From Candidatus Zhuqueibacterota bacterium (GTDB taxonomy: Bacteria > Zhuqueibacterota > QNDG01 > JABMRT01), in the NCBI GenBank assembly GCA_013202295.1, contig JABMRT010000118.1:16109-80108 (forward strand): 64,000 nucleotides of DNA, in the 5' to 3' direction. Under the pieces are notes generated by a model, which was given only the letters and a program-made list of their open reading frames with translations, made no database searches and was not told where the DNA came from. Shown here in pieces: positions 1 to 64,000 of the stretch. A program made the position numbers and the translations under genes. Numbering within the stretch: position 1 is the stretch's first letter; each line of letters begins with the position of its first letter.

Positions 1-16
1 CAGATGTATTAAGCAT

Positions 17-421
17 ATGCTCGGATTTACAAAAACGGAAGAACGAGTGGTGGTGATTCTGATCGGAACCTTTCTTTTGGGTTCAACAATCCGATTGGTT
101 CAATCCCGATTTGCACCACTTCCGAAACCGGTTGTCAAGGCGCAGTGGGTTCCATCTCTTGAAACAGGAACCGATCCTTCACCAAAACAAGCCGATGCAC
201 CGAAAAAGAAGGATGCCATAAAAAATCAGCTTGTTGAAATTAACAGCGCCACATATGAAGACTTGATATTAATTCCCGGAATCGGGCCCGTTCTGGCCGA
301 CCGGATTATTCAATATAGAGAGAGCAAAGACGGATTTACATCCATAGAAGAATTGAAAAACATAAAAGGTGTGGGTCAGAAAAAATTTGAAAATTTAAAA
401 TCAGGTTTTATAATTCATTAA
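17..421 (+). CDS. comEA: ComEA-like competence protein with signal/TM N-terminus and C-terminal helix-hairpin-helix DNA-binding domain
   Basis: C-terminal 'INSATYEDLILIPGIGPVLADRIIQYRESKDGFTSIEELKNIKGVGQKKFENLK' is the canonical ComEA tandem HhH motif (GIGP...A..I, GVG). The N-terminus has a hydrophobic helix (VVVILIGTFLLGS). Confidence 0.75.
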   Translation: MLGFTKTEERVVVILIGTFLLGSTIRLVQSRFAPLPKPVVKAQWVPSLETGTDPSPKQADAPKKKDAIKNQLVEINSATYEDLILIPGIGPVLADRIIQYRESKDGFTSIEELKNIKGVGQKKFENLKSGFIIH

Positions 422-470
422 TTGCAATCCGGATCAGACAAACAGTTTGACCGCGATAGGAGGAAAAGAA

Positions 471-2498
471 ATGGCAGATAAGCCACAAGGAAATATTCTT
501 TTTGAAATCATAATTGCAGTGCTGGCAATTATTTTGATTTTCACGATTTTATATCCTCAAAAAGTCTGGAACAAAGAAGATGTCCAGGAATCAATGTGTC
601 GTGCCAGAATGGACGCGATACTCAATCTTGAGCTCCAATACAATAATCAGGTCTGGACTTATTCGGATAGTCTCGAAAAAGTCAAAGATGCAGTGTTTGC
701 CGATCCCAGAGCGGTATCATGGCTTGACAGTCTTGTGATCTGGGACGACCTGGTTACTCGGGATGAATTGAAAACACTTGTGGATGCGAAAACATTCCCA
801 CAGGATCTCCGCACATTGATCCGTGAGAAGCTGTTGAAGGGAGAACCAATACGCAATCTGGGGCAATACGATTCGCTCCAATACAGACTCATCAATACAC
901 TGAAGGCACAGCTCGAAGATACAAGCGGAGCACAAAATGCTCTGCTCGATACCAACATTCAGTGGACAGTGCTTTTTGGCGAACGAAACGTTGAGAACAT
1001 GGTGGATGCCGCTGATCTGTCCAAACCTATCATCCGCCGTGCAATATCAGCTATTCAGAGTGATACACCGGTAGAGGAGACACGTGCATGGAAAACACTT
1101 TACCCTGCGTTTTATAAAAAGCTTGAAGAGATTATTCAAACTGCCGAAACATCGGACATCTGGGAGAAAAAGGATCTGGATGAGTGGAAAGAGATAAAAC
1201 GCGTTGAATGGGAAGCGGATCTGGACACACTCTCTATTGAAGAGCAGGATTCACTATGGGCCCAGAATCAGCGTGAACTGTGGGACAAGGCGAAAGATAT
1301 TGTCTGGAAAAGGGACAGTAATATACTTTGGAAAGCCGAGAAAGAAATCTGGCCGGAAGAAAATGAATCCATGTGGACACGTATTGTTTCCCAGAAATGG
1401 GAATCCGATCGTAAAAAAGAGTGGATTACATCCACAACAGATGATCAGGAGAAACTCCTTTCTTTCTGGCTTTCTGTACAACTAGCAGATACGACTGAAA
1501 TGGATGAAGAGATTGTGGATAGCACGCTCACAACCATTGCTGTGGATACAGCGTTTGAAGCGAAGGCTTTTTTCACCGAAAAACGCGATTCGCTCTGGCG
1601 GGTCGATTTACGTACAATTCGTACTCTGGAATATGAACCATGGCTGAAGAAGAATAATAAATTTGTCACGGAAGTCATTGAAAATATATGGCAAAACGAT
1701 CGCCGGATTACCTGGGAGACAGACGCATATGAAAGATGGCTCGCAGAGAAGAATGAAGACAAATCTGCTCGCTGGGTTGAGCTGAAAGAGGCACTCTGGA
1801 TCACTTCATGGAGTGAGTTGTGGAAGGATGAGGAAATTAAATTGGAGAGAAAGAATTCCGCATTAAGAAAATTGGATCTTTCCGTCAGTTGGGCCGGGCT
1901 TCTTCCCGCTGATCAGATCGAATCGCTTGTCGCCGGACTTGAGCTGCCAAACACGGCTATGATTTGGAAAAAATTAACTGCTAAGACGGATGAAAAGGGA
2001 TCCAAGCTCTATAAGTCGGGTATGGTCGCACTCTTCAGAGACGCTCTCATCGAATTTGTCAATGCATGTCCGGTTGCCAAGGTGCCTTATTTAATTCAAG
2101 TACAGGATACTACGGTTATTAAAAGAGTGAGTATTAAGTGTCCAATCAGTACAACCCACGATCTATCTGTTGGTGAATATAAATACGCCGTAATCGAAGA
2201 CACTGTCGATGTTGAAGAGGATGTGCTCATTGCTGAAACAATGATCCTGGAAGAATCGGATACAACGGCTGTGTTGGTTGAAGAGGAGATAGAAGAACCG
2301 GTCCAGGAGGAAGTGGCTCCTAAAAAATCATCCAAATCCTATGTTGTTTCATTGCGTGTGGACCCAATAACCAGAGATACAACGAAAACCCGGCTCTCTT
2401 TGCCAGCCAACGTGAAACTGTTTGGCGGTGGCACCCTTCGCAATCATGGCAATATTGATGAAGATGGCAAGAAAAGCTGGCAGAAAAAGGGACGCTAA
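471..2498 (+). CDS. Large (~675 aa) protein with type IV pilin-like N-terminus (class III signal peptide) and Trp-rich periodic repeat region
   Basis: ATG at 471 is preceded by AGGAGG (459-464). The N-terminus 'MADKPQG|NILFEIIIAVLAIILIFTILYP' has a short basic leader ending in Gly, Glu at +5 after the Gly, and a ~20-aa hydrophobic helix ending in Pro, as in type IVa pilins and pseudopilins. The central segment has W every 7-11 residues (WEKKDLDEWKEIKRVEWEADLD...LWAQNQRELWDKAKDIVWKRDSNILWKAEKEIWPEENESMWTRIVSQKWESDRKKEW). PilM-like and PilN-like genes lie directly downstream. Confidence 0.5.
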   Translation: MADKPQGNILFEIIIAVLAIILIFTILYPQKVWNKEDVQESMCRARMDAILNLELQYNNQVWTYSDSLEKVKDAVFADPRAVSWLDSLVIWDDLVTRDELKTLVDAKTFPQDLRTLIREKLLKGEPIRNLGQYDSLQYRLINTLKAQLEDTSGAQNALLDTNIQWTVLFGERNVENMVDAADLSKPIIRRAISAIQSDTPVEETRAWKTLYPAFYKKLEEIIQTAETSDIWEKKDLDEWKEIKRVEWEADLDTLSIEEQDSLWAQNQRELWDKAKDIVWKRDSNILWKAEKEIWPEENESMWTRIVSQKWESDRKKEWITSTTDDQEKLLSFWLSVQLADTTEMDEEIVDSTLTTIAVDTAFEAKAFFTEKRDSLWRVDLRTIRTLEYEPWLKKNNKFVTEVIENIWQNDRRITWETDAYERWLAEKNEDKSARWVELKEALWITSWSELWKDEEIKLERKNSALRKLDLSVSWAGLLPADQIESLVAGLELPNTAMIWKKLTAKTDEKGSKLYKSGMVALFRDALIEFVNACPVAKVPYLIQVQDTTVIKRVSIKCPISTTHDLSVGEYKYAVIEDTVDVEEDVLIAETMILEESDTTAVLVEEEIEEPVQEEVAPKKSSKSYVVSLRVDPITRDTTKTRLSLPANVKLFGGGTLRNHGNIDEDGKKSWQKKGR

Positions 2499-2522
2499 TT
2501 CTTTTAAGGCACGGATGAAATT

Positions 2523-3509
2523 TTGAAAAAAGGAAACGATAAAATCTTTCTGTCTTTTTCGATAGAACGAGATGCGATTCATCTTGTGGCTTCGAGCTCC
2601 AAACAGATTATTGGTTTGGATTCAAAAGAATTGGTTCAGCAATTTGATCATAACGGGATTCGCTCTGAAGAGATCTTGTATGAAAATTCGATAGATATTT
2701 TAAAGAAAATGCGTGAACCCTATGGTGACCGCGCCCAAAAGGCGGGGATTGTCATTGGCCAGGAGTTGGTGCTGGTTAAACGCGTGCCCGTGGCTTTGGG
2801 ATTGGATGACGAGCAGGTAAAGGACCAGCTTGATTGGGAAGCCAAGCAACTTTGCATCTCTTCGCCTGAAGAATTCAACATTGTCTCCAAGAGGATGACA
2901 CAAAGAGAGACAGGCGGCAATCAAGTATATTTAATCATACTGGTCCGAAAAAAAATCATTCAATTAATACACCGGCTTATCAAAAAGGCGGATCTAAAGC
3001 TGGTCGATGTTGAGATTGACTTGTTTGCGAATTTCCGCCTCTTTCAGGCGAACGAGAATCCCAAAGAAGGAGAAACATCTGTACTCATTCATTTACAAGA
3101 GGATACTCTCACTTTCACAGTGATCCGCGATAATGAGTATTGTCTATCTCAACGACTGGCTGTCAAGTCTGCAGGAGAGACTGAGGAAGAATTAAGCGAA
3201 AAGGTTGTTCCCTTGATTTTAAAAGAACTGAAACGCCTTGTTTTTGCACATCGTTTTGGAAATGATATTCAAGATCTCAACGGCGTTTATCTTTTATCAG
3301 AAACACCGCTTCATCTGTTTAAACAAGGGCTTGCTTCCAAGCTGCCTATTCCTGTTACACAGATTAATCCTTTTATGCAATTTGCTATCTCGGATAAATT
3401 AATTCATACAAGTAATTTTTCCGAATCACCTGGTAAGTTTGCTTCAGCTCTTGGGCAGACATATAAACATTATCCAGCATTGGTAAAAAAAGCCGCTGCT
3501 GGCAGATGA
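2523..3509 (+). CDS. PilM-like (actin-like ATPase fold) pilus assembly protein, putative; start codon uncertain (TTG at 2523 or GTG near 2587)
   Basis: The ~330 aa size fits PilM. 'SKQIIGLDSKELVQQ' resembles the PilM N-terminal 'vGiDiGsssiKvv.l' strand. The gene sits immediately upstream of an ORF whose N-terminus carries the PilN 'INL' motif. The assignment rests on context and weak motifs only. Confidence 0.4.
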   Translation: MKKGNDKIFLSFSIERDAIHLVASSSKQIIGLDSKELVQQFDHNGIRSEEILYENSIDILKKMREPYGDRAQKAGIVIGQELVLVKRVPVALGLDDEQVKDQLDWEAKQLCISSPEEFNIVSKRMTQRETGGNQVYLIILVRKKIIQLIHRLIKKADLKLVDVEIDLFANFRLFQANENPKEGETSVLIHLQEDTLTFTVIRDNEYCLSQRLAVKSAGETEEELSEKVVPLILKELKRLVFAHRFGNDIQDLNGVYLLSETPLHLFKQGLASKLPIPVTQINPFMQFAISDKLIHTSNFSESPGKFASALGQTYKHYPALVKKAAAGR

Positions 3510-3530
3510 CACACAGGGAGGATATAACCC

Positions 3531-4622
3531 ATGGTGGACATTAATCTGTTTGATGACGACGAATCCGAAGAAAAAGATGCTTTTGATGACGGTTTTGGCG
3601 CCGAATCGCTGGATAATCATGATGACCTGAACGCGGATAATTTAGGTGGCGACTTGAGTCTGGATGATGATTTATCAAGTGATGATGCCGGTTTTGGCGA
3701 GGATTCACTCCTTGACGGCGATGACACGATTCCAGAGTTTGAAGAATCGATTGAAAGCGATGAAATGGATGATTATGCCTTCGAAGACACGGGCAAGAAA
3801 AAATCCATTCCGTGGATCTGGATCATCCTTGGCGTGGTTGTAATCGCTGTGGTTGTCTATCTCTATGTCATTGTTCCCAGTCAGGGCCCAAAACCTGTGA
3901 AAGTGCAGAAATCAAAAAGGCCGGTGTCAGCACAGACTGCTTCAGGAACCAAAATCCAAGCAGATCAAGGCGCACAAAATAAAACCGAACAACCGGGATC
4001 TACTTCAGCAATACCTGTTACATCTGTTGCTGGAAAGACTGGCAATCCAGTGATTGCCGCCCGTGCGGTGTTTGAAGACTTGAGCAAAAAAGGTTCACTG
4101 GGAGTTGTAATCCTGAGCGGAAACCAGTATCTTGTGCAGTATGTTTCCAAAACACCGGGTCAAGGTGATGTCATCGGAAAAAATATTCAGGCCTTGATTG
4201 GTGCATCTTCATATGAGGTATCACCTGAAGATGTACAGGGTTCCGGCGGGCAGGCACAGTATTCCGGTGTCATTTCATGCGTGATGCCAGCGCCGGTTAA
4301 ACAACAGTTGGCTCCGGATCAAAATCCCTATCAGACCATTGATCAATTCAATCAACGGGTCTCTGAGCTGGTTAAACAAAGCGGGCTGGAACTGAAAAGT
4401 ACAGAAAAAATATCCGGCTCAAGAGGCAGTGACGGCAAACAGCCATCCGGTCATATGATTGTTGAGGGAGGGAAAGTTCAGGCGTTGAATTTCCTGAATG
4501 CATTGAATGCTTTGCAGGGAAACTGGAGCCTTTCGAGGCTTCAGTTGAATCCTTTAAATAATATGGATTATTCTGCAGAGAAAGTACGGATTGGGATCTC
4601 CTTTATTGTCCAGATCGGATAA
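3531..4622 (+). CDS. PilN-like bitopic membrane protein with an acidic disordered cytoplasmic N-terminal region (possible PilN/PilO-like fusion)
   Basis: GGAGG RBS upstream. The N-terminus 'MVDINLFDDDE' matches the conserved PilN N-terminal 'M..INLLP' motif that binds PilM. Residues 10-85 are ~40% D/E. A single TM helix (WIWIILGVVVIAVVVYLYVIV) is followed by a ~240-aa periplasmic domain. Confidence 0.4.
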   Translation: MVDINLFDDDESEEKDAFDDGFGAESLDNHDDLNADNLGGDLSLDDDLSSDDAGFGEDSLLDGDDTIPEFEESIESDEMDDYAFEDTGKKKSIPWIWIILGVVVIAVVVYLYVIVPSQGPKPVKVQKSKRPVSAQTASGTKIQADQGAQNKTEQPGSTSAIPVTSVAGKTGNPVIAARAVFEDLSKKGSLGVVILSGNQYLVQYVSKTPGQGDVIGKNIQALIGASSYEVSPEDVQGSGGQAQYSGVISCVMPAPVKQQLAPDQNPYQTIDQFNQRVSELVKQSGLELKSTEKISGSRGSDGKQPSGHMIVEGGKVQALNFLNALNALQGNWSLSRLQLNPLNNMDYSAEKVRIGISFIVQIG

Positions 4623-4666
4623 GATAGGGTGTCGGAATCCTTCGCATTGATGATTGAAATAATATT

Positions 4667-5230
4667 GTGATACGTGTCATTGGGGGTTCCGCTCGCGGGA
4701 GAAGGTTGAAAGGTCCCAAAGGAACGGCCTTTCGTCCCACAACAGGCCGGGTGAAGGAATATATTTTTAATATACTTGGGGAGACGATTCAGGACGCGGT
4801 TGTTTTAGATTTATTCTCTGGTTCAGGCTCGCTGGGCATTGAGGCATTGAGCCGCGGTGCACGGCATGTCACATTTGTTGAGTTGGATGCCAGCCACACA
4901 CACATTTTAGAAGACAATCTCAACACGTGCAGATTCAGAGAACAAGGCCGGATTTACAGGGGGAATGTTTTCACACAAATTGAGCGCATGCATAATTCTT
5001 CAATGCAGTTTGATCTTGTATTGGCAGATCCCCCCTTTAAAGAAAAGTACCATCAGCACATTGTTGAGGCTCTGACAAGGTTCCCAATCTTGAAACATAA
5101 AGGATTGTGTCTTATCGAGCATGAAAAAAATGATCCGGCCGACGAAAGCAGAGAATTAGCGCTTGAGAAATCCAGAGCGTTTGGGCATGTGACCGTATCC
5201 ATGTATGAGCAAATAACCAATATTCTATAA
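4667..5230 (+). CDS. rsmD: 16S rRNA (guanine966-N2)-methyltransferase RsmD
   Basis: SAM-binding motif 'VLDLFSGSGSLGIEALSRGA' and substrate motif 'LVLADPPF'. ~185 aa. Conserved rsmD-coaD gene pair. Confidence 0.85.
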   Translation: MIRVIGGSARGRRLKGPKGTAFRPTTGRVKEYIFNILGETIQDAVVLDLFSGSGSLGIEALSRGARHVTFVELDASHTHILEDNLNTCRFREQGRIYRGNVFTQIERMHNSSMQFDLVLADPPFKEKYHQHIVEALTRFPILKHKGLCLIEHEKNDPADESRELALEKSRAFGHVTVSMYEQITNIL

Positions 5231-5239
5231 TGAGATAAA

Positions 5240-5716
5240 ATGAGAACAGCCATATATCCAGGAACTTTCGATCCGATTACGAATGGACACCTTGATATCG
5301 CAATAAGAGCGTCCGCCTTGTTTGACAAGGTGATTGTAGCGGTTGCAGAAAATCCACAAAAAAAGCCGTTGTTTTCCAAAACAGAAAGACGCGATCTTGT
5401 TTCACAGTCGGTGAAGGATATCGAGAATGTTGAAGTGACCGATTTTGATGGATTGCTTGTGGACTATGCCAAATCTGTGAATGCATGTGCCATCATCCGT
5501 GGATTACGCGCTGTTTCTGATTTTGAATTCGAGTTTCAAATGGCATTGATGAATCGAAAGCTGTGTCCGGAACTTGAAACGGTCTATTTGATGCCCAGTG
5601 AAAAATACACCTATATCAACTCGACTATTGTGAAAGAGATCGCTCGCCTTGGCGGAAAAATTGATTGTTTTCTCCCGGAGGCAGTTGTTCCCTATTTAAA
5701 AGAGAAACTGAAATAG
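5240..5716 (+). CDS. coaD: Phosphopantetheine adenylyltransferase
   Basis: The N-terminus 'AIYPGTFDPITNGHLDI' (T/HxGH nucleotidyltransferase motif) is typical of CoaD. 158 aa. Confidence 0.9.
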   Translation: MRTAIYPGTFDPITNGHLDIAIRASALFDKVIVAVAENPQKKPLFSKTERRDLVSQSVKDIENVEVTDFDGLLVDYAKSVNACAIIRGLRAVSDFEFEFQMALMNRKLCPELETVYLMPSEKYTYINSTIVKEIARLGGKIDCFLPEAVVPYLKEKLK

Positions 5717-5717
5717 A

Positions 5718-6725
5718 ATGACCGAATCGAACAAAACGCTCATATTGATTGAAGACATACGCTTGCAGGCAAAAAAACGACAGGCTCGCATTGTTTTTCC
5801 CGAAGGAGAAGACGAGCGAACCATTCGTGCGACCAACCGTTTGGATGATGAAGAAATCTGTCGCCCCATATTGATGGGCGATCCCGAAAAAATTATTCAA
5901 AAGGCTCAGACTCATAAAATCCCATTCGATGAGAAGTCCGTAGAAATTGTTGATCCGAAACAATCCTCGCAATATGAGACATATTCTCAGCAATATTTCG
6001 AATTAAGAAAGCACAAACAGATTACGGAATCTGATGCGTATAAAAAAATGCTTGATCCTTTATTCTTTGGTGCGATGATGATTCGAAATGGAGACGCAGA
6101 TGGTGGTGTAACCGGAGCGGTGCATGCAACCGGTGACGTATTACGTGCTGGAATTCAATGTATCGGTGTAATTGAAGGACTTTCCTTGGTTTCAAGCTGC
6201 TTTTTAATGCTTGTACCGAATTGGCCGGTTCCTTTGACCTTTGCGGATGCAGGTGTGGTGCCTGATCCCAATGCAGAGCAATTGGCCTGTATCGCCATTG
6301 CAAGTGCGAATACACACAAAAAACTGACGAAACAAGATCCGATTGTCGCAATGCTTTCATTTTCCACGAAGGGAAGTGCACAGCACGAACGGGTGGATAA
6401 AGTATGTGAAGCAGTGGAGATAGCCAAAAAATTGGCGCCAGATTTATTGATTGATGGTGAATTGCAAGGGGACGCAGCCCTTGTTGCTGATATCGGAAAT
6501 CAAAAAGCGCCGGGGAGTCCAGTTGCAGGGAGGGCAAATGTTTTAATCTTTCCTGATTTGGATTCTGCAAATATATGTTATAAATTAACACAGAGGCTGG
6601 CTTGCGCAACCGCGCTCGGCCCGCTCGTGCAAGGGCTTGTAAAGCCATTTATGGATTTATCTCGTGGCTGCAGTGCGGATGATATTGTGGATGTGGCAGC
6701 CATTTGCGCCGTGTTAGGCGCGTAA
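5718..6725 (+). CDS. pta: Phosphate acetyltransferase (short-form Pta)
   Basis: 'RIVFPEGEDERTIRA' and 'SFSTKGSAQHERVDKV' match conserved Pta motifs. ~335 aa, like the Bacillus-type Pta. The start overlaps the coaD stop by 1 nt. Confidence 0.8.
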   Translation: MTESNKTLILIEDIRLQAKKRQARIVFPEGEDERTIRATNRLDDEEICRPILMGDPEKIIQKAQTHKIPFDEKSVEIVDPKQSSQYETYSQQYFELRKHKQITESDAYKKMLDPLFFGAMMIRNGDADGGVTGAVHATGDVLRAGIQCIGVIEGLSLVSSCFLMLVPNWPVPLTFADAGVVPDPNAEQLACIAIASANTHKKLTKQDPIVAMLSFSTKGSAQHERVDKVCEAVEIAKKLAPDLLIDGELQGDAALVADIGNQKAPGSPVAGRANVLIFPDLDSANICYKLTQRLACATALGPLVQGLVKPFMDLSRGCSADDIVDVAAICAVLGA

Positions 6726-6861
6726 GTTTTTCTTCAAATTGTCTGGGGGGACAAACATGCCGAAGAATCAGCCGGCTACTTTCGTGTTTCGGATTGCAAT
6801 GTTCCGAAGCGATCCCTCCTTTATACAGATCGTCCTGATAAAAAAAATGATTTGAGATCGC

Positions 6862-7986
6862 ATGGCAAGAATTAATTTCAGCGATAATGTTGAGGCCAGA
6901 GGGCGAAATTTGCACCTACAGACCAACACGCTGGATGAAAATAATCATATGGTTTCCACTCTTTTCGATGGCGGTCGAGTTTTGGCCAAAGAAGATAAAG
7001 TGTATCAAGAAGATCTTGCAGATGACGCACTTCAGAACGAAGTGATGATTTTTCATGCTGATCGGAAGGAATCCATTGAAAGACTGTATCTGATCTCAGC
7101 CAGAGTGAAAACCATGCGGCATGCACAGAGCATGCATATGCTCGGATGTCTTTTCCTGAAATGGCATCTGATTGATGAGGCGATTAGTGAATTTGAATAT
7201 GCCCTGAATCAGGATGATCAATATGGCGATGCCTATCTAAATCTGGGGCGTGCATATATTCTGAGAGGCGGCTTTCAAGAGGCCATTGAAATCCTTCAAA
7301 AGGGAAGAAATATCGCAACCAATTATCCAGATATACAAGCGGAATTGGGATATGCATATTTATTAAACCATCAGCATAAAGAAGCGATTGATATGCTCGA
7401 AGCTGCTCTTAAGATTAATGCCTCTTATGCGGATGTACACTATCTACTCGCACTTGTTTTCTTTTATCGGTTTTTACATGAAGAATCCGGCCAAGACGAT
7501 AATATTGAGCATTTTAAAGACAGAACAATCGAACATTTAAATCGGGCCGTATCACTTTCCAAACGATACAGAATTAAAGCGGTTGGCGAGGGCGTCTTAT
7601 TTATTAAAAGGGGAGAATTTGAGGCGGGCTATCGGAAGCTGCTTGACACCCAAGAGAAGATAGGGCCAGAATTGGATAAGACGTTTCACTATGAATTTTA
7701 TTTAAACTTTCTCTATGGTCAGGATGGGCGGAACCACAAATATCTGGATCAGTACCGCGCAACATTGGAGCAGCTTCTCAGGGAACATCCTGATTATCCG
7801 GATTTGCATAATTATCTGGGCGTGACGTCACTCATTCAGAGCAGGGAACACATCAATCGTGCGATTCATGAGTTCAGAACCGCCAATCAGCTGAATCCGG
7901 AGTATCAGGAAGCTGCGCGGAATCTGAAATTAACGGAAAATGACGGCAAGGGATTTCTCCTGCTACTCAGGGCAGTGCTACGATAA
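6862..7986 (+). CDS. TPR repeat-containing protein
   Basis: Several 34-aa TPR-like units (e.g. 'AISEFEYALNQDDQYGDAYLNLGRAYILRGGFQEAIEILQKG', 'AIHEFRTANQLNPEYQEAARNL'). Confidence 0.6.
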   Translation: MARINFSDNVEARGRNLHLQTNTLDENNHMVSTLFDGGRVLAKEDKVYQEDLADDALQNEVMIFHADRKESIERLYLISARVKTMRHAQSMHMLGCLFLKWHLIDEAISEFEYALNQDDQYGDAYLNLGRAYILRGGFQEAIEILQKGRNIATNYPDIQAELGYAYLLNHQHKEAIDMLEAALKINASYADVHYLLALVFFYRFLHEESGQDDNIEHFKDRTIEHLNRAVSLSKRYRIKAVGEGVLFIKRGEFEAGYRKLLDTQEKIGPELDKTFHYEFYLNFLYGQDGRNHKYLDQYRATLEQLLREHPDYPDLHNYLGVTSLIQSREHINRAIHEFRTANQLNPEYQEAARNLKLTENDGKGFLLLLRAVLR

Positions 7987-8159
7987 GGGTGACCGGAAAT
8001 TGGTCAACATCCATTTTATTATGGAATAAGGGAATTACTAGCAAGCTGTTTTCATTGGAATTAAGTCTTTTTAGAAATCAGTGCTATTCTTTGGTATGCA
8101 GTTTGCTTAAATTAGAAATACTTGATATTTAACAATCAATAAAATCAGGGACACTTCAA

Positions 8160-11100
8160 ATGAGACGGGTCCATAAAAAGAAGAATCAGATGATGCAGAA
8201 TAAAACAAATTTCAGTTTATTGATATTACTCGCGATCGCAAGTCTGCTCCCAAGCACCTCTATTGCGCAGCTCACAGGTGTATCAGTGACCATGGGTGAT
8301 TCGACAGTCAATGCGAGCAGCTGGCATAAGATTGAATTTACGCATACGGACTCTATTCCCAAAGATGGTAAAATTTTAATTGTTTACCCTACAGGTTTTG
8401 ATTTAACTGAAATCTATACTGTCCAATCTGATATGATGGATGGTGCCTGGACAACAATAGTGATCGGCGACACAGTTTTTATCAATCGTAATGGCAATGG
8501 ATCCCAAGAACTACCCGGACGACCTGAAAGATTATATTTGTTAAATGTGGGTAATCACACACAATCCGGCACCAGCTTCACAGTCGATGTGGAAACAAGG
8601 TTTTATAATGACGCAGTAATTGATCAAGGAACCTCAAACGGATTCAGCCTTAATCCCGGGGAAATGGATCGGTTTGCTTTTTCAGGCATTCCGGCCAACG
8701 TTGAAGCGGGAGATCAATTTCCAATAACGATCACTGCACAAGATGAGTATGGGAATGATGCTACAGGTTTTACCTCCGATGCAACTCTTTCAGATAAAAC
8801 AGGTACGTTAAGTATTTCTGGAGGTGGCACTACTACAAGCTATTTCACCGCAGGCGTTTGGAGTGGAAACATTCAAATACTTCAAACAAATCTAAGCAAT
8901 TCAATTACAGCTACCTCGGGGAGCAAGACCAGCACATCCGGCTCTTTCGTGGTCGATCCAACAACCTTGGATTACTTCACATTCGGTGCAATCTCAAGCC
9001 CACAAACTGCGGATACACCGTTTGGTGTTAGCATTACGGCCTATGACAACCTTGGCAATATCAAGACGGATTACACAGGTAATACTGATTTGACCGACCA
9101 AACAGGAAACTTATCAATCACGCTCAACGAATTTGACAACAATACGACCGCTGCATTTTCAGGCGGCATCTGGAGCGGCAATGTTCAAGTGACTCAGACG
9201 TCAACTGATAATTTTATTACGGCTTCCGGTCCTGCGAGTGGCAATTCCGGGCAGTTCAATATCAATCCTGCGTCAGCAAGCACATTTACTTTTTCCAATA
9301 TCGTTGATCAGGAGGTCGGTGAGCCTTTCCTGATTACAATCACAGCACGCGATCTTTATAATAATGTAGCAACCAGTTTTGGATTAACCGCTACATTATC
9401 CGATGTGACCGGCACACTTCAGATCAGGGCCAATGGCAGTGGAACCACAACAAATAGTTTCTCATCCGGTGTGTGGACCGGGAACGTTGATGTCAATCTG
9501 ATTCATACTGCCGATCAGATTTCTGCGGTCAGTGGTGCTGTGACTGGCAGCTCAACTCAATTTCGAGTGGATCCAACCAGTTCAGTGGATCACTTTGATG
9601 TCACAATTGCCTCCATAGGCACTCCGAAAACCGCAGGCGTTCCGTTTTCCGTAACCATAGAAGCAATTGATGAATTTGGGAATACCGCCGATTATTCCGG
9701 CAATGTCACACTCTTTGACGAAACAGGGACCAATTCACCACAACAGGTTGCAATCAGCAATGGAACTTGGACGGGGAATGTTACGATAGAGCAAGTGCGA
9801 TCTAACAACTCTTTGACGGTTGCTGGTGCGGGTGAGGGTGGGGTGTCCGGCAACTTTGATGTTGTGGCGAACACAGTAGCCTCCTTCGGAATTAATCCGA
9901 TCACCAGCCCCCAACGGGCCGGAAGTTTTTCCATAAACATGACTGCGTATGACGTGTATGATAACATTGCCACAAGCTTCAATCAAACGGTGACACTGGA
10001 AGTTCTCGCATCCGCGACTATTGCCATTACGCCAACGACAAGCGGCGCGTTCAGCAATGGTCAGAGAACCCAGACGGTGCAGATTACCCAGGCCGCGCAG
10101 GATCTTCAAATCCGTATTGTGGATGCAGGGAGCCATGAGGGCACTTCCAACCTGTTCAATGTGATTCATCATGCCACACTCGATGAGTTCGTGATTGGTC
10201 CCATCGCGACCCAGGCAGCAGGGCTTCCTTTTACCCTCTCTTTAACTGCGGTAGATCAATACGGAAACACTTATACCAGTTTTGACGGCACAGACAATTG
10301 GGTATATATCAGCCATTCCGGTTCTGGCAGTATCGTTCCGGTCCAAAGTCAAACTTTTGATCAAGGCAAGTGGGTCGGGAATATTACGATCGATGAGGTT
10401 CAGACGGGCGATGTAATTACTGTCACACGCTATAGCGGCTTAGAAAACGGGCAATCTAACGCATTTAACGTGACGCCAGGCGTGGTAAGTTATTTTGAAT
10501 TTGATCCAATACCCGATCCCATTGTAGCGGGCGATACTTTCCAGATCTGGGTGCGCGCCTATGATGCACAGGGCAATCTCGTTACCGGAGCGGAAGGATC
10601 CTTCGTGATCAATCTGATTGACGAAACCGGATCGATTCTTGACGATACGGGCACAATCAACATAAGCCAGGTTTCACTGATTGGTGGAGTGGGTACTGAA
10701 ACAATTCAGATCCGGGAAAGCATTTACAATAACACACTCACTGCATCCGGGCAAGGTAAAAGCGGTATATCCAATGAATTCGATGTGAATCCCGCCGCGG
10801 TGAATCATTTCAATATTGGTGTGATTGGCAGCCCGCAATTCTCTACTCAAAGTTTTGCGATGACCATCACAGCCAAGGATCAGTTTGAGAACACGGTCGA
10901 TTATTATACAGAGTCTGTGTACCTGTCCGATTCAACCGGAACAATCCAGCCCACACAAAGCGGTACTTTTATTAATGGTGTGCGTACTGTTTCCGTTCAG
11001 ATCACAGAAGCGAGAAACGATGTCCGCATTTGGGCGTATCTTGGATCCGGGGAAAAGGGCGAATCCAATCTGTTTAATGTGTTCCCCGGTCCATTGGATC

Positions 11101-14100
11101 ATTTCACATTTAATGAAATTCCGGATCAGATTATCCGACATCCATTCTCTATTACAATTACTGCTTTTGACGTGAATAATAATATCAAGACAAATTTCAA
11201 TGAATCCGTCACTCTTTCAGATGAAACCGGGACGATTACACCTACAGTGAGTCCCAATTTTGTGAATGGTGTGATGACAGGCGGTGTCACACTATATACC
11301 GATACGACGGATAATCGAATCACAGCCACCTATAATAGTGTGTCTAATTCTTCCGAGCTCTTTGACGTGGTGCTCGATCCGGGTATTCAGGTGCTTAATT
11401 TTAAAGCGCTTTGGAAAGACACAACCACACAGATCAGTTCCATAACAACGAATCAAGACAGCCTCTGGTATTTAACCTGCCATGTGCGAAACATGAGTGG
11501 ATCCAACACCCGAATGGATAGTCTGCAATTGTCCGTTACAGTAAACAATCAACAGCGGAATGACTTCACTTATACTCTTCCCACGCAGTTCTGGGGGAAC
11601 GGTACAGAGAACCTGGGCGGCGGCGCATTGGATTCTCTGCTCATTCCGATCACGCATACGGGCAGCAGATCCGGCCCGGCGATTTTTCAGGTGACCGCCT
11701 TTTTGAAAAAACTTGATACGGGCGCTACTTTGTCCAATGATGCAGTTACCAATTTGTTGGTGCAAACCGACGGAGTTCTCTACGTCAATGAGATGCGAAT
11801 GAAGAATCCGGTTGTATCGAAAGCTGAAGTCACAAGGGGGCAAGATCAAGATTGGTCCATCTCCGTAGTGGTCAAAAATCAGGGACAAAGCCACATTCTG
11901 GTGGATTCCTCTACCAATGCCACATTTCTTAATTTCAGTATCGGGACGCCTGCCACCTGGATCATAGCAAGACCGCCCTTATGGAGCGGTGGCGACTGGA
12001 TTCTTGAAGGCGGAGAGACAGATACACTTAAATACATCATTGATGAAACGACGGATTTGAACTCCGGCTCCTGTTCTGTAGATGCTTATATTGAAGGCAC
12101 GGAAATCAATACTGGCAGGACACTGACAGAAAACACACTTGACGGGGGATCGGGTACCGTGCTCATTGAACAACCGGCCGCGCTGAGAATTCAATCCGTA
12201 ACGAACCTTGCACCCAATGCACCCTATGTGAACCGGAGTCAAGCTTTTACAATTCGAGTACAAGTTACTAATCCGGGCGGGGACGCGTCGCTCTCTTCCT
12301 CTTTAGCGATAAATCAACTCCATTCCTCTTTCCCTGCAACGAGTAATGTGGGATTACTTTCAGGAAGCCAATCCCAAACTGTTGATATTGCCGGCACAGC
12401 TGCTGCAGTAGAGGGTCTGGATGACACCTTTACAATTCGAGCCAATGGCACAGCAGAAAATACAAACGCGTCCATTAGCGATCAAAATCCAGTGGATGAT
12501 ACAGCGCAGGCGATTACTCAGATTCCAGCAACACTCGAAATTATTTCCGTGATTCCTTCCACGACCCAATTGCTGGGAGGACAAACAGATCCATGGAAAT
12601 TGAGGGTTGTTTTACGAAACTCCGGTCAGGCTATCATTGATCTGGATCCGCCCAAGGCAGACAGTTTGAGTTTCTGGGTGGAAGGACTCAGACAGGAAGA
12701 TTATAATGTCATTGCTCCAACCGGATTGTCGAAAAGCGGCAATCTTTCATTGTCAGGCGGAATTACTGATACGCTGACTTTTACAGTAAACACAACAGGC
12801 ACCTATGGCGGCACAGTAGGCATTCTTGCTTCAATTAGCGGTAAAGACAGAAATGATTTAAACATTGTCCGGGATACTGATAACACAAGCGTAACCGTGG
12901 AAACAGAAGAAGCTTTCCGCATCATCCAGACACAGATTGATGCGATTAATACGACAGATGCGAAGAATGGATATGTGAATACCGGCCAGGATTTCAATGT
13001 GCTGGTCATTGTAGAAAATGCCTTGGGCAATACAATTCGAAACATCGATATCCGACTAAACTCGGACGGCGATTCACAGATCGATGATACTACTGCTTTT
13101 ATCAGCTCATTGCCTCCGTCTAAGCGGGATTCGGTCTGGTTTGATGTTCAAGCATCCGGCATTGAGAATCTCAACGGTGAACTGTTTACATCATCTATTG
13201 CTTCCGCAAAGCGCGACAATCAAGTCGATGATGCTCCAATCGGAGCCGCACATGATTCCACAGCAACGATGATTATCCAAACCCGTGCCGAGTTGTCTCT
13301 TGAGCTTTCTTTGGATCCGGCTTCGGGTGTTGTGTCCGTCAACCAACCCTTCACAGTGCAGGCTCGATTGATAAAAACCGGGTCGAGCCAATTGAAAAAT
13401 GATGGCCGCGTGAAGGTTGTACCTCCTAGCGGGTATTTGCTCTTCTCGGATTCCGATACCGCATCTATTACACCGGCACAGCCCGTATCGTGGATCATTG
13501 AAGCACCCAGTGACACCTCGACCGATGATGAAATTCGTGTCAAACTGGAAAGCTATCCCGATGATAAGAATACAGATAACAATGCCTATGTGTCCAATAA
13601 TTCAACTTATATATCCATTTCTACAATACGAAGCCGGATGGATGCTGCGGTCACAATTTCGGATCCAGCCGGAGCAGCGGATGGCACGATTTCAAGCGGG
13701 CAGAATTTTACAGTAAAGGTAGCAGCCGGATTGTCTAATGTGACCGGGGCAAGGGCCAAGATCGATTTGCCCAGTGGCTATACCACACGAAACAATGTCA
13801 CACAAGTTCTCAGTCCGGATTCGGCCACATGGCTGGTGACAGCGCCAGCACTATCTCAATCTGAAAATGAGATTGAGGTAATCACATGGGGATATGATGA
13901 TCTCCAGCCCAATATAGAAATAGGAAGAGATACAACGCGACTTCCAATTCAAACTGTATTACGCGCCGATCTATCTCTTTCATTAGAAATCACCAGTCCT
14001 CCGGAAGCGGCCCAATATGGCACCGTCTCTCTGGGCCAGGAATTTACAGTACAATCACGCGTTGTAAATAACGGTGTGGCAACGACAGAAGGTGACATGC

Positions 14101-15146
14101 AAGTCACTCTACTCTCCTTACCGGATGGTTTTACAACCCATGACCCTCTAACTCAAACTTTGATATCCGGCGATGCGGACTGGACCATAAAAGCACCGAA
14201 CCAGATCAATCAGGCCATCGCAAGCATCGAGGCCCGAATTACTCAAATCCCGCAGGATGAAAACACGAATCAACAAGCTCATATTTCAAAAGATTACCAA
14301 TCTGTTTCACTGACTTTAGAAGGGGCTACTCTGGCAGTATCGGCACTGCCTCTACCCGAAGGAGCAAAGCAGGAATTGGTGCCGGGTCAGGAGGATGTGG
14401 TCTTCATGCGACTCCAGCTAAAGAATGACGGGCAGGAGGGATCATACGATATACAGGTTGAGCGTATTCATTTCTATTTAGAAGACAGAAACGGGAATCC
14501 GGTTTCTCCCGCATCTGCACTTTCACGGCTTGAAGTGGTTGATGATCAAAACGCGACCACATATGGCGGAATCACACAGATCCCATCCGCCAATCCCCTA
14601 ACCATTGAACTCAATGGATTGATTGTGACTGTCGAGCAGAAAGCTCAGGATGAAAATCCGACAATACTTATTCGGGGAAATATCTCCGGCTCAGAAACGA
14701 TTCCCTACTTTCTATTAAATCTACCTGGAACTGATGCCATTGAAGCGATTGAGTCCAACACCGGACGAATTGTTTCGGTGACCGATCCTACTGGTGAAGA
14801 CTGGGAGGACATGCGGTCCATGCCGATGAAGATTTTTGATCTGGTTCGCGAGCATCAACTTTGGAACAGCCCCAATCCGTTTGGAGAGTCAGGCCGGGAG
14901 ATCACATCAATCTATTTTTATATGCCAGAACAACAATCGGTTGAGTTCCGCATCTTCACATTGATGGGGAAGTTGGTAAAAACAATTCAAATCGATGAGG
15001 TGGATGTTATTGCAAACCAGATTAATCTCTGGACATGGGATGGTACCAATGACAAAGGCATTAGGGTTCTGAATGGTGTATACCATTTATTTATGCAAAT
15101 GAGTGACGGACAGATTTTAAAACATAAAATCGCTTATGTGAAATGA
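8160..15146 (+). CDS. Giant (2328 aa) cell-surface repeat adhesin with T9SS C-terminal sorting domain; ~95-aa Ig-like tandem repeats N-terminally and CARDB/DUF11-like repeats C-terminally
   Basis: Signal peptide (LLILLAIASLLPSTSIAQ). About 10 repeats of the pattern 'F.F..I.SPQ.AG.PF..TITA.D.YGN....F.....L.D.TGT......F..G.W.GNV.I........ITA.....G.S..F.V.P'. Later repeats look like 'A.LRIQSV.NL......V...Q.FTIRV.V.N.G'. The C-terminal ~90 aa 'NPFGE...ITSIYFYMPEQQSVEFRIFTLMGKLVKTIQID...GVYHLFMQ..DGQILKHKIAYVK' matches the T9SS CTD. Confidence 0.8.
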   Translation: MRRVHKKKNQMMQNKTNFSLLILLAIASLLPSTSIAQLTGVSVTMGDSTVNASSWHKIEFTHTDSIPKDGKILIVYPTGFDLTEIYTVQSDMMDGAWTTIVIGDTVFINRNGNGSQELPGRPERLYLLNVGNHTQSGTSFTVDVETRFYNDAVIDQGTSNGFSLNPGEMDRFAFSGIPANVEAGDQFPITITAQDEYGNDATGFTSDATLSDKTGTLSISGGGTTTSYFTAGVWSGNIQILQTNLSNSITATSGSKTSTSGSFVVDPTTLDYFTFGAISSPQTADTPFGVSITAYDNLGNIKTDYTGNTDLTDQTGNLSITLNEFDNNTTAAFSGGIWSGNVQVTQTSTDNFITASGPASGNSGQFNINPASASTFTFSNIVDQEVGEPFLITITARDLYNNVATSFGLTATLSDVTGTLQIRANGSGTTTNSFSSGVWTGNVDVNLIHTADQISAVSGAVTGSSTQFRVDPTSSVDHFDVTIASIGTPKTAGVPFSVTIEAIDEFGNTADYSGNVTLFDETGTNSPQQVAISNGTWTGNVTIEQVRSNNSLTVAGAGEGGVSGNFDVVANTVASFGINPITSPQRAGSFSINMTAYDVYDNIATSFNQTVTLEVLASATIAITPTTSGAFSNGQRTQTVQITQAAQDLQIRIVDAGSHEGTSNLFNVIHHATLDEFVIGPIATQAAGLPFTLSLTAVDQYGNTYTSFDGTDNWVYISHSGSGSIVPVQSQTFDQGKWVGNITIDEVQTGDVITVTRYSGLENGQSNAFNVTPGVVSYFEFDPIPDPIVAGDTFQIWVRAYDAQGNLVTGAEGSFVINLIDETGSILDDTGTINISQVSLIGGVGTETIQIRESIYNNTLTASGQGKSGISNEFDVNPAAVNHFNIGVIGSPQFSTQSFAMTITAKDQFENTVDYYTESVYLSDSTGTIQPTQSGTFINGVRTVSVQITEARNDVRIWAYLGSGEKGESNLFNVFPGPLDHFTFNEIPDQIIRHPFSITITAFDVNNNIKTNFNESVTLSDETGTITPTVSPNFVNGVMTGGVTLYTDTTDNRITATYNSVSNSSELFDVVLDPGIQVLNFKALWKDTTTQISSITTNQDSLWYLTCHVRNMSGSNTRMDSLQLSVTVNNQQRNDFTYTLPTQFWGNGTENLGGGALDSLLIPITHTGSRSGPAIFQVTAFLKKLDTGATLSNDAVTNLLVQTDGVLYVNEMRMKNPVVSKAEVTRGQDQDWSISVVVKNQGQSHILVDSSTNATFLNFSIGTPATWIIARPPLWSGGDWILEGGETDTLKYIIDETTDLNSGSCSVDAYIEGTEINTGRTLTENTLDGGSGTVLIEQPAALRIQSVTNLAPNAPYVNRSQAFTIRVQVTNPGGDASLSSSLAINQLHSSFPATSNVGLLSGSQSQTVDIAGTAAAVEGLDDTFTIRANGTAENTNASISDQNPVDDTAQAITQIPATLEIISVIPSTTQLLGGQTDPWKLRVVLRNSGQAIIDLDPPKADSLSFWVEGLRQEDYNVIAPTGLSKSGNLSLSGGITDTLTFTVNTTGTYGGTVGILASISGKDRNDLNIVRDTDNTSVTVETEEAFRIIQTQIDAINTTDAKNGYVNTGQDFNVLVIVENALGNTIRNIDIRLNSDGDSQIDDTTAFISSLPPSKRDSVWFDVQASGIENLNGELFTSSIASAKRDNQVDDAPIGAAHDSTATMIIQTRAELSLELSLDPASGVVSVNQPFTVQARLIKTGSSQLKNDGRVKVVPPSGYLLFSDSDTASITPAQPVSWIIEAPSDTSTDDEIRVKLESYPDDKNTDNNAYVSNNSTYISISTIRSRMDAAVTISDPAGAADGTISSGQNFTVKVAAGLSNVTGARAKIDLPSGYTTRNNVTQVLSPDSATWLVTAPALSQSENEIEVITWGYDDLQPNIEIGRDTTRLPIQTVLRADLSLSLEITSPPEAAQYGTVSLGQEFTVQSRVVNNGVATTEGDMQVTLLSLPDGFTTHDPLTQTLISGDADWTIKAPNQINQAIASIEARITQIPQDENTNQQAHISKDYQSVSLTLEGATLAVSALPLPEGAKQELVPGQEDVVFMRLQLKNDGQEGSYDIQVERIHFYLEDRNGNPVSPASALSRLEVVDDQNATTYGGITQIPSANPLTIELNGLIVTVEQKAQDENPTILIRGNISGSETIPYFLLNLPGTDAIEAIESNTGRIVSVTDPTGEDWEDMRSMPMKIFDLVREHQLWNSPNPFGESGREITSIYFYMPEQQSVEFRIFTLMGKLVKTIQIDEVDVIANQINLWTWDGTNDKGIRVLNGVYHLFMQMSDGQILKHKIAYVK
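8655..11355 (+). repeat. In-frame tandem coding repeats (~285 bp / ~95 aa, ~10 copies, diverged) within the giant adhesin gene
   Basis: The motifs 'SPQ.AG.PF..TI.A.D', 'L.D.TGT', 'G.W.GNV.I' and 'F.V.P' recur with ~95-aa periodicity. Confidence 0.6.
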
Positions 15147-15223
15147 CAGAAATGGAAATGAGATATAATTCCCCGAAGAGAATTCTGGATGGGTATCCAG
15201 CGTTTGATTCGGGAATCATTTAA

Positions 15224-17161
15224 ATGGATTTGATTCAGGTTATGCCAATGAAAAAGATTACAATGGTTCTATTCGCAGGGATAGTCCTCACCTCGTTTAT
15301 CTCGCTGCAGGCACAGGATGGTGAAGCCGGTATAGAGAGCCTCTTTTCGATCGGTTTTGGAGCCAGAGGCATGGCTCTTGGAAATGCTTCTGTGGCTTTC
15401 CCCGAAGACCCCACGGCGTTCGCGTGGAATCCTGCGGGTATGGTCAAGGTTGAGCGCAAAGAATTCCTTTTCAGCCATACCACACTCTTTGAGGATGTTC
15501 AATATAATTTTATCGGATATGTACATCCTACCTTAAATGCCGGTACATTCGGATTCGGCATTTCACGGGCGGGTACCGGAGGAATCCGGGAATTTGATAA
15601 TATAAATGGAGTTTCCATCGAAGGCGATGAATTCGGATACTGGTGGGGCAAACTTTCCATTGCTTACGCAGTCCATCTATTTAGCGGGATCTCTTTCGGC
15701 GCGAACTTTGAGGCGAACCGGCAAGTGCTTTTGGATTATTCGACCAATGGGTTTGGACTCGATGCCGGATTACATTATGCGCCCTCAAACACCAGCATGC
15801 TTCACGGCTTTAATTTCGGGTATGTTGCGGTAAATGCGTACAGTCCCAGATTAAAGTTAGGGACCGAATCAGAAGCCATCCCTCCTATACAGAAACTGGG
15901 TATTGCGCGTACGATCAATTTGCGTGACGGACTGGACCGATGGCTCTTTCTCTTTGATTATGAATGGGCGCAAAATAAAAAATCAAAATATCATTTTGGT
16001 ACCGAGTACAGCCTTGATCGAAGTGTTTTCTTTCGAACGGGTTTTGATAATGGTGAGATCACATTTGGAGGCGGGCTTCGCATACACATGTTCCAGTTAG
16101 ATTACGCGAATAGCCGTATTGGAGATGCCGAATATTTTCCTCGAAGTCATCGCTTTTCTCTCATTTTTCATATTGGTCAGACTTTGGCTGAAAAGCTTGA
16201 AGCCATTCAAGATCAACGAGAGCAGGAGATTCGTGACCGGTTTCAGGAAAGGCTCAGCGAAGAACGCAAAGTGCGTATTGAAGAAAGCCTAAAAACGGGA
16301 CAGGAATACTTTGATAAAGGAGATTACTTTAACGCACGACTCGAATTTAGCAGGGTTTTGCGTGAAGATAGAAATAATGTGGCTGCCAAACGCAGGCTCG
16401 ACATGACGACCGAGAAGGAACAGGAATTCCAGAAACAGCGTGAGGATTCTTTGTTGAGTGCGGCCAGAGAACGCGACCAGCAGCAGCGTGATCTCGATTT
16501 CGTGAATCAGCGCTTCCAGGATGGAAATGAGGCCATGCAGCGGGGCGAGTTTCAGGCTGCAATCAAAAAATGGGAAGAAGCACTTGAAGTAGATCCAGAT
16601 CATCCCACCATCCGTTCGTACATTAGCCAAGCCCGTAATCAATTGGAAAGTGAAATCAATCGTGCGATTGCGAGTTCGCGCGCATACATGCGTCAAGAGA
16701 ATTTGACTGAAGCGAGACGCCTTCTTGAGCGTGCTAAAACACAGGCTGAGGGCAATCCGGAGCTGACTCGAAAGGTTACCGGCGAAATGAGGAATTTTGA
16801 TCGCATGGTTGACTTCATCTCGAATTATCAGGCGGGATTTAAACGATATAACGAGGGTCAATTTGCTGAGGCCGTTCCCTATTTTGAGAAAGCACTTGAA
16901 ACTCAGCCGGAAAACGAGCGGGTGCGCCAGCTTTATCAAAACGCACGGGCACGATCCAATACAGAAGAAAGCAATCAGCCTCCAGAAGTCAAGAGGGATG
17001 TTAGCGATAAGATTAAAGAAGGGATCGGCTTTTATAGAGATGGCCGATATGAAGAAGCATTGAGAGTTTGGGAGGAGGCGCTGGAACTGGATCCACATAA
17101 CGTTAGACTGTTGGAAGCTATCGACGGCGCCAGAGAAAAACTTGAAACGTTTCAACAATAA
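15224..17161 (+). CDS. Outer-membrane beta-barrel (FadL/PorV/PorP-SprF-like N-terminal motif) fused to a C-terminal coiled-coil/TPR domain; candidate T9SS-associated partner of the upstream adhesin
   Basis: Signal peptide, then 'GFGARGMALGNASVAFPEDPTAFAWNPAGM' (the AR.GM.G...A..PD......NPA pattern of PorV/FadL-type barrels). Alternating amphipathic strands run to ~aa 300, ending in 'FSLIFHIGQ'. The C-terminal ~340 aa are helical with TPR-like units ('WEEALEVDPDHPTIRSYISQAR', 'FEKALETQPENERVRQLYQNAR', 'WEEALELDPHNVRLLEAIDGAR'). Its position immediately downstream of a T9SS cargo gene mirrors sprB-sprF-type pairs. Confidence 0.5.
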   Translation: MDLIQVMPMKKITMVLFAGIVLTSFISLQAQDGEAGIESLFSIGFGARGMALGNASVAFPEDPTAFAWNPAGMVKVERKEFLFSHTTLFEDVQYNFIGYVHPTLNAGTFGFGISRAGTGGIREFDNINGVSIEGDEFGYWWGKLSIAYAVHLFSGISFGANFEANRQVLLDYSTNGFGLDAGLHYAPSNTSMLHGFNFGYVAVNAYSPRLKLGTESEAIPPIQKLGIARTINLRDGLDRWLFLFDYEWAQNKKSKYHFGTEYSLDRSVFFRTGFDNGEITFGGGLRIHMFQLDYANSRIGDAEYFPRSHRFSLIFHIGQTLAEKLEAIQDQREQEIRDRFQERLSEERKVRIEESLKTGQEYFDKGDYFNARLEFSRVLREDRNNVAAKRRLDMTTEKEQEFQKQREDSLLSAARERDQQQRDLDFVNQRFQDGNEAMQRGEFQAAIKKWEEALEVDPDHPTIRSYISQARNQLESEINRAIASSRAYMRQENLTEARRLLERAKTQAEGNPELTRKVTGEMRNFDRMVDFISNYQAGFKRYNEGQFAEAVPYFEKALETQPENERVRQLYQNARARSNTEESNQPPEVKRDVSDKIKEGIGFYRDGRYEEALRVWEEALELDPHNVRLLEAIDGAREKLETFQQ

Positions 17162-17184
17162 TTATTCACTCTGCGGAGCGGCAC

Positions 17185-20100
17185 ATGTTTAAGAAGGTGA
17201 TCAAGGAGCAATGGGAATTTCCTGCAGAAATTGATTATCTCGGCGATATGCGGGATACGGTGATGGAGTTCGGCCGACAATACGGTGTCTCCGAGCAAGT
17301 GATAAATGCGTTCAAACTTGCAATTGATGAAGCCGGTACAAATATCATCCGGCACGCATATCGAGATTGGGATGGCAAAATCACTCTTCGAGTGATCATT
17401 CGCGATAAATCAGTCACAATATCCTTAATCGATCAGGGCCATCATTTTGATCTGAGAAAAGTGCAGGATCCGGATCTGCAGCGATACGTGGATATCGGAA
17501 AAAAGGGTGGCCTGGGGATCTTTATTATTCGCCGTGTGATCGATAAAATTGATTATAGAAAAACGTCAGAGGGCAATGAGCTCCGCCTCACAAAAAACCG
17601 ACGGGGCAATAAAGCTGGCAGTTTGATGAGTGCCGATTTGCCCTTTACCATGAAAACCCGATTCTCTCTGATTGCATCAGCGATTTTAACGCTATTTGTA
17701 TTGGCAGCGATTGTCTGGAATTATTTTGTGCAGGAAGATAAAATCCTTAATGCGAATCTGGCATCCGGACAGAATATGACTCGCTCTCTTGTGCATCAAT
17801 GTGCCGATCCTCTTGCGAAAGGATACCTTTGGGAACTCAGTGCGATTGTTTCTGAAAACCACAGAGAATGGTATCCCAAGATCAGCGAAATCATGGTGCT
17901 TGATACAGCGAATATTGTACAGGGTCTTGTGAATCTGGATTCTTTGATGAGTCAATATGTATTCCCTGTGAACGCCAGGCAAATCCGTAAGGGCATTTAT
18001 ATTATACAAACCTGGTCTGGCAAGACAGTTTATGATATTATTGAACCGGCTGTGACCCAGGTGCAGGGTCGGGAGATTCAGCTCGGATCGATTCATCTTA
18101 TGCTTGACAAAGCGGTAATTGATTCAGAAGTGGTTGATGCGAGGAAGCGCATTATTTTTAACGGGGCAATCATTCTTATTCTTGGCTGCGGCGGTATTTT
18201 CGGTTTGGTATATCTGACTTTGAGCCCCTTTAAAAAGCTTTCTAAATGGGTTCGGGATCTTGGACATGGTGAAGTGCATGATGAAATGGAATTCAATAGA
18301 TCGGATGAGATCGGCGAGATCGCCCAGGCGTTCAATGAAATCACCGAGAAATTCCGCAAATCTCAAGAAAATGTAGCTGAGCAGGAACGGCTGCAAAAAG
18401 AGATGCAAGTCGCCCAGGAAATACAACAAACTCTTCTCCCGGATTCTTTTCCCGATGTCGAGGGGTATGAATTGGCCTCCTATTATGAAGCGGCCAAAGA
18501 GGTGGGCGGCGATTATTTTGATTTTTTTAAGGTTGATCGTGACACACTCGGCATCGCTGTCGCCGATGTGTCGGGTAAAGGTGTTCCCGGATCACTCGTA
18601 ATGACCATGATTCGCACTGCACTGCGCACGGAAGCGCGCGGCAATAAAAACGCTGCGGATGTTCTTTCCAAAGTCAATGATTTTGTGATCAATGATATGA
18701 AACGGGGTATGTTTGTTACTGTTTTCTATATAATCCTTGATTCAAAACGTCGTATTATCAATTATGCCAGTGCCGGACACAATCCCATGATTCTATACAG
18801 GGGACAATCTGAAAAGAGCTATTATTTAAATCCCAGAGGATTTCCCATCGGGATTAATCTTCCGGACAAGGCGCTATTTCGTAAATCCATTGAATCTGAT
18901 ACTTTGCAGCTTAGACCGGATGATGTGCTGATTGCGTATACGGACGGTATCACGGAGGCAATGGATAAGAGCCGGAATCGATTTGGTGATGAGCGATTTC
19001 TCTCTGTATTAAGGCGGAGTGGCAACCTACAAGCCGAGCCGCTGGTAAAACGTATTCAGGAAGAAATTCAGCGTTTTACAGGCGGTTACGCGCAGAGTGA
19101 TGATATTACACTGGTTGCGATTCGTGAAAAACTAGCTGCAGAAGATGTGCTTTTTAATCATCGAAACGAGTTGTTTCGCATGGTAAAAAAAGAAGGCATG
19201 AGCGTTAAAGAAGCCTGTGAAAAAGCAGGAGTTTCGACCTCTACGTATTATAAATATAATAAACTTTATAAGAAAGAGGGTAAAGCCGGATTAAAGGAAC
19301 GTGTTTCCAAGACTGAAATTGAAGAGAAGCATATTGCCATTGAGGACAAGGCGAAAATCTATGATGTGATTAAGCAAACTCCCGAATATGGTCCGAAGCG
19401 CATTCGTGAAGAGTTGAACACAGAAAAGTACGGCTTTCTGCAGGTTGATGAAAACCGCATTTATGATGAGTTGGTCCGCAGTCGGTTAAACACCAAGGAT
19501 CTGCGTATGGCTTTTGTGGAGCGGGGTGGTCGGGGCAAACGGATGAAACCACCAGGAACACCATTTCTCACATTGGATGGCAAGGTAATTATTGAACCGA
19601 CCGTTCACCGCATACCCGTCCCGCCACCGAGACAGACAATTGTACAGGCGCCGGTTGAAGTTGAAAAAGCGGCCGAAGCACCGGATACAGTTTCAGAAAA
19701 CAAAGAATGGAACACGCTTCAGGTTGTTGATATGACCGAACAAAACGACGGTTTTGGTGAACACGAGGGCGTCTCCATAGCCGAGGAAGTCGAGATGGGT
19801 GCTGAAGAAATTGAGGAACAGATTCAGCATGATCTGGTCTCACATGGTGCTGATCAGCAGGCTGAGGTCCAACATGAAGAGGAACGGATCTCTCAAGATC
19901 TATCAGAAATTCCTGAAAGCAAAGAAGAAAACTCCGAAGAGATTTTTTCAGATCTAGATGAGATAGAATCACTCCAAAATCAGGATGCGAAGGATATAGA
20001 AGAACCGGATTTCGATGAATTTATATCTTCAGATGACGGTCTGGCTCATGCCCTTTTGACGGGATCCGACGAGAATTTTGATTTCATGGAAAAAGAATCC

Positions 20101-20781
20101 ATTGCCGAAAAACGGTCTGAAGAATTTATGAATATCGATGAGATTCTTGAGACAGACAAACCCCTATTGGTGAATGAGCATATTGATCATCGGGTTGAAG
20201 AAAATATATCTTCCTCTGCGGTGGATGATCTCATGAGTGAGGTTACGGGTGAATTGGATTTGATCTCTGCGGGTACAGTGCCGGTTGAGGAAGAGGCAGG
20301 TTTTGTTGAAATGATGGAAGGACTTGGTTTTGATCGCAGGGATGTGTTCCAGGGGGGCAAACGATCTGAGGCGGGCAAGAAAGCTGCGGAATATTATCAG
20401 CGTATGCGCTTTCATGAATCAGGTCAATGGTTTTACCGTGAGGGTCTCTACGCACGGGCTATTGAGGAATTCAGGAAAGCAATTGAATGCGATCCGAAAT
20501 TCGGAGATGCATATCACAGCATTGGTGACGCACATTTTCGGCTTGGCCAGCTTGAAAAGGCCAAAAATTCTTATATTAAGGCCAAAGAGTTGAATCCTGA
20601 AAACATTGATGTGCTTGAAAATTTGGGTGTAATTTACGCCAATCAGGGCGATTACAGACGGTCGGTTTGGCAATGGGGTGAAGTCATCAAACGGGATCCC
20701 TCCAGACTGGATATTATTGAACGCATCAAACGCATGCAGCGTGTCATTCGGCAGCGTGCTGTGTATCATAAAAGAAGTTGA
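17185..20781 (+). CDS. Multidomain membrane partner-switching regulator fusing RsbW-like anti-sigma Ser kinase, TM sensor, HAMP, PP2C/SpoIIE phosphatase, IS3-like transposase HTH modules, an acidic disordered linker and TPR repeats
   Basis: aa 1-145: HATPase_c_2 ('AIDEAGTNIIRHAY', 'GGLGIFIIRRVIDKIDY'). TM1 ~aa 160-180, a ~150-aa extracytoplasmic segment, TM2 ~aa 330-350. HAMP ('LSPFKKLSKWVRDLGHGEV...IGEIAQAFNEITEKF'). PP2C/SpoIIE ('GGDYFDFF', 'IAVADVSGKGVPGSLVMTMIRTALR', 'AYTDGITEA', 'QSDDITLVAI'). aa ~660-790: 'MVKKEGMSVKEACEKAGVSTSTYYKYNKLYKKEGKAGL' (IS3 OrfA-like HTH) and 'IYDVIKQTPEYGPKRIREELNTEKYGFLQVDENRIYDELVRSRL' (IS3 OrfB HTH_21-like). aa ~830-1010 are D/E-rich and low-complexity. 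The C-terminus has TPRs ('AIEEFRKAIECDPKFGDAYHSIGDAHFRLGQLEKAKNSYIKAKELNPEN'). Confidence 0.8.
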   Translation: MFKKVIKEQWEFPAEIDYLGDMRDTVMEFGRQYGVSEQVINAFKLAIDEAGTNIIRHAYRDWDGKITLRVIIRDKSVTISLIDQGHHFDLRKVQDPDLQRYVDIGKKGGLGIFIIRRVIDKIDYRKTSEGNELRLTKNRRGNKAGSLMSADLPFTMKTRFSLIASAILTLFVLAAIVWNYFVQEDKILNANLASGQNMTRSLVHQCADPLAKGYLWELSAIVSENHREWYPKISEIMVLDTANIVQGLVNLDSLMSQYVFPVNARQIRKGIYIIQTWSGKTVYDIIEPAVTQVQGREIQLGSIHLMLDKAVIDSEVVDARKRIIFNGAIILILGCGGIFGLVYLTLSPFKKLSKWVRDLGHGEVHDEMEFNRSDEIGEIAQAFNEITEKFRKSQENVAEQERLQKEMQVAQEIQQTLLPDSFPDVEGYELASYYEAAKEVGGDYFDFFKVDRDTLGIAVADVSGKGVPGSLVMTMIRTALRTEARGNKNAADVLSKVNDFVINDMKRGMFVTVFYIILDSKRRIINYASAGHNPMILYRGQSEKSYYLNPRGFPIGINLPDKALFRKSIESDTLQLRPDDVLIAYTDGITEAMDKSRNRFGDERFLSVLRRSGNLQAEPLVKRIQEEIQRFTGGYAQSDDITLVAIREKLAAEDVLFNHRNELFRMVKKEGMSVKEACEKAGVSTSTYYKYNKLYKKEGKAGLKERVSKTEIEEKHIAIEDKAKIYDVIKQTPEYGPKRIREELNTEKYGFLQVDENRIYDELVRSRLNTKDLRMAFVERGGRGKRMKPPGTPFLTLDGKVIIEPTVHRIPVPPPRQTIVQAPVEVEKAAEAPDTVSENKEWNTLQVVDMTEQNDGFGEHEGVSIAEEVEMGAEEIEEQIQHDLVSHGADQQAEVQHEEERISQDLSEIPESKEENSEEIFSDLDEIESLQNQDAKDIEEPDFDEFISSDDGLAHALLTGSDENFDFMEKESIAEKRSEEFMNIDEILETDKPLLVNEHIDHRVEENISSSAVDDLMSEVTGELDLISAGTVPVEEEAGFVEMMEGLGFDRRDVFQGGKRSEAGKKAAEYYQRMRFHESGQWFYREGLYARAIEEFRKAIECDPKFGDAYHSIGDAHFRLGQLEKAKNSYIKAKELNPENIDVLENLGVIYANQGDYRRSVWQWGEVIKRDPSRLDIIERIKRMQRVIRQRAVYHKRS

Positions 20782-20806
20782 CAATCTTTCAAATTTCCAT
20801 TAACTT
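20778..20806 (+). promoter_or_regulatory. Possible sigma70-like promoter for the STAS gene (-35 TTGACA 20778-20783, 17-nt spacer, -10 TAACTT 20801-20806)
   Basis: Hexamers read directly from the sequence. The -35 overlaps the upstream stop codon. Consensus usage in this lineage is unknown. Confidence 0.25.
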
Positions 20807-20853
20807 GACAAGTAACTCATTTAATTTGAATGGATTTCCGATAGGAGAATAAC

Positions 20854-21507
20854 ATGGAAGGCATACAGGTGTCCGTGGAACGTGCTGGATATCAGGGTGA
20901 CATTTCGATCATTAAGGTCGGTGGCTATATTGATACAACCACTTCTTCGGAGCTTGAACGTGCTTTGGAGGGATTGCTAAAATCCGGCATTTACAGAGTC
21001 ATTATTGATCTGCAGAATGTGGATTACATCTCCAGTGCAGGTTGGGGTATATTTATTAGTGAGATAAAAGGCATTCGTGAGAGGGATGGAGATTTAAAAC
21101 TCGCCAACATGATTCCGGATGTGTATGAAGTGTTTGAACTTCTCGAGTTTCACTATATCCTGAAAGCGTATGATTCTATTGAGGCAGCAATCCAGGATTT
21201 CAATCAGGAAGAGAATCCCATGATTGAAGAAGAAACGGTTGTTCAGGAAGATGCTGAACCGGAGGTTCCCAGCACCCAAAAAGAAGAACCATTGTCTTCC
21301 GAACCGATTCCTGACAGTCTTGAAGACATGATACGCGAAATTGCTTTGGAGAATCCGGAATTGGGTCATGGTCAAATCGCTAAAGCACTTAATACAGATA
21401 AGTATGGCTTTACGCGTGTGGGACAACTCACTGTTTGGAAAATATTACGGAAGATGCATCTCGGGTCAAAAAAAGCCAGGGAGGAGATTGCCAGAAATCG
21501 AAACTAA
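20854..21507 (+). CDS. STAS-domain anti-sigma-factor antagonist (RsbV/SpoIIAA-like) with C-terminal acidic linker and HTH-like extension homologous to a segment of the upstream regulator
   Basis: STAS core 'ISIIKVGGYIDTTTSSELERALEGLLKSGIYRVIIDLQNVDYISSAGWGIFISEI'; the position of the phosphorylatable Ser is consistent with 'DYISSAG'. The C-terminus 'MIREIALENPELGHGQIAKALNTDKYGFTRVGQLTVWKILRKMHL' parallels 'IKQTPEYGPKRIREELNTEKYGFLQVDENRIYDELVRSRL' in the 1198-aa protein. Confidence 0.8.
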   Translation: MEGIQVSVERAGYQGDISIIKVGGYIDTTTSSELERALEGLLKSGIYRVIIDLQNVDYISSAGWGIFISEIKGIRERDGDLKLANMIPDVYEVFELLEFHYILKAYDSIEAAIQDFNQEENPMIEEETVVQEDAEPEVPSTQKEEPLSSEPIPDSLEDMIREIALENPELGHGQIAKALNTDKYGFTRVGQLTVWKILRKMHLGSKKAREEIARNRN

Positions 21508-21528
21508 GCGGGAAACAGTTTTTATATT

Positions 21529-23457
21529 ATGAAACCGAAAAACATTGCTCAAAAAATTATCGCAGCACATTTAATTGAGGGGGAACTGAAAGCGAGTTCC
21601 CCTATTGCTATTCGGATCGATCAGACCCTGACGCAGGATGCGACGGGTACGATGGCCTATCTTCAATTTGAAGCCATGGGCCTGGATCGGGTCCGCACTG
21701 AACTGTCCGTCAGTTATGTGGATCACAACACCCTGCAGTCCGGATTCATGAATGCGGATGACCATGTCTATCTTCAAAGTGTGGCAGCCAAATACGGGAT
21801 TCTTTTTTCCAGACCCGGAAATGGCATTTGTCATCAGGTTCATCTCGAACGGTTCGGACAGCCTGGTAAAACCCTTCTCGGTTCTGACAGCCATACCCCG
21901 ACAGGCGGTGGCATTGGCATGTTGGCCATCGGTGCCGGTGGATTGGATGTGGCCCTAGCGATGGCAGGCAGGCCTTTTCATTTGACCATGCCTAAAGTCG
22001 TGCAGATCCATCTGACAGGAAAACTCTCCCCCTTTGTCTCGGCAAAGGACATCATCCTCGAAGTACTGAGGCGACTGACTGTAAAAGGCGGTGTGGGTAA
22101 AGTGATGGAATACACTGGAGATGGTGTCTCCACACTATCCGTACCGGAGCGCGCGACCATTACAAATATGGGTGCTGAACTGGGTGCGACCTCTTCGATC
22201 TTTCCAAGCGATGACATTACCCGTCAGTTCCTAAAGTCTCAGGAAAGAGAAGATCAGTTTCTTCCATTGATTGCTGACCCGGAAGCCGAATATGATGAGA
22301 TCCTAGAAATTAATCTGAATAGCCTGGAACCCATGATTGCGAAACCTCACATGCCGGATCTCGTGGTTTCTGTCCGAGAACTCAAGGGTACGCCTGTTAA
22401 ACAGGTGGCCATGGGCAGCTGCACCAATTCCAGCTTCAGGGATCTTTCCATTATCGCGTCCATGCTCAAGGGGAGAAAGGTTCATCCCACTGTATCAGCC
22501 GCATTAACAGCAGGTTCGCGTCAGGTCGTGTCCATGCTTATGGCGAACGGCCAATGGTCCGACATTATCGCATCCGGAGTACGGATTCTCGAAAATGTCT
22601 GCGGACCCTGTATCGGTATGGGGTTTTCTCCGCCCAGTGAAGCGGTGAGTCTTCGCACATTTAATCGCAATTTCACAGGACGCAGCGGAACGAAATCCGC
22701 CTCTGTCTATCTTTGCAGTCCTGAAACAGCTGTGGCAGCTGCTCTGACCGGTGAGATTACAGATCCCCGAGATCTGGATTTGCCACCGATACAAATCAGC
22801 GTTCCTGATCAATTCCCGATAGACGATTCTATGATTCTGCAACCCTCCGAAAAACCAGAATCCATAAAAATCATTCGCGGTCCCAACATCAAGCCGTTGC
22901 CTCAAAAAGAACCACTCCCGGAAAAATTAACAGGTGAGGTTCTCCTCAAAGTCGAGGACGATATTACAACCGATCACATCATGCCAGCTGGTGCCAAGAT
23001 CCTGCCGTTGCGTTCAAACATCCCAGCGATTTCGGAATATGTATTCGAGGTGATTGATCCCACTTTTCCTCAACGTGCGAGAAAAGCAGGCGGTGGATTT
23101 GTGATTGGAGGCCATAATTACGGACAAGGCTCGAGCCGTGAACATGCGGCCCTGGCGCCCATGGCTCTTGGAGTTAAAGCTGTGATCACCAAATCCTTCG
23201 CCCGTATTCATCTGGCCAATTTGATCAACTTCGGCATTATTCCGCTCACGTTTGTAAATGAAGCCGACTATGAGAAAATTGATCAGGGCGATCAGCTTGA
23301 GCTCGATGTGACAGGTCTCGACAAGACACCGTTTTCGTTAAAGAATGTGACGCAGAATATAGAAATTCCCGTAACACACGCGCTGACCGAACGTGATGTG
23401 GCCATGATCTGTGCAGGCGGAGCCCTGTCTTACGCCAAGGAGCAGGTTCACCAATAA
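21529..23457 (+). CDS. Aconitate hydratase, ~640-aa 'Aquifex-type' aconitase family enzyme
   Basis: Aconitase signature segments 'GSDSHTPTGGG', 'MGSCTNSS' and 'VCGPCIGMG' (Fe-S cysteine ligands), plus the swivel-domain 'GQGSSREHAALAP'. Adjacent to isocitrate dehydrogenase. Confidence 0.85.
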   Translation: MKPKNIAQKIIAAHLIEGELKASSPIAIRIDQTLTQDATGTMAYLQFEAMGLDRVRTELSVSYVDHNTLQSGFMNADDHVYLQSVAAKYGILFSRPGNGICHQVHLERFGQPGKTLLGSDSHTPTGGGIGMLAIGAGGLDVALAMAGRPFHLTMPKVVQIHLTGKLSPFVSAKDIILEVLRRLTVKGGVGKVMEYTGDGVSTLSVPERATITNMGAELGATSSIFPSDDITRQFLKSQEREDQFLPLIADPEAEYDEILEINLNSLEPMIAKPHMPDLVVSVRELKGTPVKQVAMGSCTNSSFRDLSIIASMLKGRKVHPTVSAALTAGSRQVVSMLMANGQWSDIIASGVRILENVCGPCIGMGFSPPSEAVSLRTFNRNFTGRSGTKSASVYLCSPETAVAAALTGEITDPRDLDLPPIQISVPDQFPIDDSMILQPSEKPESIKIIRGPNIKPLPQKEPLPEKLTGEVLLKVEDDITTDHIMPAGAKILPLRSNIPAISEYVFEVIDPTFPQRARKAGGGFVIGGHNYGQGSSREHAALAPMALGVKAVITKSFARIHLANLINFGIIPLTFVNEADYEKIDQGDQLELDVTGLDKTPFSLKNVTQNIEIPVTHALTERDVAMICAGGALSYAKEQVHQ

Positions 23458-25755
<2,298 letters not shown>

Positions 25756-25784
25756 ATCCGGGATCCGTTGTGCTCAGAGACTAG

Positions 25785-25952
25785 ATGATGCTGCGCACCA
25801 TGGGCTGGACAGAAGCTGCCGATCTTGTAGTCCAAGCCATCGAAAAGACGATCCGTCAAAAGCGGGTTACGTATGACCTTGAACGTCAGATGGAAGGTGC
25901 GACCAAGCTGAGTTGTTCAGAGTTCAGTCAAGCCATTATTGAAAACATGTAA
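25785..25952 (+). pseudogene. icd: 3'-terminal remnant (56 codons) of a dimeric-type isocitrate dehydrogenase (icd) gene
   Basis: It translates to '[55 protein letters not shown]'. This is near-identical in pattern to the E. coli Icd C-terminus (..[55 protein letters not shown]). An in-frame TAG lies immediately upstream, and there is no upstream icd body. Confidence 0.6.
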
Positions 25953-25961
25953 GAGGATATT

Positions 25962-26609
25962 TTGTCCGGGACGTCAAATAGAAAAAGGCAGAATCACTCT
26001 GTCTTTTCTTTTTTGAATGCAAAACGGAAACGATTTTTCTGTTCTGGCGTTTTAAAAGGACATATAAAGGAGCGATCGAAGATTTTCAGGAATATCGGGG
26101 TAATACTTCATATCCTCTTCCTGTTGGGAATTCTTTCAGGGTGGATCTCTCTGGGGTGCCTCAATCCCTTTGCACCCAAGCTAACCGATCAGCTTGAAGT
26201 GGGAGATTTGGTTGTAACACAGCAAAAAACACCTTTGGAGGTATTGCAAAATTTCAAGATTTCGTATATGTTCCAGGATTCTCTTTTATATAGCAATACA
26301 ATAGATACTTCTTTCATCTTTGTTTATCGAGAGGGCACAACCAGCGAATGGGTTTCATGGGGCAGAGAAGAGGATCTTGTGACGACGGGTCGGATGTTCA
26401 GACATTTTAACGTAATTGATCTGGTTTGGAATGAGACCATAGATGAAACCCTCGAAGAAAGTGTGAGTGAAATAAGCAGAGGATTTAATCTAACTTTAAC
26501 CGGTGAACAGTCTGGTTATACGATTTCCGGCCGCGCGGATTTTACATTTCGAAAAGGCAATGATGAAAAATGGAGAATTTCACGATGGAAGGACTGGTCA
26601 GATATTTAA
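25962..26609 (+). CDS. Hypothetical protein (possible lipoprotein; true start probably internal/alternative)
   Basis: Hydrophobic segment 'VILHILFLLGILSGWISLGC' (signal/lipobox-like) followed by a soluble ~150-aa domain. No recognisable family. Confidence 0.35.
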   Translation: MSGTSNRKRQNHSVFSFLNAKRKRFFCSGVLKGHIKERSKIFRNIGVILHILFLLGILSGWISLGCLNPFAPKLTDQLEVGDLVVTQQKTPLEVLQNFKISYMFQDSLLYSNTIDTSFIFVYREGTTSEWVSWGREEDLVTTGRMFRHFNVIDLVWNETIDETLEESVSEISRGFNLTLTGEQSGYTISGRADFTFRKGNDEKWRISRWKDWSDI

Positions 26610-26683
26610 TTTCAAAGGGATTGGATGAATCTTTTTTGTCTAATCAATATAGAACTGTCTTAGCAGAACATAGAGGGTGGATC

Positions 26684-29600
26684 ATGTTATCCAGTAGAAT
26701 TAAACAAGCAAAAGGTTTTCTCGCGTTCCTGATCGGGATGATGTTTATCCTTTTTATCAATCAGGTGGCATACACTCAGGGATTCGGGAAGAACAAGGTT
26801 CAGTATCGAACCTTTGACTGGAAATTTATCCAGTCTGATCATTTCGATGTGTACTATTATGACGATGCCAAAGAGGTTGCAATTTTCACAGCAGATGTGG
26901 CTGAATCAAGCTACGTGGCCTTGAAGAAAGATTTCAAATACAAGGTGACAAATCGTATCCCCATACTCATCTATAATGGGCACAATGAGTTTCAACAGAC
27001 CAATGTCACGCTTTCTGATTTAAGTGAATCAGTCGGTGGATTCACAGAAGTCTTTAAAGATCGTGTCGTTATTCCGTTTCAAGGCAGTTACAAAGAGTAT
27101 CGTCATGTGCTGCACCATGAACTCACACACGCAGTGATGTTTCAAATGTTTTATGGCGGCGGTATGGGAGCCACCATTACAGGGATGGCTCGGTTTCAAG
27201 TTCCTTTGTGGCTGGCCGAAGGACTTGCGGAATATGAGAGTCTGGGTTGGGATACTGACAGCGATATGTACATGCGGGATGCGGCAATCAATGGCTATGT
27301 GCCCCCTATAGAGTATATGTATGGATTTATGGTATACAAAGGCGGCCAATCTGTTCTCAATTATATTGCGGACAAGTATGGCGAACAGAAAATTAGCGAG
27401 ATACTCGGTAAAGTCCGGCTTAGCCGGAATGTAAATCAGGGAATCAAACAATCCATCGGGATCGATTTGGAAGAACTTTCTGAACGATGGCATAAACATT
27501 TACGAAAAACCTATTGGCCTGATGTAGAAAACAGACATGAGCCGGAAGATTTAGCCAAACGACTCACTGATCATGAGAAAAACGAACATTTTCTGAATGG
27601 TTCACCCTCAGTTTCTCCCAAGGGCGATCGCATTGCTTATTTATCCGATCGCTCCAATTATACGGATATTTATTTAATGAGCACGGTGGATGGGCGGAAT
27701 CTGGGACGACTTGTGAAAGGGCAGCGTTCCAATCTCTTTGAAGAAATGCATTGGCTCAGGCCCGGCATGAGTTGGTCGCCGGACGGCAAGCAACTTGTTT
27801 TTGCAGCCAAAGCTTCGAATAAAGATGCCCTCTTTTTTCTTGATGTCGATGACCGAAGCATTATTTCCTCTCACAAATTCGACCTGGATGGTGTTTATTC
27901 TCCGTCCTGGTCTCCGGACGGGAATACAATCGCGTTTATGGGTCTCAAAGGCTCGCAATCCGACATCTATTTATTTCACATCGAATCGGAGGAATTAGAA
28001 AAACTCACGGATGATATTTTCAGCGATTTGGATCCGAACTGGTCTCCGGACGGATCGCAGATTGTTTTTATCTCTGACCGGCAGAATTTTTTCAGTGCGC
28101 CACCGGCCGGTTTTAAAATGTATGAACACAGTTTTGAACAAGTGGATTTATATAACATCCATGTAGATACAAGAGAAATTTCACGTTTGACGGATACAGA
28201 TGCCGAGGAGAAGAGTCCCGTATTTTCACCTGACGGCAGACAAATTTCCTATATCTCTGATGAAAGCGGGATTAGTAATATTTATATCCTCAGCCTTGGT
28301 GAAAATTCAAGCAGACCTGTAACCAATTTGCTTACGGGTGTGTCTCAACTCTCCTGGTCAAGAGATGGATCTAGATTGGTCTTTTCTTCATTTTCTACCG
28401 GTGGATATGATCTGTATCTGATCAACAATCCGATTGAAAAAACCGATATCGAGCAAATTGAACTCACACAAACTGCTTATATGGCTCGAAAAACATCTGA
28501 ACCCGATCAATCTAAAAGCCGAATAAAACCGGCTGAACAAGATGATTCTGGCAACAATTACAGCAATTTTGTTTTTGACAGCAAGTTCAAACGGGGTGAG
28601 ATGGATGCAACAGAGGCTGCTTCTCAAACCAAAGAGGATACAACCGAATATAAGACTGCGGCCGGAGAGTACATCACAAAAAACTACAGGCTTCGGTTCA
28701 CCCCGGATGTGGTTACTGGTAGTGCCGGGTACAGTCAATTCTGGGGATTGCAGGGCACATCAATGTTTGTGCTCTCTGATATTTTAGGCAACCATCAGTT
28801 CAGTTTGTATACAGATCTTTTTTACAACATCAAAAACTCCAATTTCCAGCTTGGATATTATTATCTGCCTAAAAAGACAGATTTCGGTGTTTCTCTTTTC
28901 CACTACTCCTATTTGTTCTACACCTATTTTTCGGATGGGCAATCACTCTATTATGGATACCTGAGGAATCGGAATTATGGCTTAAGTCTCTATTTTTCTC
29001 GCCCATTCAACCGATATCGCCGAATCGATTTCTCCGTTGTTGGGCTTGCTATTGACGCCGATCTTGTGGCGCTTAATCCCTATTATTACTATTATGGTGG
29101 TGATTACGAGCACGACATGGGCAATCTTTACAAACGAAGAACAATGATTTTTAATCTTGGGCACACTATGGATACAGTGCTCTGGGGGTATACCAGCCCC
29201 AAAAACGGAGGTCGTTCAAATCTGTCTGTTAATTACAGTCCGAATATTTTCGGATCGAATGGCATTTCTTTTTACGGTGCACAGGGAGACTGGCGAAAAT
29301 ATTTCAGGATAGGACGTGACTATTCATTGGGTGTTCGACTGGCCAGTGGATTTTCAAACGGAAGGAATCCACAATATTTTCTTCTTGGCGGTATGTCTAA
29401 CTGGGTCAATTATAAATATAAAGACACATCGAATGATCTGTATCTGAATGGTAAAATTTTCTTCTCGTCATTTGAGGGGCCGTTGCGCGGAACACCTTTT
29501 TATGAAATGATCGGAACCCGATTCGCTTTAATGAATCTTGAATTACGTTTTCCACTGATAAAATATCTCATATTAGGAGGGCCGCTTCGCATTGGATTTC

Positions 29601-29848
29601 AGAATATTCGCGGTGTGCTTTTCATGGATGCCGGATCTGCATGGACGGATAATTCATCGTGGAAACCGTTCACTTCTCAACCGGGCGGCAATGGACCGAG
29701 AATGGCTGATATGCGCAGTGGATATGGATTTGGTGCCAGGGTGAATATGGGATTCCTGCTTTTACGATATGATCTCGCCTGGAAAACCGATCTGTATCGA
29801 ACGTGGAGAAAGCCTATGCATTATTGGTCTTTGGGAGCGGATTTTTAA
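26684..29848 (+). CDS. Outer-membrane protein fusing a putative HExxH zinc-metallopeptidase-like domain, a TolB-like PD40 beta-propeller and a C-terminal Omp85-family beta-barrel
   Basis: Probable start at ATG 26684 (signal peptide 'FLAFLIGMMFILFINQVAYTQ'). 'YRHVLHHELTHAVMFQMFYGG' is an HExxH motif. Five PD40 repeats ('SWSPDGKQLVFAA', 'SWSPDGNTIAFMG', 'NWSPDGSQIVFISDR', 'VFSPDGRQISYISDESG', 'SWSRDGSRLVFSS'). The C-terminal ~350 aa is Tyr/Gly-rich with beta-strand character, containing 'PLRGTPFYEMIG...LELRFPL' (Omp85 VRGY-like) and ending '...YDLAWKTD...WSLGADF' with a terminal aromatic. Confidence 0.65.
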   Translation: MLSSRIKQAKGFLAFLIGMMFILFINQVAYTQGFGKNKVQYRTFDWKFIQSDHFDVYYYDDAKEVAIFTADVAESSYVALKKDFKYKVTNRIPILIYNGHNEFQQTNVTLSDLSESVGGFTEVFKDRVVIPFQGSYKEYRHVLHHELTHAVMFQMFYGGGMGATITGMARFQVPLWLAEGLAEYESLGWDTDSDMYMRDAAINGYVPPIEYMYGFMVYKGGQSVLNYIADKYGEQKISEILGKVRLSRNVNQGIKQSIGIDLEELSERWHKHLRKTYWPDVENRHEPEDLAKRLTDHEKNEHFLNGSPSVSPKGDRIAYLSDRSNYTDIYLMSTVDGRNLGRLVKGQRSNLFEEMHWLRPGMSWSPDGKQLVFAAKASNKDALFFLDVDDRSIISSHKFDLDGVYSPSWSPDGNTIAFMGLKGSQSDIYLFHIESEELEKLTDDIFSDLDPNWSPDGSQIVFISDRQNFFSAPPAGFKMYEHSFEQVDLYNIHVDTREISRLTDTDAEEKSPVFSPDGRQISYISDESGISNIYILSLGENSSRPVTNLLTGVSQLSWSRDGSRLVFSSFSTGGYDLYLINNPIEKTDIEQIELTQTAYMARKTSEPDQSKSRIKPAEQDDSGNNYSNFVFDSKFKRGEMDATEAASQTKEDTTEYKTAAGEYITKNYRLRFTPDVVTGSAGYSQFWGLQGTSMFVLSDILGNHQFSLYTDLFYNIKNSNFQLGYYYLPKKTDFGVSLFHYSYLFYTYFSDGQSLYYGYLRNRNYGLSLYFSRPFNRYRRIDFSVVGLAIDADLVALNPYYYYYGGDYEHDMGNLYKRRTMIFNLGHTMDTVLWGYTSPKNGGRSNLSVNYSPNIFGSNGISFYGAQGDWRKYFRIGRDYSLGVRLASGFSNGRNPQYFLLGGMSNWVNYKYKDTSNDLYLNGKIFFSSFEGPLRGTPFYEMIGTRFALMNLELRFPLIKYLILGGPLRIGFQNIRGVLFMDAGSAWTDNSSWKPFTSQPGGNGPRMADMRSGYGFGARVNMGFLLLRYDLAWKTDLYRTWRKPMHYWSLGADF

Positions 29849-29876
29849 TCAAAGTTGATAGAACAGGGAGTCATCT

Positions 29877-31637
29877 ATGTTTCGACGATGGTGTGCATTC
29901 TTTTTTATATCATTTGGATTTACTATAGCCTTTGCGCAGACTGATCCTGCATTAAAAGTAATCGCAAACATGAATCCCGATAGTGTGCCAGCTGGCGGAA
30001 CGGGACAATTGGAATTGATCATCGAGATTCCCAAAGATTACCATGTCAGTGATGCAGAGAGTGGCTTATTCTCTGTCCACTTGCCAGAAGATCAATCCAT
30101 CCAGTTTGGAAACATTCAATATCCCAAGGGCGAGAAGGACAAATGGGGTACGATATACAGAGATCAAGTCAAGCTCGAGATTCCTGTTCATATTTCTTCT
30201 TCCTCCACTACAGGGGCGAGACAGATTCCGTTCACAATAGAATTCCAACCTTGTGATGAAGTCAATGATTTCTGCCTGGCACCCATGACTCAAGCCTCGT
30301 CGTTTGAAGTGACCATTCTTCCGGGCGGGAATTTGCCTGAAACGCTCACCACAGATCGGAGTATTTCGGGCCGCGTGACGCGCGCCCTTGAGCAGGGTTC
30401 CATAATCGCATTTCTCCTGGTTTTTATCGGTGGAGTGCTCACCAGTCTGACACCTTGTGTGTATCCGATGATTCCCATCACGGTTGCTGTGATAGGCGCG
30501 CAGGCCACAGGCGGCAAGATGAAAGGATTTGTACTCTCCCTGTTTTATGTTTTAGGTATTTCCATCACCTTTTCTTCTCTGGGTATTCTGGCCGCAACCA
30601 CCGGATCGCTGTTCGGTGCGATTACTCAGCATCCTGCAGTGCAAATTGTGATCGCGGCCATCTTTTTTATTATGGGGCTGTCCATGCTCGGTGCGTTTGT
30701 GGTGCAACTTCCTGCCAGCATCCGAATGAAGATCCAGAACAAAAAACGAAGTGGATTTTTAGGCGCACTTCTTACGGGCATAGTCGCCGGACTCATTGTC
30801 TCGCCCTGTGTCAGCCCCCTGCTCGTCGCGATTCTTACGTGGGTGGCCAAGACAGGATCTGTGATGTTAGGTTTTGGTCTGCTCTTTACGTTCGCCTGGG
30901 GAATTGGGGTGTTATTCATTTTGCTGGGCACTTTCTCCGGTGTTCTCAAGAATTTACCCAGGGGCGGCGGCTGGACCGAATATATTGAACGCATCTTTGG
31001 GCTGATCCTCCTGGTGCTTGCCCTGGTTTTTGTGCGTTCAATGCTGCCGGCTTTTTATTATCAGTCCCTCTGGGCCGTATTTCTGGTGGTGCTCGGTACG
31101 TTCCTTGGCGGATTTTCATCTTTACCAGAGGCCTCCCTGCCAAAACAGAAAATCGGCAAGGCGATCGGTTTTCTTCTGATTTTAATCGGGTCTGCCCTGC
31201 TACTCTCCGGACTGGCTGATCGTGCAGGATTCTCGGTTCCTCAAACCGGTGTCAGCGCCACCTCTATCGAAACAAGTGAAGAAAGTATATGGTTGGATGA
31301 CACGGAAGAAGCATTTCTGTTAGCTGCCATGGATGACCGTCCGGTTCTCATCGATTTTTACGCAGATTGGTGCGCGGCCTGTCATGAGTTGGATGAAAAG
31401 ACCTGGCCCGATCCCAAAGTGAGGGATCTGATGAGTCAGATGATTCCGGTAAAATTGGATCTGACACAGAACAATGACCGCACACGTGTACTTCAAAATG
31501 AGTACGGGATTATAGGCATGCCGACAGTCATTTTGTACGATGCCGAGCGCAATGAGATGGCCCGGTTTACCGGGTTCCAGTCCCCGGAGAAAGTGGTCAG
31601 CATCCTGAATCAGGCTTTGGAGGCTGCCCGTTCATGA
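29877..31637 (+). CDS. dsbD: Thiol:disulfide interchange protein DsbD (periplasmic alpha domain, CcdA-like TM core, C-terminal thioredoxin domain)
   Basis: TM-core cysteines in 'LTPCVYPMIP' and 'VSPCVSPLL'. C-terminal thioredoxin 'WCAACHE'. N-terminal periplasmic domain with a cysteine pair ('CDEVNDFC'). Confidence 0.85.
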   Translation: MFRRWCAFFFISFGFTIAFAQTDPALKVIANMNPDSVPAGGTGQLELIIEIPKDYHVSDAESGLFSVHLPEDQSIQFGNIQYPKGEKDKWGTIYRDQVKLEIPVHISSSSTTGARQIPFTIEFQPCDEVNDFCLAPMTQASSFEVTILPGGNLPETLTTDRSISGRVTRALEQGSIIAFLLVFIGGVLTSLTPCVYPMIPITVAVIGAQATGGKMKGFVLSLFYVLGISITFSSLGILAATTGSLFGAITQHPAVQIVIAAIFFIMGLSMLGAFVVQLPASIRMKIQNKKRSGFLGALLTGIVAGLIVSPCVSPLLVAILTWVAKTGSVMLGFGLLFTFAWGIGVLFILLGTFSGVLKNLPRGGGWTEYIERIFGLILLVLALVFVRSMLPAFYYQSLWAVFLVVLGTFLGGFSSLPEASLPKQKIGKAIGFLLILIGSALLLSGLADRAGFSVPQTGVSATSIETSEESIWLDDTEEAFLLAAMDDRPVLIDFYADWCAACHELDEKTWPDPKVRDLMSQMIPVKLDLTQNNDRTRVLQNEYGIIGMPTVILYDAERNEMARFTGFQSPEKVVSILNQALEAARS

Positions 31638-32833
31638 CAGAACACCTCTATGATTCAAATTCGTATTTGACCGAATTTTCCGCAACTGTTGTCCGGTCCA
31701 CATCCCATGAAAACCAACCGGCCGTCATACTCGATCAAACCGCTTTTTATCCCACATCAGGCGGACAGCCCAATGATACCGGCACGCTGAACAGGATTCC
31801 GGTTCTTGATGTCATTGAACAGGATGGCGAGATTCTCCACCTGCTCGAATCATTTCTCGAAAAAGATCACGCTGTAACTGGTCATATCGACTGGGACCGC
31901 CGGTTCGATCATATGCAGCAGCATACAGGACAGCACATCCTTTCCCAAAGTTTTATCCAAACAACAAAAGCCGAGACCATTGGTTTTCATCTGGGCACAC
32001 AAATTTGCACGATTGATCTGGATCGATCGGGGTTATTAGATGATGCTATTCTGAAGGTTGAATATATAGCAAACCGGATTGTGATGGAGAATCGCACAGT
32101 GCATGTCCATCAAGTTCGACCTGAAGAAGTTTCCCGTTTTAACTTGCGGAAGGCTCCCGTTGCGGAGGAATACATCCGAATCGTTGAGATAGAAGGTTTT
32201 GACGCGAATGGATGCTGCGGGACGCATGTGAAATCTACAGGGGAAGTGGGCGTGATCAAGATTTTGCGTCAGGAGAAATACAAAGGGGGCACGCGTGTCA
32301 CGTTTATCTGCGGGTTCCGCGCGCTTCAGGATTATCAGAAAAAGCAGCAACTGACCAGCGAGACAGCCGCAATTTTGAATAACTCCGAAGATGGGATCAT
32401 CGAGAATTTGGAGCGTTGGAAAACCGACAGAAAAAAGGATCAAAAGCGGTTGAAACTGCTCAGCAGTCAGCTTGTTCAATATGAATCCAGTCAGCTGCTG
32501 GCCGAGGCGGAAACCGTGAACGCCAATAAACTCATCTTTCAATCTTTTTCAGAGCGTGATCCTTCTGAATTGCAAATGCTGGCTCGCCTGCTCATCCAAC
32601 AAGAAAATGTCATTGTTTTACTCGGTTGCACGGATGAAAAGGCCCACCTGGTTCTGGGGTGTCACTCCTCCATCCATCTCAATATGAATGAGTTTCTGCA
32701 GCAGGTGATCTTGTTGATCGATGGAAGGGGTGGTGGGACGAAGCAGTTTGCCCACGGGAACGGCCCGCTTACCAACAAACTCGATCAGGCCTTAGCCAAA
32801 GCTCGGGAGCTTATGCAACAGGCGCTATCATAA
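31634..32833 (+). CDS. alaX: Alanyl-tRNA editing protein AlaX-L-like (AlaRS editing-domain homolog)
   Basis: Zinc-binding editing motifs 'HTGQHILSQ' (HxxxH) and 'GCCGTHVKSTGEVG' (CxxxH). ~400 aa. The start overlaps the dsbD stop by 4 nt (ATGA). Confidence 0.7.
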   Translation: MTEHLYDSNSYLTEFSATVVRSTSHENQPAVILDQTAFYPTSGGQPNDTGTLNRIPVLDVIEQDGEILHLLESFLEKDHAVTGHIDWDRRFDHMQQHTGQHILSQSFIQTTKAETIGFHLGTQICTIDLDRSGLLDDAILKVEYIANRIVMENRTVHVHQVRPEEVSRFNLRKAPVAEEYIRIVEIEGFDANGCCGTHVKSTGEVGVIKILRQEKYKGGTRVTFICGFRALQDYQKKQQLTSETAAILNNSEDGIIENLERWKTDRKKDQKRLKLLSSQLVQYESSQLLAEAETVNANKLIFQSFSERDPSELQMLARLLIQQENVIVLLGCTDEKAHLVLGCHSSIHLNMNEFLQQVILLIDGRGGGTKQFAHGNGPLTNKLDQALAKARELMQQALS

Positions 32834-32913
32834 ATTACTTCTCCTAAAAATTATTTTTTATTTGTTTTTCCTTTGAAATTTCATCAATTTTGATATATTA
32901 ATCGCGGTTTAAT

Positions 32914-33210
32914 ATGGGAAAAACAATGCATTTGGTTACGTTTACATTTGATGTGCATCAAGAGGATCAGCAGGATTTTATTCAGAAATTAGACTCTTTA
33001 AAATCCTTCTGGCAGGATCAGGGAATTGAATTCAGTTTATATCGGGATCAGACTCAGAAAACCCGGTTTCTTCAATTGCTTCGAACGGATCAGTTGGTCG
33101 ATGAAATTTCGCGACTTATCAAAACGGATGAACAAGCCAAGGCAGTTTTTGAAAGCATCCGTGCCGTGGCAGCCCGCGTCTCTATTTCATTTCTTGACCG
33201 TGTGGTATAA
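32914..33210 (+). CDS. Hypothetical small protein (98 aa)
   Basis: ORF preceded by an AT-rich intergenic region. No recognisable motif. Confidence 0.3.
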   Translation: MGKTMHLVTFTFDVHQEDQQDFIQKLDSLKSFWQDQGIEFSLYRDQTQKTRFLQLLRTDQLVDEISRLIKTDEQAKAVFESIRAVAARVSISFLDRVV

Positions 33211-33250
33211 GCGCTAATCCTCTGCTTTTCAATTTTGGATTTTTGTCATC

Positions 33251-34327
33251 ATGATGGAATCAAATAAATTCGCAATTGACTGGTGTGATTCAATCCGCAA
33301 AAGTATTGATTCCATTGATTCTCTGCGAAGTGAGAGAAATGGATTGCAGCCGGATCTGGATTGTGTCATTGAACGCTATCCGATGCGGATCAATCCGTAC
33401 TTTCTGAAGGTTGTCCGGCAGGCAGGTGAGCCGTTGGCCAGGCAGGTCATTCCCGATATTGCGGAACTGGAGGATCAAACCGGATTCGAAGATCCGCTCG
33501 GTGAGGAGAATGACAGCCCGGTTCCGAACCTGACGCATCGCTACCCGGATCGCGTTCTGTTTCTTGTGACCACGGAATGTGCTGTCTATTGTCGTTTCTG
33601 TACGCGAAAGCGTAAAGCAGGCAAAGTCGGTCAGGTTACAGCGGATACGATTGAGGCGGGTCTGTCGTATATTGAACAACACACTGAGGTGAAAGACGTC
33701 CTGGTTTCAGGCGGTGATCCGCTCATGCTTTCGGATGAAAAACTAGCGAACATCCTCCATCGCCTGAAAGCCGTGTCGCATGTTGAGATTATTCGAATCG
33801 GCACACGGATTCCAGGAGTGCTTCCGCAGCGAGTGACTCCGGATTTAGTGGAGATTTTACAACAAACGAATCCTTTGTTTTTGAATCTGCACTTCAATCA
33901 TCCGGCGGAGATCACTGAAGAAGTCAAGACAGCTTGCTCCATGTTGGCAGACGCGGGAATCCCCATGGGCAGCCAGACCGTGCTATTACGCGGGATCAAT
34001 GATGATCCCCAAATTCTGGAAATACTGTTTCGCATGCTGTTGCGAATGCGGATCCGGCCCTATTATTTATTGCATGCCGATCAAACCCGAGGTACGGCCC
34101 ATTTCTGGACCAGGATTGAAACCGGACTTGACATCATGCAGAAATTACGAGGATACATATCAGGATTGGCGGTTCCCACCTATGTGGTGGATTTGCCTGG
34201 CGGCGGAGGCAAGGTCCCGCTCTTGCCAGAGTACATTGTGCACAAAGAAAAGGATGTATGGGAAATCAAGAATTTTCTCGATAAAACGTATCAATATCAC
34301 CAAAGTGATTTGAAACAACACGGATAA
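33251..34327 (+). CDS. KamA-family radical SAM protein (lysine 2,3-aminomutase / EpmB-like)
   Basis: Radical SAM cluster motif 'CAVYCRFCTRK' (CxxxCxxC) and the KamA-family 'VLVSGGDPLML' motif. ~358 aa. Confidence 0.8.
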   Translation: MMESNKFAIDWCDSIRKSIDSIDSLRSERNGLQPDLDCVIERYPMRINPYFLKVVRQAGEPLARQVIPDIAELEDQTGFEDPLGEENDSPVPNLTHRYPDRVLFLVTTECAVYCRFCTRKRKAGKVGQVTADTIEAGLSYIEQHTEVKDVLVSGGDPLMLSDEKLANILHRLKAVSHVEIIRIGTRIPGVLPQRVTPDLVEILQQTNPLFLNLHFNHPAEITEEVKTACSMLADAGIPMGSQTVLLRGINDDPQILEILFRMLLRMRIRPYYLLHADQTRGTAHFWTRIETGLDIMQKLRGYISGLAVPTYVVDLPGGGGKVPLLPEYIVHKEKDVWEIKNFLDKTYQYHQSDLKQHG

Positions 34328-34390
34328 TTGTCCTTATCTTTTATAAATATGATTATATTATACGTGTCGGAATTATAGGAGACAAGAACC

Positions 34391-34840
34391 ATGGTATCTG
34401 TGAAAGAATTATTAGACGCCCGGTATGTGACGTTCCTGGATTGTGAAACCAAAGATGAATGTTTGAACACGCTTGTGGATCTGGTGTCCCAATCCGAAAA
34501 TATTTCAGATGAGCCTGCTTTTCGTAAAGCAGTATTTGAACGCGAATCCATTTTCAGTACGGGCATTGGTTTGGGCATTGCTTTGCCACATGTGAAAATT
34601 CCTGAAGTGAAAGATATGACGGTCGCGGTTGGCATCCACGCCAAAGGTGTGTACTGGGATTCTTTGGATGGCGAACCAGTGCATATTATTTTCCTGATCG
34701 CGGGGTCATCCGATCAACATCGCATCTATTTGCAAACGGTTTCCAAGATTGTGCTGGTTCTGAAAAACGCTAAGCGACGGGAACAATTAATCGTTGCAAA
34801 GTCGCCAGAAGAAATCATTTCACTATTTCATACAGTATAA
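34391..34840 (+). CDS. PTS EIIA type-2 (fructose/nitrogen-regulatory PtsN-like) domain protein
   Basis: Active-site histidine context 'STGIGLGIALPHVKIPEV' (G-I-A-x-P-H). ~150 aa. Confidence 0.7.
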   Translation: MVSVKELLDARYVTFLDCETKDECLNTLVDLVSQSENISDEPAFRKAVFERESIFSTGIGLGIALPHVKIPEVKDMTVAVGIHAKGVYWDSLDGEPVHIIFLIAGSSDQHRIYLQTVSKIVLVLKNAKRREQLIVAKSPEEIISLFHTV

Positions 34841-34850
34841 TGGTTGATTC

Positions 34851-36062
34851 ATGTCTGAATTAAATATACTTATTCTTCTTGCGATTACCGCATTGGCGGC
34901 ATATTTCATCCGGCAATTGACAAGTCGATTGGAGATCCCCACTGTGACCGGGTATGTTCTCCTCGGTGTGGTACTTGGCGTTTCTCTGCTTCGACTCCTT
35001 CATGAAGAGGCCCTTCAACATATGGATCTGGTCAACGATTTGGCACTGGGCCTGATTGGATTTACCATAGGTTCCGAACTGAGACGGGATGTGTTTAAAA
35101 AACTGGGCAAATCCATATTTCTGATTGCCCTGTTTGAATCGTTATGCGCCTTTATCCTCGTCACAGTGTTTGTTTATCTTCTAGATCCAACCCGAATTTA
35201 CCTCGCGCTCATCCTTGGCGCAGTAGCCTCCGCCACGGCACCCGCTGCGACAGTTTATGTCATTCAACAGTATAAAACGAAGGGCCCCCTGACCTCCACA
35301 ATTCTTGCAGTGGTCGGGATTGATGACGCGATTGCGCTGATGATTTTTGTGTTCGCGGCCGCAGTGACCAAAAGTCTTCTTAGCGTTGAACATATATCAT
35401 CGCTTCATATTATATTAACTCCGGTTCTCGAAATATTATTTTCACTCCTTCTTGGGACAATGCTCGGATTGCTCTTTGTCTGGTTGTTCCGGCGAGTGCG
35501 TTTTCCCGATGACCTTTCCCTGGGCATTATTGGTTTCATCCTATTGGGTCTGGGAATCGCTGAACATTTTCATCTCAGCGGACTGCTCGCGATCATGGCC
35601 TTCGGATCGGTATCCTCCAACATGAATCTCATGCTGAACAATCGATCCGGAAAAGTGCTTGAACAGTTTTCGCCTATTTTATTCGCTTGTTTTTTTATAT
35701 TTGGCGGCGCGCATTTGAATCTTACACTTTTGCCTAAGGTGGGAGTACTTGGTCTGGTTTATTTGATTGCCCGCATGGCCGGTAAAATGGGAGGCGCCAG
35801 TCTCGGTGCTTGGATCAGTCGTGCTCCACCCTCTGTTAGAAAGTATATCGGGTTCGCTCTAATTCCACAAGTGGGTGTGGCGATCGCATTGGCGATTCTT
35901 GTGAAAAAGGAGTTTGGAACCGGTGCCTTTGGCGAAGAAGGCATGCATCTGGCTGAAGTGGTGATCAATGTGCTTCTTTTTACAACGATCATTACAGAAA
36001 TTGTTGGTCCGTTGTTAACCAAAATGGCATTGACTCGAGCCGGAGAAAGACAAAGCGATTGA
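34851..36062 (+). CDS. Cation:proton antiporter (Na+/H+ exchanger family, CPA-type) membrane protein
   Basis: ~12 predicted TM helices. Gly/Ala-rich helices typical of the CPA fold. ~400 aa. Confidence 0.6.
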   Translation: MSELNILILLAITALAAYFIRQLTSRLEIPTVTGYVLLGVVLGVSLLRLLHEEALQHMDLVNDLALGLIGFTIGSELRRDVFKKLGKSIFLIALFESLCAFILVTVFVYLLDPTRIYLALILGAVASATAPAATVYVIQQYKTKGPLTSTILAVVGIDDAIALMIFVFAAAVTKSLLSVEHISSLHIILTPVLEILFSLLLGTMLGLLFVWLFRRVRFPDDLSLGIIGFILLGLGIAEHFHLSGLLAIMAFGSVSSNMNLMLNNRSGKVLEQFSPILFACFFIFGGAHLNLTLLPKVGVLGLVYLIARMAGKMGGASLGAWISRAPPSVRKYIGFALIPQVGVAIALAILVKKEFGTGAFGEEGMHLAEVVINVLLFTTIITEIVGPLLTKMALTRAGERQSD

Positions 36063-36159
36063 TGTTTTCCTTTTAGGAGTTTTTACATTGTGTTATACCT
36101 AAATCCAGGAATCGGTATGTTCAAGTCCTTGTGAAAAGAGGCAATAGCCGATCCGATCT

Positions 36160-36525
36160 TTGGGGAGAAAAAGCATGTATTATTTAATTATCCAACTGTT
36201 CAAAACCGAATATAAAGAGGATCTTCTCCTCGCCTTGACATCATGTGGAATCGAGAAAGGCAGTCTGTTCGAGGGGCAGAATCTGGATAAGCTGCTTCAG
36301 CGGGATTATCCTCTATTCACCGGATTTGTGCGATCTGAAGATGAACGTGAACGGTTCTCAGCGTTGGTCACAGCAGTCGTGGATCGCAAAGAGCGCGTGG
36401 ATGAATTGATCGCTCTGCTCAAAGAAGCGGATATTGACATCCGTAAAGAGGAGATCCTCAGAATTGTGCTTCTGCCCGCCCATCGTATTCTCGACCATGA
36501 AATCGATTGGGAAGGGGAAGCATGA
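36160..36525 (+). CDS. Hypothetical small protein (start probably ATG at 36175, 'MYYLII...')
   Basis: ORF between the antiporter and the UDPGP gene. Its stop overlaps the start of the next gene (ATGA). Confidence 0.35.
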   Translation: MGRKSMYYLIIQLFKTEYKEDLLLALTSCGIEKGSLFEGQNLDKLLQRDYPLFTGFVRSEDERERFSALVTAVVDRKERVDELIALLKEADIDIRKEEILRIVLLPAHRILDHEIDWEGEA

Positions 36526-37955
36526 TTCAGGCGTTGCGACACGAAGATCAAATTCTGATAGAAAAAGTGGTTGAATTTAATCAGGCTCAAATCTTTGATT
36601 GGTGGGCTGAGCTCCCTGACTCCTCAAAGCAAAATCTGCTTGATCAGGTTCGGTTGATTGATTTTAAACAGGTGCAATATTTTCAAGAATTACTTAATAA
36701 TCAGTCCACCCATAATGCGCCGATTCATATGGAGCCGGCGGAGTACATCGCCTTGCCTGAAAACGAATCCTCCGAAGCCGCACGCAAAGAAGCAATGGTA
36801 ATCGGTGAAGATGCTATCCGCAACGGACGTACCGGTGTGTTTACTGTGGCGGGCGGCCAGGGTACACGCCTGGGATTTGACGGGCCGAAGGGGAGCTTTC
36901 CCTGCAGTCCGGTGACAAAGAAAAGTTTATTTGAACTACAGGCCGAGCGAATTCTTGCGATCCAGAAGGCATATGGGGTTATTATTCCCTGGTACCTCAT
37001 GACCAGCCCCACGAATGATGCGGCAACCCGATCTTTCTTTAGCCAGCATCTGTATTTCGGCCTGAATCCCAAAGACGTTCTATTCCCCTGTCAACGCATG
37101 TTGCCAACGCTGGATGATAACGGCAAGCTCATTCTCGATGCCAAAGATCATATCGCTGTGAGCCCGAACGGGCATGGCGGCACCTTTCTCGCCATGCAGG
37201 ATGGTGGTGTGCTGGAGGATGCGGATCGGCGAGGTGTGGATATTCTCTCGTATTACCAGGTGGACAATATCCTTATCCGGGTTATTGATCCTGTGTTTGT
37301 CGGGTTTCATTTAAATATGGGCGCGGGCATGTCTTCTAAAATGATCAAGAAGAATGATCCTCAAGAAAAAGTTGGACACTTCGGCCTGATTGATAATCAC
37401 CTTCATGTGGTTGAATACAGTGACATGACTGAAGCGGATATGGAGGCGAGGAATCCGGACGACAGTTTGAAATATGAGGCGGGCAGTATAGGCATTCATC
37501 TTATCAATACCGGATTCGTCCGCGAACAATTCCGTGACGGATTAAAGTTGCCCTTTCACATTGCCCATAAAAAGATCCCGATTCTTCAGAAGGATGGAAG
37601 GATATCAAATCCAGACATCCCGAACGGATACAAGTTCGAGATGTTTGTGTTTGATGCGCTTGCCGATACCAAAGAATCAGTGATTCTCGAAATCCGGCGC
37701 GAAAAGGAATTCAGTCCGATTAAAAACCGGGAGGAGAGCGATTCCCCGCAAACGGCTAAACAGGATTTAAACAATTATTTCGGCTCCTGGCTTGAGGCTT
37801 CGGGATATACTGTGCCTCGTGACTCCGAAAGCAATGTGCAGTGTGATATCGAGGTTCATCCTCTTTATGCGTGCACACAAGATGAGTTTGTGCAAAAAGT
37901 TCCAAAGCATATGGAACTGACTAAACAGATGGTATTTCATCCCGATTCAGATTAA
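36522..37955 (+). CDS. UDPGP-family (eukaryotic-type UDP-N-acetylglucosamine / UDP-sugar) pyrophosphorylase
   Basis: Nucleotide-binding signature 'VFTVAGGQGTRLGFDGPKGSFP' (UDPGP family 'AGGQGTRLG'). ~480 aa. The start overlaps the upstream stop. Confidence 0.8.
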   Translation: MIQALRHEDQILIEKVVEFNQAQIFDWWAELPDSSKQNLLDQVRLIDFKQVQYFQELLNNQSTHNAPIHMEPAEYIALPENESSEAARKEAMVIGEDAIRNGRTGVFTVAGGQGTRLGFDGPKGSFPCSPVTKKSLFELQAERILAIQKAYGVIIPWYLMTSPTNDAATRSFFSQHLYFGLNPKDVLFPCQRMLPTLDDNGKLILDAKDHIAVSPNGHGGTFLAMQDGGVLEDADRRGVDILSYYQVDNILIRVIDPVFVGFHLNMGAGMSSKMIKKNDPQEKVGHFGLIDNHLHVVEYSDMTEADMEARNPDDSLKYEAGSIGIHLINTGFVREQFRDGLKLPFHIAHKKIPILQKDGRISNPDIPNGYKFEMFVFDALADTKESVILEIRREKEFSPIKNREESDSPQTAKQDLNNYFGSWLEASGYTVPRDSESNVQCDIEVHPLYACTQDEFVQKVPKHMELTKQMVFHPDSD

Positions 37956-37974
37956 AACAGCGGATGGAGGCGTT

Positions 37975-39072
37975 ATGATAGAGACTATTAAAATGTATCT
38001 TGAATATGAGTGGGTATTGAACGGTTTGAAATCCCTTGCCCTTTTGGCGCTCTTTGGCCTTTTGGTGTTGATTATCCGCAAGGTGTTGAACCGGGTTCCT
38101 CTTGAAAAGCCGCGCAGGATGTTGGTGAAACGATGGATCACGCGGGTGTTATGGATTATTTACGGGATTGTGTTGGTGCGAATCTGGGCTGTTTCAGATC
38201 TGTTCGCCATTTTTAGGAAGCCGTATATTCAAAAAATTCTCCATTCTCTTATCGCATTCGCCATTGTCTATATTGCACTGTTCTTTACAACCCAATTTAT
38301 CAATCAACTCAAGATCGAAATTGCGGCACGCCATCAGTATCGCAAGCGCGCCGGATACATTGCTACCTTCATATACATTCTGGCGCTCATTCCTATCTGG
38401 GCCGAAACGAGCAACCAATGGGTGACAGTATTCTCGGTGATGGGTGCCGGTATTGCTTTAGCACTTCATGAGATGCTGCTCAATATTGCGGGATGGTTCT
38501 ATATTGTGATTCGTCATCCGTATCGAACCGGAGACCGGATTGAATTGGGATCGCTTCGCGGTGATGTGATCGACATCCGGCTTTTTCAAACGACTCTGCT
38601 TGAACTGGGCAACTGGGTGGATGGTGATCAAAGCACAGGCCGGGTGGTTCATATGCCGCACGGTCAAATTTTCCGAAATCCTTTATTCAATTACACACAA
38701 GGCTTTGAATTTCTCTGGAACGAACTGCCCGTGCTTCTCACATTTGAAAGTGATTGGGAGAAAGCAAAATCCATCCTTTTAAAATTTGGAGAAGAAGCCA
38801 GTAAAGACGTTCAGGAGCAGGTCAAGCTAAGAATTGACCGGATGTCGCGTGAGTATCTTATCTATTATAAAAATTTCACACCTATTGTATATACGAAAAT
38901 TGAAGAAAGCGGCGTCAAGATCACGCTGCGGTATCTGACTGAAGCGAGGAAAAGGCGTAGCGGTGAAAATACTATCAGCCAGAAAGTCCTCCAGGCCATC
39001 AACCTTGAACCTAACATAGATTTTGCTTACCCAACCTATCGTATTTATAAACGCGGTGAGGATGGATCGTAA
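37975..39072 (+). CDS. Mechanosensitive ion channel, MscS family
   Basis: N-terminal TM helices followed by the MscS beta-domain 'GDRIELGSLRGDVIDIRLFQTTLLELGNWVDG...VHMPHGQIF'. Confidence 0.75.
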   Translation: MIETIKMYLEYEWVLNGLKSLALLALFGLLVLIIRKVLNRVPLEKPRRMLVKRWITRVLWIIYGIVLVRIWAVSDLFAIFRKPYIQKILHSLIAFAIVYIALFFTTQFINQLKIEIAARHQYRKRAGYIATFIYILALIPIWAETSNQWVTVFSVMGAGIALALHEMLLNIAGWFYIVIRHPYRTGDRIELGSLRGDVIDIRLFQTTLLELGNWVDGDQSTGRVVHMPHGQIFRNPLFNYTQGFEFLWNELPVLLTFESDWEKAKSILLKFGEEASKDVQEQVKLRIDRMSREYLIYYKNFTPIVYTKIEESGVKITLRYLTEARKRRSGENTISQKVLQAINLEPNIDFAYPTYRIYKRGEDGS

Positions 39073-39118
39073 ATTGTAATCCCATCAGAATCCGATTTAC
39101 GGCCCAACCGTATTTATT

Positions 39119-42100
39119 ATGGCAGAGAAAAAGACACGCAAATCCGCAAAAAGATCTCCAGGAAGGTTCCGGAGACGGTTTCTCTGGAGTATCGGTATCC
39201 TCTTGTCGCTCATCCTATTGTTCAACCTTTTAATTCGTTTGTTCTTTCCCGAGCACAAGATTCGTGCACTCTTGGCCGATCAGATTTATCAAGCCACGGG
39301 CCGCCCATTTGAAGTCGACCGAATTTCATGGAGCTTGCTCGGTGCTCTGGATTTGGAAGGCGTACGCCTGGGATTTACCGAGGCAGAAGGCAAACCGGAT
39401 GCATATCTCGTCCAAATGGAGCGAGGGCGGCTTCGTTTTAGGCTGTTGCCGCTCCTAAAGAAGCAGCTCCAGGTTTCAGATATTCTCCTTGATACTCCGC
39501 AGATCCATTTGATTCCTGCAGTTCTTGCAAGTCAGGACACACTTTCTGGCGTGTCCTCTAACACTCCAAAATCGAAAGTCTCAGAGATTGATACCAGTTC
39601 CTTTAAAAAAGAATCCTTGCCGATCTCGATGGGACTGTCGAAATTTAATCTGAAGGATTTCCGTCTTCGTATCTCCTTTCCAGATTCCATACAACTGAAA
39701 GAAATTGAACTGACAGGATTAAATGTCAATGTACAGGATCTTTATGTGCCAACTGATATTCTCAAAAATCAGGATCGGCTTCGTGGGCAAGTGCGTGTTT
39801 TTACAGAGGACGCCCGATTATTCATAAAAGCGACTGATTTAACTGCTGAGTGGACTCCGAATTTCGATATTCAGGCGGTCTGGGCGAAAGAAGCGCGATG
39901 GCGTGTCCGGGGCGGAATCCATTTACTGCCCAGGGATAATCCCGCCGACAGTTTATTTATGGATCTGGATATAGAGGGTCGAGGTTTGGGTCAGGAAACG
40001 CGTATGCGGCATCTGGCAATCGGGCTTGGCCCGTGGCGGCCCATTCTAATGACCGGCACAGTCCAAATAGTCGATGAGGAACCCATCTATGATATGCAAC
40101 TCGGCGGTGATGAAGTGGATTTATCCGCGATCACTGCTTTTCTCCAACGCACCCTTCCCTCACCTTTTAGTGATCCACTTAATGATCTTGAATTGTCAGG
40201 TAAAATGTCCCTCTTAAACGGCCAGGTTCACGGTAAGGGGCTGGATGTTCATGCGAAAATCCTATCCCGGCTCGACCAAGCCCGACTTGCTATCCCTAAG
40301 CAATCCATATCAGTGGGCCCAGTAAACTATGAATTTGAGATCGACGGGGAATGGAATCCAAAGGGTTTGAAAAAGGCACATATACTCGGGAGCATGGAGA
40401 TTGAGCAAGTATCCGCACCGTTGAGTGATACTTCCGATGTCTCTGTGCGTGACATTCGAATTTTCCTTGATACAAATCTGGATTCCCTCTTTTATCCCGC
40501 TCAGGGTCAAATCAAGGTCAATGTGGGCAATCTCTATCAGAGCCGGATGAACCTCGGATTGAACTGGGATGCAAAGGATTTGCCATCCCTAAAGGATTTT
40601 CGGTTGGACGGAGAACTTCGCCTTGATTCCCTGTTCGTGGAAAACCTGCCCATTCCCGATCTGCCGGTTGTGGGGCAGGTGGGAGCCGGTCTTACTATTC
40701 GAGCCACGGGCATGGATTCCATTCTTATTGAATTGACGGGCAATACGAGTGATGGTCAGATGCTTACAGATTTCGGCAGGGACAATGTACCTGATTACAA
40801 TTGGATGGCCAAGATCCATGCCCAAGTGGCAGAGGATTTTTCTGAGCTCACTGTACCGTCTGCACGTTTTCGTATAGGCGAGCTGTTCTCCCTGGATGCC
40901 AATGCCCGTTTCCTTCCGGAAACCCGGCAATTCCAGGCGGAAGTCACGGACGCCCATTTTCATAATGAAAAAATCCAAAATTATTTGCCAGAACAAATTC
41001 ATGCAGAGTTGGCTCATTTGAGGTTGGGAGGAGAGGAGACATTCCAAGGCATTGTGACGGGTCAGCTCACGGATTCAATCCCGATGTATAAACTGTCCGC
41101 CGAAGTCGGTGTAAGCAGTGGGAGTATGCAGGACACACTGTCCGGCATTTCAGTCCAGGACATTGAGGCTGAAATTAAGACTTCGGGAGATCAGGATCGC
41201 ATTGAGGGCACAGGTTCCATCAAGGTTGGAGAATTTATTCTCGCTTCACAGGGGCCCGATCCCATTCGGAATGGTCACATCCAATTCGACTGGGGCGTGC
41301 AGAATCCCGATAGCCTGTGGATCGACGCGGGTCAATTTTTGATCGACAGCCTGGGTGTGCAATCGCAATTCGACGCCACTGTGCATCCGAGTGATTCGAT
41401 TCCTTTAATCAGCAGCCGCATCCGACTGGGAGTATCTTCTCACAATTGGAAAAATATCGTTCAGGGCATTCAATTTAAAGGAGGCTTAAACGGAGAGATC
41501 CAAGCTTCCAACGACCTGCTTGATCGTAACAAAATCCTCCTTGAGGGCCATATCGCATTTGATTCGCTGTCAATCAATCAGGGTGAATTGATTCAGATTG
41601 TGGATGTTCAAGGCCGGATTCCCCTGCGCTTTCATGCCAGTCTGGATGGCCGGCTCATTCCGGAAGCTCATTATGAGCCGGTCAGCTGGATTGAATATGA
41701 AGAGCGGCAGGATTTAATCCGAACACTTTGGTCAGGTGATAAGCGGTTGCAGATTCAGTCTATCAAGATCAATGACTATGCCATCAATCACATCCGGATG
41801 GATACGGATTTCAGTCATGGCATGATTCAAATTCCTTCCTTTCAGATGGAGGTTTTTGAGGGCAATATCGGAGGCTCGCTCTGGTTCGATCCGGCGGATG
41901 GTCGGCTGGAGATGATGCGGTATGGTATTCGCGCGCAAGCCTCACGCATCAATTCCGCAGCTCTCACGGAGAATCAGAAATCAAAGGAGAATACGGAACT
42001 CAACGCCAACCTGGCTTTTAACGGGCAGGGTCTGGATATTGAAAAAGGATTGGACTTTGATGGATATTTTCATATTACACAGGTGGGGCCCAAATTTGCG

Positions 42101-42343
42101 AGCACCTTACTGAAAGGAATGGATCCCAAGGGTTCGGACCGCTCGATCCGTTTGACACGACGCCTGCTGGATATGGGATGGAAACCCAAACTGTTCAGTT
42201 TTGAGCTGAGACACGGTCACGTGTATCCATCGCTGTCGCTTTCTCAGCCGTGGTTTTCACCCATTCGAATTCCTGGCAGGCTGGAATACGGGCGCATCCC
42301 GTTCGCGTTTTTTCTTTCGAATCAATTAACAGCACCACAATAG
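39119..42343 (+). CDS. AsmA/TamB/YdbH-like large inner-membrane-anchored periplasmic protein
   Basis: N-terminal basic stretch plus TM anchor ('RRRFLWSIGILLSLILLFNLLI'). ~1050-aa periplasmic beta-rich region, with size and topology like the AsmA family. No catalytic motifs. Confidence 0.5.
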   Translation: MAEKKTRKSAKRSPGRFRRRFLWSIGILLSLILLFNLLIRLFFPEHKIRALLADQIYQATGRPFEVDRISWSLLGALDLEGVRLGFTEAEGKPDAYLVQMERGRLRFRLLPLLKKQLQVSDILLDTPQIHLIPAVLASQDTLSGVSSNTPKSKVSEIDTSSFKKESLPISMGLSKFNLKDFRLRISFPDSIQLKEIELTGLNVNVQDLYVPTDILKNQDRLRGQVRVFTEDARLFIKATDLTAEWTPNFDIQAVWAKEARWRVRGGIHLLPRDNPADSLFMDLDIEGRGLGQETRMRHLAIGLGPWRPILMTGTVQIVDEEPIYDMQLGGDEVDLSAITAFLQRTLPSPFSDPLNDLELSGKMSLLNGQVHGKGLDVHAKILSRLDQARLAIPKQSISVGPVNYEFEIDGEWNPKGLKKAHILGSMEIEQVSAPLSDTSDVSVRDIRIFLDTNLDSLFYPAQGQIKVNVGNLYQSRMNLGLNWDAKDLPSLKDFRLDGELRLDSLFVENLPIPDLPVVGQVGAGLTIRATGMDSILIELTGNTSDGQMLTDFGRDNVPDYNWMAKIHAQVAEDFSELTVPSARFRIGELFSLDANARFLPETRQFQAEVTDAHFHNEKIQNYLPEQIHAELAHLRLGGEETFQGIVTGQLTDSIPMYKLSAEVGVSSGSMQDTLSGISVQDIEAEIKTSGDQDRIEGTGSIKVGEFILASQGPDPIRNGHIQFDWGVQNPDSLWIDAGQFLIDSLGVQSQFDATVHPSDSIPLISSRIRLGVSSHNWKNIVQGIQFKGGLNGEIQASNDLLDRNKILLEGHIAFDSLSINQGELIQIVDVQGRIPLRFHASLDGRLIPEAHYEPVSWIEYEERQDLIRTLWSGDKRLQIQSIKINDYAINHIRMDTDFSHGMIQIPSFQMEVFEGNIGGSLWFDPADGRLEMMRYGIRAQASRINSAALTENQKSKENTELNANLAFNGQGLDIEKGLDFDGYFHITQVGPKFASTLLKGMDPKGSDRSIRLTRRLLDMGWKPKLFSFELRHGHVYPSLSLSQPWFSPIRIPGRLEYGRIPFAFFLSNQLTAPQ

Positions 42344-42358
42344 AAGGAGGATTAAATC

Positions 42359-42922
42359 ATGAAAAAGTGGATTGTCGTTCTAGGGATCATGATCCTTGCC
42401 GGTTTGATCGTTTCATGCAGTATCAAACCCCCTGAAGTTCGGGTCACCGGCGAGATGACTGCGCTTGAAAACGAAGTACTGGGAACGTATCGTGAGATTG
42501 AGCAGGACACATGGATGGTGGCTTCCACCCGGTCTTCAGGGACTGGAAAAGGACAGACGCTCTCACCAGAGAAGAAACTTGTGCTTGACGCCAAACGGCG
42601 GCAGAAATTCAATCAGGATGATGTCATGGAAATGAAGACCGCCAAATTGATTGGTGAAAACAATCAGGGATTTCTTGAGGTGGTTGACAATGAGAAGCTT
42701 CAGGTCGATTCCGAAAAAGAGGAGTTTGTGACCATTTTGGTCACGGAAGAGAATGAAGACCGTGAAGTCATTGTGGATCGGGTGATTGAACTGAATGAAA
42801 ACCTGAAGGATGCTGTGCGTGAAAACATACTTGCGATCTTTGCTGAGATGAATCAAAAAAATTCGCCGATTGGCTCCTGGATTCAGGATCATATTGGCAA
42901 ATGGATACTGAAAGCAGAATGA
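42359..42922 (+). CDS. Lipoprotein of unknown function
   Basis: GGAGG RBS. Signal peptide with lipobox 'LIVSC'. A Glu/Lys-rich soluble domain. It overlaps the start of the downstream giant gene by 22 nt. Confidence 0.55.
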   Translation: MKKWIVVLGIMILAGLIVSCSIKPPEVRVTGEMTALENEVLGTYREIEQDTWMVASTRSSGTGKGQTLSPEKKLVLDAKRRQKFNQDDVMEMKTAKLIGENNQGFLEVVDNEKLQVDSEKEEFVTILVTEENEDREVIVDRVIELNENLKDAVRENILAIFAEMNQKNSPIGSWIQDHIGKWILKAE

Positions 42923-45900
42923 AACGTTTTCTCCACAGCACTCTTTTTATCCTGATCGTTCTGGCCGCTACATGGCTGTCAGCGGGGGATGAACTGCCCG
43001 ATATAAAGCAGATGACTACCCATCCCGGGCAGGATTTCGATCCGGCCATCTCTCCGGATGGCAAATGGATGGCATTTTGTTCGGATCGCTTAGGCAATCT
43101 GGATATTTGGATCAAACCTGTTCCGCGCGGCACTGCGGTCCAGGTTACCTTGCATCAGGCAGATGACGCAGAACCCGTTTGGATGCCGGACAGCAAAGGA
43201 TTGATTTTCGTGTCTAAACGGCGCGATGCAGAGGGCGATCTCTGGTCAATCCAAATTAACGATAAGGGGGGTACGCCTAAAGGCAAGCCGAAGCAGCTTA
43301 CGGACTGGCTGGGATATGACGGTGATCCCTCGGTTTCACCGGACGGCAGGCAAGTGGTCTTCAGCTCCAGACGAAGTGGTCAATCCGAACTTTGGATTCT
43401 TGATCTGCGCTCGAAACGAACCACCCGTTTGACTTTATGGGGAGGGTCACATCCAGCCTGGTCCCCAATTGATAATCGCATTGTTTATACGCATATCGAA
43501 TCGGATGAGGGCGCCTCCCTTTATCTTCTTCGGGCGGATGGTTCCGAACAACTCGACTCGCCCGCTATCCCGCTTACTGCGGGTCAATTTGTAGATATAG
43601 AGCCGGCCTGGTCCGCGGATGGACAATCCATCATTTTTCAGCGCTATCCCTACATCACCAAATCCAATCTTAACAATGCTTTGATGTTTAGAAGCGCGCT
43701 CTGGAAGAAAGAAGTGCCATCCCACATAGACAACACCGATCAGGAAACGTTAACATCCTCACTCGAAATTCAGATTACCGGCGTGCTGTATCATGATCAA
43801 TCGCCGAATTGCTCCTCTGCGGGGATGCTGACTTTCACCTCTTCCCGAAGCGGCAGTCTGGATATTTGGTCCATGCCGGATTGCGGTCTCTTTCCTAAAA
43901 TGGAATCAGCGAGAGAGCAGTACAGCAAAGTGATGGACCGGTTCAGCACGGTTATTACCCCGGAAGCCCTGCATCAAGCCATTCTTGGATATGGATGCGT
44001 GCTAAATTATTTCCCCTCCGATTTAATGATGGGCGCACGTTCATTAATTCGAATTGCAGATCTGTACCAACTCCTCGAAGACAACAACCAAGCGCGAGTA
44101 GCACTCCACCACATTCTGGATTCCTATTCTGATCAGCATCGCGAAGCGGCGCAGGCCCTGTTGAAACTGGCGTCCCTGAAGGACACACCCCTTGATGAGC
44201 GCATCGCGCAGTGTCATGAGATTCTGATGATGTATCCTGATCAGGAACAGGCTTTGGCCGAAATGCATGTTCTGTTGGGTGATTTGTACCTCGAGTCGGG
44301 CCGGATCGGGGAAAGTCTAAATACCTACAGCCAGGTGACTCAACCTCCGACACGTGTCAACTGGCGCGCGCAGGCCCATCTGAGAATTGGGGACTTGTTT
44401 CAGAAAACCGATCAAAAAGAAACCGCGCGAACCAGTTACTATACCGTGCTCCGGGAATTTGGGCATATTCCCATCTGGAGGCAAAGAGCCATTGACAGAT
44501 TGCTGGGTCAGGTTGAGGGCTCCGCACGACGATCCACCATCGCATATCAACGTATTATCCAGGCCGCTGTTGAGTTTCCGCCGCTCGTAGCCCAGGCGCA
44601 GCTGGCTCTTTGTCACATTCTCGTTGAAGAAGGCCAGTACGAAAGGGCATTGCGTGAGCTGGAGGAGATGGCATACCTGGTTCCTTCAGAGCAGTGGGCG
44701 CAAGCTGAAGCCAGAATCCTTGAAGCTGAAGTCTACAGTTTGATGGATGATGATCTTAAAGGGATCCTGCGTCTTGAAGGGGCAATCCAGGAATATGAAA
44801 CCCTGGAAGGCGGGATTTATGCGATGAAGGTCCGCGACACCTTGTTCCGGATTCTTTTCGAATCGGCTGAATCCCTGCGCTTGAATCAAGACTATGATCT
44901 CGCCGGTGCGAGATATCGCAAAGCATTGACCCTCCGATCCAAAGATGTGGCCTGCCATCGCGGACTCATCGAATGCATGTCCCGCACAGGTCGTATCCAT
45001 GGACAGATTCAATTTTATGAGGAAAATATCCAGGTTGAACCGGAAGATCCGGTACTGCTTTACGGTCTGGGTCTGGCATACTCCTATGCCGGTGAACGGA
45101 ACATCGATGATCTTGAGCAATCCAATTATTTTCTAATGCGTGCCCTCTCGGAAGACTATCGCATGATTTATCCTTATCGGGCACTGAGTTTCAATTATGA
45201 GCTAATGGAAAGGTTGACCGTCGAAGCCACGCAAAAGAAACCAGGCTTTTTTAAAGCTTTAGGCAACCGGGTCGTTTCACCCTTTAAATGGGTGGCAGAG
45301 AAACTGCCGTTCGGCGAGCAAGAAATCAAGGTCGGATATTATGAGAAAGCCATCGAAGTACTGATTACCGCACTCGAGCTGAATGATGAATCACAGGATC
45401 CGCGCATGGAGGCGTTGCTGGCCCAGAATCTGGCGAACAATTATTATAATCTCGGCGAATTCGGATTTCAGAAAGCATTTCAATATTATCAAACCCGCCT
45501 TGAACTGGATTCGGTTTTTTCCAATCCCCTGGAGAAAGCGGTCTTTCATGAACGGGCCGGACATTGCGGTGCAGTCACTGGTGCAGGCGAACGCGCCGAG
45601 TACTTCCTGACGACTGCGATTCAGATCCATCAGGATCTGGGACGGTTTCGTGATGTGTATCGGAACGAAAAAATGCTGGCATTTCATTATCAACTGAATG
45701 GCCAGTATGAAGATGCGGTCATTCTTTATGATAAGCTGGCAGATGTGGATGATCGCGAGGGGCGATGGGATGAGCTTGAGCGGGACTATCGGAACAGTGC
45801 ATATAATTTTTATCTGATGGGTGAACCCGAGGATGCGATTGAATATGCAAAACGCGCAGAGCGAATCCTCCAGACTCAAAAAATGCCAAAAGGGCCGCCG

Positions 45901-48900
45901 GAGAAGAGTTATCTGCGCGTCGGGATTTTAGGATTTTCGATTCCCGTTTGGGGAATGGAGGAGATTGGTGGGGCCTCTTCAGGCGGATTCACTCTGGCTG
46001 AAGAAGCGGCTTTTGTGTACAATCTGTTAAGCCGATGCCATGAGCAGATCGGTGATTATGATCAGGCTCTTCATTATGAACGAAAACGGCGCGACATTTT
46101 CTTTTCCAGAAAAGACCGACTGGGTGAACGGATCAGTCAATCCCGTCTGGGGAGTCTGTATTTTCAGAAAGGTTATTATGAAACAGCTTGGATTCGTTTC
46201 GGAGACGCGCGGATTCTGTGCATAAAAAAGGAGGATTCTGACGGCCGATGGACCAACGTGGTTAATCTCGCGCACACTGCGGTTGTGATGATGGCCAATG
46301 AGAACCGGGATGCACATCTGGACCCCGCCCTGGAAATACTGGCAAAGGAAGAGGACTTGTTGACAGAAGAACAGGCTTCTCCGGATCGCCATCTTGCAGT
46401 GCAGAGTCTCATGGGCACACTCCTGTTTCTTAAGACAAAATCCATCTCAGCAAGTTCAGACACTCTGGAAAAAACGATTTCTCAAACCTTGCAGCGAATA
46501 GCTTTCGCAGAGGAGGCGATGTCTTATTTCCAACTCGCCCTTATTCTTGCTCGGGAAATCGGAGATTGGAAGCAGGAAAGTACATTACTTAAGAATCTAT
46601 CCGAGGTCAGCCTGATCGTCGGGGATCGCCTTACCGCCTATGATTATCTTCGAAGAAGCGTACGGCTCCTTGAGAAGAATGGAGAGGAATCCCTGCTTTG
46701 GCGTCTCAAATACAGCCTGGCCAATCAACTTCTCACACTTTCTGAAGCAGATCGAGCGCTTCTCAATGAAAAACGCACCCCTTCCAAGTTATACCGTGAA
46801 GCCATTTCTGATCTTGAATCTCTGCCCGTTATGGAAGAGGCAGGGCAAGGTCAACTTTCGGATCGGACAGATCGGATGCATCTTTACGAAGATGGGGCCA
46901 TTGAATACCTCCGGCTTGGCCAGATTGAAGGAGCGTTGACCCTGATTGAAAAGGGCAAGCAAAAATCCCTGGCAGATATTTTGGCCAGGCGGCCGCCCAA
47001 GCTTCGACGTGAACGGCATAAAATCGTCTGGGGCAATCTTCGATACGTGAGAACCCGTATTCATGAAATCCGAAAACAGATTCTGGAAGAGCGTTCTGAT
47101 AAAAATCGGCCATCCATTCTTCAAACCGCACGTGCGGATCTAAGGCGCTATCAAAATGAATATGCAGAGATACTCCAGGACATTCAGACCGAAGATGAGG
47201 TGCTCGCCTATCTCTCCGGCGCGTATCCTGTAAATATTAAAGCTGCACGCAATCATCTCGATGAGGATTCAGGCATACTCTATTATTCAGCTCTGGGTGA
47301 AACCATCCACCTCTTTGCCCTGGACAAGGACACAGTTATCACGCGGAAACTCAAGTTTTCGCGATCCGAACTGGTGAACTTGAAGCGGGGATTTCTCCGA
47401 GCCATTGAAAGCGACAGTCTCACGGATTTGTTCAGTCAATATCTCTATCCCGGATTGATCCAGCCGGTTGAGTACTTCATAGAAAGTAAATCAAATTTGA
47501 TTATTGTGCAGGACAATCCGACACGGCAAATACCTTTCTGCGCGCTCTCGGATGCAGAGGGGCCGATGCTTGATCGCTGGACGATTTCCTACGCGCCCAG
47601 TCTGACTGCATACACACTCGCGGCTTCCCGCCGAAGGATTTCCCAGAATCGAAGTGGTGTATTCGGACTTGCATCCTATTCGGAATCCAAAAATCCCGAG
47701 GCATTCAGTCAAGAGAGTATCCCGTTCCCTCACAGTTTTAAAGATGAACTGGACACGCTGGATCAGGTCTATCTGGGCGGCCGGTTTGAGATGAATGTAG
47801 CTGACCCCATCCATTCCATATTTCAATTGAAGGGTGAAGCGGGTGATTCTACACTGCAACTTCAAAACCTTTTTTCGATGGATATCGCATCCAGTCTGCT
47901 GTTCTTTTTCCATTCTGATTCCAGCAGGGTTGGAGACAATTTTGCCCCGGATCTCTGGTGCCTTTCACTGCTCTATGCCGGTGTGCCGACCTGCGGATTT
48001 TCATGGTGGCCCCCATCTCAGGATGCTTTCCGACCATTTTTTGAAGCCTTTCATGCAGCGATCCAAACCGAATCTTACGCGGATGCTCTGGCCGAAGCAC
48101 AGGTTTCACTGATGCATCAGGGCCGTCCCATGCGGGATTGGGCCGGTATTCAACTCTCCGGATTCGAGGGCATGCGACTGGAGAATCGTATCCAATTTGC
48201 CAAAGAAAATCTGGTGGCCACTGTCATTAAGGGACGCGCTTTTGCGGAGCGCAGTGAATATCCCGATGCGGTAATGAGCCTGGAAGAAGCGCTGGGTATG
48301 GCCCGGGCATTGGATGACAACCGTTCAGGGAATCTTCTTGAAACGGAAATCATCGCCACAAGCATGCAGGGCGGCTTGTGGGACAAAGCCATTGTCTATC
48401 AGAGTCGTCACCTTGATCAGGCCATCCAAACCGAAGATCGGGATGGAGAGTTGCAGGCAAGAAACAACCTGTCCGTCTTCTATTTACGAAATGGAAATCC
48501 GGATGAGGCCGTACAGATGAAGCAAGTTGTCCTGGATTTGATTAAGGAGAGCGGAAGCGCTGAGGCGCAAGTAAAAGCCAGTGAGGAAATGGCGTTTCTT
48601 TTCTCTCAAAGCGGGCAATGCAATCAGGCGGCCGTGTGGGCAGACACTCTGCTTCAGCTCCATCAAACCGTTCATGACAGTGCGGGTATGGCCCATGCGC
48701 TTCTCCTCCTGGGCAGATTTCAGCTTGAAGGCGAACGCTACTGGTCGGCCCGTGATGTGCTTCTTCAAGCGATTTCAATATTTGAAACACAGATCCAACC
48801 GAACCGGAATATCCTTACAAATATCGCTATAGAACATGCTTCGGCCTATCAGCTTCTTGGGTTGGTCAATGAAAAGCTGGTACGTTACGAAGAAGCGATT

Positions 48901-51114
48901 GATTGCCAGATTACAGCCTTGCAAAAATTTCAGGGGCTCAGACAAAATCCTCAAATTGCGCTGGCAAGACAATATCTGGCGAACCTCTACTGGGAAATGG
49001 GAGATTACCGAAGGGCCATTCAATTTCAGCGGGAAGCGCTTTCCGCGTTTGAAAAACAGAAAGATCAGAAATTGCTTGCTATGGCGCACAGTACGCTCGG
49101 GCTGATTCAAATGAGTTTGGGCGATCTGGTGACTGCGCGTGGGTCTGAACTTAATGCGTATCAACTTGCAGAGTCCTCTGGCAGTCTTGCTGATCAGGCT
49201 ACGATTCTAAAGAATATGGGGCTGATTGCAATCCAAAGTGGTGAGAACCAGCAGGCATACAATCACTTGATGCAGGCGGCACGTATTGACAGTACTGCGG
49301 GATTGCAGCGTGGCCTGGCCTATGATTACCGTAATCTGGGGCAGCTGCTTCTACGAATGGATCGCATTCAGGAGGCAGAGCTATTCCTGCAAAAAGGCCT
49401 TGAACTTTCAAGTCTGGCGGATGACAAGCGCAATATGGTTCAATGCCATCTAGCATTTGGCGAGCTATTCCTGCTTGCCCATGATTACAATCGTGCCATG
49501 ACACATCTGGATCAAGCGATGTTTCATGCCAAAGGATTGGTGCTTCCTGAAATTGTGTGGCGCATCCATCGCAAACGGGCTGCTGCCTGGATTGGGCGTC
49601 AGGATTATAATAAGGCACTGATTGATTATGAAGAGGCGGTCAGGATCGTCGAAGCATTGCGCGCCGAGTTGAAAGTAGATGCTCTGAAGCAGGGATTCAT
49701 TGACAATAAGATGGACCTTTACGTGGATATGGTTGAGCATTTGGTACGTATGGGCCGGACTGAGGACGCCTTTCATTTTGTGGAGCGAGCCAAATCCAGG
49801 AGTTTTATTGACATGCTGGGCAATCAGGATGTCGTCCTTCCGAAAGCTGAAGGAGAACTGCTCGAACGCGAGAAAGATGCGCGAAATCGAATCCAGGAGC
49901 TTCAAGGAAAAGCAGCCAGTCTGACGGAGAGAGAACAATTGACTGCGGGCGAACAATCCGAACTGGATCGGCTCAATCTGGAACTCATCCAGGCCCGGCA
50001 GTCTTATCAGGAAGCGCTGGTTGAAATCCAGCAAACCAATCCTGAACTGGTGGGTTTTGTGAGTGTGGATCCAATTCAGGCAAGCGCACTCCAGCAACAA
50101 TTACCAGACAGCACGGCCATCCTTGAATATTATCTGACATCCGGGCGGCTTTATATCTGGATGATTCGCCGGGAGGGTGTTCAGATACGGCGGTCGGTCG
50201 TAAGCGTTCAACAACTCGAAAGTTTGGTTAAATCATTGCGTGAGGGAATCGAATCGCATCTCTCCATATTCTCCGAGACCCGCGCGCTTTATGATCTGCT
50301 CATCCTGCCCTTTGAGGTGGAAATGGCCGCAGTTCGCCACGTGGTGATTGTGCCGCACGGCATATTGCATTATCTGCCATTTGCGACACTCCAAGATGAG
50401 AGCGGCAGGGTTCTGATTGATCGTGTATCGCTTTCGCTTTCGCCGAGCGCCACGGTTTTGGGTTATTGCCTTGAAAAGGGTGAAACGCAACGCCGAAAGG
50501 TTCGAGACATTTCTGTCCTGGCACTGGGCAATCCCAATTTAGGCAGCCCCAGATTTGATCTGCCGTTTGCCGAGAAAGAGGTCGTGAGCCTTGAGCGGGC
50601 CTTTGATGAGGTGTCTGTGTATTTTCACGATGAGGCCACTGAGAAAAATGCGAAAGACCATGCTTCTGAACATGAAATATTGCATTTTGCATGTCATGCG
50701 ACCTATGAGCCGGAGTCCCCGCTCTTTTCCGCTTTGCTTCTGAAGGCCGGCGGGCAGTTTGAGGATGGCCGGTTGGAGGCCCATGAAATTTTCGGCCTGG
50801 ATCTGGACTGTGATCTGGTCGCGCTTAGCGCTTGCGAAACCGGTCTCGCGCAGATCACGCAAGGCGATGAAATTATCGGATTGGCGAGAAGTTTTATTTT
50901 CGCGGGCGCATCTTCCATCATTACCAGCCTGTGGAAAGTTGATGATTTAGCTACTGCTGTAATGGTCAAGAGGTTCTACCGATATCTTTCGGCTGGATAT
51001 TCCAAAGCAGAGGCTCTGAGAAAGGCACAGCTTGTAGTGAAGAATTCTGTGAACAGCCATCCCTCAGCATGGGCGGCGTTCGGATTGACCGGAGATTTTA
51101 AAGCGCTCCATTAG
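42901..51114 (+). CDS. Giant (2737 aa) secreted protein: N-terminal TolB-like PD40 beta-propeller, very long TPR array, C-terminal CHAT (caspase-like) protease domain
   Basis: Signal peptide 'FILIVLAATWLSAG'. PD40 repeats ('SPDGKWMAFCSDRLGNLDIWI', 'MPDSKGLIFVSKR', 'SPDGRQVVFSSRRSGQSELWI', 'SADGQSIIFQR'). More than 40 TPR-like units across aa ~340-2400. The C-terminal CHAT carries the catalytic dyad contexts 'ILHFACHATYE' (His) and 'LVALSACETGLAQ' (Cys), and ends '...HPSAWAAFGLTGD'. Confidence 0.8.
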   Translation: MDTESRMKRFLHSTLFILIVLAATWLSAGDELPDIKQMTTHPGQDFDPAISPDGKWMAFCSDRLGNLDIWIKPVPRGTAVQVTLHQADDAEPVWMPDSKGLIFVSKRRDAEGDLWSIQINDKGGTPKGKPKQLTDWLGYDGDPSVSPDGRQVVFSSRRSGQSELWILDLRSKRTTRLTLWGGSHPAWSPIDNRIVYTHIESDEGASLYLLRADGSEQLDSPAIPLTAGQFVDIEPAWSADGQSIIFQRYPYITKSNLNNALMFRSALWKKEVPSHIDNTDQETLTSSLEIQITGVLYHDQSPNCSSAGMLTFTSSRSGSLDIWSMPDCGLFPKMESAREQYSKVMDRFSTVITPEALHQAILGYGCVLNYFPSDLMMGARSLIRIADLYQLLEDNNQARVALHHILDSYSDQHREAAQALLKLASLKDTPLDERIAQCHEILMMYPDQEQALAEMHVLLGDLYLESGRIGESLNTYSQVTQPPTRVNWRAQAHLRIGDLFQKTDQKETARTSYYTVLREFGHIPIWRQRAIDRLLGQVEGSARRSTIAYQRIIQAAVEFPPLVAQAQLALCHILVEEGQYERALRELEEMAYLVPSEQWAQAEARILEAEVYSLMDDDLKGILRLEGAIQEYETLEGGIYAMKVRDTLFRILFESAESLRLNQDYDLAGARYRKALTLRSKDVACHRGLIECMSRTGRIHGQIQFYEENIQVEPEDPVLLYGLGLAYSYAGERNIDDLEQSNYFLMRALSEDYRMIYPYRALSFNYELMERLTVEATQKKPGFFKALGNRVVSPFKWVAEKLPFGEQEIKVGYYEKAIEVLITALELNDESQDPRMEALLAQNLANNYYNLGEFGFQKAFQYYQTRLELDSVFSNPLEKAVFHERAGHCGAVTGAGERAEYFLTTAIQIHQDLGRFRDVYRNEKMLAFHYQLNGQYEDAVILYDKLADVDDREGRWDELERDYRNSAYNFYLMGEPEDAIEYAKRAERILQTQKMPKGPPEKSYLRVGILGFSIPVWGMEEIGGASSGGFTLAEEAAFVYNLLSRCHEQIGDYDQALHYERKRRDIFFSRKDRLGERISQSRLGSLYFQKGYYETAWIRFGDARILCIKKEDSDGRWTNVVNLAHTAVVMMANENRDAHLDPALEILAKEEDLLTEEQASPDRHLAVQSLMGTLLFLKTKSISASSDTLEKTISQTLQRIAFAEEAMSYFQLALILAREIGDWKQESTLLKNLSEVSLIVGDRLTAYDYLRRSVRLLEKNGEESLLWRLKYSLANQLLTLSEADRALLNEKRTPSKLYREAISDLESLPVMEEAGQGQLSDRTDRMHLYEDGAIEYLRLGQIEGALTLIEKGKQKSLADILARRPPKLRRERHKIVWGNLRYVRTRIHEIRKQILEERSDKNRPSILQTARADLRRYQNEYAEILQDIQTEDEVLAYLSGAYPVNIKAARNHLDEDSGILYYSALGETIHLFALDKDTVITRKLKFSRSELVNLKRGFLRAIESDSLTDLFSQYLYPGLIQPVEYFIESKSNLIIVQDNPTRQIPFCALSDAEGPMLDRWTISYAPSLTAYTLAASRRRISQNRSGVFGLASYSESKNPEAFSQESIPFPHSFKDELDTLDQVYLGGRFEMNVADPIHSIFQLKGEAGDSTLQLQNLFSMDIASSLLFFFHSDSSRVGDNFAPDLWCLSLLYAGVPTCGFSWWPPSQDAFRPFFEAFHAAIQTESYADALAEAQVSLMHQGRPMRDWAGIQLSGFEGMRLENRIQFAKENLVATVIKGRAFAERSEYPDAVMSLEEALGMARALDDNRSGNLLETEIIATSMQGGLWDKAIVYQSRHLDQAIQTEDRDGELQARNNLSVFYLRNGNPDEAVQMKQVVLDLIKESGSAEAQVKASEEMAFLFSQSGQCNQAAVWADTLLQLHQTVHDSAGMAHALLLLGRFQLEGERYWSARDVLLQAISIFETQIQPNRNILTNIAIEHASAYQLLGLVNEKLVRYEEAIDCQITALQKFQGLRQNPQIALARQYLANLYWEMGDYRRAIQFQREALSAFEKQKDQKLLAMAHSTLGLIQMSLGDLVTARGSELNAYQLAESSGSLADQATILKNMGLIAIQSGENQQAYNHLMQAARIDSTAGLQRGLAYDYRNLGQLLLRMDRIQEAELFLQKGLELSSLADDKRNMVQCHLAFGELFLLAHDYNRAMTHLDQAMFHAKGLVLPEIVWRIHRKRAAAWIGRQDYNKALIDYEEAVRIVEALRAELKVDALKQGFIDNKMDLYVDMVEHLVRMGRTEDAFHFVERAKSRSFIDMLGNQDVVLPKAEGELLEREKDARNRIQELQGKAASLTEREQLTAGEQSELDRLNLELIQARQSYQEALVEIQQTNPELVGFVSVDPIQASALQQQLPDSTAILEYYLTSGRLYIWMIRREGVQIRRSVVSVQQLESLVKSLREGIESHLSIFSETRALYDLLILPFEVEMAAVRHVVIVPHGILHYLPFATLQDESGRVLIDRVSLSLSPSATVLGYCLEKGETQRRKVRDISVLALGNPNLGSPRFDLPFAEKEVVSLERAFDEVSVYFHDEATEKNAKDHASEHEILHFACHATYEPESPLFSALLLKAGGQFEDGRLEAHEIFGLDLDCDLVALSACETGLAQITQGDEIIGLARSFIFAGASSIITSLWKVDDLATAVMVKRFYRYLSAGYSKAEALRKAQLVVKNSVNSHPSAWAAFGLTGDFKALH

Positions 51115-51175
51115 CAACCATGTACATTGATTTATTGATCTATCCATTATTAATAACATCGGACCGGGAAAGAAC

Positions 51176-51976
51176 ATGACAATGGATCACATACTAAATA
51201 CAGCGATTGAAGCTGCACGTAAAGGCGGCCGCATCCTTTGTGACGGATTCGGCACATTACAGTCGAGCCAGGTTTCGCTCAAAGGGGCTGGCGATTATGT
51301 AACGGATTGCGATCACGCATCCGAAAAAGCAATAATCGCGCTTCTCCGTGATAACTTTCCTGACCATACGATACATGCTGAAGAATCCGGATCGGACCTT
51401 ATAAAGTCCAATTCAGAATGGTTTATTGATCCGCTTGACGGCACGGCTAATTTTGTGCAGGGCATTCCGGTATTTGCTGTTTCCCTGGCATGGGTTCAGG
51501 ACGGACAGATCCAGATCGGCGTGGTTTATGACCCCATGCGCGATGAATTGTTTCACGCGATGAAGGGACAGGGTGCATGGCTGAATGGTCAACTAATTCA
51601 CGTTTCCGGGAAGACTGATCTTTCCACAGCCATGCTGGCTACTGGATTTCCGTGGCGGTCCAAATCCTATTTGGATGATTATTTAGAATCCTTCAAGGTC
51701 TTGTTTCAAGCGGTGGCCGGAATGAGACGACTGGGCACCGCAGCTTTGGATTTGGCATATACAGCTTGCGGCCGGTTTGACGGATTCTGGGAGATGAAGC
51801 TGAAACCCTGGGATATTGGTGCCGGAATCATCATGGTTCAGGAAGCGGGCGGCATCGTTTCAGATTTTTCGGGCGACGCGGGTTTCTTTGAATCCGGTAA
51901 TATGGTGGCCGGGTCTCCGGCAATTCACGCAAAAATGAGTGAGATCACCCGGAAGATACTTTCTCGCATCAAATAA
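51176..51976 (+). CDS. suhB: Inositol monophosphatase family protein (SuhB-like)
   Basis: Motifs '[12 protein letters not shown]' and 'WDIGAG' typical of IMPase/SuhB. 266 aa. Confidence 0.85.
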
Positions 51977-51998
51977 AATTAGATGGAGGGCGCTAGCC

Positions 51999-52412
51999 AT
52001 GAAATTTTTCACGGATTATCACTGGTTCCACACAGAGAAGAAACGGGAGCTAATCAATATCACAGACAAGGTGCATGACGCGGTGGTTCAATGCGGCATA
52101 AAGGAAGGCATGGTGCTGGTATCCGCCATGCATATCACGGCAGGGGTGTTTGTGAATGACCATGAATCCGGATTGTGGCAGGATATTGATGACTGGGTCG
52201 AATCGGTGGCTCCTTTTAATCCCGATTATCGCCATCATCGTACGGGCGAGACCAATGGAGATGCGCATTTGAAAAGTCTGCTTGTGCATCATCAGGTGAT
52301 TGTCCCAGTGACTGAAGGCAAGCTGGATCTCGGTCCCTGGCAGCAGGTTTTCTATGCTGAATTTGATGGGATGCGGCGAAAGCGGTTGTTGATCAAGGTG
52401 ATGGGGGAGTGA
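51999..52412 (+). CDS. yjbQ: YjbQ/UPF0047 family protein (secondary thiamine-phosphate synthase-like)
   Basis: Start ATG at 51999 preceded by GGAGGG. Conserved '[15 protein letters not shown]' and '[26 protein letters not shown]'. Confidence 0.85.
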
Positions 52413-52463
52413 AGAGCGTTTTTGAATGATGATTTTGACGGTTTTTCACCACACGAGGTTTAA

Positions 52464-53858
52464 ATGAAAACAAGTCATAGATTTCCAAATTCTATTTGTA
52501 ATACGATACTGATGCTGATATCAATTCTTATATTAGCCAGTCATGTCTATGCCAATAAAATCGTGGTGGGTTATTATCCTTCTTGGTATAAATCGACGCT
52601 TCCTGCTGAAAGCATCCTGTTTGAGCATTTAACACATATCAATCATGCGTTTGCCTGGCCTGATGCATCGGGCAATCTTCAAATGGATAATGATCTGATT
52701 TATCCTGAACTGATCCAACAAGCGCATGAAAAAGATACTAAAATACTCATATCATTAGGCGGTTGGGGCAATTCAGATGGTTTTCCACTTGTGGCCACCG
52801 ATCCATTAAAACGATTGTTCTTTATCAATAATCTAGTTGACTTTCTAAATGCACATAATTATGATGGCGTTGACATTGACTGGGAGTTCCCGGATTCAAG
52901 TAATGACAGGAATAGCCTGACAATCCTTATCACTGAGTTACGTGATCGTTTCACATCTGAGAATCCGGATTGGCTCATTACGTTTGCTGTAGGAACCAGC
53001 AATTGGAGCGGCCAATGGTATGATTACAATGAGCTGGTCCATTATGTGGACTGGTTTAATGCCATGTGCTATGATTATCATGGAAGCTGGTCCGCACATT
53101 CAGGACATAATGCGCCGCTTTATCAGCCGCCGGGCGACTATGACGGCGCTGTAGATGTCGGGATGAATTATTTGCACAATACGCGTGGAATCCCTAAAAA
53201 TCAATTGACAGTTGGAGTTCCATTTTATGGTAAAGAATTTAATTCAGCTTCTCTATATGGTCCTTTTACCGGCACAGTGACCGACTATACATATAATCAA
53301 ATTATTCCAAAAATGAATGGAGACTGGACCTATCATTGGGATGATATATCAAAGGTTCCCTATCTGACAAACAGTACAAACACAAAGCTCATCAGTTTTG
53401 ATGACACGGTTTCCATTCGCCACAAATGCGAGTGGATCCAGGAACAGGATTACTTGGGAGGTATGATTTGGGCCCTTGGACAGGATTTATCCAATAATGA
53501 ACAAGTCTTGCTTGAGACCATCGGGACTCATTTGTTGAATCCCACATCAGTATCTATTGAACCAACTGGAGAACAGTCGGATGACTTTATTTTGTATGAT
53601 AACTATCCCAATCCCTTTAATCCGGCAACTATGATATCCTTCACAATCAAGAATGCTGATGATGTAACCTTGGACGTTTATAATCTGAATGGTCAAAAAG
53701 TAAGCACATTGTTGAATGGTTGGATGTCAGATGGCGCACATTCAGTATTCTGGAATGGGACTAATGATTCAGGCAATCCTGTTCCATCCGGATTTTATTT
53801 TTACAGAATTCAGACGGGTGCGTTTCGCACAGTACGGAAGATGATATTACTGAAATAG
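52464..53858 (+). CDS. Glycoside hydrolase family 18 (chitinase-like) with T9SS C-terminal sorting domain
   Basis: GH18 catalytic motif 'DGVDIDWEFP' (DxxDxDxE). C-terminal 'YPNPFNPATMISFTIKNADDVTLDVYNLNGQKVSTLLNGWMSDGAHSVFWNGTNDSGNPVPSGFYFYRIQTGAFRTVRKMILLK' is a T9SS CTD. Confidence 0.85.
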   Translation: MKTSHRFPNSICNTILMLISILILASHVYANKIVVGYYPSWYKSTLPAESILFEHLTHINHAFAWPDASGNLQMDNDLIYPELIQQAHEKDTKILISLGGWGNSDGFPLVATDPLKRLFFINNLVDFLNAHNYDGVDIDWEFPDSSNDRNSLTILITELRDRFTSENPDWLITFAVGTSNWSGQWYDYNELVHYVDWFNAMCYDYHGSWSAHSGHNAPLYQPPGDYDGAVDVGMNYLHNTRGIPKNQLTVGVPFYGKEFNSASLYGPFTGTVTDYTYNQIIPKMNGDWTYHWDDISKVPYLTNSTNTKLISFDDTVSIRHKCEWIQEQDYLGGMIWALGQDLSNNEQVLLETIGTHLLNPTSVSIEPTGEQSDDFILYDNYPNPFNPATMISFTIKNADDVTLDVYNLNGQKVSTLLNGWMSDGAHSVFWNGTNDSGNPVPSGFYFYRIQTGAFRTVRKMILLK

Positions 53859-54468
53859 ATGCGAACCATACCAATCCCCGGCTCTAATTATGTGTTGGGG
53901 ATTTCATCCCCTAATATTTCCCGTACCAAAAAATAGTTTCCTATTGCATTTCCACCGGCAAGCATTTATATTCCAGTAGTCTTTACAATCTTTGATATAC
54001 ATCGATTTATTTCTCCGAATTCCTGGCATTCTGTTTTTGTGTGCCAAGTGACTTTATTTTTTGTTTTCTTGCAGCTCTGTGCTTTACTACAAAGTATTTA
54101 TACGGTTGGGAATTAAAACCAGGGTGGACATGATGGTAAAAAGATCTCCTCGCCTTGCGATCACTTGTTTTGTTGCAGTGTTTGTATTGACTGTACAGGG
54201 AGCGGGAATCCCTCAACTTATCAATTATCAGAGTGTTTTGCTGGATGGTGATGATGATCCTATCACTGACAATCGGTAATAATACAACGTTCTACTACAG
54301 TAATATTCGCTGGAAAAAGAACATCAGGACACTTGATAAAGCACTCGAAACCACGCTGGCGCTTAAACATGATACACCGTGTTTGGTTATGCCTGTTTTT
54401 ATGGTTTTTTTTATCTGTTTGTCTTCTATTATTAATTTATTTAATTCATTAAAAAAGGAGGGCCTACC

Positions 54469-57132
54469 ATGAAGATCTCAATCCGAATCTGTATCAGTCT
54501 ATTTATTCTAATGGTTTTGACTTTAAGTCATTCACAACCCATCATTCCTGACTTTCAGGTGAATGAGAACGGCGGTCTTGCAGATCATAACTCCGCTGCA
54601 ATCACTTGCGACCGCATGGGCCAGTTTATGGTGACATGGACTGACTATCGAAATGCCAGACCGGATATTTTTGCTCAACAATATACATATGACGGAACAC
54701 CCGTGGGACAAAATATTAAAATTAATGACGATCCTACGGGTCCCTCTCACAGTTCTTCTTCCATTGCTTCAGGAGGGAATGGTCATTATATCGTTGTCTG
54801 GTCTGATGAAAGGGATAGCGATGAAAGCCAAATCTATGCACAGAGACTCGACCCCTATGGTTCTCCTATCAGCAGTAATTTTAAAGTCAATGATGATGCA
54901 AGTCCGGAAGAGTCCCATTATTCACCCTTTGTAGCTGCAGATGGATCTGGCCGTTTTGTGGCTGCATGGGAAGATTTCCGGGAGGGAAACCGGGATATTT
55001 ATGCTCAGCGATATGATAGTGACGGATCACTGACAGGGAACAATTTCAAGGTGAATGACAGCACAGGAACCAGTTCCCAAAAATCAGTCTCAATGGCCAT
55101 GGATTGGGAGGGCAATCTGTTTACCGTATGGGAGGATTCTCGTAACAGTGATAGTGATATATACGGCCAGATGTATGGGAGTGATGGATCTTCATTGGGA
55201 AGCAATTTTAAGATCAATGATGATTCGGGTACGAGAAGACAGTATGCACCTGCGGTTTCTGCTGACAGCAGCGATAATTTTGTTGTTACCTGGCAGGATG
55301 AACGGGATAATAAAAAAAATATTTATGCACAGCGGTATGACAGTAATGGTTCGGCTTTAGGGAGCAATTTTAAGGTGAATGATGATCCGGGAGATGTCCG
55401 GCATCTCAGTCCGGCTGTTTCTGTGGATATTCAGGGACAATTTGTCATCACCTGGTATGATGAGAGAGAGCTGGGTGATTTTAATGTTTATGCACAGAGA
55501 TTTGGAAGCGACGGATCGTCCATGGGTGGCAATCTTAAAATCAATGAGGATTTTGAGCATCCATGGCTGCAAGCACCGGTCGTGGCCATGAACCTAAGAG
55601 CGGATTTTATGATTGTATGGACCGACAACAGGAGCCTGACCTCAGATATTTATGGCCAGATGGGCAACATCGATGGTTCCATAACAGGTAGCAATTTCAG
55701 AGTGAGTGATGATACGAATAGTGCGATTCAAATCGCACCTATGTTGACATTGGATGATAACGGAAATTTCATCATCGCATGGATCGATGATCGCAACCAT
55801 CATTTTGACATTTATGCACAGTGTTTTTTAAGTGACGGCTCGGCCATGGGGAATAATTTCAGGGTGAATGACGATACCACAACTTCCGATCAGAATATGT
55901 GTGACATTGCTTCGGACAGCAGTGGTAATTTTACGGTTACTTGGAGAGATTCACGCAATAACAATTACGATATTTTTGCGCAACGTTATGATCAAGGCGG
56001 TTCTTTATCAGGTGATAATTTTCAGGTGAATGACGATGTAAGCAGTACGACTCAAAACGAATCAAAAATTGCCATGGACTATCGTGGGAACAGTGTAATT
56101 ATCTGGTCCGATAAAAAAGAAGGGGATAATGATATTTATGCACAACGGTATGACGAAAATGGATCAGCCACAGGAAATAGCTTTAAGGTCAACGATGATG
56201 GCGGAACCGAGGATCAGGAAGAGTCTTGCATTGCCATGGATAGATTGGGTAATTTTATCATTGCCTGGTCAGATAAGCGCGATGGTGATTGGGATGTTTA
56301 TGGCCAGATTTTTTCAAGTAATGGAAATGCAACAGGAAACAATTTTAAGGTCAATGATGACCTGACTATCAAATACCAGGGCTATCCTGATATCGGATCA
56401 GACAGTAATGGAAATTTTGTCATTGTGTGGGAGGATTATCGGGATGATATTCTTCATATTTATGGACAGCGTTTTATGAGTAACGGGGCTCCTATTGAAA
56501 GTAATTTTAATGTGAATGAAAATCAGGAACTACTTGAACAGGCTGAACCTTCAATCGGAGTGGACGAGGACGGACGTTTTGTTGTAGCCTGGGAAGACGA
56601 ACGAAATAATCCCTATTACAATATCTATGGCCGACAATTTGATATAGATGGTTCACCCCTGGGAGACGATTTTCGTATCACCAGCTTATCCGAAAGCAGG
56701 CAGCTTAGACCCAAAGTGAAAGTCCGGAATAACAGAATTTACACAACCTGGCAGGACAACCGGGCAGGAAATACAGGTTATGATATCTGGGCCAGTGTTC
56801 TTGACTGGTCAGATTTGGTTTCAGTACAAACACAATTGCCAAGACAGAGCTTAAGCTATGATCTATTTCCCAATTTCCCCAATCCATTTAATCCGATAAC
56901 TATAATCCCCTTTTCATTAGCGGAAGCTGCAAGTGTGAAAATATCCGTATTTGATATTACCGGACGTTTTGTAAAGGAAATCGAAAATCAAACATATTCC
57001 TCAGGTCGGCATGAGATACTATTTGATGGTTCAGATGTGTCGAGTGGTATTTACATACTTAAAGTAAACTTCATTACAGCGGCTCGACAAGAAAGACTTG
57101 CATTTACAAGAAAGATATCGATTTTAAAATAG
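54469..57132 (+). CDS. Secreted repeat protein (887 aa; ~14 tandem ~57-aa repeats of unrecognised type) with T9SS C-terminal sorting domain
   Basis: GGAGG RBS and a signal peptide. The unit 'NFKVNDD.....Q..P.VA.D..GNFVV.W.D.R.....DIYAQRYD.DGS..G' repeats about 14 times. CTD 'FPNPFNPITIIPFSLAEAASVKISVFDITGRFVKEIENQTYSSGRHEILFDGSDVSSGIYILKVNF...KISILK'. Confidence 0.75.
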   Translation: MKISIRICISLFILMVLTLSHSQPIIPDFQVNENGGLADHNSAAITCDRMGQFMVTWTDYRNARPDIFAQQYTYDGTPVGQNIKINDDPTGPSHSSSSIASGGNGHYIVVWSDERDSDESQIYAQRLDPYGSPISSNFKVNDDASPEESHYSPFVAADGSGRFVAAWEDFREGNRDIYAQRYDSDGSLTGNNFKVNDSTGTSSQKSVSMAMDWEGNLFTVWEDSRNSDSDIYGQMYGSDGSSLGSNFKINDDSGTRRQYAPAVSADSSDNFVVTWQDERDNKKNIYAQRYDSNGSALGSNFKVNDDPGDVRHLSPAVSVDIQGQFVITWYDERELGDFNVYAQRFGSDGSSMGGNLKINEDFEHPWLQAPVVAMNLRADFMIVWTDNRSLTSDIYGQMGNIDGSITGSNFRVSDDTNSAIQIAPMLTLDDNGNFIIAWIDDRNHHFDIYAQCFLSDGSAMGNNFRVNDDTTTSDQNMCDIASDSSGNFTVTWRDSRNNNYDIFAQRYDQGGSLSGDNFQVNDDVSSTTQNESKIAMDYRGNSVIIWSDKKEGDNDIYAQRYDENGSATGNSFKVNDDGGTEDQEESCIAMDRLGNFIIAWSDKRDGDWDVYGQIFSSNGNATGNNFKVNDDLTIKYQGYPDIGSDSNGNFVIVWEDYRDDILHIYGQRFMSNGAPIESNFNVNENQELLEQAEPSIGVDEDGRFVVAWEDERNNPYYNIYGRQFDIDGSPLGDDFRITSLSESRQLRPKVKVRNNRIYTTWQDNRAGNTGYDIWASVLDWSDLVSVQTQLPRQSLSYDLFPNFPNPFNPITIIPFSLAEAASVKISVFDITGRFVKEIENQTYSSGRHEILFDGSDVSSGIYILKVNFITAARQERLAFTRKISILK
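54560..56780 (+). repeat. In-frame tandem coding repeats (~171 bp, ~14 copies, diverged)
   Basis: Periodic recurrence of 'DIYAQRYD', 'NFKVNDD' and 'W.D.R'. These are coding repeats, not CRISPR: the units are diverged and in-frame. Confidence 0.6.
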
Positions 57133-57449
57133 TTACGTTATCTCGATTGTTCTGGTATTTGAGAAGTTGGCTCTGGCTGTGGTTATGTAATAATTGTCAT
57201 TTCCGCCCCGCATCAAGTGAGGGATAACCTTCAACAGGAATCGAGGAAACATCTTGAATTCACCCGCGAATCTTGCATAGGTTGAGATTTTCGTTAAGTT
57301 GTAATCCAACTTTGAGTTGGACTATACCTTTGAAAGTTCCACCAAAAAAATTCTTGTAAATCAATGAATAAATTGTAAATTTATATAATATACTAAAGCA
57401 CTAAAAATGAACAATTTATCAGGTTGTATGAGGAACAAGGGAAATTGTT

Positions 57450-57818
57450 ATGCAATGGACGATATCTTACATTCCCGAAAGCATAATCATTTATATTAAA
57501 ACATCTGGTGAAATGACAGTCAAGGTGCTGAATTAGATTGTAAAGGAAACGATTGATACATGCAAACTTCACAGCGCCATATTGTTCTTAGTAGATCACC
57601 GAAAGGTGTTTGTTGCACTGAGCTTTCTTGATACTTTCGACCGACCGAAGACGTTATACATGCTTGGCTTTCCTAAGAATTCACGAATCGCGCAGGTGGT
57701 TCCTGAGTCAGATCTTGAAAAGTTCAGATTCTTTGAGACGGTATCGCAAAACAGGGGATATCACATACGCCTTTTCAAAAACATAAATTTGGCCATGGAA
57801 TGGCTGATCCGTGAATAG
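57450..57818 (+). pseudogene. Small ORF (~122 codons) interrupted by an in-frame TAG at 57534-57536; possible pseudogene or stop-codon readthrough candidate; function unknown
   Basis: ATG at 57450 gives 'MQWTISYIPESIIIYIKTSGEMTVKVLN*', continuing in the same frame as 'IVKETIDTCKLHSAILFLVDHRKVFVALSFLDTFDRPKTLYMLGFPK...AMEWLIRE*'. The frame continuity was verified codon by codon. Confidence 0.3.
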
Positions 57819-57917
57819 TATTTTAATCTAACAAAGAGCTGAAGGCAATGGGTAAATCCATGTCTTAGATTAAAAGCTGTACAATTTAATTGAGTTTTGT
57901 AATAAAAATGTGGAGGA

Positions 57918-59456
57918 GTGATGAAAAGAATAGCTTTGGTGTTGTATCTCTTCGCCACATTTGGAATCCTTTCGGCACAAAATATCGAAAATATGCGAGC
58001 GATACATATGGGAGGCAATTGGGGATCAAATGTAACAGGTACGATATCTCATCCTCCTGAGTATTTCGCATTTTTAAGCAGCATAAACGCTAATTGGGTG
58101 GGCATATCTATTGGTTTACATATAGATGATAGTATGGACAGTACTGTTGAAAGAAAGTATACGGGTGTGGCAATCCCCACATTTACCGATGCTGTGCTCA
58201 TCAATACCATTACAGTTTTACAACAAAATGGAATGAATGTATTTCTCACATTGGCGTTTGAGGCCCATGAAGCAGAAACTGCGCTTCACCCAGTCAGCAG
58301 ATGGCAATTGGGAGATCCGAGTATGCCCAATGAAGATCCTAATATCCTTCCGGAGTTTTGGCCCTGGGGAGTAGATCATCCTGAGCACACAAGTTTTGTT
58401 GGAAAATTCTGGGAAACATATACGGAACAAGCCATCCATTTTGCTGAAATAGCAGAATCTCTCGGTGTCTCATTATTTTCTCTTGGAACAGAGACAGATC
58501 GTTTGTTTCGTTCTCGATCAGGGGGATATTGGCCGAATGACTTTGGAGCATATCTAAGCGCGATGGCCGATTCTGTGAGATCGGTTTATAGTGGTCAATT
58601 AACATATGACATGCATTATAATGCCGTAATATCAGATAATTTTTTTAGACCAGGCTCAAGTCGTCTTTGGGAGGATATGGGATTGGATGTAATGGGTATA
58701 AGTGCCTATTTTCAACTCACAGAAACAATTCCCAGCGGAGTCATTAGTGTTGAGAGTCTGGAGCAGAGCTGGAATCAAATTTTCACCGATTATTTAATCC
58801 CCCTGAAAAATGACAATCCAACGCTTCCGATGATATTCCTGGAATTCGGGTATGTCAATGCTGTGGAAGCGCCATATCAACCCTATTATAATGAGTTTCA
58901 AACATGGGTGTTTGAAGACAATAACACAAATGGTCTGGATGATAGCGAAGAGACGCAAGCGAATATATATCAAGCGTTCTTTAATAGCAAAGATCAAAAT
59001 CCCGACATATTGGAAGGAGCGTTTTTGTGGGGTCATGATATGGCAGACGATGAAGAATGGGCTGATATATGGGGTACAATGCATCATTTTGGAGTACGGC
59101 AAAAACTGGCGGAAGAAGTTGTTCGTACGCACTACAATAATTTGTCGGATATTGTTTTACATGATGATAATCTACCGGGATATTTCAAGCTTCATCAAAA
59201 TTTTCCAAATCCATTTAATCCTGTGACCACATTTAAATATTGTCTTAATAAACCAGGTTGTGTCCACTTCACAGTATATAATCAACTTGGACAAGAAATT
59301 TATGTTTTGGTTAATAGAAATCAAGCAGCTGGAAACTATCACATTGAATGGAATGGCAATGATAGCAGTGGACAATCCGTTGCTAGTGCTATATATTTTT
59401 ATAACCTTGTTATAGATGATTGGTCTCAGACAAAAAAGATGTTGTTATTAAGATAA
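57918..59456 (+). CDS. Putative TIM-barrel glycoside hydrolase (clan GH-A-like) with T9SS C-terminal sorting domain
   Basis: Signal peptide. 'PMIFLEFGYVNAV' is a candidate catalytic Glu within an NEP/EFG-like context. CTD 'FPNPFNPVTTFKYCLNKPGCVHFTVYNQLGQEIYVLVNRNQAAGNYHIEWNGNDSSGQSVASAIYFYNLVIDDWSQTKKMLLLR'. The family assignment is weak. Confidence 0.55.
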   Translation: MMKRIALVLYLFATFGILSAQNIENMRAIHMGGNWGSNVTGTISHPPEYFAFLSSINANWVGISIGLHIDDSMDSTVERKYTGVAIPTFTDAVLINTITVLQQNGMNVFLTLAFEAHEAETALHPVSRWQLGDPSMPNEDPNILPEFWPWGVDHPEHTSFVGKFWETYTEQAIHFAEIAESLGVSLFSLGTETDRLFRSRSGGYWPNDFGAYLSAMADSVRSVYSGQLTYDMHYNAVISDNFFRPGSSRLWEDMGLDVMGISAYFQLTETIPSGVISVESLEQSWNQIFTDYLIPLKNDNPTLPMIFLEFGYVNAVEAPYQPYYNEFQTWVFEDNNTNGLDDSEETQANIYQAFFNSKDQNPDILEGAFLWGHDMADDEEWADIWGTMHHFGVRQKLAEEVVRTHYNNLSDIVLHDDNLPGYFKLHQNFPNPFNPVTTFKYCLNKPGCVHFTVYNQLGQEIYVLVNRNQAAGNYHIEWNGNDSSGQSVASAIYFYNLVIDDWSQTKKMLLLR

Positions 59457-59764
59457 CCTCCAATTCATCATGGTGATCCGATTCCTTACAATTGATGTGT
59501 AATGTGTCGGGATGATTTGAAATATGCAGGTAAGAAGATCTTGAGTACGACGGGATTCTCTGCTGAAAAAACCCGCCTGGTTATCCAACAATAGTTAATT
59601 AAGAAATCACTCATGAAAAGCAAGACAATACTCATTGTTTTAGTACTTTTCAAATTTTTTAAAAGCGATCAATTGCTGTTGAATTGCGGCAGGGCGCCGC
59701 CTTAGCTCACAGGTTCTAATCCAGCAATAAATTGAATCTCATATTTATGAAGGGAGCTCGAAAA

Positions 59765-60767
59765 ATGAAAAAGTTACAATCATCCTCTATGATTATTTTA
59801 ATAGTATTTGTATCCTTTTTTCTCTTGTTAAGTGAAACCTCAAATGCTCAATTTGCAGACAGTCTCGCATTGATCGTTGTTGCTGATGCAGTTTACCCCA
59901 ATGACGCCGAGACGCAAGTTGTCTATAGACTTGAGGATATGGAGTTTGAGGTGCAGCTTATCGGCGAGAGCGATGTAAATGACGCAATCGCAGGGCTCCA
60001 ATCTCTTGTTTTCATATCAGCCACAGTATCATCAGGTACTGCTGCGGCCAGTATGCCGGGGTTGGCTGATTTGCCCGTGCCTGTTATCAACTGTGAACCA
60101 TTTCTTTATGATCATCAAGGATTTCAGGAACTTGACGGTAGCGAATTTAGTTCCACTGAAATTATGATTGTGCTAGAAGGCCACCCGCTGGCTGCGGGAT
60201 TATCCGAAGACGTTTTCCAGGTCACCAATAGTGAGAAAGCATTCAGTTATGGCACGCCAGTGGGAGATGTTGATATTATTGCTACCAGTGTGGATGCGGA
60301 CACTCAGGTTGTGCTGTTCGGATACGATACAGGTGCTGCGATGTTTGCGGGGACCGCACCTGCACGTCGAGTTGGCACCTTTTTATTGAATGATGTGGCT
60401 GATGATATGACAGAAGATGGATGGGCACTTTTTGATGCATCGGTCATTTGGGCCATGGGTGCCGATGAACCGAACGCGGTTGATGATCCTCTGCAGGATG
60501 TAAACACATTCGCGTTGCATGAGAATTATCCAAATCCATTCAATCCGACAACCAGCATTTCATTTTCAGTTTGCGGCACAAACCCATGTGCGTTTGAGTG
60601 TCTGGAACGCTATGGGTGAGCAAGTGGCCACACTGGTGAATGGTCTCATGTCCACCGGGAATCATACGGTTCCTTTCAATGGCGCGGTTCTTTCGAGCGG
60701 GATGTATTTTTACAGACTTGAGGCAGGAGTAAATTCGGTAACCAAGAAGATGCTGCTTTTAAAGTAG
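59765..60767 (+). pseudogene. T9SS-CTD-containing secreted protein gene disrupted by a +1/-1 frameshift inside the C-terminal sorting domain (pseudogene or sequencing error)
   Basis: ATG at 59765 follows an AGGGA RBS (ORF 59732..60619). The CTD starts in frame A ('ENYPNPFNPTTSISFSV') and then degenerates ('CGTNPCAFECLERYG*'). The canonical remainder is in frame B (60519..60767: '..THVRLSVWNAMGEQVATLVNGLMSTGNHTVPFNGAVLSSGMYFYRLEAGVNSVTKKMLLLK'). The frame switch lies near 60565-60585. Confidence 0.55.
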
Positions 60768-60789
60768 TTTGATTGTGCTATAAATATTG

Positions 60790-60826
60790 ATCCTGCCAGG
60801 GTGCTGAATCCTGGCAGGATTTTTTA
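60790..60826. terminator. Bidirectional rho-independent terminator between convergent genes
   Basis: A perfect 11-bp inverted repeat (atcctgccagg ... cctggcaggat) with a 9-nt loop, followed by TTTTTT on the + strand. The upstream flank is A/T-rich on the opposite strand. It lies between the + gene ending at 60767 and the - gene ending at 60824. Confidence 0.6.
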
Positions 60827-61138
60827 ATTGATTCCATCACTTGCTTTTGTATCCAGAACCTTTACATTGTCCCAAAGATGTGAATATTGATCGATGAACT
60901 TCTTGTGTTCCGGATCCACCTGGTACACATCATGCTTCTCCCGTGTTTCAAAAAACATTGTCAATGTATAATCAAATGAACCATCGACTACTTCCCGGTC
61001 CACACCTGCGGGTACTCCCCAATACGCTTCGGAAATCAGAGGCATTTTAATTAACTCCGTGAGACCCGATTCGAATTCCTTTTTCTCTGAATCTGTTACA
61101 TCTGCTTTTAACCAGAAATACACATTATGAATATGCAT
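60824..61138 (-). CDS. Dabb-type stress-responsive A/B-barrel domain protein
   Basis: ~100 aa. 'MHIHNVYFWLKAD...EFESGLTELIKMPLISEAYWGVP' matches the Dabb fold pattern (hydrophobic H.V.F.LK core). Confidence 0.6.
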   Translation of the reverse strand: MHIHNVYFWLKADVTDSEKKEFESGLTELIKMPLISEAYWGVPAGVDREVVDGSFDYTLTMFFETREKHDVYQVDPEHKKFIDQYSHLWDNVKVLDTKASDGIN

Positions 61139-61204
61139 GGATTCATTCCTTTTTTCAAAGAATCTTTAGAACAGAGTTAACCCTCCGATTCACCCGAAGG
61201 GATG

Positions 61205-63085
61205 CTAACTGCCAGAGATTTTCGGGAAGGTTTCTGGCGGTTCGAGCTCGCCCCATGATTCGAGCTTGTATTTCATAACGCGTGAGACGAACTGAGAATC
61301 CTCTTTATATTTCCTCCAAAAGTCATCTAGCAAGGGGCGTGCGATTTCGCCCAGGTTGTCCAAGGCATTGGCAGCGTGGAGCTGGGCTCGTGCATTCTCA
61401 TGATCGAGAGCTGCCTTGAGCACCTGTAGTGGTTTTTCAGGATTGTCCCACCGCGCCAGAATCTCGGCGGCGGCTATACGCACATTGGGTGCGGGATCAT
61501 CCAGCTTCTCCTTCAAAATATTAAAAGCGGGCCGGGCTTCCTTTCCCAGTGTCAGACATCCGATCGTGGCCCAGTACCGGACTGCGCTGTCTTCATCGTC
61601 CATCATGGCAATAAGCAATGACAGATTGTCGGGATCACGCTGATTGGCTACGTCCGCAGCCTCCAATAATTGTTTCTGGTTATTGCGTTTCGGATCCTGG
61701 GCCATCTTAAAGACAGTTTGATCTCCGGCCCGGTCTAGCATTTCGGCTTCGGGCAGCAATCCGGGATCGTGAATTTCCAGCATCCAATCATACAGCGCGG
61801 TTCGCATCCGATCAAGAATTTCTGTATATTGTGGATTCTCCGCTAAATTCACAACTTCATCCGGATCGTCCTGTGTATCATACAGTTCTTCCATGGGCTT
61901 GGGCTCCCAGAAAAATTTCTGAGGGCCTTCGCATTTTCCGTCCAGATAGAGTTGTTCCCATACCTGAGTGGTGCGCATGCGCCAGAGGTAGTTGAGGTGC
62001 TGTCCGTAAATTAGATGCGGCATGAAATTACGGATGTAGCGGTATCGTCCATTTGTGACCGCACGCATCATGTCATAGCGTTCGTCCATGCGGCCCCGAA
62101 ACATGTATGCGTAGTCCGGATTTTCCGTTCTCTTCTGGCCAAGAAAGGCATTGCCCTGCATGTGATCAGGAATGGGTACGCCTGCCAAGCTGAGCACAGT
62201 TGGTGCCAGATCCACAAAGCTGACGAGACGACCCGTCCGGCTGCCCGGCATGGCGGGTGCAAGATGTTGCCACTTTTTTGGGAACCGGACAATCAAAGGC
62301 ACGTGAGTTCCCGAATCATAAAGGAAGCGTTTGCTGCGCGTGAGAATCCCGCCATGATCTGCATAATAAAATACGATGGTGTTCCCGGCCAGTCCCGCGT
62401 CTTCCAGCTGTTTTAGTTTATCCCCAATCTGACGATCCAACTCAGTGATCTTATCATAATATTGCGCATAATCCCGCCGGATTTCAGGATGGTCGGGATG
62501 ATACTTACTCAGCCGCATTTTATCCGGATCATGTGTCAAAGATTCAATCCGATGCAAGGAGCTTTCATGCGATACCGTGTGGTTGAAGATGGCGAAAAAG
62601 GGCTGATTTGGCTCACGGTTTTTATATGTGGCAGTCCTGCTGGATTCGTCCCAGCAGCCGTCTGGTTTTTCAGCCACATTGTAATCTTCTTTGGAAGTGT
62701 TGGTGCAATAATATCCGGCATCGCGGAGATAATTCGTAAAGAATTTGATATGCTTGGGAATGGGGTTGTAAGAGCGCATGTGATGTGTGCCGAGGGAGGT
62801 TGCGTACATGCCGGTAATGATGGTGGACCGGGCGGGCGCGCAAACGGGGGCATTGGCGTAGCAGTGATCAAAGACAATCCCTTCGGATGCCAGCTTGTCC
62901 AGATTGGGTGTGATCGCGTTCGGATCTCCATAACATCCTAAAAATGGGCTGTTGTCTTCACTGGTCAACCATAAGATGTTTGGCCGCTCCTTTGAATCCT
63001 GAATTGCGCTCCATAAATTGGAGAAAGAAAGGGCCGCCGCTGCCGTGCCGGATGTTTTCAGAAATGTTCGTCTGTCTGTGTGCAT
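61205..63085 (-). CDS. Tat-exported sulfatase (formylglycine-dependent arylsulfatase family) with C-terminal HEAT-repeat domain
   Basis: Twin-arginine signal 'RRTFLKTSGTAAAALSF'. FGly motif 'CAPARSTIITG' (C-x-P-x-R). Sulfatase core 'PNILWLTSEDNSPFLGCYGD'. The C-terminal ~150 aa have HEAT-like repeats ('DSAVRYWATIGCLTLGKEA', 'PAPNVRIAAAEILARW', 'ENARAQLHAANALDNLG'). Confidence 0.85.
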   Translation of the reverse strand: MHTDRRTFLKTSGTAAAALSFSNLWSAIQDSKERPNILWLTSEDNSPFLGCYGDPNAITPNLDKLASEGIVFDHCYANAPVCAPARSTIITGMYATSLGTHHMRSYNPIPKHIKFFTNYLRDAGYYCTNTSKEDYNVAEKPDGCWDESSRTATYKNREPNQPFFAIFNHTVSHESSLHRIESLTHDPDKMRLSKYHPDHPEIRRDYAQYYDKITELDRQIGDKLKQLEDAGLAGNTIVFYYADHGGILTRSKRFLYDSGTHVPLIVRFPKKWQHLAPAMPGSRTGRLVSFVDLAPTVLSLAGVPIPDHMQGNAFLGQKRTENPDYAYMFRGRMDERYDMMRAVTNGRYRYIRNFMPHLIYGQHLNYLWRMRTTQVWEQLYLDGKCEGPQKFFWEPKPMEELYDTQDDPDEVVNLAENPQYTEILDRMRTALYDWMLEIHDPGLLPEAEMLDRAGDQTVFKMAQDPKRNNQKQLLEAADVANQRDPDNLSLLIAMMDDEDSAVRYWATIGCLTLGKEARPAFNILKEKLDDPAPNVRIAAAEILARWDNPEKPLQVLKAALDHENARAQLHAANALDNLGEIARPLLDDFWRKYKEDSQFVSRVMKYKLESWGELEPPETFPKISGS

Positions 63086-63150
63086 TGTTTATCCCCTTTT
63101 TCTGATGCAGTTTTCAAAGTTGTCTAATTCTACTTGCAAGAAATAGGGTG

Positions 63151-64000
63151 CTATCCCATAAATTCATTGCCGACTTTGCGGGCTCGTTCGGGTTTATCCA
63201 AATCAACACCCAATGCGAGACCGATTTCCACGAGCAGATTCCATCCCGCACAGAGGTGGATGTAGGGATTGAAATCACCGCCATCCGGCACAAGAATCGT
63301 ATCAAAGGGAGTCGGACGGCTGGCAATGGCCACGACCTTGAGGCCCACGCCCTGAACCAGAACTTCCTGGAATTTTTCAATTTCATCTTCCATTGGATCA
63401 ACCACAAAAACTACATCCTCTGCGACCATGACTTCTTCAATGCCATGCAGCGCGTATGTGCCTTCCAGAAAATCTGATTTTTTACGTGTGATCTCATTGG
63501 TTTTCAGAGTGAGCTCTTCTGCGGCGCCATCATTATAACCGGCGAAATAAATCGTGGGTGCGTCCACTGCAGCTTTCACAATCGCCGGATCGATGGTCAG
63601 GGTCAGCGCTTTTTCGATCCAGCCAGCCAGACTGTCCAATTTGTCCGCGTTATTTTTGCCTGCGATCTGCCAGAGAATGGATTCATAAAAGAGCGCCTGC
63701 TCAACCACACTTTTGGTAGCGGCGACTGCTTTCTCCCATCCACATTTAAGAACAAAGGTTTGTGTGCAGGCTTCTTCAAGTAATGTGTTCTCATTGGCGG
63801 TCAGGGCAAAACGTTTGTCATTGCCCTCCGAGGCCAGTTTTTTTGCAAGCACCACAATCTCTTTGGTTCGACCCGAGTTCGATGCACAGAATACGGCAAA
63901 ATTTTCCAACGCGTACTGAGCTGATTGACGTGATCCATCCGTGGCGATTTGCAGATCCAGCCCATATTGCAGGGTTTTACGAATGGCGTTCTTTGCGGGA
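63151..64000 (-). CDS. Double-SIS-domain sugar-phosphate isomerase/aminotransferase-like protein (AgaS/GlmS C-terminal-like), 5' end beyond the window
   Basis: SIS motifs 'VFCASNSGRTKEIVVLAKKLASEGNDKRFALTAN' and 'AVAATKSVVEQAL', plus a second SIS-like half ('VVFVVDPMEDEIEKFQEV...VVAIAS'). The minus-strand frame continues without a stop from 63909 to the window edge at 64000, so the N-terminus is truncated by the window. Confidence 0.65.
   Translation of the reverse strand, partial: PAKNAIRKTLQYGLDLQIATDGSRQSAQYALENFAVFCASNSGRTKEIVVLAKKLASEGNDKRFALTANENTLLEEACTQTFVLKCGWEKAVAATKSVVEQALFYESILWQIAGKNNADKLDSLAGWIEKALTLTIDPAIVKAAVDAPTIYFAGYNDGAAEELTLKTNEITRKKSDFLEGTYALHGIEEVMVAEDVVFVVDPMEDEIEKFQEVLVQGVGLKVVAIASRPTPFDTILVPDGGDFNPYIHLCAGWNLLVEIGLALGVDLDKPERARKVGNEFMG

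Follow-up and report, generated by a model that had tools for sequence, protein, structure and literature searches.

Organisation of the locus

Four genes follow one another on the + strand, to which all coordinates below refer, in a region of the window (the whole 64-kb stretch of DNA analysed): comEA (17-421), a gene we call X (471-2498, encoding 675 aa), pilM (2523-3509) and a gene we call Y (3531-4622). The 134-aa product of the first gene matches PF12836 (HHH_3, E value 1.5e-19) and TIGR00426 (54.1 bits, cut-off 53.1), which shows that the ComEA placed upstream in a preliminary description of the locus is genuine. ComEA is composed of an N-terminal membrane anchor (aa ~11-29, from hydropathy) and a C-terminal helix-hairpin-helix DNA-binding domain. 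A faint T2SSK match in the window was traced to this helix-hairpin-helix domain and not to X. The 3' end of comEA contains a promoter-like sequence (TTGAAA-16 nt-TATAAT, 11/12; positions 387-414) lying 57 nt ahead of the X start codon, which is a lead only, as the region total of such sites does not exceed that of shuffled sequences. Genes rsmD, coaD and pta (4667-6725) were delineated by Pfam matches, a terminator scan and synteny; the scan detected no + strand terminator-like site in this region before position 6705. These housekeeping genes are conserved synteny partners and are not thought to be functional members of the module.

The N-terminus of X

X corresponds to NCBI hypothetical protein HQ585_09740 of candidate division KSB1 and is 100% identical to P0001. 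Both its length of 675 aa and its start at ATG 471 were confirmed: a Shine-Dalgarno sequence (AGGAGG, 458-463), read from the sequence, is located 7 nt before this codon, which we prefer over TTG 447 because orthologues begin with MADKPKGN. The N-terminus reads MADKPQG/NILFE (IIIAVLAIILIFTILYP) and is prepilin-like (471-653), with a leader MADKPQG (aa 1-7), a putative cleavage site after Gly7, and Glu12 at position +5. Thus, the elements of a class-III-like N-terminus that had been proposed (a leader of 7 aa with Gly as its last residue, Glu at +5 and hydrophobic residues running up to Pro29) were all found, although calling the leader basic was generous because it contains one Lys and one Asp. 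Among 28 long X homologues Gly7 is invariant and Glu12 nearly so. AF2 predicts that aa 9-61 form one continuous helix of 53 residues (alpha1), which contains the conserved Cys43.

A tryptophan-periodic insertion and a C-terminal beta module

In the AF2 model of X (pLDDT 84.5, pTM 0.67) an insertion of ~470 aa (aa 62-531; 654-2063), helical throughout, separates alpha1 from a beta-sheet module. Two tryptophan-rich blocks are located within it. Block 1 (aa 226-333; 1146-1469) has 12 Trp, most of them at exact 8-residue intervals, a net charge of -11 and predicted helices at 233-252, 256-290 and 299-324; block 2 (aa 371-475; 1581-1895) has 10 Trp that fall on this 8-residue grid and predicted helices at 358-394, 396-429 and 431-471. 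Residues W239, W271, W279, W294 and W310 of block 1, and W415, W423, W435, W443 and W451 of block 2, are invariant in 28 homologues. The earlier count of 12 Trp at nt 1160-1480 (aa 230-337) proved exact, and the spacing is more regular than the 7-11 residues described: the intervals are 8 (eight times) and 7, 16 and 15 (once each). X contains 12 Trp-Trp pairs at a lag of 8, whereas 20,000 shuffles, be it of the whole of X or of aa 200-480 alone, gave at most 7. No tandem repeat was found in the DNA beneath this periodicity.

The C-terminal beta module (aa 532-675; 2064-2495), defined by AF2 and by alignment of homologues, contains five predicted strands (541-545, 552-556, 559-562, 624-630 and 637-641), two CP motifs (Cys533 and Cys557) and a conserved tail, GGGxIxNHGxIDxDGKKSWxKKGR, that includes His659 and Trp670. 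A conserved Cys/Cys/Cys/His pattern is compatible with export of the domain. Inserted in this module is an acidic loop of 53 aa (aa 568-620; 2172-2330; net charge -15) that is predicted to be disordered (pLDDT <50), is limited to the closest relatives and is an alignment gap in P0006-P0009. The beta module is kept in family members of 150-300 aa.

Profiles of the X family match type IV pilins

The X family consists of ~150 representatives, all from KSB1-labelled or unclassified metagenome-assembled genomes (MAGs). X matched no Pfam or NCBIfam model; the N_methyl profile (PF07963), proposed earlier as a check, gave no match even at E<=1, and no window protein matched a TIGR02532-type model. Short family members gave sub-threshold matches to GspG, ComGE and ComGC. 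When compared with sequences of solved structures, a profile of the short positional orthologues matched Myxococcus xanthus PilA (E 4.4e-7), followed by Thermus PilA (4e-4), GspG (1e-3) and geopilin (1e-3). A profile of the long subfamily gave the same top pilin matches in the same register, only at E 0.024 and 0.06. In this register the family Gly occupies position -1, and the family Glu/Lys column is aligned with pilin Glu5, pilin residues 3-5 being L-I-E. The short-orthologue alignments extend over ~60 residues, past the hydrophobic segment into alpha1-C, with negligible bias scores. Foldseek searches against the PDB, using the full X model or a confident short-orthologue model (pLDDT 92), returned no pilin among the matches.

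Inspection of 159 family N-termini revealed leaders of mostly 7-8 aa, Lys or Arg at -2 in 138, and Asn or Ser, not Phe or Met, at +1. Position +5 is Lys in 77 of them and Glu in 76; Lys is incompatible with the classical salt bridge between Glu5 and the N-terminal amine (PMC10191384). In the aligned sets (28 long, 28 short and 36 mixed sequences) every member has Gly at -1; some distant members (P0109, P0115, P0123 and P0130) lack it. Together, the profile comparisons indicate that X is homologous to pilins and belongs to a pilin family without existing annotation, a relationship that is visible only at the level of family profiles.

The possibility that the resemblance is a compositional artefact, X being an unrelated signal-anchored periplasmic protein beside pilM by chance, is very improbable: the missing curated-model and structural matches and the E value of 0.024 for the long subfamily would fit it, but the alignments reach far beyond the hydrophobic segment in exact register on Gly-1 and +5, the top matches comprise four different pilin types, and the neighbouring genes independently match PilM and PilO.

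PilM and Y

The third gene, annotated by NCBI with a TTG start as 'pilus assembly protein PilM', encodes a 328-aa cytoplasmic actin-like protein. In agreement with the earlier suggestion of a PilM-like gene, it matches PF11104 (36 bits, gathering score 27; E 4.9e-9), and its best PDB sequence match is M. xanthus PilM (3jc8, E 2.5e-7).

No Pfam family was found for Y, a 363-aa bitopic PilN/PilO-like protein; one orthologue has a weak T2SSM_b match (E 0.02). A profile of eight Y orthologues matches M. xanthus PilO (3jc8_O, E 3.5e-5). Y begins with MVDINLF (3531-3551), a PilN-type INLL peptide that we take to be the counterpart of the INLLP motif of PilN, and hence a putative PilM-binding segment. 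It is invariant in three close orthologues, and M(V/I)DINL is present in seven of the eight. The motif is followed by a cytoplasmic poly-acidic insertion (aa 8-88; 3552-3794) with 35 Asp/Glu (43%) and one Lys/Arg, a transmembrane helix (aa ~93-115; 3807-3875; hydropathy maximum at aa 96-114, mean 3.02) and a periplasmic domain (aa ~176-363; 4056-4619) whose last ~90 aa are PilO/GspM-like. The acidic insertion, which varies in length and is limited to long-X lineages (the window, L002 and L004), had been thought to precede the motif; the order is the reverse. Of the PilN assignment, the N-terminal INL motif stands, but PilN identity is not supported: the PilN profile (PF05137) gave no match even at E<=1 and the C-terminal domain is PilO-like. 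Judged by its domain composition, Y fits the description of a PilN/PilO hybrid better.

Conservation and genomic context

All 12 X-family members that could be located occupy the same slot, dnaJ-comEA-X-pilM, and X measures 152-675 aa in them; the order comEA-X-pilM is thus kept in all 12 related loci, and Y follows pilM in the nine that have it. By position, X of the window is thus orthologous to pilin-sized proteins, which measure 152-307 aa in other genomes. The insertion, absent or much shorter in these orthologues, ranges from 0 to >500 aa across the family, and short members align to the N- and C-terminal modules only. The preliminary description suggested that X may be a tip or minor pilin. 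We reject this view of X as an additional pilin alongside normal ones: X is the single pilin-like gene of the module, and since it consists of the orthologue core with the insertion after alpha1, it does not represent a tip pilin of its own.

A housekeeping operon (ftsEX-hrcA-grpE-dnaJ ... rsmD-coaD) surrounds the module, an unusual setting for pilus genes. In one divergent lineage (three contigs), which has no Y, it adjoins genes for two response regulators (the first of PatA type), CheW and an MCP, arranged in a PilG/H/I/J-like order, which suggests a link to pilus control. As stated before, domain searches of all large ORFs revealed no secretin or ATPase in the window; neither these nor a platform protein or prepilin peptidase were found in the 64 kb, nor within 10 kb on either side of the 12 related loci. 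In a published KSB1 KEGG table, in which our comparison covers pilD and gspE and the MAGs are incomplete, each is present in 0 of 6 clade I and 1 of 12 clade III genomes. GCA_003854995.1 carries the module and is tabulated as 0 for both genes; P0180, from this genome, keeps KGSILLE.

Comparison with known systems

PilM-PilN-PilO(-PilP) of T4aP and GspL-GspM of T2SS resemble the module in that a PilM_2 protein is followed by a bitopic partner. Y shares with PilN/PilO and GspM an INL-type N-terminal peptide, one transmembrane helix and a PilO/GspM-like periplasmic domain; its 81-aa poly-acidic insertion between putative PilM-binding motif and transmembrane helix is a feature of its own. Unlike in T4aP, one PilN/O-like gene replaces separate pilN, pilO and pilP, and pilQ is absent. 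The best solved-structure sequence match of the X family, the T4aP major pilin PilA of M. xanthus (PDB 8tj2), is similar over alpha1 only (~60 residues, in register), and the globular CP...CP...NHG...SW module of X has no detectable counterpart by sequence or Foldseek.

ComZ of Thermus thermophilus is said to carry a beta-solenoid inserted within its beta-sheet and reportedly acts with PilA2 as a DNA receptor at the tip of a complete T4P machine. Like X, this competence-associated protein is an unusually large pilin-like protein with a link to DNA uptake, and the pilin core of each is interrupted by a large additional domain, which is not appended to it (PMC6561018). X shows no sequence similarity to ComZ and differs in being the sole pilin-like gene of its module and in its all-helical, acidic, Trp-periodic insertion directly after alpha1. 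PilB and PilC of Streptococcus sanguinis also combine a pilin module with a large functional domain, reaching several-fold normal size (PMC8179133; PMC10191384). Their recognisable adhesive domain (vWA, lectin) is however located at the C-terminus and they match N_methyl, whereas the extra domain of X is internal, has no Pfam match and ranges from absent to >500 aa among orthologues, and X does not match N_methyl. A helical insertion likewise enlarges subunits of the GspK type. Roughly half of the family resembles GspK and PilK, tip-capping minor (pseudo)pilins, in having no Glu5 (PMC10191384). Window X differs from these in having Glu5; the family members without Glu carry Lys instead of a neutral residue, and GspH/I/J-type partners are absent nearby.

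Interpretation

A relation to type IV filament machinery, as first suggested, is borne out by the profiles of X, PilM and Y, which best match M. xanthus PilA, PilM and PilO, respectively. We infer that the four-gene set is a conserved remnant of type IV pilus machinery, filament formation itself being unproven. Our preferred reading, to which we give a probability of roughly 0.55, is that the locus represents a module typical of KSB1, which descends from type IV filament machinery and has been passed on vertically, and in which X would serve in a (pseudo)pilus that takes up DNA with ComEA. It is the adjacency of ComEA that suggests a competence-pilus function.

A less probable explanation, though one to be taken seriously, is that X is a pilin-derived, non-polymerising and possibly uncleaved bitopic protein that forms a static trans-membrane complex with PilM and Y in a housekeeping role. 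Such a role might consist in periplasmic scaffolding or in a DNA or envelope function linked to ComEA, and the complex would no longer need a pilus ATPase or a prepilin peptidase. The single-copy module, conserved across the phylum within a housekeeping operon, is consistent with this, as are its presence in GCA_003854995.1, the general lack of pilD and gspE in clades I and III, the Lys at +5 in half of the family, the four members without Gly and the absence of an N_methyl match; an insertion of such variable size is also hard to square with one conserved filament packing. However, those four members are very distant ones and Gly-1 is invariant in all aligned sets, conservation of the short basic leader goes well past the needs of a simple membrane anchor, the pilD-negative genome still has KGSILLE (P0180), and the absence of pilD and gspE is drawn from incomplete MAGs. 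To our knowledge, moreover, PilM/N/O proteins otherwise belong only to filament machines.

A surface type IV pilus for twitching or attachment, with X as its major or adhesive subunit and ComEA adjacent by inherited accident, is unlikely; in such a pilus the hypervariable insertion would act as an adhesin or antigenic domain exposed at the surface. The chemosensory cluster of the divergent lineage, the best match to a T4aP major pilin and the extreme length variation at the alpha-beta-loop position, the usual variable site of pilins, argue for it, and there is precedent for modular pilins onto which adhesive domains are grafted (PMC8179133; PMC10191384). Against it, comEA is directly upstream in all 12 loci, genes for secretin, PilT and minor pilins are all absent nearby, and the Trp positions of the long subfamily are invariant and not diversifying. 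We also know of no precedent for a major subunit of 75 kDa.

For a DNA-uptake (pseudo)pilus the following mechanism can be proposed. PilM, on the cytoplasmic face, would clamp the N-terminal MVDINLF peptide of Y, which would cross the inner membrane once and build an alignment sub-complex with its PilO-like periplasmic domain. X would enter the inner membrane through the 20 hydrophobic residues of alpha1-N, with its N-terminus inside and its C-terminus outside, and would be cut after Gly7 if prepilin peptidase, extension ATPase and platform protein are encoded elsewhere. Cleaved X may then polymerise into, or cap, a short (pseudo)pilus that would act in DNA uptake with ComEA as the periplasmic DNA receptor; X is unlikely to bind DNA itself because it is acidic overall. 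The ~470-aa acidic, Trp-striped insertion, at the alpha-beta-loop position, and the 53-aa acidic loop would decorate the outside of any filament formed.

Gene organization of the locus

The seven genes from comEA to pta all lie on the + strand, with short gaps between them: comEA (17-421), the gene of the pilin-like protein X (471-2498), pilM (2523-3509), the gene of the bitopic protein Y (3531-4622), and rsmD (4667-5230), coaD (5240-5716) and pta (5718-6725), the last three of which were assigned with Pfam. A terminator scan of the + strand from 421 to 6705 detected no terminator-like site. The 3′ end of comEA, upstream of X, contains a near-consensus sigma-70-like promoter (TTGAAA-16 nt-TATAAT, 387-414), and this promoter-like site may provide a separate transcription start for X-pilM-Y.

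The comEA product has the layout of a ComEA protein, with a hydrophobic N-terminus as membrane anchor and a C-terminal HhH DNA-binding domain. It matched HHH_3 (E 1.5e-19) and scored over the cut-off of TIGR00426 and under that of the full-length model TIGR01259. The sole T2SSK match in the region is to the HhH part of ComEA, and the candidate assignment of X as a GspK homologue was rejected. X itself (675 aa) is 100% identical to the NCBI entry 'hypothetical protein HQ585_09740' of candidate division KSB1, and no Pfam or NCBIfam family matched it at E<=1.

X belongs to a family of widely differing lengths

A word-indexed search for relatives of X returned only 9 proteins, and an exhaustive profile search 148 representatives. 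All named sources of the family are 'candidate division KSB1 bacterium' or unclassified 'bacterium'; a single-protein genome scan gave one distant locus, L012. About 28 members are full-length (580-690 aa). The others are mostly 150-300 aa and match only both ends of X, which shows that the middle of the protein varies in length, from near zero to over 500 residues. At the N-terminus, the match extends over about 90 residues, M..K.KG(S/N)(I/L)(I/L)x(E/K)(I/L)LIV...YP..W..E...CR.RM...AE..Y....Y.DSL, and the C-terminal module reads DSL..CP....Y.I...D.....I.CP ... NHG.I..G..SW. The tail of X, GGGTLRNHGNIDEDGKKSWQKKGR (aa 652-675, 2424-2495), is the most conserved part of the entire family; it includes a DxDG-like stretch, which presumably resembles the calcium-binding loops of pseudopilins. 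Cys43 in alpha1, Cys533 and Cys557 in the two CP motifs and His659 in the NHG motif form a CCCH pattern kept in 25/28 long members and 27/36 mixed members of the family alignments. This conservation suggests either metal coordination or a disulfide with the third Cys left free.

AlphaFold2 modeled the 675-aa X (pLDDT 84.5, pTM 0.67) with a helix at 9-61, an all-helical region at 68-531, five strands within 541-641 and a disordered acidic loop at 568-620. The 177-aa P0158, a short representative of the family, was modeled (pLDDT 92.3, pTM 0.83) with a helix at 10-61, two more helices and five strands. The predicted order of secondary structure in both models, helix first and strands last, is the one expected for the lollipop fold of pilins, in which an alpha1 of ~50 residues packs against an antiparallel C-terminal beta-sheet. 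Foldseek searches of the PDB gave no significant pilin match for either model: the full X model returned long-helix noise only (best E 0.05, TM <0.11), and the confident P0158 model nothing under E 1.6.

X has a prepilin-like N-terminus

By definition, type IV pilins start with a short hydrophilic leader whose last residue is Gly or Ala, and the next 20-25 residues are mainly hydrophobic (PMC10191384). The preliminary description had read such a start from the DNA, and both of its observations hold: AGGAGG lies 7 nt upstream of the ATG at 471, and X begins with MADKPQG, a class III leader, followed by NILFE and a hydrophobic run to Pro29, so that the leader directly precedes NILFEIIIAVLAIILIFTILYP. 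Most leaders in the family have 7-8 aa, and 138/159 carry Lys/Arg at -2. The Gly of the putative cleavage site is kept without exception in the aligned family sets and absent from a few distant members. Among the 159 intact N-termini, position +1 is Ser in 110 and Asn in 31. Glu at +5, which is frequent in type IV pilins and not obligatory, is present in X (Glu12) and near-invariant among the long subfamily. Across the family, 77 of the same N-termini have Lys there and 76 have Glu, a distribution atypical for pilins. The position is always charged, Lys at the pilin Glu5 position being unusual; the positional orthologues of X in L006 and L007, two related loci, read GSIILK.

A match to N_methyl (PF07963), which the preliminary description had led us to look for, did not materialize: neither this profile nor any other pilin, pseudopilin or prepilin-domain model of Pfam or NCBIfam matched X at E<=1, and N_methyl was likewise not found in ten short relatives with either collection. 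Several short members gave sub-threshold matches to the N-termini of GspG, ComGE and ComGC (E 2e-6 to 1e-2). We ran profiles of 28 short and of 28 long members against the PDB sequences. The top matches of the short-member profile were mature pilins, namely M. xanthus PilA (8tj2, E 4.4e-7), Thermus PilA (6xxd, E 4e-4), GspG (E 1e-3) and the Geobacter pilin, or geopilin (E 1e-3). The alignments span about 60 residues in exact register, with the family Gly at -1 and the Glu/Lys column on pilin Glu5. The long-member profile gave identical top matches and register with marginal E-values (0.024 and 0.06). These results indicate that the X family shares alpha1 homology with known pilins.

The insertion of X carries a Trp-octad helical domain

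The 12 Trp residues noticed earlier in nt 1160-1480 are present, and their spacing is stricter than the 7-11 residues first given. An 8-residue Trp period runs through two blocks (aa 231-318 and 391-451); 12 W-W pairs occur at lag 8, compared with a maximum of 7 in 20,000 shuffles. No tandem repeat was found in the DNA under this periodicity. Ten of the Trp positions are invariant across all 28 long homologues, and homologue searches confined the domain to the X family. The first block (net charge -11) and the linker that follows it (-8) are both strongly acidic, and the second block is neutral. The domain is predicted, with high confidence, to form long helices. Because a step of 8 residues corresponds to 80 degrees between successive Trp on an ideal alpha-helix, the residues would spiral around each helix and not build a single flat ladder.

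PilM and a PilN/PilO-like protein are encoded downstream of X

The pilM product proved to be PilM-like, as had been proposed: it scored 36.0 bits against PF11104, the model of this actin-like T4P assembly protein with an ATPase fold (gathering score 27), and matched M. xanthus PilM among the PDB sequences (E 2.5e-7); against TIGR01175 it reached only 34.6 of the required 133. The orthologue in locus L006 scored 52.9 bits with PF11104. A profile homologue search with PilM recovered module members only and none from other phyla.

A candidate ligand of PilM is encoded by the next gene. After the starting MVDINLF, Y runs through an 81-residue stretch in which Asp and Glu make up 43%; a TM helix (aa ~93-115) and a linker rich in Pro, Ser, Gln and Lys then lead to a periplasmic C-terminal domain of ~190 aa (176-363). 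The start M(V/I)DINL, kept in 7/8 Y orthologues, resembles the INLLP peptide through which PilN binds PilM. Y is without a Pfam family, and the expected PilN profile (PF05137) matched neither Y nor 4 orthologues at E<=1. A profile of 8 Y orthologues matched the periplasmic domain of M. xanthus PilO (3jc8_O) with E 3.5e-5 over residues 89-178, and one orthologue gave a weak match to the GspM-type T2SSM_b (E 0.02, under the gathering score). Y thus has an INLLP-type motif, a single TM helix and a periplasmic domain with homology to those of PilO/GspM, and is predicted to be a PilN/PilO hybrid. Another reading, in which Y is an FtsN/RodZ-like division protein and PilM is its FtsA, was rejected, since no match to the FtsA family was obtained and the two proteins matched PilM and PilO instead. 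The poly-acidic cytoplasmic insertion of Y (3552-3794) is present only in the window and in two related loci, L002 and L004, which represent lineages with a long Trp-rich X, and is absent where X is short.

The module occupies a fixed chromosomal slot

Each member of the X family on a readable contig occupies the same slot. Nine loci have the order (ftsE-ftsX-hrcA-grpE-)dnaJ-comEA-X-pilM-Y-rsmD-coaD, with X proteins of 171, 177, 180, 253, 307, 584, 585, 589 and 675 aa. X was previously proposed to be an atypically large tip or minor pilin. It is the single pilin-like gene of the module, and its slot is shared with short orthologues, which argues that the 675-aa X is not an extra tip pilin beside others. 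By synteny, X is the positional orthologue of pilin-sized proteins, enlarged by an insertion where pilins have their alpha-beta loop.

Three contigs of a more divergent lineage carry grpE-dnaJ-comEA-X(152-155 aa)-PilM-like, without Y. In these contigs (L008, 9379-16468; L013, 10831-18050; L014, 10907-18041) chemosensory genes directly follow the pilM-like gene. They encode a PAS histidine kinase, a PatA_N response regulator, a second response regulator and CheW, then an unknown 491-aa protein and a Tll0287-like/HAMP MCP, an order that is PilG/H/I/J-like.

Pilus machinery elsewhere in KSB1 genomes

In line with the first reading, a domain search of the large ORFs of the 64 kb revealed no secretin or ATPase gene, nor any platform protein, prepilin peptidase or ComEC, and thus the window does not hold a complete system. 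Similarly, no PilB/ComGA, PilC/ComGB, PilD/ComC, PilQ or ComEC was found within +/-10 kb of the module in the related loci. Published KO tables show that pilD is patchy across KSB1. A survey of KSB1 genomes (PMC9012183), whose KEGG table (Table S7) is based on incomplete MAGs, lists pilD (K02654) in 0/6 genomes of clade I, 9/11 of clade II, 1/12 of clade III and 10/15 of clade IV, and gspE (K02454) in 0/6, 11/11, 1/12 and 9/15, respectively. GCA_003854995.1 (clade III) has 0 for both genes, yet the module is present, with an X that starts ...KAKGSILLE. The gene content of the window genome (monomeric IDH, aconitase, GH18, KamA, Pta) argues only against an assignment to clade IV. The text of two KSB1 genome papers makes no mention of pili or competence.

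Other genes in the window

Downstream of the module, 8160-15146 encodes a 2328-aa protein with numerous Ig-like repeat segments and, at its C-terminus, a FlgD_ig-type domain that scores 26 bits, slightly below the gathering score; a giant gene (2000-2700 aa) is found at the corresponding position in L002, L004, L009 and L010. A 1198-aa protein with HATPase_c_2, HAMP, SpoIIE phosphatase, HTH and TPR domains (17185-21507) is followed by a STAS-domain protein, and judged by their domains the two look like a partner-switching regulatory pair. The 2737-aa product of 42901-51114 has PD40 beta-propeller repeats together with numerous TPR repeats, and ends in a CHAT (caspase-like) domain. Three neighboring genes (52464-53858, 54469-57132 and 57918-59456) encode a GH18 chitinase, an 887-aa protein without other recognised domain and a GH113-like glycosidase. 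All three have T9SS-type C-terminal sorting or FlgD_ig domains, which indicates that the organism probably has type IX secretion cargo.

Discussion

The profile matches to PilA, PilM and PilO bear out the original view of a T4P-like locus. We favor, with a probability of roughly 55%, the reading that comEA-X-pilM-Y is a vertically inherited KSB1 module derived from type IV filaments, in which X forms or caps a (pseudo)pilus and works with ComEA in DNA uptake. PilM would bind the N-terminus of Y, and Y would build the membrane alignment sub-complex. X would be the divergent pilin-like substrate, with the N-terminal part of alpha1 as anchor. Provided that a peptidase, ATPase and platform protein are encoded elsewhere, X could form or cap a short (pseudo)pilus that would cooperate with ComEA for DNA uptake. 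In one lineage the pilus might be under PilG/J-type chemosensory control.

The salt bridge between Glu5 and the N-terminal amine is considered central to subunit docking, and Glu5 is normally lacking only in tip-capping subunits (PMC10191384). Ser or Asn at +1, Lys at +5, the loss of Gly in a few distant members, the lack of nearby machinery genes and the clades in which pilD and gspE are absent or nearly so count against a working pilus. The main alternative is that the module has turned into a housekeeping membrane complex which does not polymerise and can dispense with PilD and PilB. It would account for Lys at +5, for the housekeeping operon context and for the pilD-negative genomes, and we consider it a serious possibility, albeit a rather improbable one. 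More speculative, and in our view unlikely, is a pared-down derivative of the type IV pilus that works without dedicated extension ATPase or prepilin peptidase, in which X, PilM and the PilN/O protein would form a complex with a housekeeping role in the envelope or in DNA uptake. At +5, Glu could then give way to Lys with its opposite charge, and the part in the periplasm would be free to acquire the new Trp-octad helical fold of up to ~500 residues. We give a slim chance to a surface pilus for adhesion or twitching with X as its subunit. That the pilin resemblance of X is a compositional artefact is highly improbable: of the four module proteins, three have T4aP components of M. xanthus as their best profile matches among solved structures, and a chance resemblance of these proteins to T4aP parts would be very unlikely.

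Returning to the filament-derived module that we favor, its parts (ComEA, a pilin, PilM and PilN/O) are of known kinds, and their combination differs from described systems. Its pilin family is unseen by curated models, a single PilN/O gene replaces separate pilN, pilO and pilP, and the module sits at a fixed housekeeping location. X also differs in the 50:50 occurrence of Glu and Lys at +5, in an insertion of 0 to ~500 aa and in its Trp-octad helical domain. This domain, which has no recognisable relative and is invariant in its subfamily, may constitute a novel module for binding or packing. The family amounts to a natural experiment in pilin tolerance, in which one orthologous slot holds proteins of ~150 to 675 aa, with the insertion always at the alpha-beta loop and +5 evenly Glu or Lys. 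Since N_methyl-type signatures overlook this whole phylum-wide pilin family, the number of type IV filaments that surveys report for uncultured lineages of the FCB superphylum may be too low. Should the module prove to work where PilD and PilB are lacking, pilin, PilM and PilN/O would have found a new use, possibly without a filament.

Follow-up and report, generated by a model that had tools for sequence, protein, structure and literature searches.

A giant Ig-repeat protein and a PorV/PorQ-family barrel-TPR protein encoded beside partner-switching genes in a KSB1 bacterium

How is a very large secreted protein related to the outer-membrane barrel encoded directly after it, and do the signaling genes that follow belong with the two? 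The question is raised by a locus of an uncultured Candidatus Zhuqueibacterota (KSB1) bacterium (assembly GCA_013202295.1, contig JABMRT010000118.1), of which a 64-kb stretch, here called the window, was analyzed. Both ORFs are confirmed on the plus strand, at 8160-15146 (2328 aa) and 15224-17161 (645 aa). They are spaced by 77 bp for the longest ORF, or by about 101 bp with the NCBI start, since the identical NCBI protein P0001 has 637 residues and begins 24 nt later. We favor, with a rough probability of 0.45, a cognate pair of cargo and PorV-like anchor whose periplasmic TPR arm would link it to partner-switching signaling, forming a conserved envelope module in KSB1, in Calditrichia, and in uncultured lineages related to them. 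The features of the locus are collected in Table 1.

Table 1. Features of the locus, with positions in the window
Feature	Position	Strand	Evidence
TPR protein, 374 aa, predicted cytoplasmic, directly upstream of the giant	6862..7986	+	TPR matches; no signal peptide, no TM segment
Giant secreted surface protein, 2328 aa	8160..15146	+	ORF, translation, repeat mapping, orthologous giants
Nine tandem Ig-like repeats of ~100 aa, aa 170-1075 of the giant	8667..11384	+	Iterated HMM, alignment, AF2, Foldseek
Divergent T9SS type-A-like CTD, aa 2236-2328 of the giant	14865..15143	+	TIGR04183, FlgD_ig, hhalign, kept in orthologues
Signal peptide and PorV/PorQ-family FadL-fold outer-membrane beta-barrel, aa 1-320 of 645	15224..16183	+	NF033709, AF2, Foldseek, PDB profile search
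All-helical TPR arm, ~325 aa, predicted periplasmic	16184..17161	+	TPR models, DSSP on AF2 model, conservation
Kinase-phosphatase fusion protein, 1198 aa	17185..20781	+	Pfam, NCBIfam, hydropathy, downstream homologues
STAS anti-sigma-antagonist-like protein, 217 aa	20854..21507	+	TIGR00377, Pfam STAS
Window neighbors with canonical CTDs	52464-59456		

The giant protein consists of a Sec signal peptide (residues 1-37), an N-terminal domain, nine Ig-like repeats, two more classes of β-rich repeat, a conserved C-terminal region of about 270 residues, and the CTD. The Ig-like repeats are detected with domain E-values of 1e-31 to 1e-37 by an HMM iterated on the protein itself. Their unit is modeled by AF2 as an Ig-like β-sandwich (pLDDT 94.9) and resembles S-layer SbsC, intimin D0/D1, and GH2 Ig domains in Foldseek (TMq 0.6-0.7), with additional weak matches to Big_1 and Invasin_D3. 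The second class, of about 120 residues, occupies 1077-1199, 1208-1330, and 1457-1579; the third, of about 110 residues, occupies 1712-1823, 1829-1933, and 1940-2053. The size and tandem Ig-like repeats agree with an earlier note on this DNA, which had counted two repeat classes where there are three.

The tail of the giant bears the motifs PNPF ... WDG.N..G..V.NGVY ... KIAYVK. It stays under the curated cutoffs of TIGR04183 and PF18962 and is sub-threshold on single models, scoring 18 bits over positions 3-68 of 72 in TIGR04183 (cutoff 23) and about 26-27.4 bits with FlgD_ig (cutoff 27); the CTD ends of PorU and PorZ are among its matches as well. When five orthologous tails are combined into a profile, hhalign pairs it with the window's three bona fide T9SS CTDs at a probability of 98.7% (E 2.9e-16). 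The T9SS CTD proposed in the earlier note is thus upheld by homology, but in a divergent form. CHU_C reaches only 13-19 bits, and a search of the giant CTD with TIGR04131 gave no match. By its sequence, the CTD is type-A-like, not type B as in SprB/SprF pairs. All 19 cognate giants from the loci compared below end in this tail. A phmmer search with the window tail recovers every one of them (E 1e-7 to 1e-38) and none of the three canonical CTDs of the window, which marks the tail as a distinct subfamily.

Because three neighboring proteins carry type A CTDs above the TIGR04183 threshold, the genome clearly uses T9SS-type CTDs. No core T9SS genes (sprA/sov, porK-N, porU) were seen within the 64-kb window, and at one related locus (L024) the pair is followed by an ExbB-ExbD-ExbD-TonB energizing set. 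Together with the sub-threshold scores of the giant CTD, these observations would suit a T9SS-independent pair, in which the barrel and arm form an export, assembly, or tethering device energized or controlled from the inner membrane and the CTD serves only as a barrel-binding tag. Such a device is improbable. FadL-type barrels of 14 strands are not known to translocate folded giant proteins. The three above-threshold CTDs argue against it as well, as do a C25 peptidase with a FlgD_ig tail (PorU-like) two genes upstream of the giant at L023 and the report of T9SS throughout the FCB superphylum (PMC11205867).

The N-terminal 300 or so residues of the 645-aa protein had been read as an outer-membrane barrel of PorV/PorP/FadL type. 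Residues 42-316 match the NCBIfam PorV/PorQ family model NF033709 at 98.8 bits (cutoff 90), so the profile match on which that reading had been made to depend was found. The family model matches all 26 diverse relatives of the protein, whereas the PorP/SprF model TIGR03519 gives no match to the window barrel and weak matches in just six relatives. A PorP/SprF-type identity is therefore rejected, and the PorV/PorQ and FadL parts of the assignment stand. The quoted motif is present as GARGMALGNA...WNPAG, is near-invariant in the barrel family, and aligns with the equivalent motif of PorV. The AF2 model of the whole protein has a mean pLDDT of 86.2, with the barrel at residues 79-317 and block pLDDT there mostly above 90. 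Its best Foldseek matches are the PorV chains 8gl6_F (TMt 0.60) and 6h3i_F (TMt 0.63), and a profile search of PDB sequences places PorV on top (E 2.3e-15). Sequence and model together assign the barrel to the PorV/PorQ-type group of FadL-fold T9SS barrels, consistent with the NCBI name already in use, 'PorV/PorQ family protein' (candidate division KSB1). The equivalog scores are far under their cutoffs: 18.5 of 250 bits for PorV (NF033710), 60 of 220 for PorQ, and 63 of 325 for PorV2.

Residues 321-644 are all-helical, with long helices at 321-364, 386-439, 461-490, and 512-543 (DSSP on the AF2 model). TPR_2 matches at 83.5 bits and further TPR models match, in line with the C-terminal TPR region of about 340 residues noted before. 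The arm is predicted to be periplasmic because of where the C-terminus sits in PorV/FadL-type barrels; at a pTM of 0.56, its orientation relative to the barrel is unreliable. About 80 clusters of full-length homologues exist. Among the 145 nearest representatives of 50%-identity clusters are 98 with a length of at least 520 residues, and 94 of these contain the arm. Described PorV and SprF proteins do lack such a domain, as the earlier note says, but other loci besides this one encode it.

The PP2C, kinase, and STAS genes after the pair had been overlooked in the earlier note. The 1198-aa protein comprises an RsbW-like kinase (12-137), TM1 (160-178), a periplasmic loop of about 150 residues, TM2 (328-346), HAMP, a SpoIIE/PP2C phosphatase (452-647), an HTH (665-705), an acidic linker, and TPR (about 1070-1190). 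Since hydropathy places the loop between two TM segments, the phosphatase may be able to sense the periplasm; an sCache domain replaces the loop at L019 and L023. The STAS protein scores 59.1 bits with TIGR00377 (cutoff 53.45) and 63.6 bits with Pfam STAS, and it has a conserved Ser in 'DYISSAG' and an HTH-like C-terminal tail. NCBI gives NQT25635.1 the name 'STAS domain-containing protein [candidate division KSB1 bacterium]'. The kinase is fused to the N-terminal side of the phosphatase in the window, L004, L021, and L022, to its C-terminal side in L020, and to STAS in L005, and it is free in L019 and L023.

The gene order was compared across 21 distinct loci with GC contents of 38-71%, Calditrichia included, 20 of which could be assessed for an upstream giant. 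A giant with a cognate CTD lies directly upstream of the barrel-TPR gene at 19 of these 20, which answers the call of the earlier note for a synteny check. HAMP-PP2C phosphatase and RsbW-like kinase genes lie directly downstream at 19 of the 21 loci, and a STAS gene comes next wherever the contig extends far enough or, in L020, among database gene calls. The exceptions, L024 and L006, lack the signaling set, so the link of the barrel-TPR gene to PP2C is frequent, not obligatory; L006 also lacks the giant and has an OmpA-like neighbor. The 374-aa TPR gene is found at L001 and L002 and is missing at L005, L019, L020, and L022. It is kept only at KSB1-type loci, which makes its membership in the module doubtful. 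Called giant and barrel genes overlap by 1-32 nt at L005, L019, L020, L022, and L023, and 4-nt overlaps run from the giant through the phosphatase to the STAS gene in L020. Co-translation is therefore likely, and the giant and barrel genes form a conserved, probably co-translated pair.

KSB1-type loci are syntenic over the entire region, from rsmD to icd. This synteny, the match to the PorV/PorQ family model, and PorV as the closest solved structure would also fit a barrel-TPR protein that is the general PorV of the lineage, shuttling all type A cargo and lying beside the giant by inheritance alone. The pairing exceeds general synteny, however, since it persists between unrelated flanking genes and over the whole GC range. 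Given also the distinct subfamily of the giant CTD, the coupled expression indicated by the gene overlaps, and the low PorV equivalog score, a general shuttle is very unlikely.

In the cargo and anchor pair that we favor, Sec would export the giant first, and the type IX route, with the divergent CTD as the signal, would then carry it through the outer membrane. The PorV/PorQ-family barrel from the adjacent gene would bind this CTD and hold the giant at the cell surface or hand it over there, as PorV holds PorU, PorQ holds PorZ, and SprF holds SprB. The C-terminus of the barrel would run on into the periplasm as the TPR arm and touch the sensor loop of the HAMP-PP2C phosphatase in the inner membrane. 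The state of the giant (present, loaded, or bound) might then set STAS phosphorylation through the fused kinase and phosphatase, and an output in the cytoplasm would be under the control of this partner switch. The conserved arrangement hints at a cell surface wired to a signaling switch inside the cell.

The pair might instead be anchored in the same way beside expression regulators that are merely co-located and sense a periplasmic cue of their own, with the arm in a structural role, for example as a tether between the barrel and proteins of the T9SS ring or proteins associated with peptidoglycan. PorP, which pairs with the periplasmic TPR-containing PorE, is a precedent (PMC9143113). The HTH-like domains of the KSB1 phosphatase and STAS proteins could act directly on DNA, the next gene in L006 encodes an OmpA-like peptidoglycan binder, and ExbBD-TonB takes the place of the signaling set in L024. 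The arm weakly matches the PorE TPR region in six of 26 relatives, but the score for the window protein is 20 bits against a cutoff of 600, and the likeness is generic TPR similarity. The unusually rigid gene order and the 4-nt overlaps in L020 suggest stoichiometric co-production, a pattern seen more typically among members of a complex than among regulators. We regard separate regulators with a structural arm as somewhat unlikely and prefer an arm that contacts the phosphatase.

A literature search found no paper describing a module of giant, PorV-TPR, and signaling proteins, and several known systems share parts of it. PorV (LptO) and PorQ of Porphyromonas gingivalis and the SprA-PorV structures of Flavobacterium johnsoniae (6H3I, 8GL6) share the NF033709 family, the FadL-type fold, and the GAR...WNPAG motif. 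PorV, PorQ, and the CTD-bearing PorU and PorZ are members of the T9SS attachment complex at the cell surface (PMC9143113, PMC11205867). The protein described here differs in its C-terminal arm, its equivalog scores, and the position of its gene between one giant cargo gene and a partner-switching set. CTD proteins of types A and B bind to PorV and PorP-like barrels, and SprB binds to SprF (PMC9143113). SprB/SprF and other type B/PorP-like pairs share the logic of a very large repetitive surface protein and an adjacent, co-expressed 14-strand FadL-family barrel that binds its C-terminal region, as the barrel presumably does here. The cargo and anchor analogy of the earlier note thus holds for a conserved pair with a barrel from a FadL-fold T9SS group whose members bind CTD proteins, but not for the family or the CTD type: the barrel is outside PorP/SprF, and the CTD is type-A/FlgD_ig-like. 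In contrast to PorP-PorE, where the TPR belongs to a separate lipoprotein, it is fused to the barrel here.

The signaling set resembles RsbU/RsbV/RsbW and Pseudomonas aeruginosa SiaABCD in its HAMP-PP2C phosphatase, RsbW-type serine kinase, and STAS protein with a conserved Ser. The match to SiaA is weak (78 bits), and at L022 genes for a SiaD-like GGDEF cyclase and for EPS export come after the set. The literature search found no Rsb/Sia-type system linked to an outer-membrane barrel or T9SS cargo. KSB1 differs from these systems in combining kinase, phosphatase, HTH, and TPR in the 1198-aa protein, with no adjacent sigma factor gene. In FecA-FecR-FecI, a 22-strand TonB-dependent barrel with an N-terminal extension signals through an anti-sigma factor and an ECF sigma factor. 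The likeness is conceptual only: in both cases a periplasmic extension of a barrel would signal an event at the surface to a regulator in the inner membrane, but the relay proposed here is hypothetical and would employ a 14-strand FadL/PorV barrel, a C-terminal TPR extension, and a PP2C partner switch.

The window protein is the barrel-TPR fusion encoded directly after the gene for the giant surface protein (the giant). Its AF2 model, computed from an 80-sequence alignment, has a mean pLDDT of 86.2. The model is sequentially composed of a signal helix, a short N-terminal segment, a β-barrel (aa 79–317), and an all-helical arm (aa 321–644). The barrel shows block pLDDT values mostly above 90 and about 14–15 DSSP strand elements, and is predicted to adopt a FadL-type (14-strand) fold like that of solved PorV. 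In a Foldseek search, the PorV chains 8gl6_F and 6h3i_F are ranked on top (E = 6.6e-11 and 4.4e-10; TMt 0.60 and 0.63), and FadL, TodX, and TbuX rank behind these chains of 8GL6 and 6H3I. A sequence profile of the barrel also retrieves PorV of 6H3I from the PDB sequences (E = 2.3e-15). Most other PDB matches of the profile were set aside as poly-Gly linker artefacts, and a single-sequence phmmer search of the barrel against the PDB gave no match.

Coordinates of the features of the module and of the T9SS CTD proteins (window nucleotides unless stated otherwise)
Feature	Position	Strand	Description
Giant	8160-15146	+	ORF, 2328 aa, Sec signal peptide at start
Giant, first repeat class	aa 170-1075		nine tandem ~100-aa copies
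Barrel-TPR protein	15224-17161	+	ORF, 645 aa
Fusion protein, 1198 aa	17185-20781		RsbW-like kinase, TM 160-178, ~150-aa loop, TM 328-346, HAMP, SpoIIE/PP2C, HTH, acidic stretch, TPRs
STAS protein	20854-21507		conserved serine in 'DYISSAG'; TIGR00377 59.1 bits (cutoff 53.45)
T9SS CTD protein	52464-53858		GH18 chitinase-like
T9SS CTD protein	54469-57132		beta-propeller
T9SS CTD protein	57918-59456		unknown
Giant/barrel/ExbB-ExbD-ExbD-TonB	599-17091 of locus L024		

The window protein matches the PorV/PorQ family model NF033709 from end to end (aa 42–316 on model positions 8–325 of 326) with 98.8 bits, above the curated cutoff of 90 bits. The same model is matched by all 26 diverse relatives (best E = 1.3e-43). 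The window derives from a candidate division KSB1 bacterium, and NCBI lists the 100% identical protein under the title 'PorV/PorQ family protein [candidate division KSB1 bacterium]'. The PorP/SprF model TIGR03519 does not match the window protein at E ≤ 0.01 and weakly matches just 6 of the 26 relatives (best E = 7.6e-6). The earlier note had proposed an outer-membrane barrel of the PorV/PorP/FadL kind; the PorV-type assignment is confirmed by NF033709, whereas the PorP/SprF assignment has to be dropped. The equivalog models for PorV (NF033710), PorQ (NF033711), and PorV2 (NF052325) give 18.5, 60.2, and 62.8 bits, all under their cutoffs of 250, 220, and 325 bits, respectively. Judged by these profiles, the window protein represents a separate subfamily within the PorV/PorQ family and is no ortholog of PorV, PorQ, or PorV2. 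That the barrel is a general PorV, as favoured by the family-level match and opposed by the PorV equivalog score, is one of the weaker alternatives.

The C-terminal half of the window protein gives strong TPR matches, and the modeled arm contains four helices of 30–54 residues. The orientation of the arm in the model is unreliable (pTM 0.56). The C-terminus of FadL/PorV-type barrels faces the periplasm, so the arm is predicted to be periplasmic. A word-indexed search returns about 80 full-length clusters (~640 aa) at 40–82% identity, and with only the barrel as query, exhaustive phmmer searching gives 6799 matches at E ≤ 1e-3, of which 1786 reach E ≤ 1e-10. Of the 145 nearest representatives, 98 have a length of 520 aa or more, and a window-like arm at the C-terminus is present in 94 of them. 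The barrel-TPR fusion therefore constitutes a large family and is no local oddity. Scanning the genome collection with A4, the narrower family alignment, identifies 12 loci.

One repeat unit of the giant, modeled with AF2 from all nine ~100-aa copies, is an Ig-like sandwich (pLDDT 94.9) similar to the SbsC S-layer, intimin D0/D1, and GH2 Ig domains. Weak matches to Big_1/Invasin_D3 agree with this fold. The Ig-like repeats are followed by two more classes, three copies of ~120 aa and three of ~110 aa, which raises the number of repeat classes to three from the two counted previously.

The last ~95 residues of the giant, its tail, follow the pattern PNPF ... WDG.N..G..V.NGVY ... KIAYVK. The tail aligns along the whole of TIGR04183, the type A CTD model, with 18.0 bits, and three orthologous tails score 20.5, 20.6, and 23.0 bits (cutoff 23). 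PF18962 gives 21.3 bits in one orthologous tail, and FlgD_ig gives about 26–27.4 bits with the window tail (cutoff 27 for each). Further matches of the window tail are to the CTD ends of PorU, PorZ, and one T9SS-dependent protease. Of the type B CTD models, CHU_C (PF13585) scores 13.6–19 bits on the giant tails (cutoff 27) and TIGR04131 leaves them unmatched even at E ≤ 10. With the window tail as query, phmmer recovers every cognate giant and misses all three canonical CTDs in the window, and a homology search with the C-terminal 329 aa of the giant returned one fragment. A profile of five orthologous tails aligns with a profile of these three canonical CTDs over 87 columns (hhalign probability 98.7%, E = 2.9e-16). 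Owing to this match, the tail is assigned, at the level of sequence, to a distinct and divergent subfamily of T9SS-type CTDs; the CTD reported earlier is thus upheld as a homolog.

The three canonical CTDs belong to consecutive secreted proteins encoded at 52464–59456, each passing TIGR04183 as type A, and indirectly support the use of a T9SS by the organism. None of SprA/Sov, PorK/L/M/N (GldK/L/M/N), PorT, PorU, and PorV is found within the 64-kb window. In L023, one of the loci with a barrel-TPR relative, a 1538-aa protein is encoded two genes upstream of the giant, with a sulfatase gene between; just its last 161 nt (1–161) lie within the locus. Precomputed Pfam assignments list Propeptide_C25, Peptidase_C25, and a FlgD_ig tail. 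This protein may be a PorU-like sortase and counts, indirectly, for T9SS dependence. An explanation of the giant and the barrel as a T9SS-independent device would suit the lack of core genes in the window; the CTDs and the C25 peptidase make it a weaker alternative.

Twenty-one distinct loci with barrel-TPR relatives, ranging from 38 to 71% in GC content, were compared. A giant ORF with the same CTD subfamily lies directly upstream of the barrel gene in 19 of the 20 assessable loci upon uniform phmmer re-scoring, so the adhesin/barrel pairing anticipated by the earlier note is kept in relatives. L009 contains no upstream sequence and falls outside this count. The exception is L006 (10001–14497), whose barrel-TPR protein (740 aa, 24% identity) is the sole relative without a cognate giant. 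The product of the downstream gene in L006 is a propeller of the Reg_prop type that ends in an OmpA-like, peptidoglycan-binding part; it was rejected as a PorE ortholog, the C-terminal domain being a generic OmpA-like one.

In the window, the giant and barrel genes are separated by 77 bp, or by about 101 bp with the shorter barrel start of NCBI. The gap contains only a weak 6-bp hairpin (15185–15200), which was rejected as a terminator. In five loci, the giant and barrel genes as called share a few bases, and in L020 such overlaps run on as far as the STAS gene. The genes of the module are probably co-translated.

A HAMP-PP2C phosphatase and an RsbW-like kinase are encoded directly downstream of the barrel gene in 19 of the 21 loci, the exceptions being L024 and L006, and a STAS gene follows wherever the contig extends that far. 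In the window, the phosphatase and kinase are parts of the 1198-aa fusion protein (SpoIIE 170.3, HATPase_c_2 93.8, and HAMP 32.6 bits), which also carries an acidic stretch of ~280 aa with 26% D/E. The STAS protein is NQT25635.1 of candidate division KSB1. In relatives, the parts of the fusion are encoded by individual genes or joined in a different order: the kinase is located N-terminally or C-terminally on the phosphatase, on the STAS protein, or free. This variation is a Rosetta-stone pattern that ties the kinase, phosphatase, and STAS protein together. A PP2C phosphatase, a HATPase_c_2 kinase, and a STAS protein with a phosphorylatable serine constitute a predicted partner-switching module of the RsbU/V/W type. 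The ~150-aa loop of the phosphatase is a predicted periplasmic sensor, because an sCache domain occupies its position in L019 and L023.

The KSB1-type loci are syntenic across the entire region (rsmD-coaD-pta ... acn-icd), and this subset alone would not be informative on linkage within the module. The same core is found with unrelated flanks in Calditrichia (L004 and L018) and in six further loci (L005, L019, L020, L021, L022, and L023). The PorV-type barrel with its arm, the giant with its special T9SS-like CTD, and the partner-switching set thus form a conserved module. Its taxonomic breadth rests on metagenome contigs, with KSB1 and Calditrichaceae/Calditrichia as the only named carriers. 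An upstream 374-aa TPR protein was rejected as a core part; it lacks both a signal peptide and a TM segment, and its conservation is limited to KSB1-type loci.

In L024, the giant has 3116 aa and ends in the same CTD; next to it is a barrel protein of 1361 aa with a much longer TPR region, and ExbB-ExbD-ExbD-TonB then takes the place of the phosphatase set. In L022 (14624–21827), a ParA/BcsQ-like ATPase precedes the STAS protein, and a GAF-GGDEF cyclase (SiaD-like, 142 bits) and Wza/Wzz export genes follow. The latter arrangement suggests a c-di-GMP/biofilm output.

Other genes of the window were also inspected. A 751-aa monomeric isocitrate dehydrogenase (TIGR00178; 23500–25755) occupies the position that an Iso_dh-type enzyme of ~450 aa holds in syntenic relatives (L001 18427–19779 and L002 18237–19586), which looks like a non-orthologous replacement in place. 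The GC content is 0.50–0.51 at 22–26 kb and about 0.44–0.46 in the flanks. A 1092-aa protein (26570–29848) combines Peptidase_MA_2, PD40/Tricorn-type propellers, and an Omp85/TamL-like C-terminus, with the same fusion and position in L001 and L002. The region 39119–51114 encodes an AsmA-like protein of 1074 aa, a DUF1318 protein, and a protein of 2737 aa; the last bears TolB-like propellers and many TPRs, and its C-terminal region is weakly Csx29/CHAT-like. Three co-directional genes at 447–4622 encode, besides a PilM-like actin-fold protein (2523–3509), two unknown proteins of 683 and 363 aa, the latter without family matches.

Genetic linkage, together with the analogy to PorV/PorU, PorQ/PorZ, and SprF/SprB (PMC9143113, PMC11205867), suggests that the barrel would bind the CTD of the giant. 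The arm could in turn reach the periplasmic sensor of the phosphatase. A tentative reading, with a probability of roughly 0.3, is previously unrecognised trans-envelope signalling: the barrel would hold the giant by its CTD, the arm would span the periplasm and report the state of the giant (secreted, surface-bound, or loaded) to the PP2C phosphatase in the inner membrane, and this phosphatase would flip the STAS/RsbW switch, leading in some lineages to the synthesis of c-di-GMP and the export of exopolysaccharide. In the main rival, the cargo/anchor pair stands, the signalling genes are ordinary regulators that lie nearby, and the arm is a PorE-like structural tether. This rival would accommodate L024, where the pair occurs with other partners, and less readily the rigid gene order with its overlaps from giant to STAS in L020.

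The known role of PorV, PorQ, and PorP-type barrels is a passive one, in which they shuttle or anchor T9SS cargo. The barrel-arm subfamily is widespread and operon-locked with one giant and either a phosphatase/kinase/STAS switch or, in a single lineage, ExbBD-TonB. With this subfamily, T9SS accessory barrels would serve in signalling or energy coupling as well as in anchoring. If true, trans-envelope signalling would amount to cell-surface signalling built with T9SS parts, and would give partner-switching systems, few of whose signals are known, an input. Full-text literature searches found no paper joining PorV-type barrels to partner switching or type IX secretion to an anti-sigma factor antagonist, and none on T9SS in KSB1 or Calditrichaeota. 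For KSB1, Calditrichia, and further uncultured lineages of the FCB type, the surface biology of which is essentially unexplored, the module defines a gene set that is clean and can be tested. Among known systems, the SprB/SprF and PorQ/PorZ pairs are most alike in working to the giant and its barrel-TPR partner. Unlike these pairs, the module described here possesses a type-A-like CTD, a fused TPR arm, and a rigid link to a partner switch.

Follow-up and report, generated by a model that had tools for sequence, protein, structure and literature searches.

Organisation of the locus

The window, i.e. the whole 64-kb stretch of DNA that was analysed, contains a gene cluster with the conserved order giant surface protein, PorV-like barrel/TPR protein, sensor and STAS protein, together with a further TPR protein gene:

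6862..7986, plus strand: TPR protein of 374 aa, a recurrent member of the cluster
8160..15146, plus strand: giant secreted repeat protein of 2328 aa with a FlgD_ig-like C-terminal domain
15224..17161, plus strand: PorV/PorQ-family outer-membrane beta-barrel protein of 645 aa with a TPR tail of about 320 aa
17185..20781, plus strand: sensor ORF of 1198 aa, a fusion of kinase, transmembrane receptor, phosphatase, HTH and TPR modules
20854..21507, plus strand: STAS protein of 217 aa, starting 72 nt after the sensor stop codon

The sensor and STAS ORFs were confirmed at the place given in a preliminary description of this DNA; the gap between them, reported there as 73 bp, is one nucleotide shorter. 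The STAS protein is 100% identical to the NCBI entry 'STAS domain-containing protein [candidate division KSB1 bacterium]'. The 645-aa barrel protein scored 98.8 bits with NCBIfam PorV_fam (cut-off 90), its TPRs were detected by Pfam, and 18 of the 19 distinct fused sensors are immediately preceded by a PorV-like gene. The FlgD_ig-like domain of the giant protein is of the kind found on T9SS cargo in the window, and most related loci retain the C-terminal part of this protein ahead of the PorV-like gene. Full-length homologs of the 374-aa TPR protein occur in the same clusters of loci L004, L005, L009 and L086. Scans of positions 6500-23600 yielded 36 promoters and 24 terminators, near the expectation from shuffled sequence (28.9±6.7 and 15.9±4.1, respectively), and are thus uninformative on operon structure.

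Domain architecture of the sensor

The sensor, a predicted inner-membrane protein of an uncultivated KSB1-type bacterium, is composed of an RsbW-type Ser-kinase, TM1, a periplasmic Cache-fold domain, TM2, HAMP, a coiled-coil linker and an RsbU/SpoIIE-type PP2C, followed by a transposase-like bipartite HTH, an acidic and presumably disordered linker and three TPRs:

17218..17595, plus strand: RsbW/SpoIIAB-type GHKL Ser-kinase, aa 12-137, cytoplasmic (Pfam HATPase_c_2, E 1e-26)
17662..17718, plus strand: TM1, aa 160-178 (Kyte-Doolittle 2.46 over 19 residues)
17719..18165, plus strand: periplasmic single PDC/Cache-fold sensor domain, aa 179-327 (fold predicted)
18166..18222, plus strand: TM2, aa 328-346 (Kyte-Doolittle 2.35)
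18211..18348, plus strand: HAMP, aa 343-388 (Pfam HAMP, 32.6 bits, cut-off 25)
18349..18474, plus strand: alpha-helical linker from HAMP to phosphatase, aa 389-430, near-invariant in the family
18475..19134, plus strand: RsbU/SpoIIE-type PPM (PP2C) Ser phosphatase, aa 431-650 (Pfam SpoIIE)
19150..19599, plus strand: bipartite HTH module, aa 656-805, resembling the N-terminus of IS481/IS3 transposases
19600..20364, plus strand: acidic linker, aa 806-1060, of variable sequence (28% D+E, net charge -56)
20413..20709, plus strand: three C-terminal TPRs, aa 1077-1175, cytoplasmic (Pfam TPR_11, TPR_2, TPR_1)

All four motifs quoted in the preliminary description were located in this ORF, and searches with Pfam and NCBIfam profiles recovered the kinase, HAMP, PP2C/SpoIIE, HTH, TPR and STAS domains that it had named. 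The two TM helices were found as well, and the extracytoplasmic segment, given as about 150 aa, comprises 149 aa; the acidic segment had been underestimated at about 180 aa and extends over about 255 aa.

A conserved Ser of STAS partners is phosphorylated by RsbW-type kinases, and RsbU/SpoIIE-type PPMs remove the phosphate. The HATPase_c_2 match of the kinase domain covers the whole profile length (93.8 bits, cut-off 27.4), and RsbW (PDB 6m36) was matched among solved structures with E 3e-11. Its top NCBIfam match (aa 9-142) is anti-sigma B factor RsbW with 70 bits against an equivalog cut-off of 145, and the SpoIIAB equivalog reaches 38 against 135. Because both equivalog cut-offs are missed, the kinase domain appears to be an orthologue of neither protein. 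The phosphatase matches Pfam SpoIIE at aa 452-647 with E 6e-50 (170.3 bits, cut-off 25), and its Asp motifs (GGDxxD, DVSGxG, TDG, DDxT) align with the structures of RssB (3es2), Rv1364c (3ke6) and SiaA (6k4e). Conservation of the catalytic residues had been proposed as a check in the preliminary description; E49 and N53 of the kinase N-box, D83, G85 and G105-G111 of its G-boxes and the metal-binding D443, D461, D587, D639 and D640 of the PP2C domain are all invariant in 15 diverse homologs. Judged by these motifs, both domains are intact and neither seems degenerate.

The predicted topology places the kinase and phosphatase domains in the cytoplasm. Lying between two TM helices, the predicted PDC fold assigns the extracytoplasmic domain to the Cache/PDC group, supported by Pfam sCache_3_2 matches in homologs; structurally, this domain comes closest to the citrate sensor CitA. 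Coiled-coil linkers are the route by which sensor domains control PPM dimers. In the family studied here, near-invariant linker residues are R391, Q394, A398-L403, K405, E406, Q408, A410, I413, Q414 and L417-P419, and the linker aligns with the corresponding region of RssB (3eq2/3f7a). The role and mechanism of linkers between sensor domains and PPM phosphatases have been described (PMC12143880).

Downstream of the phosphatase, HTH_28 scored above its cut-off at aa 665-709, with weaker Pfam matches to HTH_29, HTH_Tnp_1 and HTH_23. As this region is similar to the IS481/IS3 transposase N-terminus, the ORF might be suspected to be a misassembly or a chimera generated by an IS481-type insertion, or to carry one dead catalytic domain. 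We regard such an artefact or decayed gene as extremely improbable and rejected it: more than 100 uninterrupted full-length homologs from independent assemblies share the architecture, an identical protein is present on an independent JGI contig, and the catalytic motifs are intact. Furthermore, no rve/DDE transposase catalytic core was found in the sensor by Pfam search, the transposase profile was matched just at positions 1-109 of 284 (59 bits, cut-off 224), and the HTH region is kept in place with 25 invariant columns in 20 sequences. The module is thus best described as a putative recruited domain of the DNA-binding type and not as a transposase. The acidic linker cannot be aligned among homologs, yet it is acidic in all of them (net charge -30 to -110). 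TPR-family Pfam matches span aa 1080-1175 and consensus-TPR structures in the PDB were matched as well; of the 92 fused representatives described below, 29 retain TPRs.

The STAS partner

The following features were assigned to the downstream gene:

20893..21189, plus strand: STAS (anti-sigma-factor antagonist) domain, aa 14-112 (Pfam STAS, E 1.6e-17)
21034-21036, plus strand: codon of Ser61, the phospho-acceptor predicted by alignment
21304..21501, plus strand: basic HTH_21-like tail, aa 151-216

The STAS domain scored 63.6 bits with Pfam (cut-off 22.6) and 59.1 with TIGR00377, anti-sigma-factor antagonist (cut-off 53.45). In the alignment, Ser61 shares its column with the phosphorylated Ser of RsbV, SpoIIAA and TM1442, and the motif VDYISSAGWGIFIS containing Ser61 is invariant in 121/121 STAS homologs. 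An acidic linker (aa 116-150) leads to the C-terminal tail, in which aa 156-206 gave a sub-threshold match to HTH_21 (PF13276; E 3e-4, 21.4 bits, cut-off 28.1); a precomputed PF13276 match exists for about 10 of 120 listed STAS homologs. The tail is paralogous to aa 724-774 of the sensor (34% identity over 50 aa, E 8e-9) and is matched by an HMM of the second sensor HTH (sensor-HTH2) with E 2e-10. Across the family, the tail carries a mean net charge of +5.2 and the linker one of -10.4. The HTH-like tail on a STAS protein hints that STAS switches may have a new type of output. Strict co-occurrence of the sensor HTH and the STAS tail was suggested by the first 80 loci and ruled out by L086, where the tail HMM detects a tail on the STAS protein and the sensor is devoid of the HTH module. 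It follows that the modules do not necessarily act together, and docking of the STAS tail on the sensor HTH was dropped as a firm claim.

Of the 19 distinct fused sensors, 16 come with a STAS gene or carry STAS as a fused domain; inspection of the locus neighbourhoods found no adjacent STAS gene for those of L002 (Calditrichota), L085 and L089. Where the preliminary description had reckoned with a dead or missing domain, a split ORF or lack of linkage to a STAS gene as evidence against its reading, we found the opposite in each case. Five cluster representatives carry STAS domains on the same polypeptide as the sensor, and the Latescibacterota versions (L004, L005) carry three STAS domains on the sensor, which provides Rosetta-stone support for the STAS protein as the partner of the sensor.

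Distribution and gene neighbourhood of the fused sensors

The fusion of kinase, receptor and phosphatase was present in 92 of the 150 best cluster representatives (50% identity), originating from KSB1, Calditrichota, Latescibacterota, Ignavibacteria and others. The architecture is not rare and is widespread in poorly studied phyla. In L026, L033 and L043, which belong to other lineages and share the same conserved cluster, PP2C, kinase and STAS protein are encoded by three separate genes; the window sensor can therefore be regarded as a fusion of a conventional trio. A search of one literature library for the combination of HATPase_c_2, HAMP and SpoIIE revealed nothing relevant, and neither did searches of one library for KSB1 partner switching or for type IX secretion with an anti-sigma factor antagonist.

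The absence of an adjacent sigma factor gene, stated in the preliminary description, holds for the entire window, in which Pfam searches and large-ORF annotation detected no such gene; likewise, no sigma-factor Pfam families were detected among the called genes of six annotated related loci (among L082-L089). A GGDEF gene is located in or directly after the module in five Ignavibacteria-type relatives (L008, L012, L016, L085 and L086), and no GGDEF protein was found among the large ORFs of the window or in KSB1 loci.

Linking the module functionally to the downstream genes for aconitase and isocitrate dehydrogenase is tempting, because CitA is the best match of the Cache domain and Chlamydia RsbU is reportedly linked to the TCA cycle. 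We did not adopt it. Aconitase follows the STAS gene in the closest clade only (L011, L018), in the KSB1 loci L082 and L083 unrelated genes come next, and no TCA genes were seen at L086-L088. Near L084 and L089, TCA genes recur.

Comparison with known partner-switching systems

Textbook accounts of partner switching usually describe a circuit of three proteins centred on a sigma factor. The Bacillus systems RsbU/RsbV/RsbW and SpoIIE/SpoIIAA/SpoIIAB use the same three domain families and the same phospho-serine chemistry as the proteins of the window, but they consist of three separate proteins with an adjacent sigma gene, whereas here a membrane receptor joins two of the three in one chain and there is no linked sigma gene. 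The preliminary description had pointed to separate polypeptides for the opposing kinase and phosphatase of these systems. As a general premise this does not hold, as the principle of a single-chain kinase/phosphatase partner switch is already published for SypE, HsbR/CrsR and Rv1364c.

In SypE of V. fischeri, an N-terminal Ser kinase, a REC domain and a C-terminal PP2C are combined; its target is SypA, a STAS protein, and the output lies downstream of transcription (PMC3610818). SypE has been termed a 'dual serine kinase/phosphatase' (PMC8256260). Compared by published description, it resembles the window sensor in the order of N-terminal RsbW-like kinase, central regulatory module and C-terminal PP2C. 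Its kinase of about 140 aa depends on the essential Asn52, the counterpart of which is N53 here. SypE acts both ways on a conserved Ser of a STAS protein from its own locus, and the window STAS protein is likewise encoded at the same locus; the SypE output involves no known sigma factor and concerns a cell-surface/biofilm structure. In contrast, SypE is soluble and switched through REC, whereas the centre of the window sensor is formed by TM1, Cache, TM2 and HAMP, and no Response_reg (REC) domain was found in it with Pfam. SypE is also without HTH, acidic linker and TPRs, and SypA without an HTH-like tail, all of which are present in the window proteins. By analogy, the window sensor seems to work like SypE without being a member of the SypE family.

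HsbR of P. aeruginosa and CrsR of Shewanella are REC-PP2C-kinase proteins which bind RpoS although rpoS is not adjacent (PMC6482189). Like the window sensor, they combine a kinase/anti-sigma domain with a PP2C to control a STAS protein (HsbA and CrsA, respectively), and HsbA has the non-sigma partners FlgM and HsbD, a diguanylate cyclase, which parallels the GGDEF genes beside the module in relatives. They differ in being soluble, in sequestering RpoS and in their C-terminal kinase, which is N-terminal in the REC-less window sensor. Rv1364c of M. tuberculosis unites PAS, PP2C, kinase and STAS in one chain (PMC12143880; PDB 3ke6), analogous to the Latescibacterota members L004 and L005, and its PP2C aligns with that of the window sensor with E 2e-13; unlike the window sensor, it is soluble, is equipped with a PAS sensor and carries the kinase after the phosphatase. 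Chlamydia trachomatis uses RsbU, RsbV1/V2 and RsbW (PDB 6mab; PMC11619594) with a separate RsbW, a double Cache and no HTH/TPR extension.

Aa 311-647 of the window sensor match the SiaA model (NCBIfam NF038263) with E 5e-22 and 78.3 bits against a cut-off of 700. The SiaABC switch protein reportedly regulates a diguanylate cyclase and biofilm formation; SiaC is said to be Thr-phosphorylated and to belong to a different family, with no canonical STAS. In the SiaA/SiaB/SiaC/SiaD system of P. aeruginosa, a TM-HAMP-PP2C protein and an opposing kinase control this small switch protein (PDB 6k4e), but the kinase SiaB is separate from SiaA, whereas the window kinase is fused.

Proposed mechanism and output

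The sensor is probably a dimeric inner-membrane receptor which sets the Ser61 phosphorylation of the STAS protein encoded downstream. We infer, as for all statements on the output, that both catalytic domains act on this STAS protein and that a signal biases their balance. The periplasmic Cache-fold domain would sense a ligand or an envelope partner, and the signal would pass through TM2, HAMP and the conserved helical linker to the RsbU-type phosphatase, opposed by the RsbW-type kinase, which is possibly constitutive and would be tethered at the cytoplasmic end of TM1. The resulting shift of the kinase/phosphatase balance would resemble the effect of REC phosphorylation in SypE, with the unphosphorylated STAS protein as the presumed active form engaging a downstream target. 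The fused bifunctional precedents SypE and HsbR/CrsR lend functional support to this mechanism. From the preliminary description, the bifunctional, signal-biased switch is thus retained on the basis of intact domains and a STAS partner, but not its novelty: with SypE, HsbR/CrsR and Rv1364c as precedents, a bifunctional STAS-acting enzyme with a non-sigma output is already established.

An output other than a sigma factor is more likely. Alternatively, the system may be a classical partner switch with an unlinked sigma factor, in which the RsbW-like domain holds the sigma factor at the membrane until the dephosphorylated STAS protein displaces it, modelled on CrsA displacement with CrsR and RpoS, and in which HTH and TPRs are accessory. 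RsbW is indeed the best NCBIfam match and its structure was matched, and the fused HsbR and CrsR bind a sigma factor encoded elsewhere, the present DNA covering 64 kb of the genome. On the other hand, the RsbW score lies well under the equivalog cut-off, neither the window nor the annotated related loci contain a sigma gene, in relatives the module includes a GGDEF gene instead, and SypE/SypA, the closest architectural analogue, acts downstream of transcription. We therefore consider this alternative rather unlikely.

The GGDEF genes suggest another output, namely that the STAS protein controls a diguanylate cyclase which is encoded next to it in the Ignavibacteria-type relatives and unlinked here. 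HsbA-HsbD (PMC6482189) and SiaC-SiaD are precedents, and in L085 polysaccharide-export genes follow the module. As the KSB1 loci and the large ORFs of the window are devoid of GGDEF and the clade of the window gained HTH, acidic-linker and TPR extensions instead, a second-messenger output is quite unlikely for the present system.

For the proposed receptor acting on Ser61, the output probably relates to the co-conserved envelope cluster with its giant surface protein and PorV-like barrel/TPR protein, and may proceed via the basic HTH_21-like modules of both proteins or via the sensor TPRs. The same genes allow a further reading, which we judge unlikely: the Cache domain would receive signals from the giant surface protein and from the PorV-like protein through its periplasmic TPR tail, and the STAS tail, which the acidic linker or phosphorylation would mask, would bind DNA or the sensor HTH and thereby regulate the cluster. 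Speculative and improbable is its extension to all four conserved genes as one trans-envelope device of FCB-group bacteria that reads the state of a giant surface structure, with the STAS protein as a sigma-independent phospho-switch transcription factor and the acidic linkers as DNA-mimicking autoinhibitors.

New findings on the receptor-controlled switch proposed here are a predicted Cache/HAMP receptor in place of the REC domain of SypE, a putative basic HTH_21-like STAS tail paralogous to part of the sensor HTH module, and the embedding of the module in a conserved envelope gene cluster, with a GGDEF neighbour in Ignavibacteria-type relatives. The current understanding of partner switching is not overturned by this sensor family, which represents a compact membrane-embedded partner switch without a linked sigma gene, tied to giant surface proteins and PorV-like proteins. 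If biochemistry holds, it would extend the SypE principle from response-regulator input to direct transmembrane sensing and would provide a candidate regulator for a conserved, wholly uncharacterised envelope gene cluster.

Domain organisation of the sensor and its STAS protein

Both open reading frames lie exactly where the preliminary description had placed them, and each sensor domain named there is backed by a Pfam match.

17185..20781, + strand: sensor gene, ORF of 1198 aa
sensor aa 12-137: HATPase_c_2 (Pfam, E 1e-26)
sensor aa 343-388: HAMP (Pfam)
sensor aa 452-647: SpoIIE (Pfam, E 6e-50)
sensor aa 665-709: transposase-type HTH, several models (Pfam)
sensor aa 1080-1175: TPRs (Pfam)
20854..21507, + strand: STAS gene, ORF of 217 aa
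STAS protein aa 14-112: STAS domain (Pfam, E 1.6e-17)

Comparison of the sensor with NCBIfam models revealed likeness to RsbW at aa 9-142, to SiaA at aa 311-647 and, at aa 659-770, to the N-terminal third only of IS481 transposases, and a hydropathy scan located two transmembrane segments (aa 160-178 and 328-346). The acidic segment that had been described is present, but it is longer than was stated, covering aa 806-1060 (window 19600-20364) with 28% D+E and a net charge of -56. The ORF is not an artefact, because an independent JGI contig holds a protein identical to the sensor and more than 100 full-length homologs are uninterrupted.

The STAS gene follows the sensor gene after a gap of 72 nt. 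Its product exceeds the cut-off of the NCBIfam anti-sigma-factor-antagonist model TIGR00377 and shares 100% identity with an NCBI entry under the name candidate division KSB1 bacterium. A sub-threshold HTH_21 match (Pfam) was found at aa 156-206 of this protein, and direct comparison revealed that its C-terminal tail is paralogous to HTH2, the second sub-domain of the bipartite HTH module of the sensor (34% identity, 50 aa, E 8e-9); a sensor-HTH2 profile likewise matched the tail (E 2e-10). The HTH-like modules of both proteins are basic (about +4 to +9) and adjoin acidic linkers, namely the acidic segment of the sensor and window 21199-21303 (net -12) in the STAS protein. These two linkers are unalignable, and it is their charge pattern, not their sequence, that is kept family-wide. 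Such acidic linkers beside basic HTH-like modules could represent DNA-mimicking autoinhibition. An apparent rule that tailed STAS proteins occur only with HTH-bearing sensors is broken by one related locus (L086), in which a tailed STAS protein accompanies a sensor without HTH module.

Catalytic residues and proposed mechanism

An alignment of 15 homologs with identities down to 42% revealed unchanged residues in the N-box (E49, N53) and G-boxes (D83, G85, G105-G111) of the kinase as well as unchanged PP2C aspartates D443, D461, D587, D639 and D640. In every alignment column, the aspartate motifs agree with those of RssB, Rv1364c and SiaA, PPM phosphatases of solved structure. Ser61 of the STAS protein fell in the alignment column of the serine that is phosphorylated in RsbV, SpoIIAA and TM1442, and the motif VDYISSAGWGIFIS was the same in all homologs (121/121). 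Computation demonstrates what the parts are, that they are intact, how they are placed relative to the membrane and that their genes are linked. The kinase and phosphatase reactions are established at the level of the families, and we infer that this STAS protein is the substrate of both catalytic domains, whose balance is shifted by the signal.

In the best-supported model, the sensor would be a dimeric Cache/HAMP receptor in which a nearly invariant linker passes a periplasmic signal on to the PP2C domain. The N-terminal kinase would supply the opposing reaction on Ser61, and the signal would set the phosphorylation state of the STAS protein.

The premise of the preliminary description, that kinase and phosphatase are always separate polypeptides, is contradicted by SypE, HsbR/CrsR and Rv1364c. 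In SypE of Vibrio fischeri, a REC domain separates an HPK-like Ser kinase at the N-terminus, for which Asn52 is essential, from a PP2C domain at the C-terminus; SypE both adds phosphate to and removes it from Ser56 of SypA, a STAS protein, and takes effect downstream of syp transcription (PMC3610818). A review termed it a 'dual serine kinase/phosphatase' (PMC8256260). HsbR and CrsR are REC-PP2C-kinase proteins with the substrates HsbA and CrsA; among the partners of these systems are RpoS, FlgM and HsbD, a diguanylate cyclase (PMC6482189). Rv1364c unites sensor, PP2C, kinase and STAS domains in one fusion (PMC12143880; PDB 3ke6), and control of PPM dimers by sensor domains, HAMP among them, via a coiled-coil linker was proposed as a general mechanism (PMC12143880). 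The earlier reading is borne out in part: a bifunctional enzyme is likely, but its principle is not new. Whereas REC phosphorylation sets the STAS state in SypE, a periplasmic signal is proposed to take that role here.

Distribution and architecture of the family

An exhaustive search with sensor aa 1-660 against 1.84 billion cluster representatives was performed and the best 150 matches were classified. The collinear kinase-TM-HAMP-PP2C core was found in 92 of these 150 representatives. This core was followed by an HTH in 35 of the 92, by an HTH and TPRs in 29, by STAS domains with or without HTH in five, and by nothing in 22 and in one more that gave no match to the TM/HAMP query, fragments being among these. 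At the level of genome loci, fused members, in which kinase and PP2C share one chain, carry the MAG labels Calditrichota, KSB1, Latescibacterota, Omnitrophota, Eisenbacteria, Ignavibacteria and FCPU426. The database names of family proteins are generic ('SpoIIE family protein phosphatase', 'RsbU / anti-sigma regulatory factor').

Two Latescibacterota-type MAGs encode sensors of 1420-1468 aa whose HTH module is followed by three STAS domains in tandem (L004 5956-10359, L005 5962-10221). As the STAS domains sit on the sensor, kinase, phosphatase and substrate domains are combined in one membrane protein; two more STAS genes, free-standing and without tail, lie about 2 kb downstream.

A conserved envelope gene cluster

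The gene order giant secreted protein, PorV/PorQ-family outer-membrane barrel, sensor and STAS is conserved. Of the 19 distinct fused sensors having downstream sequence, 18 have a PorV-like gene directly upstream and 16 are accompanied by an adjacent STAS gene or carry a fused STAS domain, both being absent at L002, L085 and L089. The last of these loci (5227-11988) encodes an orphan family member of 2253 aa, whose linker and TPR part are very long; it lies outside the conserved cluster with neither a PorV-like gene upstream nor a STAS gene downstream. The PorV-like barrel exceeds the NCBIfam PorV_fam cut-off and has a TPR tail of ~320 aa, the giant secreted repeat protein ends in a FlgD_ig-like domain, and a TPR protein of about 374 aa recurs at variable positions. 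The cluster extends over window 6862-21507 and was also observed in L002-L018, L026, L033, L043 and L082-L088. This giant-protein/PorV-like/sensor/STAS cluster of FCB-group phyla is apparently undescribed. Its unfused version, with PP2C, kinase and STAS as separate genes, occurs in L026, L033 and L043; these three-gene loci show the sensor to be a fusion of the conventional trio within an older cluster.

In the window, the STAS gene is followed by genes for aconitase and monomeric IDH (21529-25952), and a 55-aa Iso_dh-type fragment was called at about 25785-25952. At KSB1 loci the cluster ends with the STAS gene and unrelated genes lie beyond; aconitase and IDH are therefore probably not members of the system. 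TCA-cycle genes recur beside family members in differing arrangements (window, L011, L018, L084, L089), among them Iso_dh at L084 and citrate synthase with Iso_dh on the opposite strand at L089, which may reflect synteny by descent. The best structural match of the sensor's Cache domain (aa 179-327), which evolves fast, is the citrate sensor CitA.

Elsewhere in the window, a PilM_2-like gene (2523-3509) lies between two large ORFs of 683 and 363 aa without Pfam match; together (447-4622) they may form a divergent assembly module of pilus type. In a 2737-aa protein (42901-51114), PD40 beta-propeller repeats and many TPRs are joined to a CHAT (caspase-like protease) domain at the C-terminus; the genes for an AsmA-family protein (39119-42343) and for a DUF1318 protein lie upstream. 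Three successive secreted proteins (52464-59456), a GH18 chitinase-like enzyme, an 887-aa protein without other Pfam domain and a GH113-like enzyme, carry T9SS-type C-terminal sorting domains (Por_Secre_tail and/or FlgD_ig). Evidently, the organism uses type IX secretion.

Possible output of the proposed partner switch

No sigma factor gene was found within the 64-kb window or among the genes called in L082-L089. In five Ignavibacteria-type loci, a gene for a GGDEF diguanylate cyclase lies within the module or immediately behind it:

L008 10292-12025: GGDEF gene
L012 8881-10512: GGDEF gene
L016 11126-12535: GGDEF gene
L085 3999-5654: GGDEF gene
L086 10269-12080: GGDEF gene

At L085 a Wza-like polysaccharide export gene comes after the GGDEF gene. 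For these lineages, c-di-GMP or exopolysaccharide output is suggested. An output other than a sigma factor is somewhat more likely in general, because no gene-annotated locus has a linked sigma gene, relatives have GGDEF neighbours, SypE/SypA as the closest analogue has a non-sigma output, and sensor and STAS protein both possess HTH-like modules. Output through an unlinked sigma factor, encoded beyond the 64 kb seen, is somewhat less likely.

Novel features of the system

In the library searched, we found no paper on the present architecture, an HTH-tailed STAS protein or the envelope cluster, and a review of STAS proteins mentions neither helix-turn-helix nor DNA binding (PMC8256260). New features of the sensor are the transmembrane Cache/HAMP input and the extension by a transposase-type HTH, an acidic linker and TPRs; at the level of the system they are the STAS protein with its HTH-like tail and the conserved association with the giant-protein/PorV-like envelope cluster. 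The fusion itself would not surprise the specialist; the tailed STAS protein and the envelope cluster are probably worth an experiment.

Follow-up and report, generated by a model that had tools for sequence, protein, structure and literature searches.

A transposase-type HTH module in a partner-switching regulator of Zhuqueibacterota and its counterpart in the STAS partner

Introduction

Few signalling devices of bacteria are as widespread as partner-switching modules, and in HsbR/HsbA of Pseudomonas aeruginosa and Rv1364c of Mycobacterium tuberculosis an RsbW-type kinase and a PP2C phosphatase are fused and act on a STAS protein. To our knowledge, no output has been established for most partner-switching modules that do not act on a sigma factor. 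In a different setting, the Pax paired domain is the textbook exaptation of a transposase DNA-binding domain into a cellular regulator.

SypE has the architecture kinase–REC–PP2C (PMC10120452), and canonical partner switching proceeds without an extra docking domain, the PP2C and kinase surfaces recognizing the substrate (PMC11418112). Ner/SfsB and Xre-type antitoxins are examples of mobile-element HTH proteins whose host version is restricted and inherited vertically (PMC8987985), and the IS481 family was formerly counted within IS3 (PMC10045372). Here we describe a 64-kb stretch of DNA from a Candidatus Zhuqueibacterota bacterium (64,000 nucleotides, hereafter the window), in which a partner-switching regulator and its STAS partner carry transposase-type HTH units. 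Such a module is an unusual addition to a well-known type of bacterial switch and is undescribed so far; we found no description of the architecture in the literature.

Results

Architecture of the regulator and its STAS partner

The regulator is encoded by a 1198-aa ORF (17185..20781; this and all following features lie on the plus strand), identified from the ORF list, Pfam, NCBIfam and 2004 homologues. Its domains run in the order RsbW-type serine kinase, TM segment, periplasmic sensor, TM segment, HAMP, PP2C phosphatase, HTH1, HTH2, PGTP motif, acidic disordered region and TPR. The kinase (HATPase_c_2, RsbW/SpoIIAB-like; aa 12-137, 17218..17595; Pfam E=1e-26) keeps the residues of its N, G1 and G2 boxes at 95-99% conservation among 121 sequences, and in the PP2C/SpoIIE phosphatase (aa 452-647, 18538..19125; Pfam E=6e-50) the metal-binding residues Asp 443, 461, 587, 639 and 640 are 100% conserved. 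A Kyte-Doolittle scan located two hydrophobic TM segments (aa ~158-184 and ~321-349, 17656..18231), which enclose an extracytoplasmic region of ~135 aa matching sCache_3_2 in the relatives P0287, P0289 and P0298, and a HAMP domain lies at aa 343-388 (18211..18348; Pfam E=1e-7). Kinase and PP2C are thus fused in a protein that has no REC domain and whose input consists of the TM segments, the Cache-like region and HAMP.

The C-terminal half begins with HTH1 (aa 660-712, 19162..19320), a unit of the HTH_28/HTH_Tnp_1 type according to Pfam, AF2 and alignment to IS481/IS3 transposase N-termini, which retains the recognition helix 'STYYKY.K.Y'. HTH2 follows (aa 716-775, 19330..19509), of the HTH_32/HTH_21 type and paralogous to the tail of the STAS protein by NCBIfam, Pfam and hhalign. 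Conservation and charge delimit a basic tail (mean charge +4.3 across the family) together with the motif 'KPPGTPxLTLDG' (aa 776-800, 19510..19584), which is near-invariant, its residues being 94-99% conserved. We considered this motif as a relic of the first DDE strand and rejected the idea as unsupported; across the regulator family it instead co-occurs with the TPR domain. The next segment (aa 801-1060, 19585..20364), recognized by charge, composition and conservation, is an acidic linker with a net charge of about -53 to -56, poorly conserved (0.17) and probably disordered, and the protein ends in TPR repeats (aa ~1075-1175, 20407..20709; Pfam TPR_11, TPR_2 and related families).

The STAS-HTH protein (217 aa, 20854..21507; ORF list and homologues) is 100% identical to a protein of a 'candidate division KSB1 bacterium' and has 2241 homologues, the best 120 of which measure 210-230 aa except for one 162-aa fragment. 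Its STAS (anti-sigma-factor-antagonist) domain (aa 1-116, 20854..21201; Pfam STAS E=2e-17) contains Ser60/Ser61 within 'DYISSAGWG', invariant in 74 sequences. A Foldseek search with the whole model matched SpoIIAA 1th8_B (E=9e-9, TM 0.86) and also RsbV 6m36, returning STAS-domain matches only and nothing for the tail. An acidic disordered linker (aa 117-152, 21202..21309), defined by pLDDT (<50 at residues 121-151) and by charge (net -11 here, -9.3 as the family mean), leads to the C-terminal HTH (aa 153-217, 21310..21504). This HTH, of the HTH_21/HTH_32 type by Pfam, AF2 and IS3 OrfB alignment, has AF2 helices at residues 154-166, 172-179, 191-200 and 206-216 (pLDDT 71-85), and both its recognition helix, 'VWKILRK', and its end are basic. 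Judging from these sequence features, the regulator's kinase and PP2C and the STAS protein make up a partner-switching pair with intact catalytic motifs and predicted activity.

The STAS gene has a sigma70-like promoter (20778..20806), recognized by its sequence and its conservation across orthologous loci, with a -35 element TTGACA (20778-20783) over the regulator stop codon, a 17-nt spacer and a -10 element TAACTT (20801-20806). Of 70 orthologous loci, most keep the pattern TTGACA-N17-TAnAAT/TATATT in this place. A search for conserved operator-like repeats ahead of the operon and ahead of the STAS gene revealed none, only ordinary sigma54-type and sigma70-type promoters, and neither the conserved gene cluster nor the window ORFs scanned contained a sigma-factor gene. 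A sigma54-driven operon for a giant surface protein adjoins the regulator-STAS locus.

The regulator module and transposase N-termini

A first-pass annotation, made from the sequence alone, had assigned peptides at regulator aa 666-706 (nt 19180-19302) and aa 725-768 (nt 19357-19488) to the HTHs of IS3 OrfA and OrfB, and had noted a similar peptide at aa 160-203 (nt 21331-21462) of the STAS protein; all three were located where it had placed them. The assignment held as regards transposase-type HTHs and shifted as regards family. Scored as a whole protein against curated gathering cutoffs, the regulator matched HTH_28 at 26.5 bits (cutoff 25) and HTH_Tnp_1 at 24.8 bits (cutoff 24.1). Regulator aa 659-770 aligned with positions 1-109 of the NCBIfam transpos_IS481 model at E=4e-16 and 59 bits, compared with E=5e-6 and 26 bits for the NCBIfam IS3 model. 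Among 31 members of the regulator family, HTH_28 and HTH_Tnp_1 matched 28 and 22 at E<=0.01; HTH_32 matched 28 (best E 3e-9), LZ_Tnp_IS481 14 and HTH_21 only 8. In the window proteins HTH_32 scored 16.8-21.1, under its gathering cutoff of 33.7, and the STAS tail likewise fell under the HTH_21 cutoff (E=3e-4, 21.4 against 28.1); across the STAS family HTH_21 was found in 35 of 74 members (best E 1e-6) and HTH_32 in 41 of 74. Some homologues also carry a precomputed PF13276 match.

Pairwise comparisons gave a concordant picture. Annotated IS3 and IS481 transposases were found on plasmids by tblastn, and the regulator module aligned with an IS481 transposase (aa 14-99, E=3e-11), with an IS3 OrfB (aa 10-106, E=9e-13) and with P0381, an IS481-like transposase with HTH_28, HTH_32 and rve (E=1e-15). 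The STAS tail is 39% identical to the same IS3 OrfB over 51 aa and also matches P0381, which the STAS-tail HMM scores at 48 bits, a higher value than most HTH2 copies of the regulators reach (mean 31 bits). The entire N-terminal two-HTH region of genuine IS481/IS3 transposases aligns collinearly with regulator aa 659-775 (nt 19159-19509), which stops at the point where the transposase DDE core would start. By model score, single-ORF IS481 transposases are a closer fit for the regulator module than the split IS3 OrfA/OrfB; since IS481 and IS3 are sister families, the label 'IS3-type' is loosely right, and because IS481 was once part of IS3 (PMC10045372), resemblance to both is to be expected.

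The AF2 model of the module consists of two three-helix HTH-like sub-domains (pLDDT 79.8; HTH1, with three helices, ~90), and the STAS tail shows the same helix pattern as these sub-domains. For the module model, Foldseek matched best in the PDB to the N-terminal DNA-binding domains of the TnsB transposase and to Pax paired domains, in both cases weakly (E 0.03-1, none <=0.001). A profile search of PDB sequences yielded no solved relative, only spurious acetyltransferase matches. A word-indexed homologue search with the isolated module likewise gave no match; homologues were gathered by a full-length regulator search and an exhaustive HMMER search.

Conservation and exaptation of the module

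The first-pass annotation had described a domesticated module lacking a DDE core, inverted repeats and a frameshift site, and these observations were borne out. Pfam and NCBIfam detected no rve/DDE domain in the regulator or the STAS protein, and the IS481 model covers the regulator at positions 1-109 of 284 only, with 59 bits against a cutoff of 224. No terminal inverted repeats bracket either HTH segment, the inverted pairs found being short and imperfect (14-22 nt, 71-88% complementary). The regulator is one continuous ORF without a frameshift, and the 64-kb window holds no further copy of the module and no IS. The module was present in all 120 regulator homologues retrieved (of 2004), always at the same position, as it was in 80 fetched loci from different species; among KSB1/Zhuqueibacterota and Calditrichota it occurs in the genomes of 177 species, and the synteny of the regulator-STAS locus is fixed. 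We therefore rejected an active IS or IS relic: rve, terminal inverted repeats and a second copy are lacking, and conservation is phylum-wide with fixed synteny.

Mean column conservation of HTH2 (0.80) equals that of the kinase (0.80) and approaches that of PP2C (0.83), and the module is very probably under purifying selection matching that on the catalytic domains. We conclude with high confidence that the regulator carries the exapted, complete N-terminal two-HTH region of an IS481/IS3-type DDE transposase, its STAS substrate carrying a homologue of the second HTH alone. The acquisition is almost certainly old, having preceded the KSB1/Calditrichota split, with vertical inheritance since.

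Kinship and charge of the two HTH copies

The likeness that had been noted between the STAS extension and the regulator segment proved significant by every comparison. BLASTP aligned the two HTH2-like segments over 50 ungapped residues at 34% identity (E=1e-7), their Smith-Waterman score was 82 against 23.5 +/- 4.5 for shuffled sequences (0 of 5000 shuffles attained 82), and hhalign of the two family profiles gave a probability of 98.8% (E=1e-16, 55 columns). The STAS tail (aa 153-217) is homologous to the second HTH only, the family profile comparison showing no similarity to HTH1, and HMM matches between HTH2 and the tail are reciprocal, with no others within the window.

The register 'E..G...I...LNT.KYGF..V', which had been read as a link between the partners, is indeed shared by both; it is not private to them, however, as 'LNT.KYGF' also occurs in P0381 ('ELAGERYGALRVSRMSVWRLLRRRGLG'). 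We also considered the long H2-H3 loop together with 'LNT.KYG' as derived proof of a duplication from partner to partner, and rejected this because the same loop is found in IS3 OrfB ('FTDEQGYFVSEASVYRLRK') and in P0381. Of the earlier proposal that one module was duplicated into both partners, homology of the copies stands; with the register present in P0381, one capture followed by duplication and two separate captures leave the same trace.

The two copies differ in charge. At aligned, ungapped position 30 the STAS copy has K (82%) and the regulator E (75%); at position 49, K/R (94%) and D/E (87%); at position 52, R (89%) and V (75%); and at position 60, K (88%) and E/Q/D (87%). The charge of the exposed helices is therefore reversed, basic in the STAS copy and acidic in the regulator copy. 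In the latter, D/E is conserved at recognition-helix positions 49 and 50, and the core is net neutral. HTH1 has a mean charge of +3.6 across the family. In a mirror-tree analysis of 54 locus pairs, STAS-tail distances correlated with those of HTH1 at r 0.71 (partial 0.57) and with those of HTH2 at r 0.50 (partial 0.33), in a test confounded by lineage-specific rate shifts. The HTH2/STAS-tail pair was not singled out, and since the tail tracks HTH1 better than HTH2, co-evolution of a docking pair is unsupported.

Natural variants of the locus

A STAS gene lies downstream of the regulator in 70 of the 74 loci with sequence there and is absent from the adjacent position in 4, and every complete STAS coding sequence (68/68 loci, one split by a frameshift) encodes the C-terminal HTH. 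Nine clusters at 50% identity instead have STAS domains fused in cis directly behind HTH2, between one and three in number and three wherever sequence length suffices; these STAS domains lack an HTH themselves. The module can also be the last domain of the protein, as for an output domain. Membrane GT2 glycosyltransferases carry fused close relatives of the module, and others occur in long HTH arrays.

Discussion

The first-pass annotation had suggested that the shared module might mediate recognition between the partners or tether the switch to DNA. The variants with STAS in cis, those ending in the module and the charge reversal hint at tethering or docking in the service of a DNA-binding output, and an exapted module serving a docking and release switch is, with moderate confidence, our best explanation overall. 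Only tentatively do we propose a mechanism as a whole. What we observe is the order of the domains, their homology, conservation and co-occurrence, and the variant architectures; that the HTHs bind DNA or dock with each other, and which way the switch turns, is inferred. The regulator would sense at the membrane through its Cache-like periplasmic domain and HAMP, and its fused RsbW-type kinase and PP2C would set the phosphorylation state of Ser60 in the STAS protein. The effector end would be the basic HTH of the STAS protein, which probably binds nucleic acid, and HTH2, whose helices 2 and 3 expose acidic residues, would be the matching docking or decoy site that keeps the STAS-HTH protein at the membrane complex. 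Phosphorylation state would decide between sequestration and release, and HTH1, with its canonical transposase recognition helix, may join the basic tail in anchoring the complex on DNA. Several points count against this explanation: canonical systems do without a docking domain (PMC11418112), the intergenic regions yielded ordinary promoters and no DNA site, the Foldseek matches are weak and no solved sequence relative was found, the mirror-tree analysis did not favour HTH2, and 4 of 74 loci lack an adjacent STAS gene. In view of the GT2 glycosyltransferase fusions, moreover, the ligand of the module may be something other than DNA.

Alternatively, both HTH units could be independent, sequence-specific DNA binders without mutual contact, the regulator being a membrane-anchored one-component transcription factor in the style of ToxR/CadC that acts through its bipartite transposase-type domain, and STAS-HTH a second, phosphorylation-controlled binder of the same or related sites. 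The homology of the module to transposase DNA-binding regions, the DNA-bound TnsB and paired domains among the top fold matches, the canonical recognition helix of HTH1 and the mean charge of that unit (+3.6), the basic charge of the post-HTH2 tail (+4.3) and of the STAS tail, and the C-terminal position of the module in some variants all fit such a view. We nevertheless consider it rather unlikely: HTH2 has D/E at positions 49 and 50 of its recognition helix and a net neutral core, no conserved operator-like repeat lies near the operon, a polytopic membrane protein with a strongly negative linker beside its DNA-binding domain would be an awkward DNA binder, and the loss of the STAS-borne HTH in cis-fused variants would go unexplained.

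It is also conceivable, and in our judgement decidedly unlikely, that the units are pure protein-protein adaptors that have lost nucleic-acid binding and either raise the local concentration of STAS at the kinase/phosphatase or recruit a third protein, for instance the TPR tail or the neighbouring TPR or surface-protein machinery. Cis-fused STAS variants, the charge reversal between paralogous helices, the co-occurrence of the PGTP motif with TPR, and module relatives in membrane glycosyltransferases and long HTH arrays, settings with no evident DNA role, are in keeping with adaptors. However, the basic and aromatic residues of genuine transposases persist in HTH1 ('TYY+W/Y') and in the STAS tail ('VW+.LR+'), the co-evolution signal is not specific to the HTH2/STAS-tail pair, and known partner-switching pairs function without adaptors (PMC11418112). 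That the segments are functionless IS481/IS3 debris or similar by chance or composition, as their mere family resemblance and sub-gathering scores (STAS tail to HTH_21, regulator HTH2 to HTH_32) might suggest, is a negligible prospect already refuted by the conservation data, given the shuffling and hhalign results, constant position in 120/120 homologues and 177 species genomes, HTH2 conservation equal to that of the catalytic domains, and no inverted repeats, rve or other copies in the window.

Returning to the docking and release switch, its most far-reaching form, which we regard as improbable though worth stating, is a sigma-factor-independent, phylum-wide device in which STAS phosphorylation would directly control the protein's own transposase-derived DNA-binding domain, held by the sensor through a charge-complementary, DNA-mimicking paralogue. 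One conceivable target is the giant surface-protein operon next door, with its sigma54 promoter. Should the STAS-borne HTH bind DNA, a direct route would lead from STAS serine phosphorylation to transcription without a sigma factor; if the sigma-factor-independent reading is true, STAS switches would have an output logic not seen before, and paired-domain exaptation would have its counterpart in bacteria. A candidate output or tethering domain can in any case be read from the sequence and is kept in at least 177 species from two little-studied phyla. The three natural architectures (STAS in trans with an HTH, STAS in cis, module last) indicate which parts need proximity, and the switch idea is open to testing because Caldithrix is cultivable. 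The module is also a clean, old bacterial case in which the DNA-binding head of a transposase was retained and its catalytic core discarded, with genuine IS481-like relatives still recognizable.

Among known systems, the regulator-STAS pair shares with RsbU/RsbW/RsbV and SpoIIE/SpoIIAB/SpoIIAA the kinase boxes, the PP2C aspartates, the STAS serine and the SpoIIAA fold. In RsbU/RsbW/RsbV-type switches the kinase binds a sigma factor or another defined target, which the unphosphorylated STAS protein sets free, whereas no sigma-factor gene was found here in the cluster or scanned window ORFs; a target may be encoded elsewhere. In SypE/SypA of Vibrio fischeri, as here, opposing kinase and PP2C activities reside in one polypeptide with a small phospho-serine STAS partner, and the pair resembles SypE/SypA and HsbR/HsbA in having no sigma factor encoded alongside. 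It differs from SypE- and HsbR-type proteins in its input, a transmembrane Cache-like sensor with HAMP in place of a receiver domain, and from SypE/SypA and HsbR/HsbA in the two-HTH module, acidic linker and TPR tail added to the regulator and the HTH added to the STAS partner; we found no description in the literature of an HTH module or STAS-borne HTH in those two systems.

With IS481/IS3 transposases the module shares the order and spacing of the N-terminal HTHs (HTH_28/HTH_Tnp_1, then HTH_32/HTH_21) and the recognition-helix motifs 'TYYRW' (HTH1) and 'VW+LLR+..LG' (STAS tail). Unlike them, it has no rve/DDE and no terminal inverted repeats, is a single, fixed chromosomal copy inherited vertically across two phyla, and has its units in signalling proteins, the regulator HTH2 recognition helix having turned acidic. 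The AF2 module resembles the Pax paired domain and the TnsB/MuA N-termini, bipartite HTH domains that bind DNA and stem from or serve transposases, in comprising two three-helix sub-domains joined by a linker; compared with Pax and TnsB, to which its matches are weak (E 0.03-1), its host is a bacterial membrane kinase/phosphatase rather than a soluble transcription factor. Recruitment of a mobile-element HTH by the host is a theme common to Ner/SfsB and the Xre-type antitoxins; those are stand-alone Xre-type regulators, whereas here a bipartite domain sits inside a partner-switching enzyme and a paralogous half of it is carried by the substrate.

A transposase-type HTH is shared by a fused kinase-phosphatase and its STAS partner

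Two neighboring plus-strand genes occupy the site. The first (17185..20781) encodes the 1198-aa regulator, in which Pfam and NCBIfam delineated an RsbW-type serine kinase (HATPase_c_2, aa 12–137, E=1e-26), two hydrophobic segments (aa ~158–184 and ~321–349) flanking a ~135-aa extracytoplasmic region that matches sCache_3_2 in relatives, a HAMP domain (aa 343–388), a PP2C/SpoIIE phosphatase (aa 452–647, E=6e-50), a two-HTH region (aa ~659–775; the module, HTH1 then HTH2), a strongly acidic, unconserved stretch (aa ~800–1060, net charge −56), and TPR repeats (aa ~1075–1175). The second (20854..21507) encodes the 217-aa STAS-HTH protein, comprising a STAS domain (aa 1–116), an acidic disordered linker (aa 117–152, pLDDT <50), and a helical C-terminal domain, the STAS tail; exactly the same protein is on record from "candidate division KSB1 bacterium". 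Directly after the module lies the motif KPPGTPxLTLDG (19546–19581, plus strand; regulator aa 788–799), which is 94–99% conserved. It occurs together with C-terminal TPRs in 26 clusters, with only one cluster carrying TPRs without it. Regulator variants that stop after HTH2 lack the motif, as do those with STAS domains in cis; it is a possible TPR ligand.

The first-pass annotation had proposed that IS3-type transposase HTH modules were exapted into both partners, and this core idea holds. All three peptides it quoted were found where it had placed them, and BLASTP, Smith-Waterman, and hhalign agreed that the two segments are similar beyond chance. Regulator aa 725–774 and STAS-HTH aa 160–209 share 34% identity over 50 ungapped residues (BLASTP, E=1e-7), with a Smith-Waterman score of 82 that none of 5000 shuffles attained (23.5 ± 4.5). 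Family alignments of HTH2 and the STAS tail matched over 55 columns (hhalign, probability 98.8%, E=1e-16); the same method detected no similarity between the STAS tail and HTH1. When every six-frame ORF in the window was searched, an HMM of either family picked out only the other.

Profile searches identified the module as transposase-like. The regulator exceeded the Pfam gathering scores for HTH_28 and HTH_Tnp_1, and its aa 659–770 correspond to positions 1–109 of the NCBIfam IS481 transposase model (E=4e-16). Across 31 diverse regulator family members, Pfam detected HTH_28 and HTH_32 in 28 each, HTH_Tnp_1 in 22, LZ_Tnp_IS481 in 14, and HTH_21 in 8; in the STAS family, HTH_32 was found in 41/74 and HTH_21 in 35/74. 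A tblastn search of plasmids with the module as query retrieved annotated IS3 and IS481 transposases. The module is collinear with the N-terminal part of an IS481 transposase from Pseudomonas (aa 14–99, E=3e-11), with an Acetobacter IS3 OrfB (aa 10–106, E=9e-13), and with P0381 (E=1e-15), a 332-aa IS481-like protein carrying HTH_28, HTH_32, rve, and rve_3; all three alignments stop just short of the "W..D" that starts the DDE core. The STAS tail in turn aligns with the second HTH of the Acetobacter OrfB (39% over 51 aa) and with that of P0381. An AF2 model of regulator aa 650–805 showed two three-helix sub-domains (pLDDT 79.8), and the predicted helix pattern of the STAS tail is that of the second. 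In the PDB, Foldseek matched the module best to Pax paired domains and to the DNA-binding domains at the N-terminus of TnsB transposase, though only weakly (E 0.03–1), and a profile search of PDB sequences returned no relative of known structure. Taken as an exapted transposase-type HTH region, the module is identified with high confidence. The label "IS3-type" is loosely correct, but single-ORF IS481 elements are a better fit than a split IS3 OrfA/OrfB pair (E=4e-16 versus 5e-6 for the NCBIfam IS3 model). This single-ORF arrangement also accounts for the absence of a frameshift site, and likeness to both families is expected because IS481 was once placed within the IS3 family (PMC10045372).

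The module is a fixed part of the regulator rather than an insertion sequence

Neither protein contains an rve domain, the catalytic core of transposases, according to Pfam and NCBIfam, and we found no convincing inverted repeats around the HTH segments, confirming that this is not an active IS. Moreover, an HMM found no further copies of the module among six-frame ORFs of the window, and the larger ORFs scanned contained no rve or transposase domains. The module was present in 120/120 retrieved regulator homologs, including distant ones with 41–55% identity (named KSB1 and Calditrichaeota), in which HTH1 falls below Pfam detection. With a single genome scanned for each species, 177 genomes carried it; they bear the names KSB1/Zhuqueibacterota or Calditrichota/Caldithrix, and some are MAGs with other labels. 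Column conservation of HTH2 (0.80) equaled that of the kinase (0.80) and approached that of PP2C (0.83), followed by TPR (0.64), HTH1 (0.60), and the acidic linker (0.17).

Synteny is likewise fixed: a block of three genes (6862–17161, plus strand; also in five orthologous loci, L001, L002, and L004–L006) precedes the regulator and STAS genes, in an order kept across KSB1 and Calditrichota. Its first gene encodes a 374-aa TPR protein and its second a surface protein of 2100–2700 aa, whose C-terminal domain is FlgD_ig-like (secretion-sorting-type); the third product, ~645 aa long, contains TPRs and matches UPF0164 weakly at its N-terminus. Genes for aconitase and isocitrate dehydrogenase come after the STAS gene in the closer clade. 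A sigma54-type −24/−12 element, TGGTATGCAGTTTGC (8092–8106, plus strand), precedes the ORF of the 2328-aa surface protein (8160..15146) by ~55 nt and is the sole match to TGGYAYN5TTGC in the window; the same element is found ahead of the orthologous giant gene in L004 (1084–1098), L005 (1052–1066), and L006 (1613–1627). No enhancer-binding AAA+ protein was found among the window ORFs scanned. Elsewhere in the window (52464–59456, plus strand), Por_Secre_tail or FlgD_ig C-terminal sorting domains occur on several secreted proteins, either glycoside hydrolases or of unknown kind, suggesting that this organism has a type IX-like secretion route. A separate upstream cluster (447–5230, plus strand), with a PilM_2-like protein (2523..3509) among ORFs lacking Pfam matches, possibly encodes type IV pilus-like assembly proteins.

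Pairing of the two partners was assessed in 80 fetched loci, 74 of which had sequence downstream of the regulator. The STAS gene directly followed the regulator in 70 of these, and all 68 loci with a complete STAS coding sequence encoded the C-terminal HTH, one of them frameshift-split. An adjacent STAS gene was absent in the other 4/74; two of these are second copies, and in both genomes the other locus has the gene. Two KSB1 genomes carry paralogous regulator loci (L047/L050 and L063/L037), with STAS-HTH adjoining only one in each. A sigma70-like promoter of the STAS-HTH gene (20778–20806, plus strand; TTGACA, 17 nt, TAACTT) has its −35 box overlapping the regulator stop codon, and most of 70 orthologous loci keep TTGACA-N17-TAnAAT/TATATT with a GGAG ribosome-binding site after it. 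Conservation stands at 95–100% in the N, G1, and G2 boxes of the kinase and at the aspartates of PP2C; the STAS domain, itself very highly conserved with invariant Ser60/Ser61, superposes on SpoIIAA (TM 0.86) and on RsbV. Given these catalytic motifs, serines, fold, and gene pairing, the pair appears to be a functional phosphorylation switch comparable to SypE/SypA.

Related architectures link STAS domains to the module

An exhaustive HMMER search with the module among 1.84 billion representatives yielded 348 clusters at E≤0.001. The regulator family takes three forms: form A, that of the window, with KPPGTPxLTLDG, acidic linker, and TPR; form B, ~800 aa, ending a few residues past HTH2; and form C, with three cis STAS domains after HTH2 that lack an HTH of their own (nine clusters: P0291, P0295, P0297, P0298, P0304, P0306, P0314, P0331, and P0367). 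That form B ends at the module argues for the module as an output domain, and the fusion in form C argues that STAS and module must be close, a proximity that the STAS-borne HTH could provide in the trans form. In a further protein, P0356, two HTH copies of the tail type accompany a STAS domain. Most of the non-regulator relatives scanned consist of tandem (HTH_28-HTH_32)x2 units, and several of these are joined to a GT2 glycosyltransferase; P0336, P0340, P0344, P0352, P0371, and P0316 all lack rve, and in one 634-aa relative eight separate stretches match the module. At least one relative is a genuine transposase.

The shared register of the two HTHs is no proof of a duplication between the partners, because P0381 has it too. 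The STAS-tail HMM scored 17–44 bits (mean 31) on regulator HTH2 copies, 48 bits on P0381, and ~6 bits on two other transposases. P0381 has the STAS tail's "ELxxE+YGxxxV" loop and "VW+.LR+..LG" helix, which makes the register an ancestral feature of an IS481 subgroup. The data are compatible both with a single capture that was later duplicated and with separate captures of two related elements.

HTH2 may act as a docking site for the STAS-borne HTH

When HTH2 and the STAS tail are aligned without gaps, helices 2 and 3 bear opposite charges on their exposed faces in the two paralogs. The STAS tail has K (82%) at position 30, K/R (94%) at 49, I/L/M at 50, R (89%) at 52, and K (88%) at 60, whereas regulator HTH2 has E (75%), D/E (87%), E (95%), V (75%), and E/Q/D, respectively. 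The STAS tail, and not HTH2, retains the basic pattern of a genuine transposase. HTH1 is basic with a transposase-like "STYYKY.K.Y" helix, and a basic tail follows HTH2. In our preferred reading, the STAS-borne HTH would be a basic effector or tether, with HTH2 its acidic docking or decoy site; the fused kinase and PP2C, by setting the STAS phosphorylation state, would switch between capture and release. We offer this mechanism tentatively, on indirect evidence, as one that is possible but stands at somewhat below even odds. In a mirror-tree analysis of 54 locus pairs, the STAS tail correlated less with the proposed partner HTH2 (r 0.50, partial 0.33) than with HTH1 (r 0.71, partial 0.57). A search for operator-like DNA elements near the operon and the STAS gene found none, and canonical partner-switching enzymes recognize STAS by their catalytic domains alone (PMC11418112).

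Of the two main rival readings, independent DNA binding by both HTH units seems unlikely: the basic HTH1 and tail would suit it, the acidic faces of HTH2 and the lack of an operator-like element would not. Pure protein adaptors, a reading that the charge reversal between the paralogous helices would suit and the basic residues kept by the STAS tail would not, are less probable still.

Comparison with known partner-switching systems

Partner-switchers that fuse kinase and phosphatase, act on a STAS substrate, and have outputs other than a sigma factor are known, HsbR/HsbA and Rv1364c among them. SypE/SypA belongs to the same kind (PMC10120452); its input is a receiver domain, whereas the regulator has a transmembrane sensor. 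Mobile-element HTH proteins acting as host regulators are also a known theme (PMC8987985). Some homologs carry precomputed HTH Pfam matches from automatic annotation, and some JGI names begin with "RsbU.../TPR.../tran..."; our literature search returned no description of a transposase-type bipartite HTH in such a regulator or of an HTH on its STAS partner.
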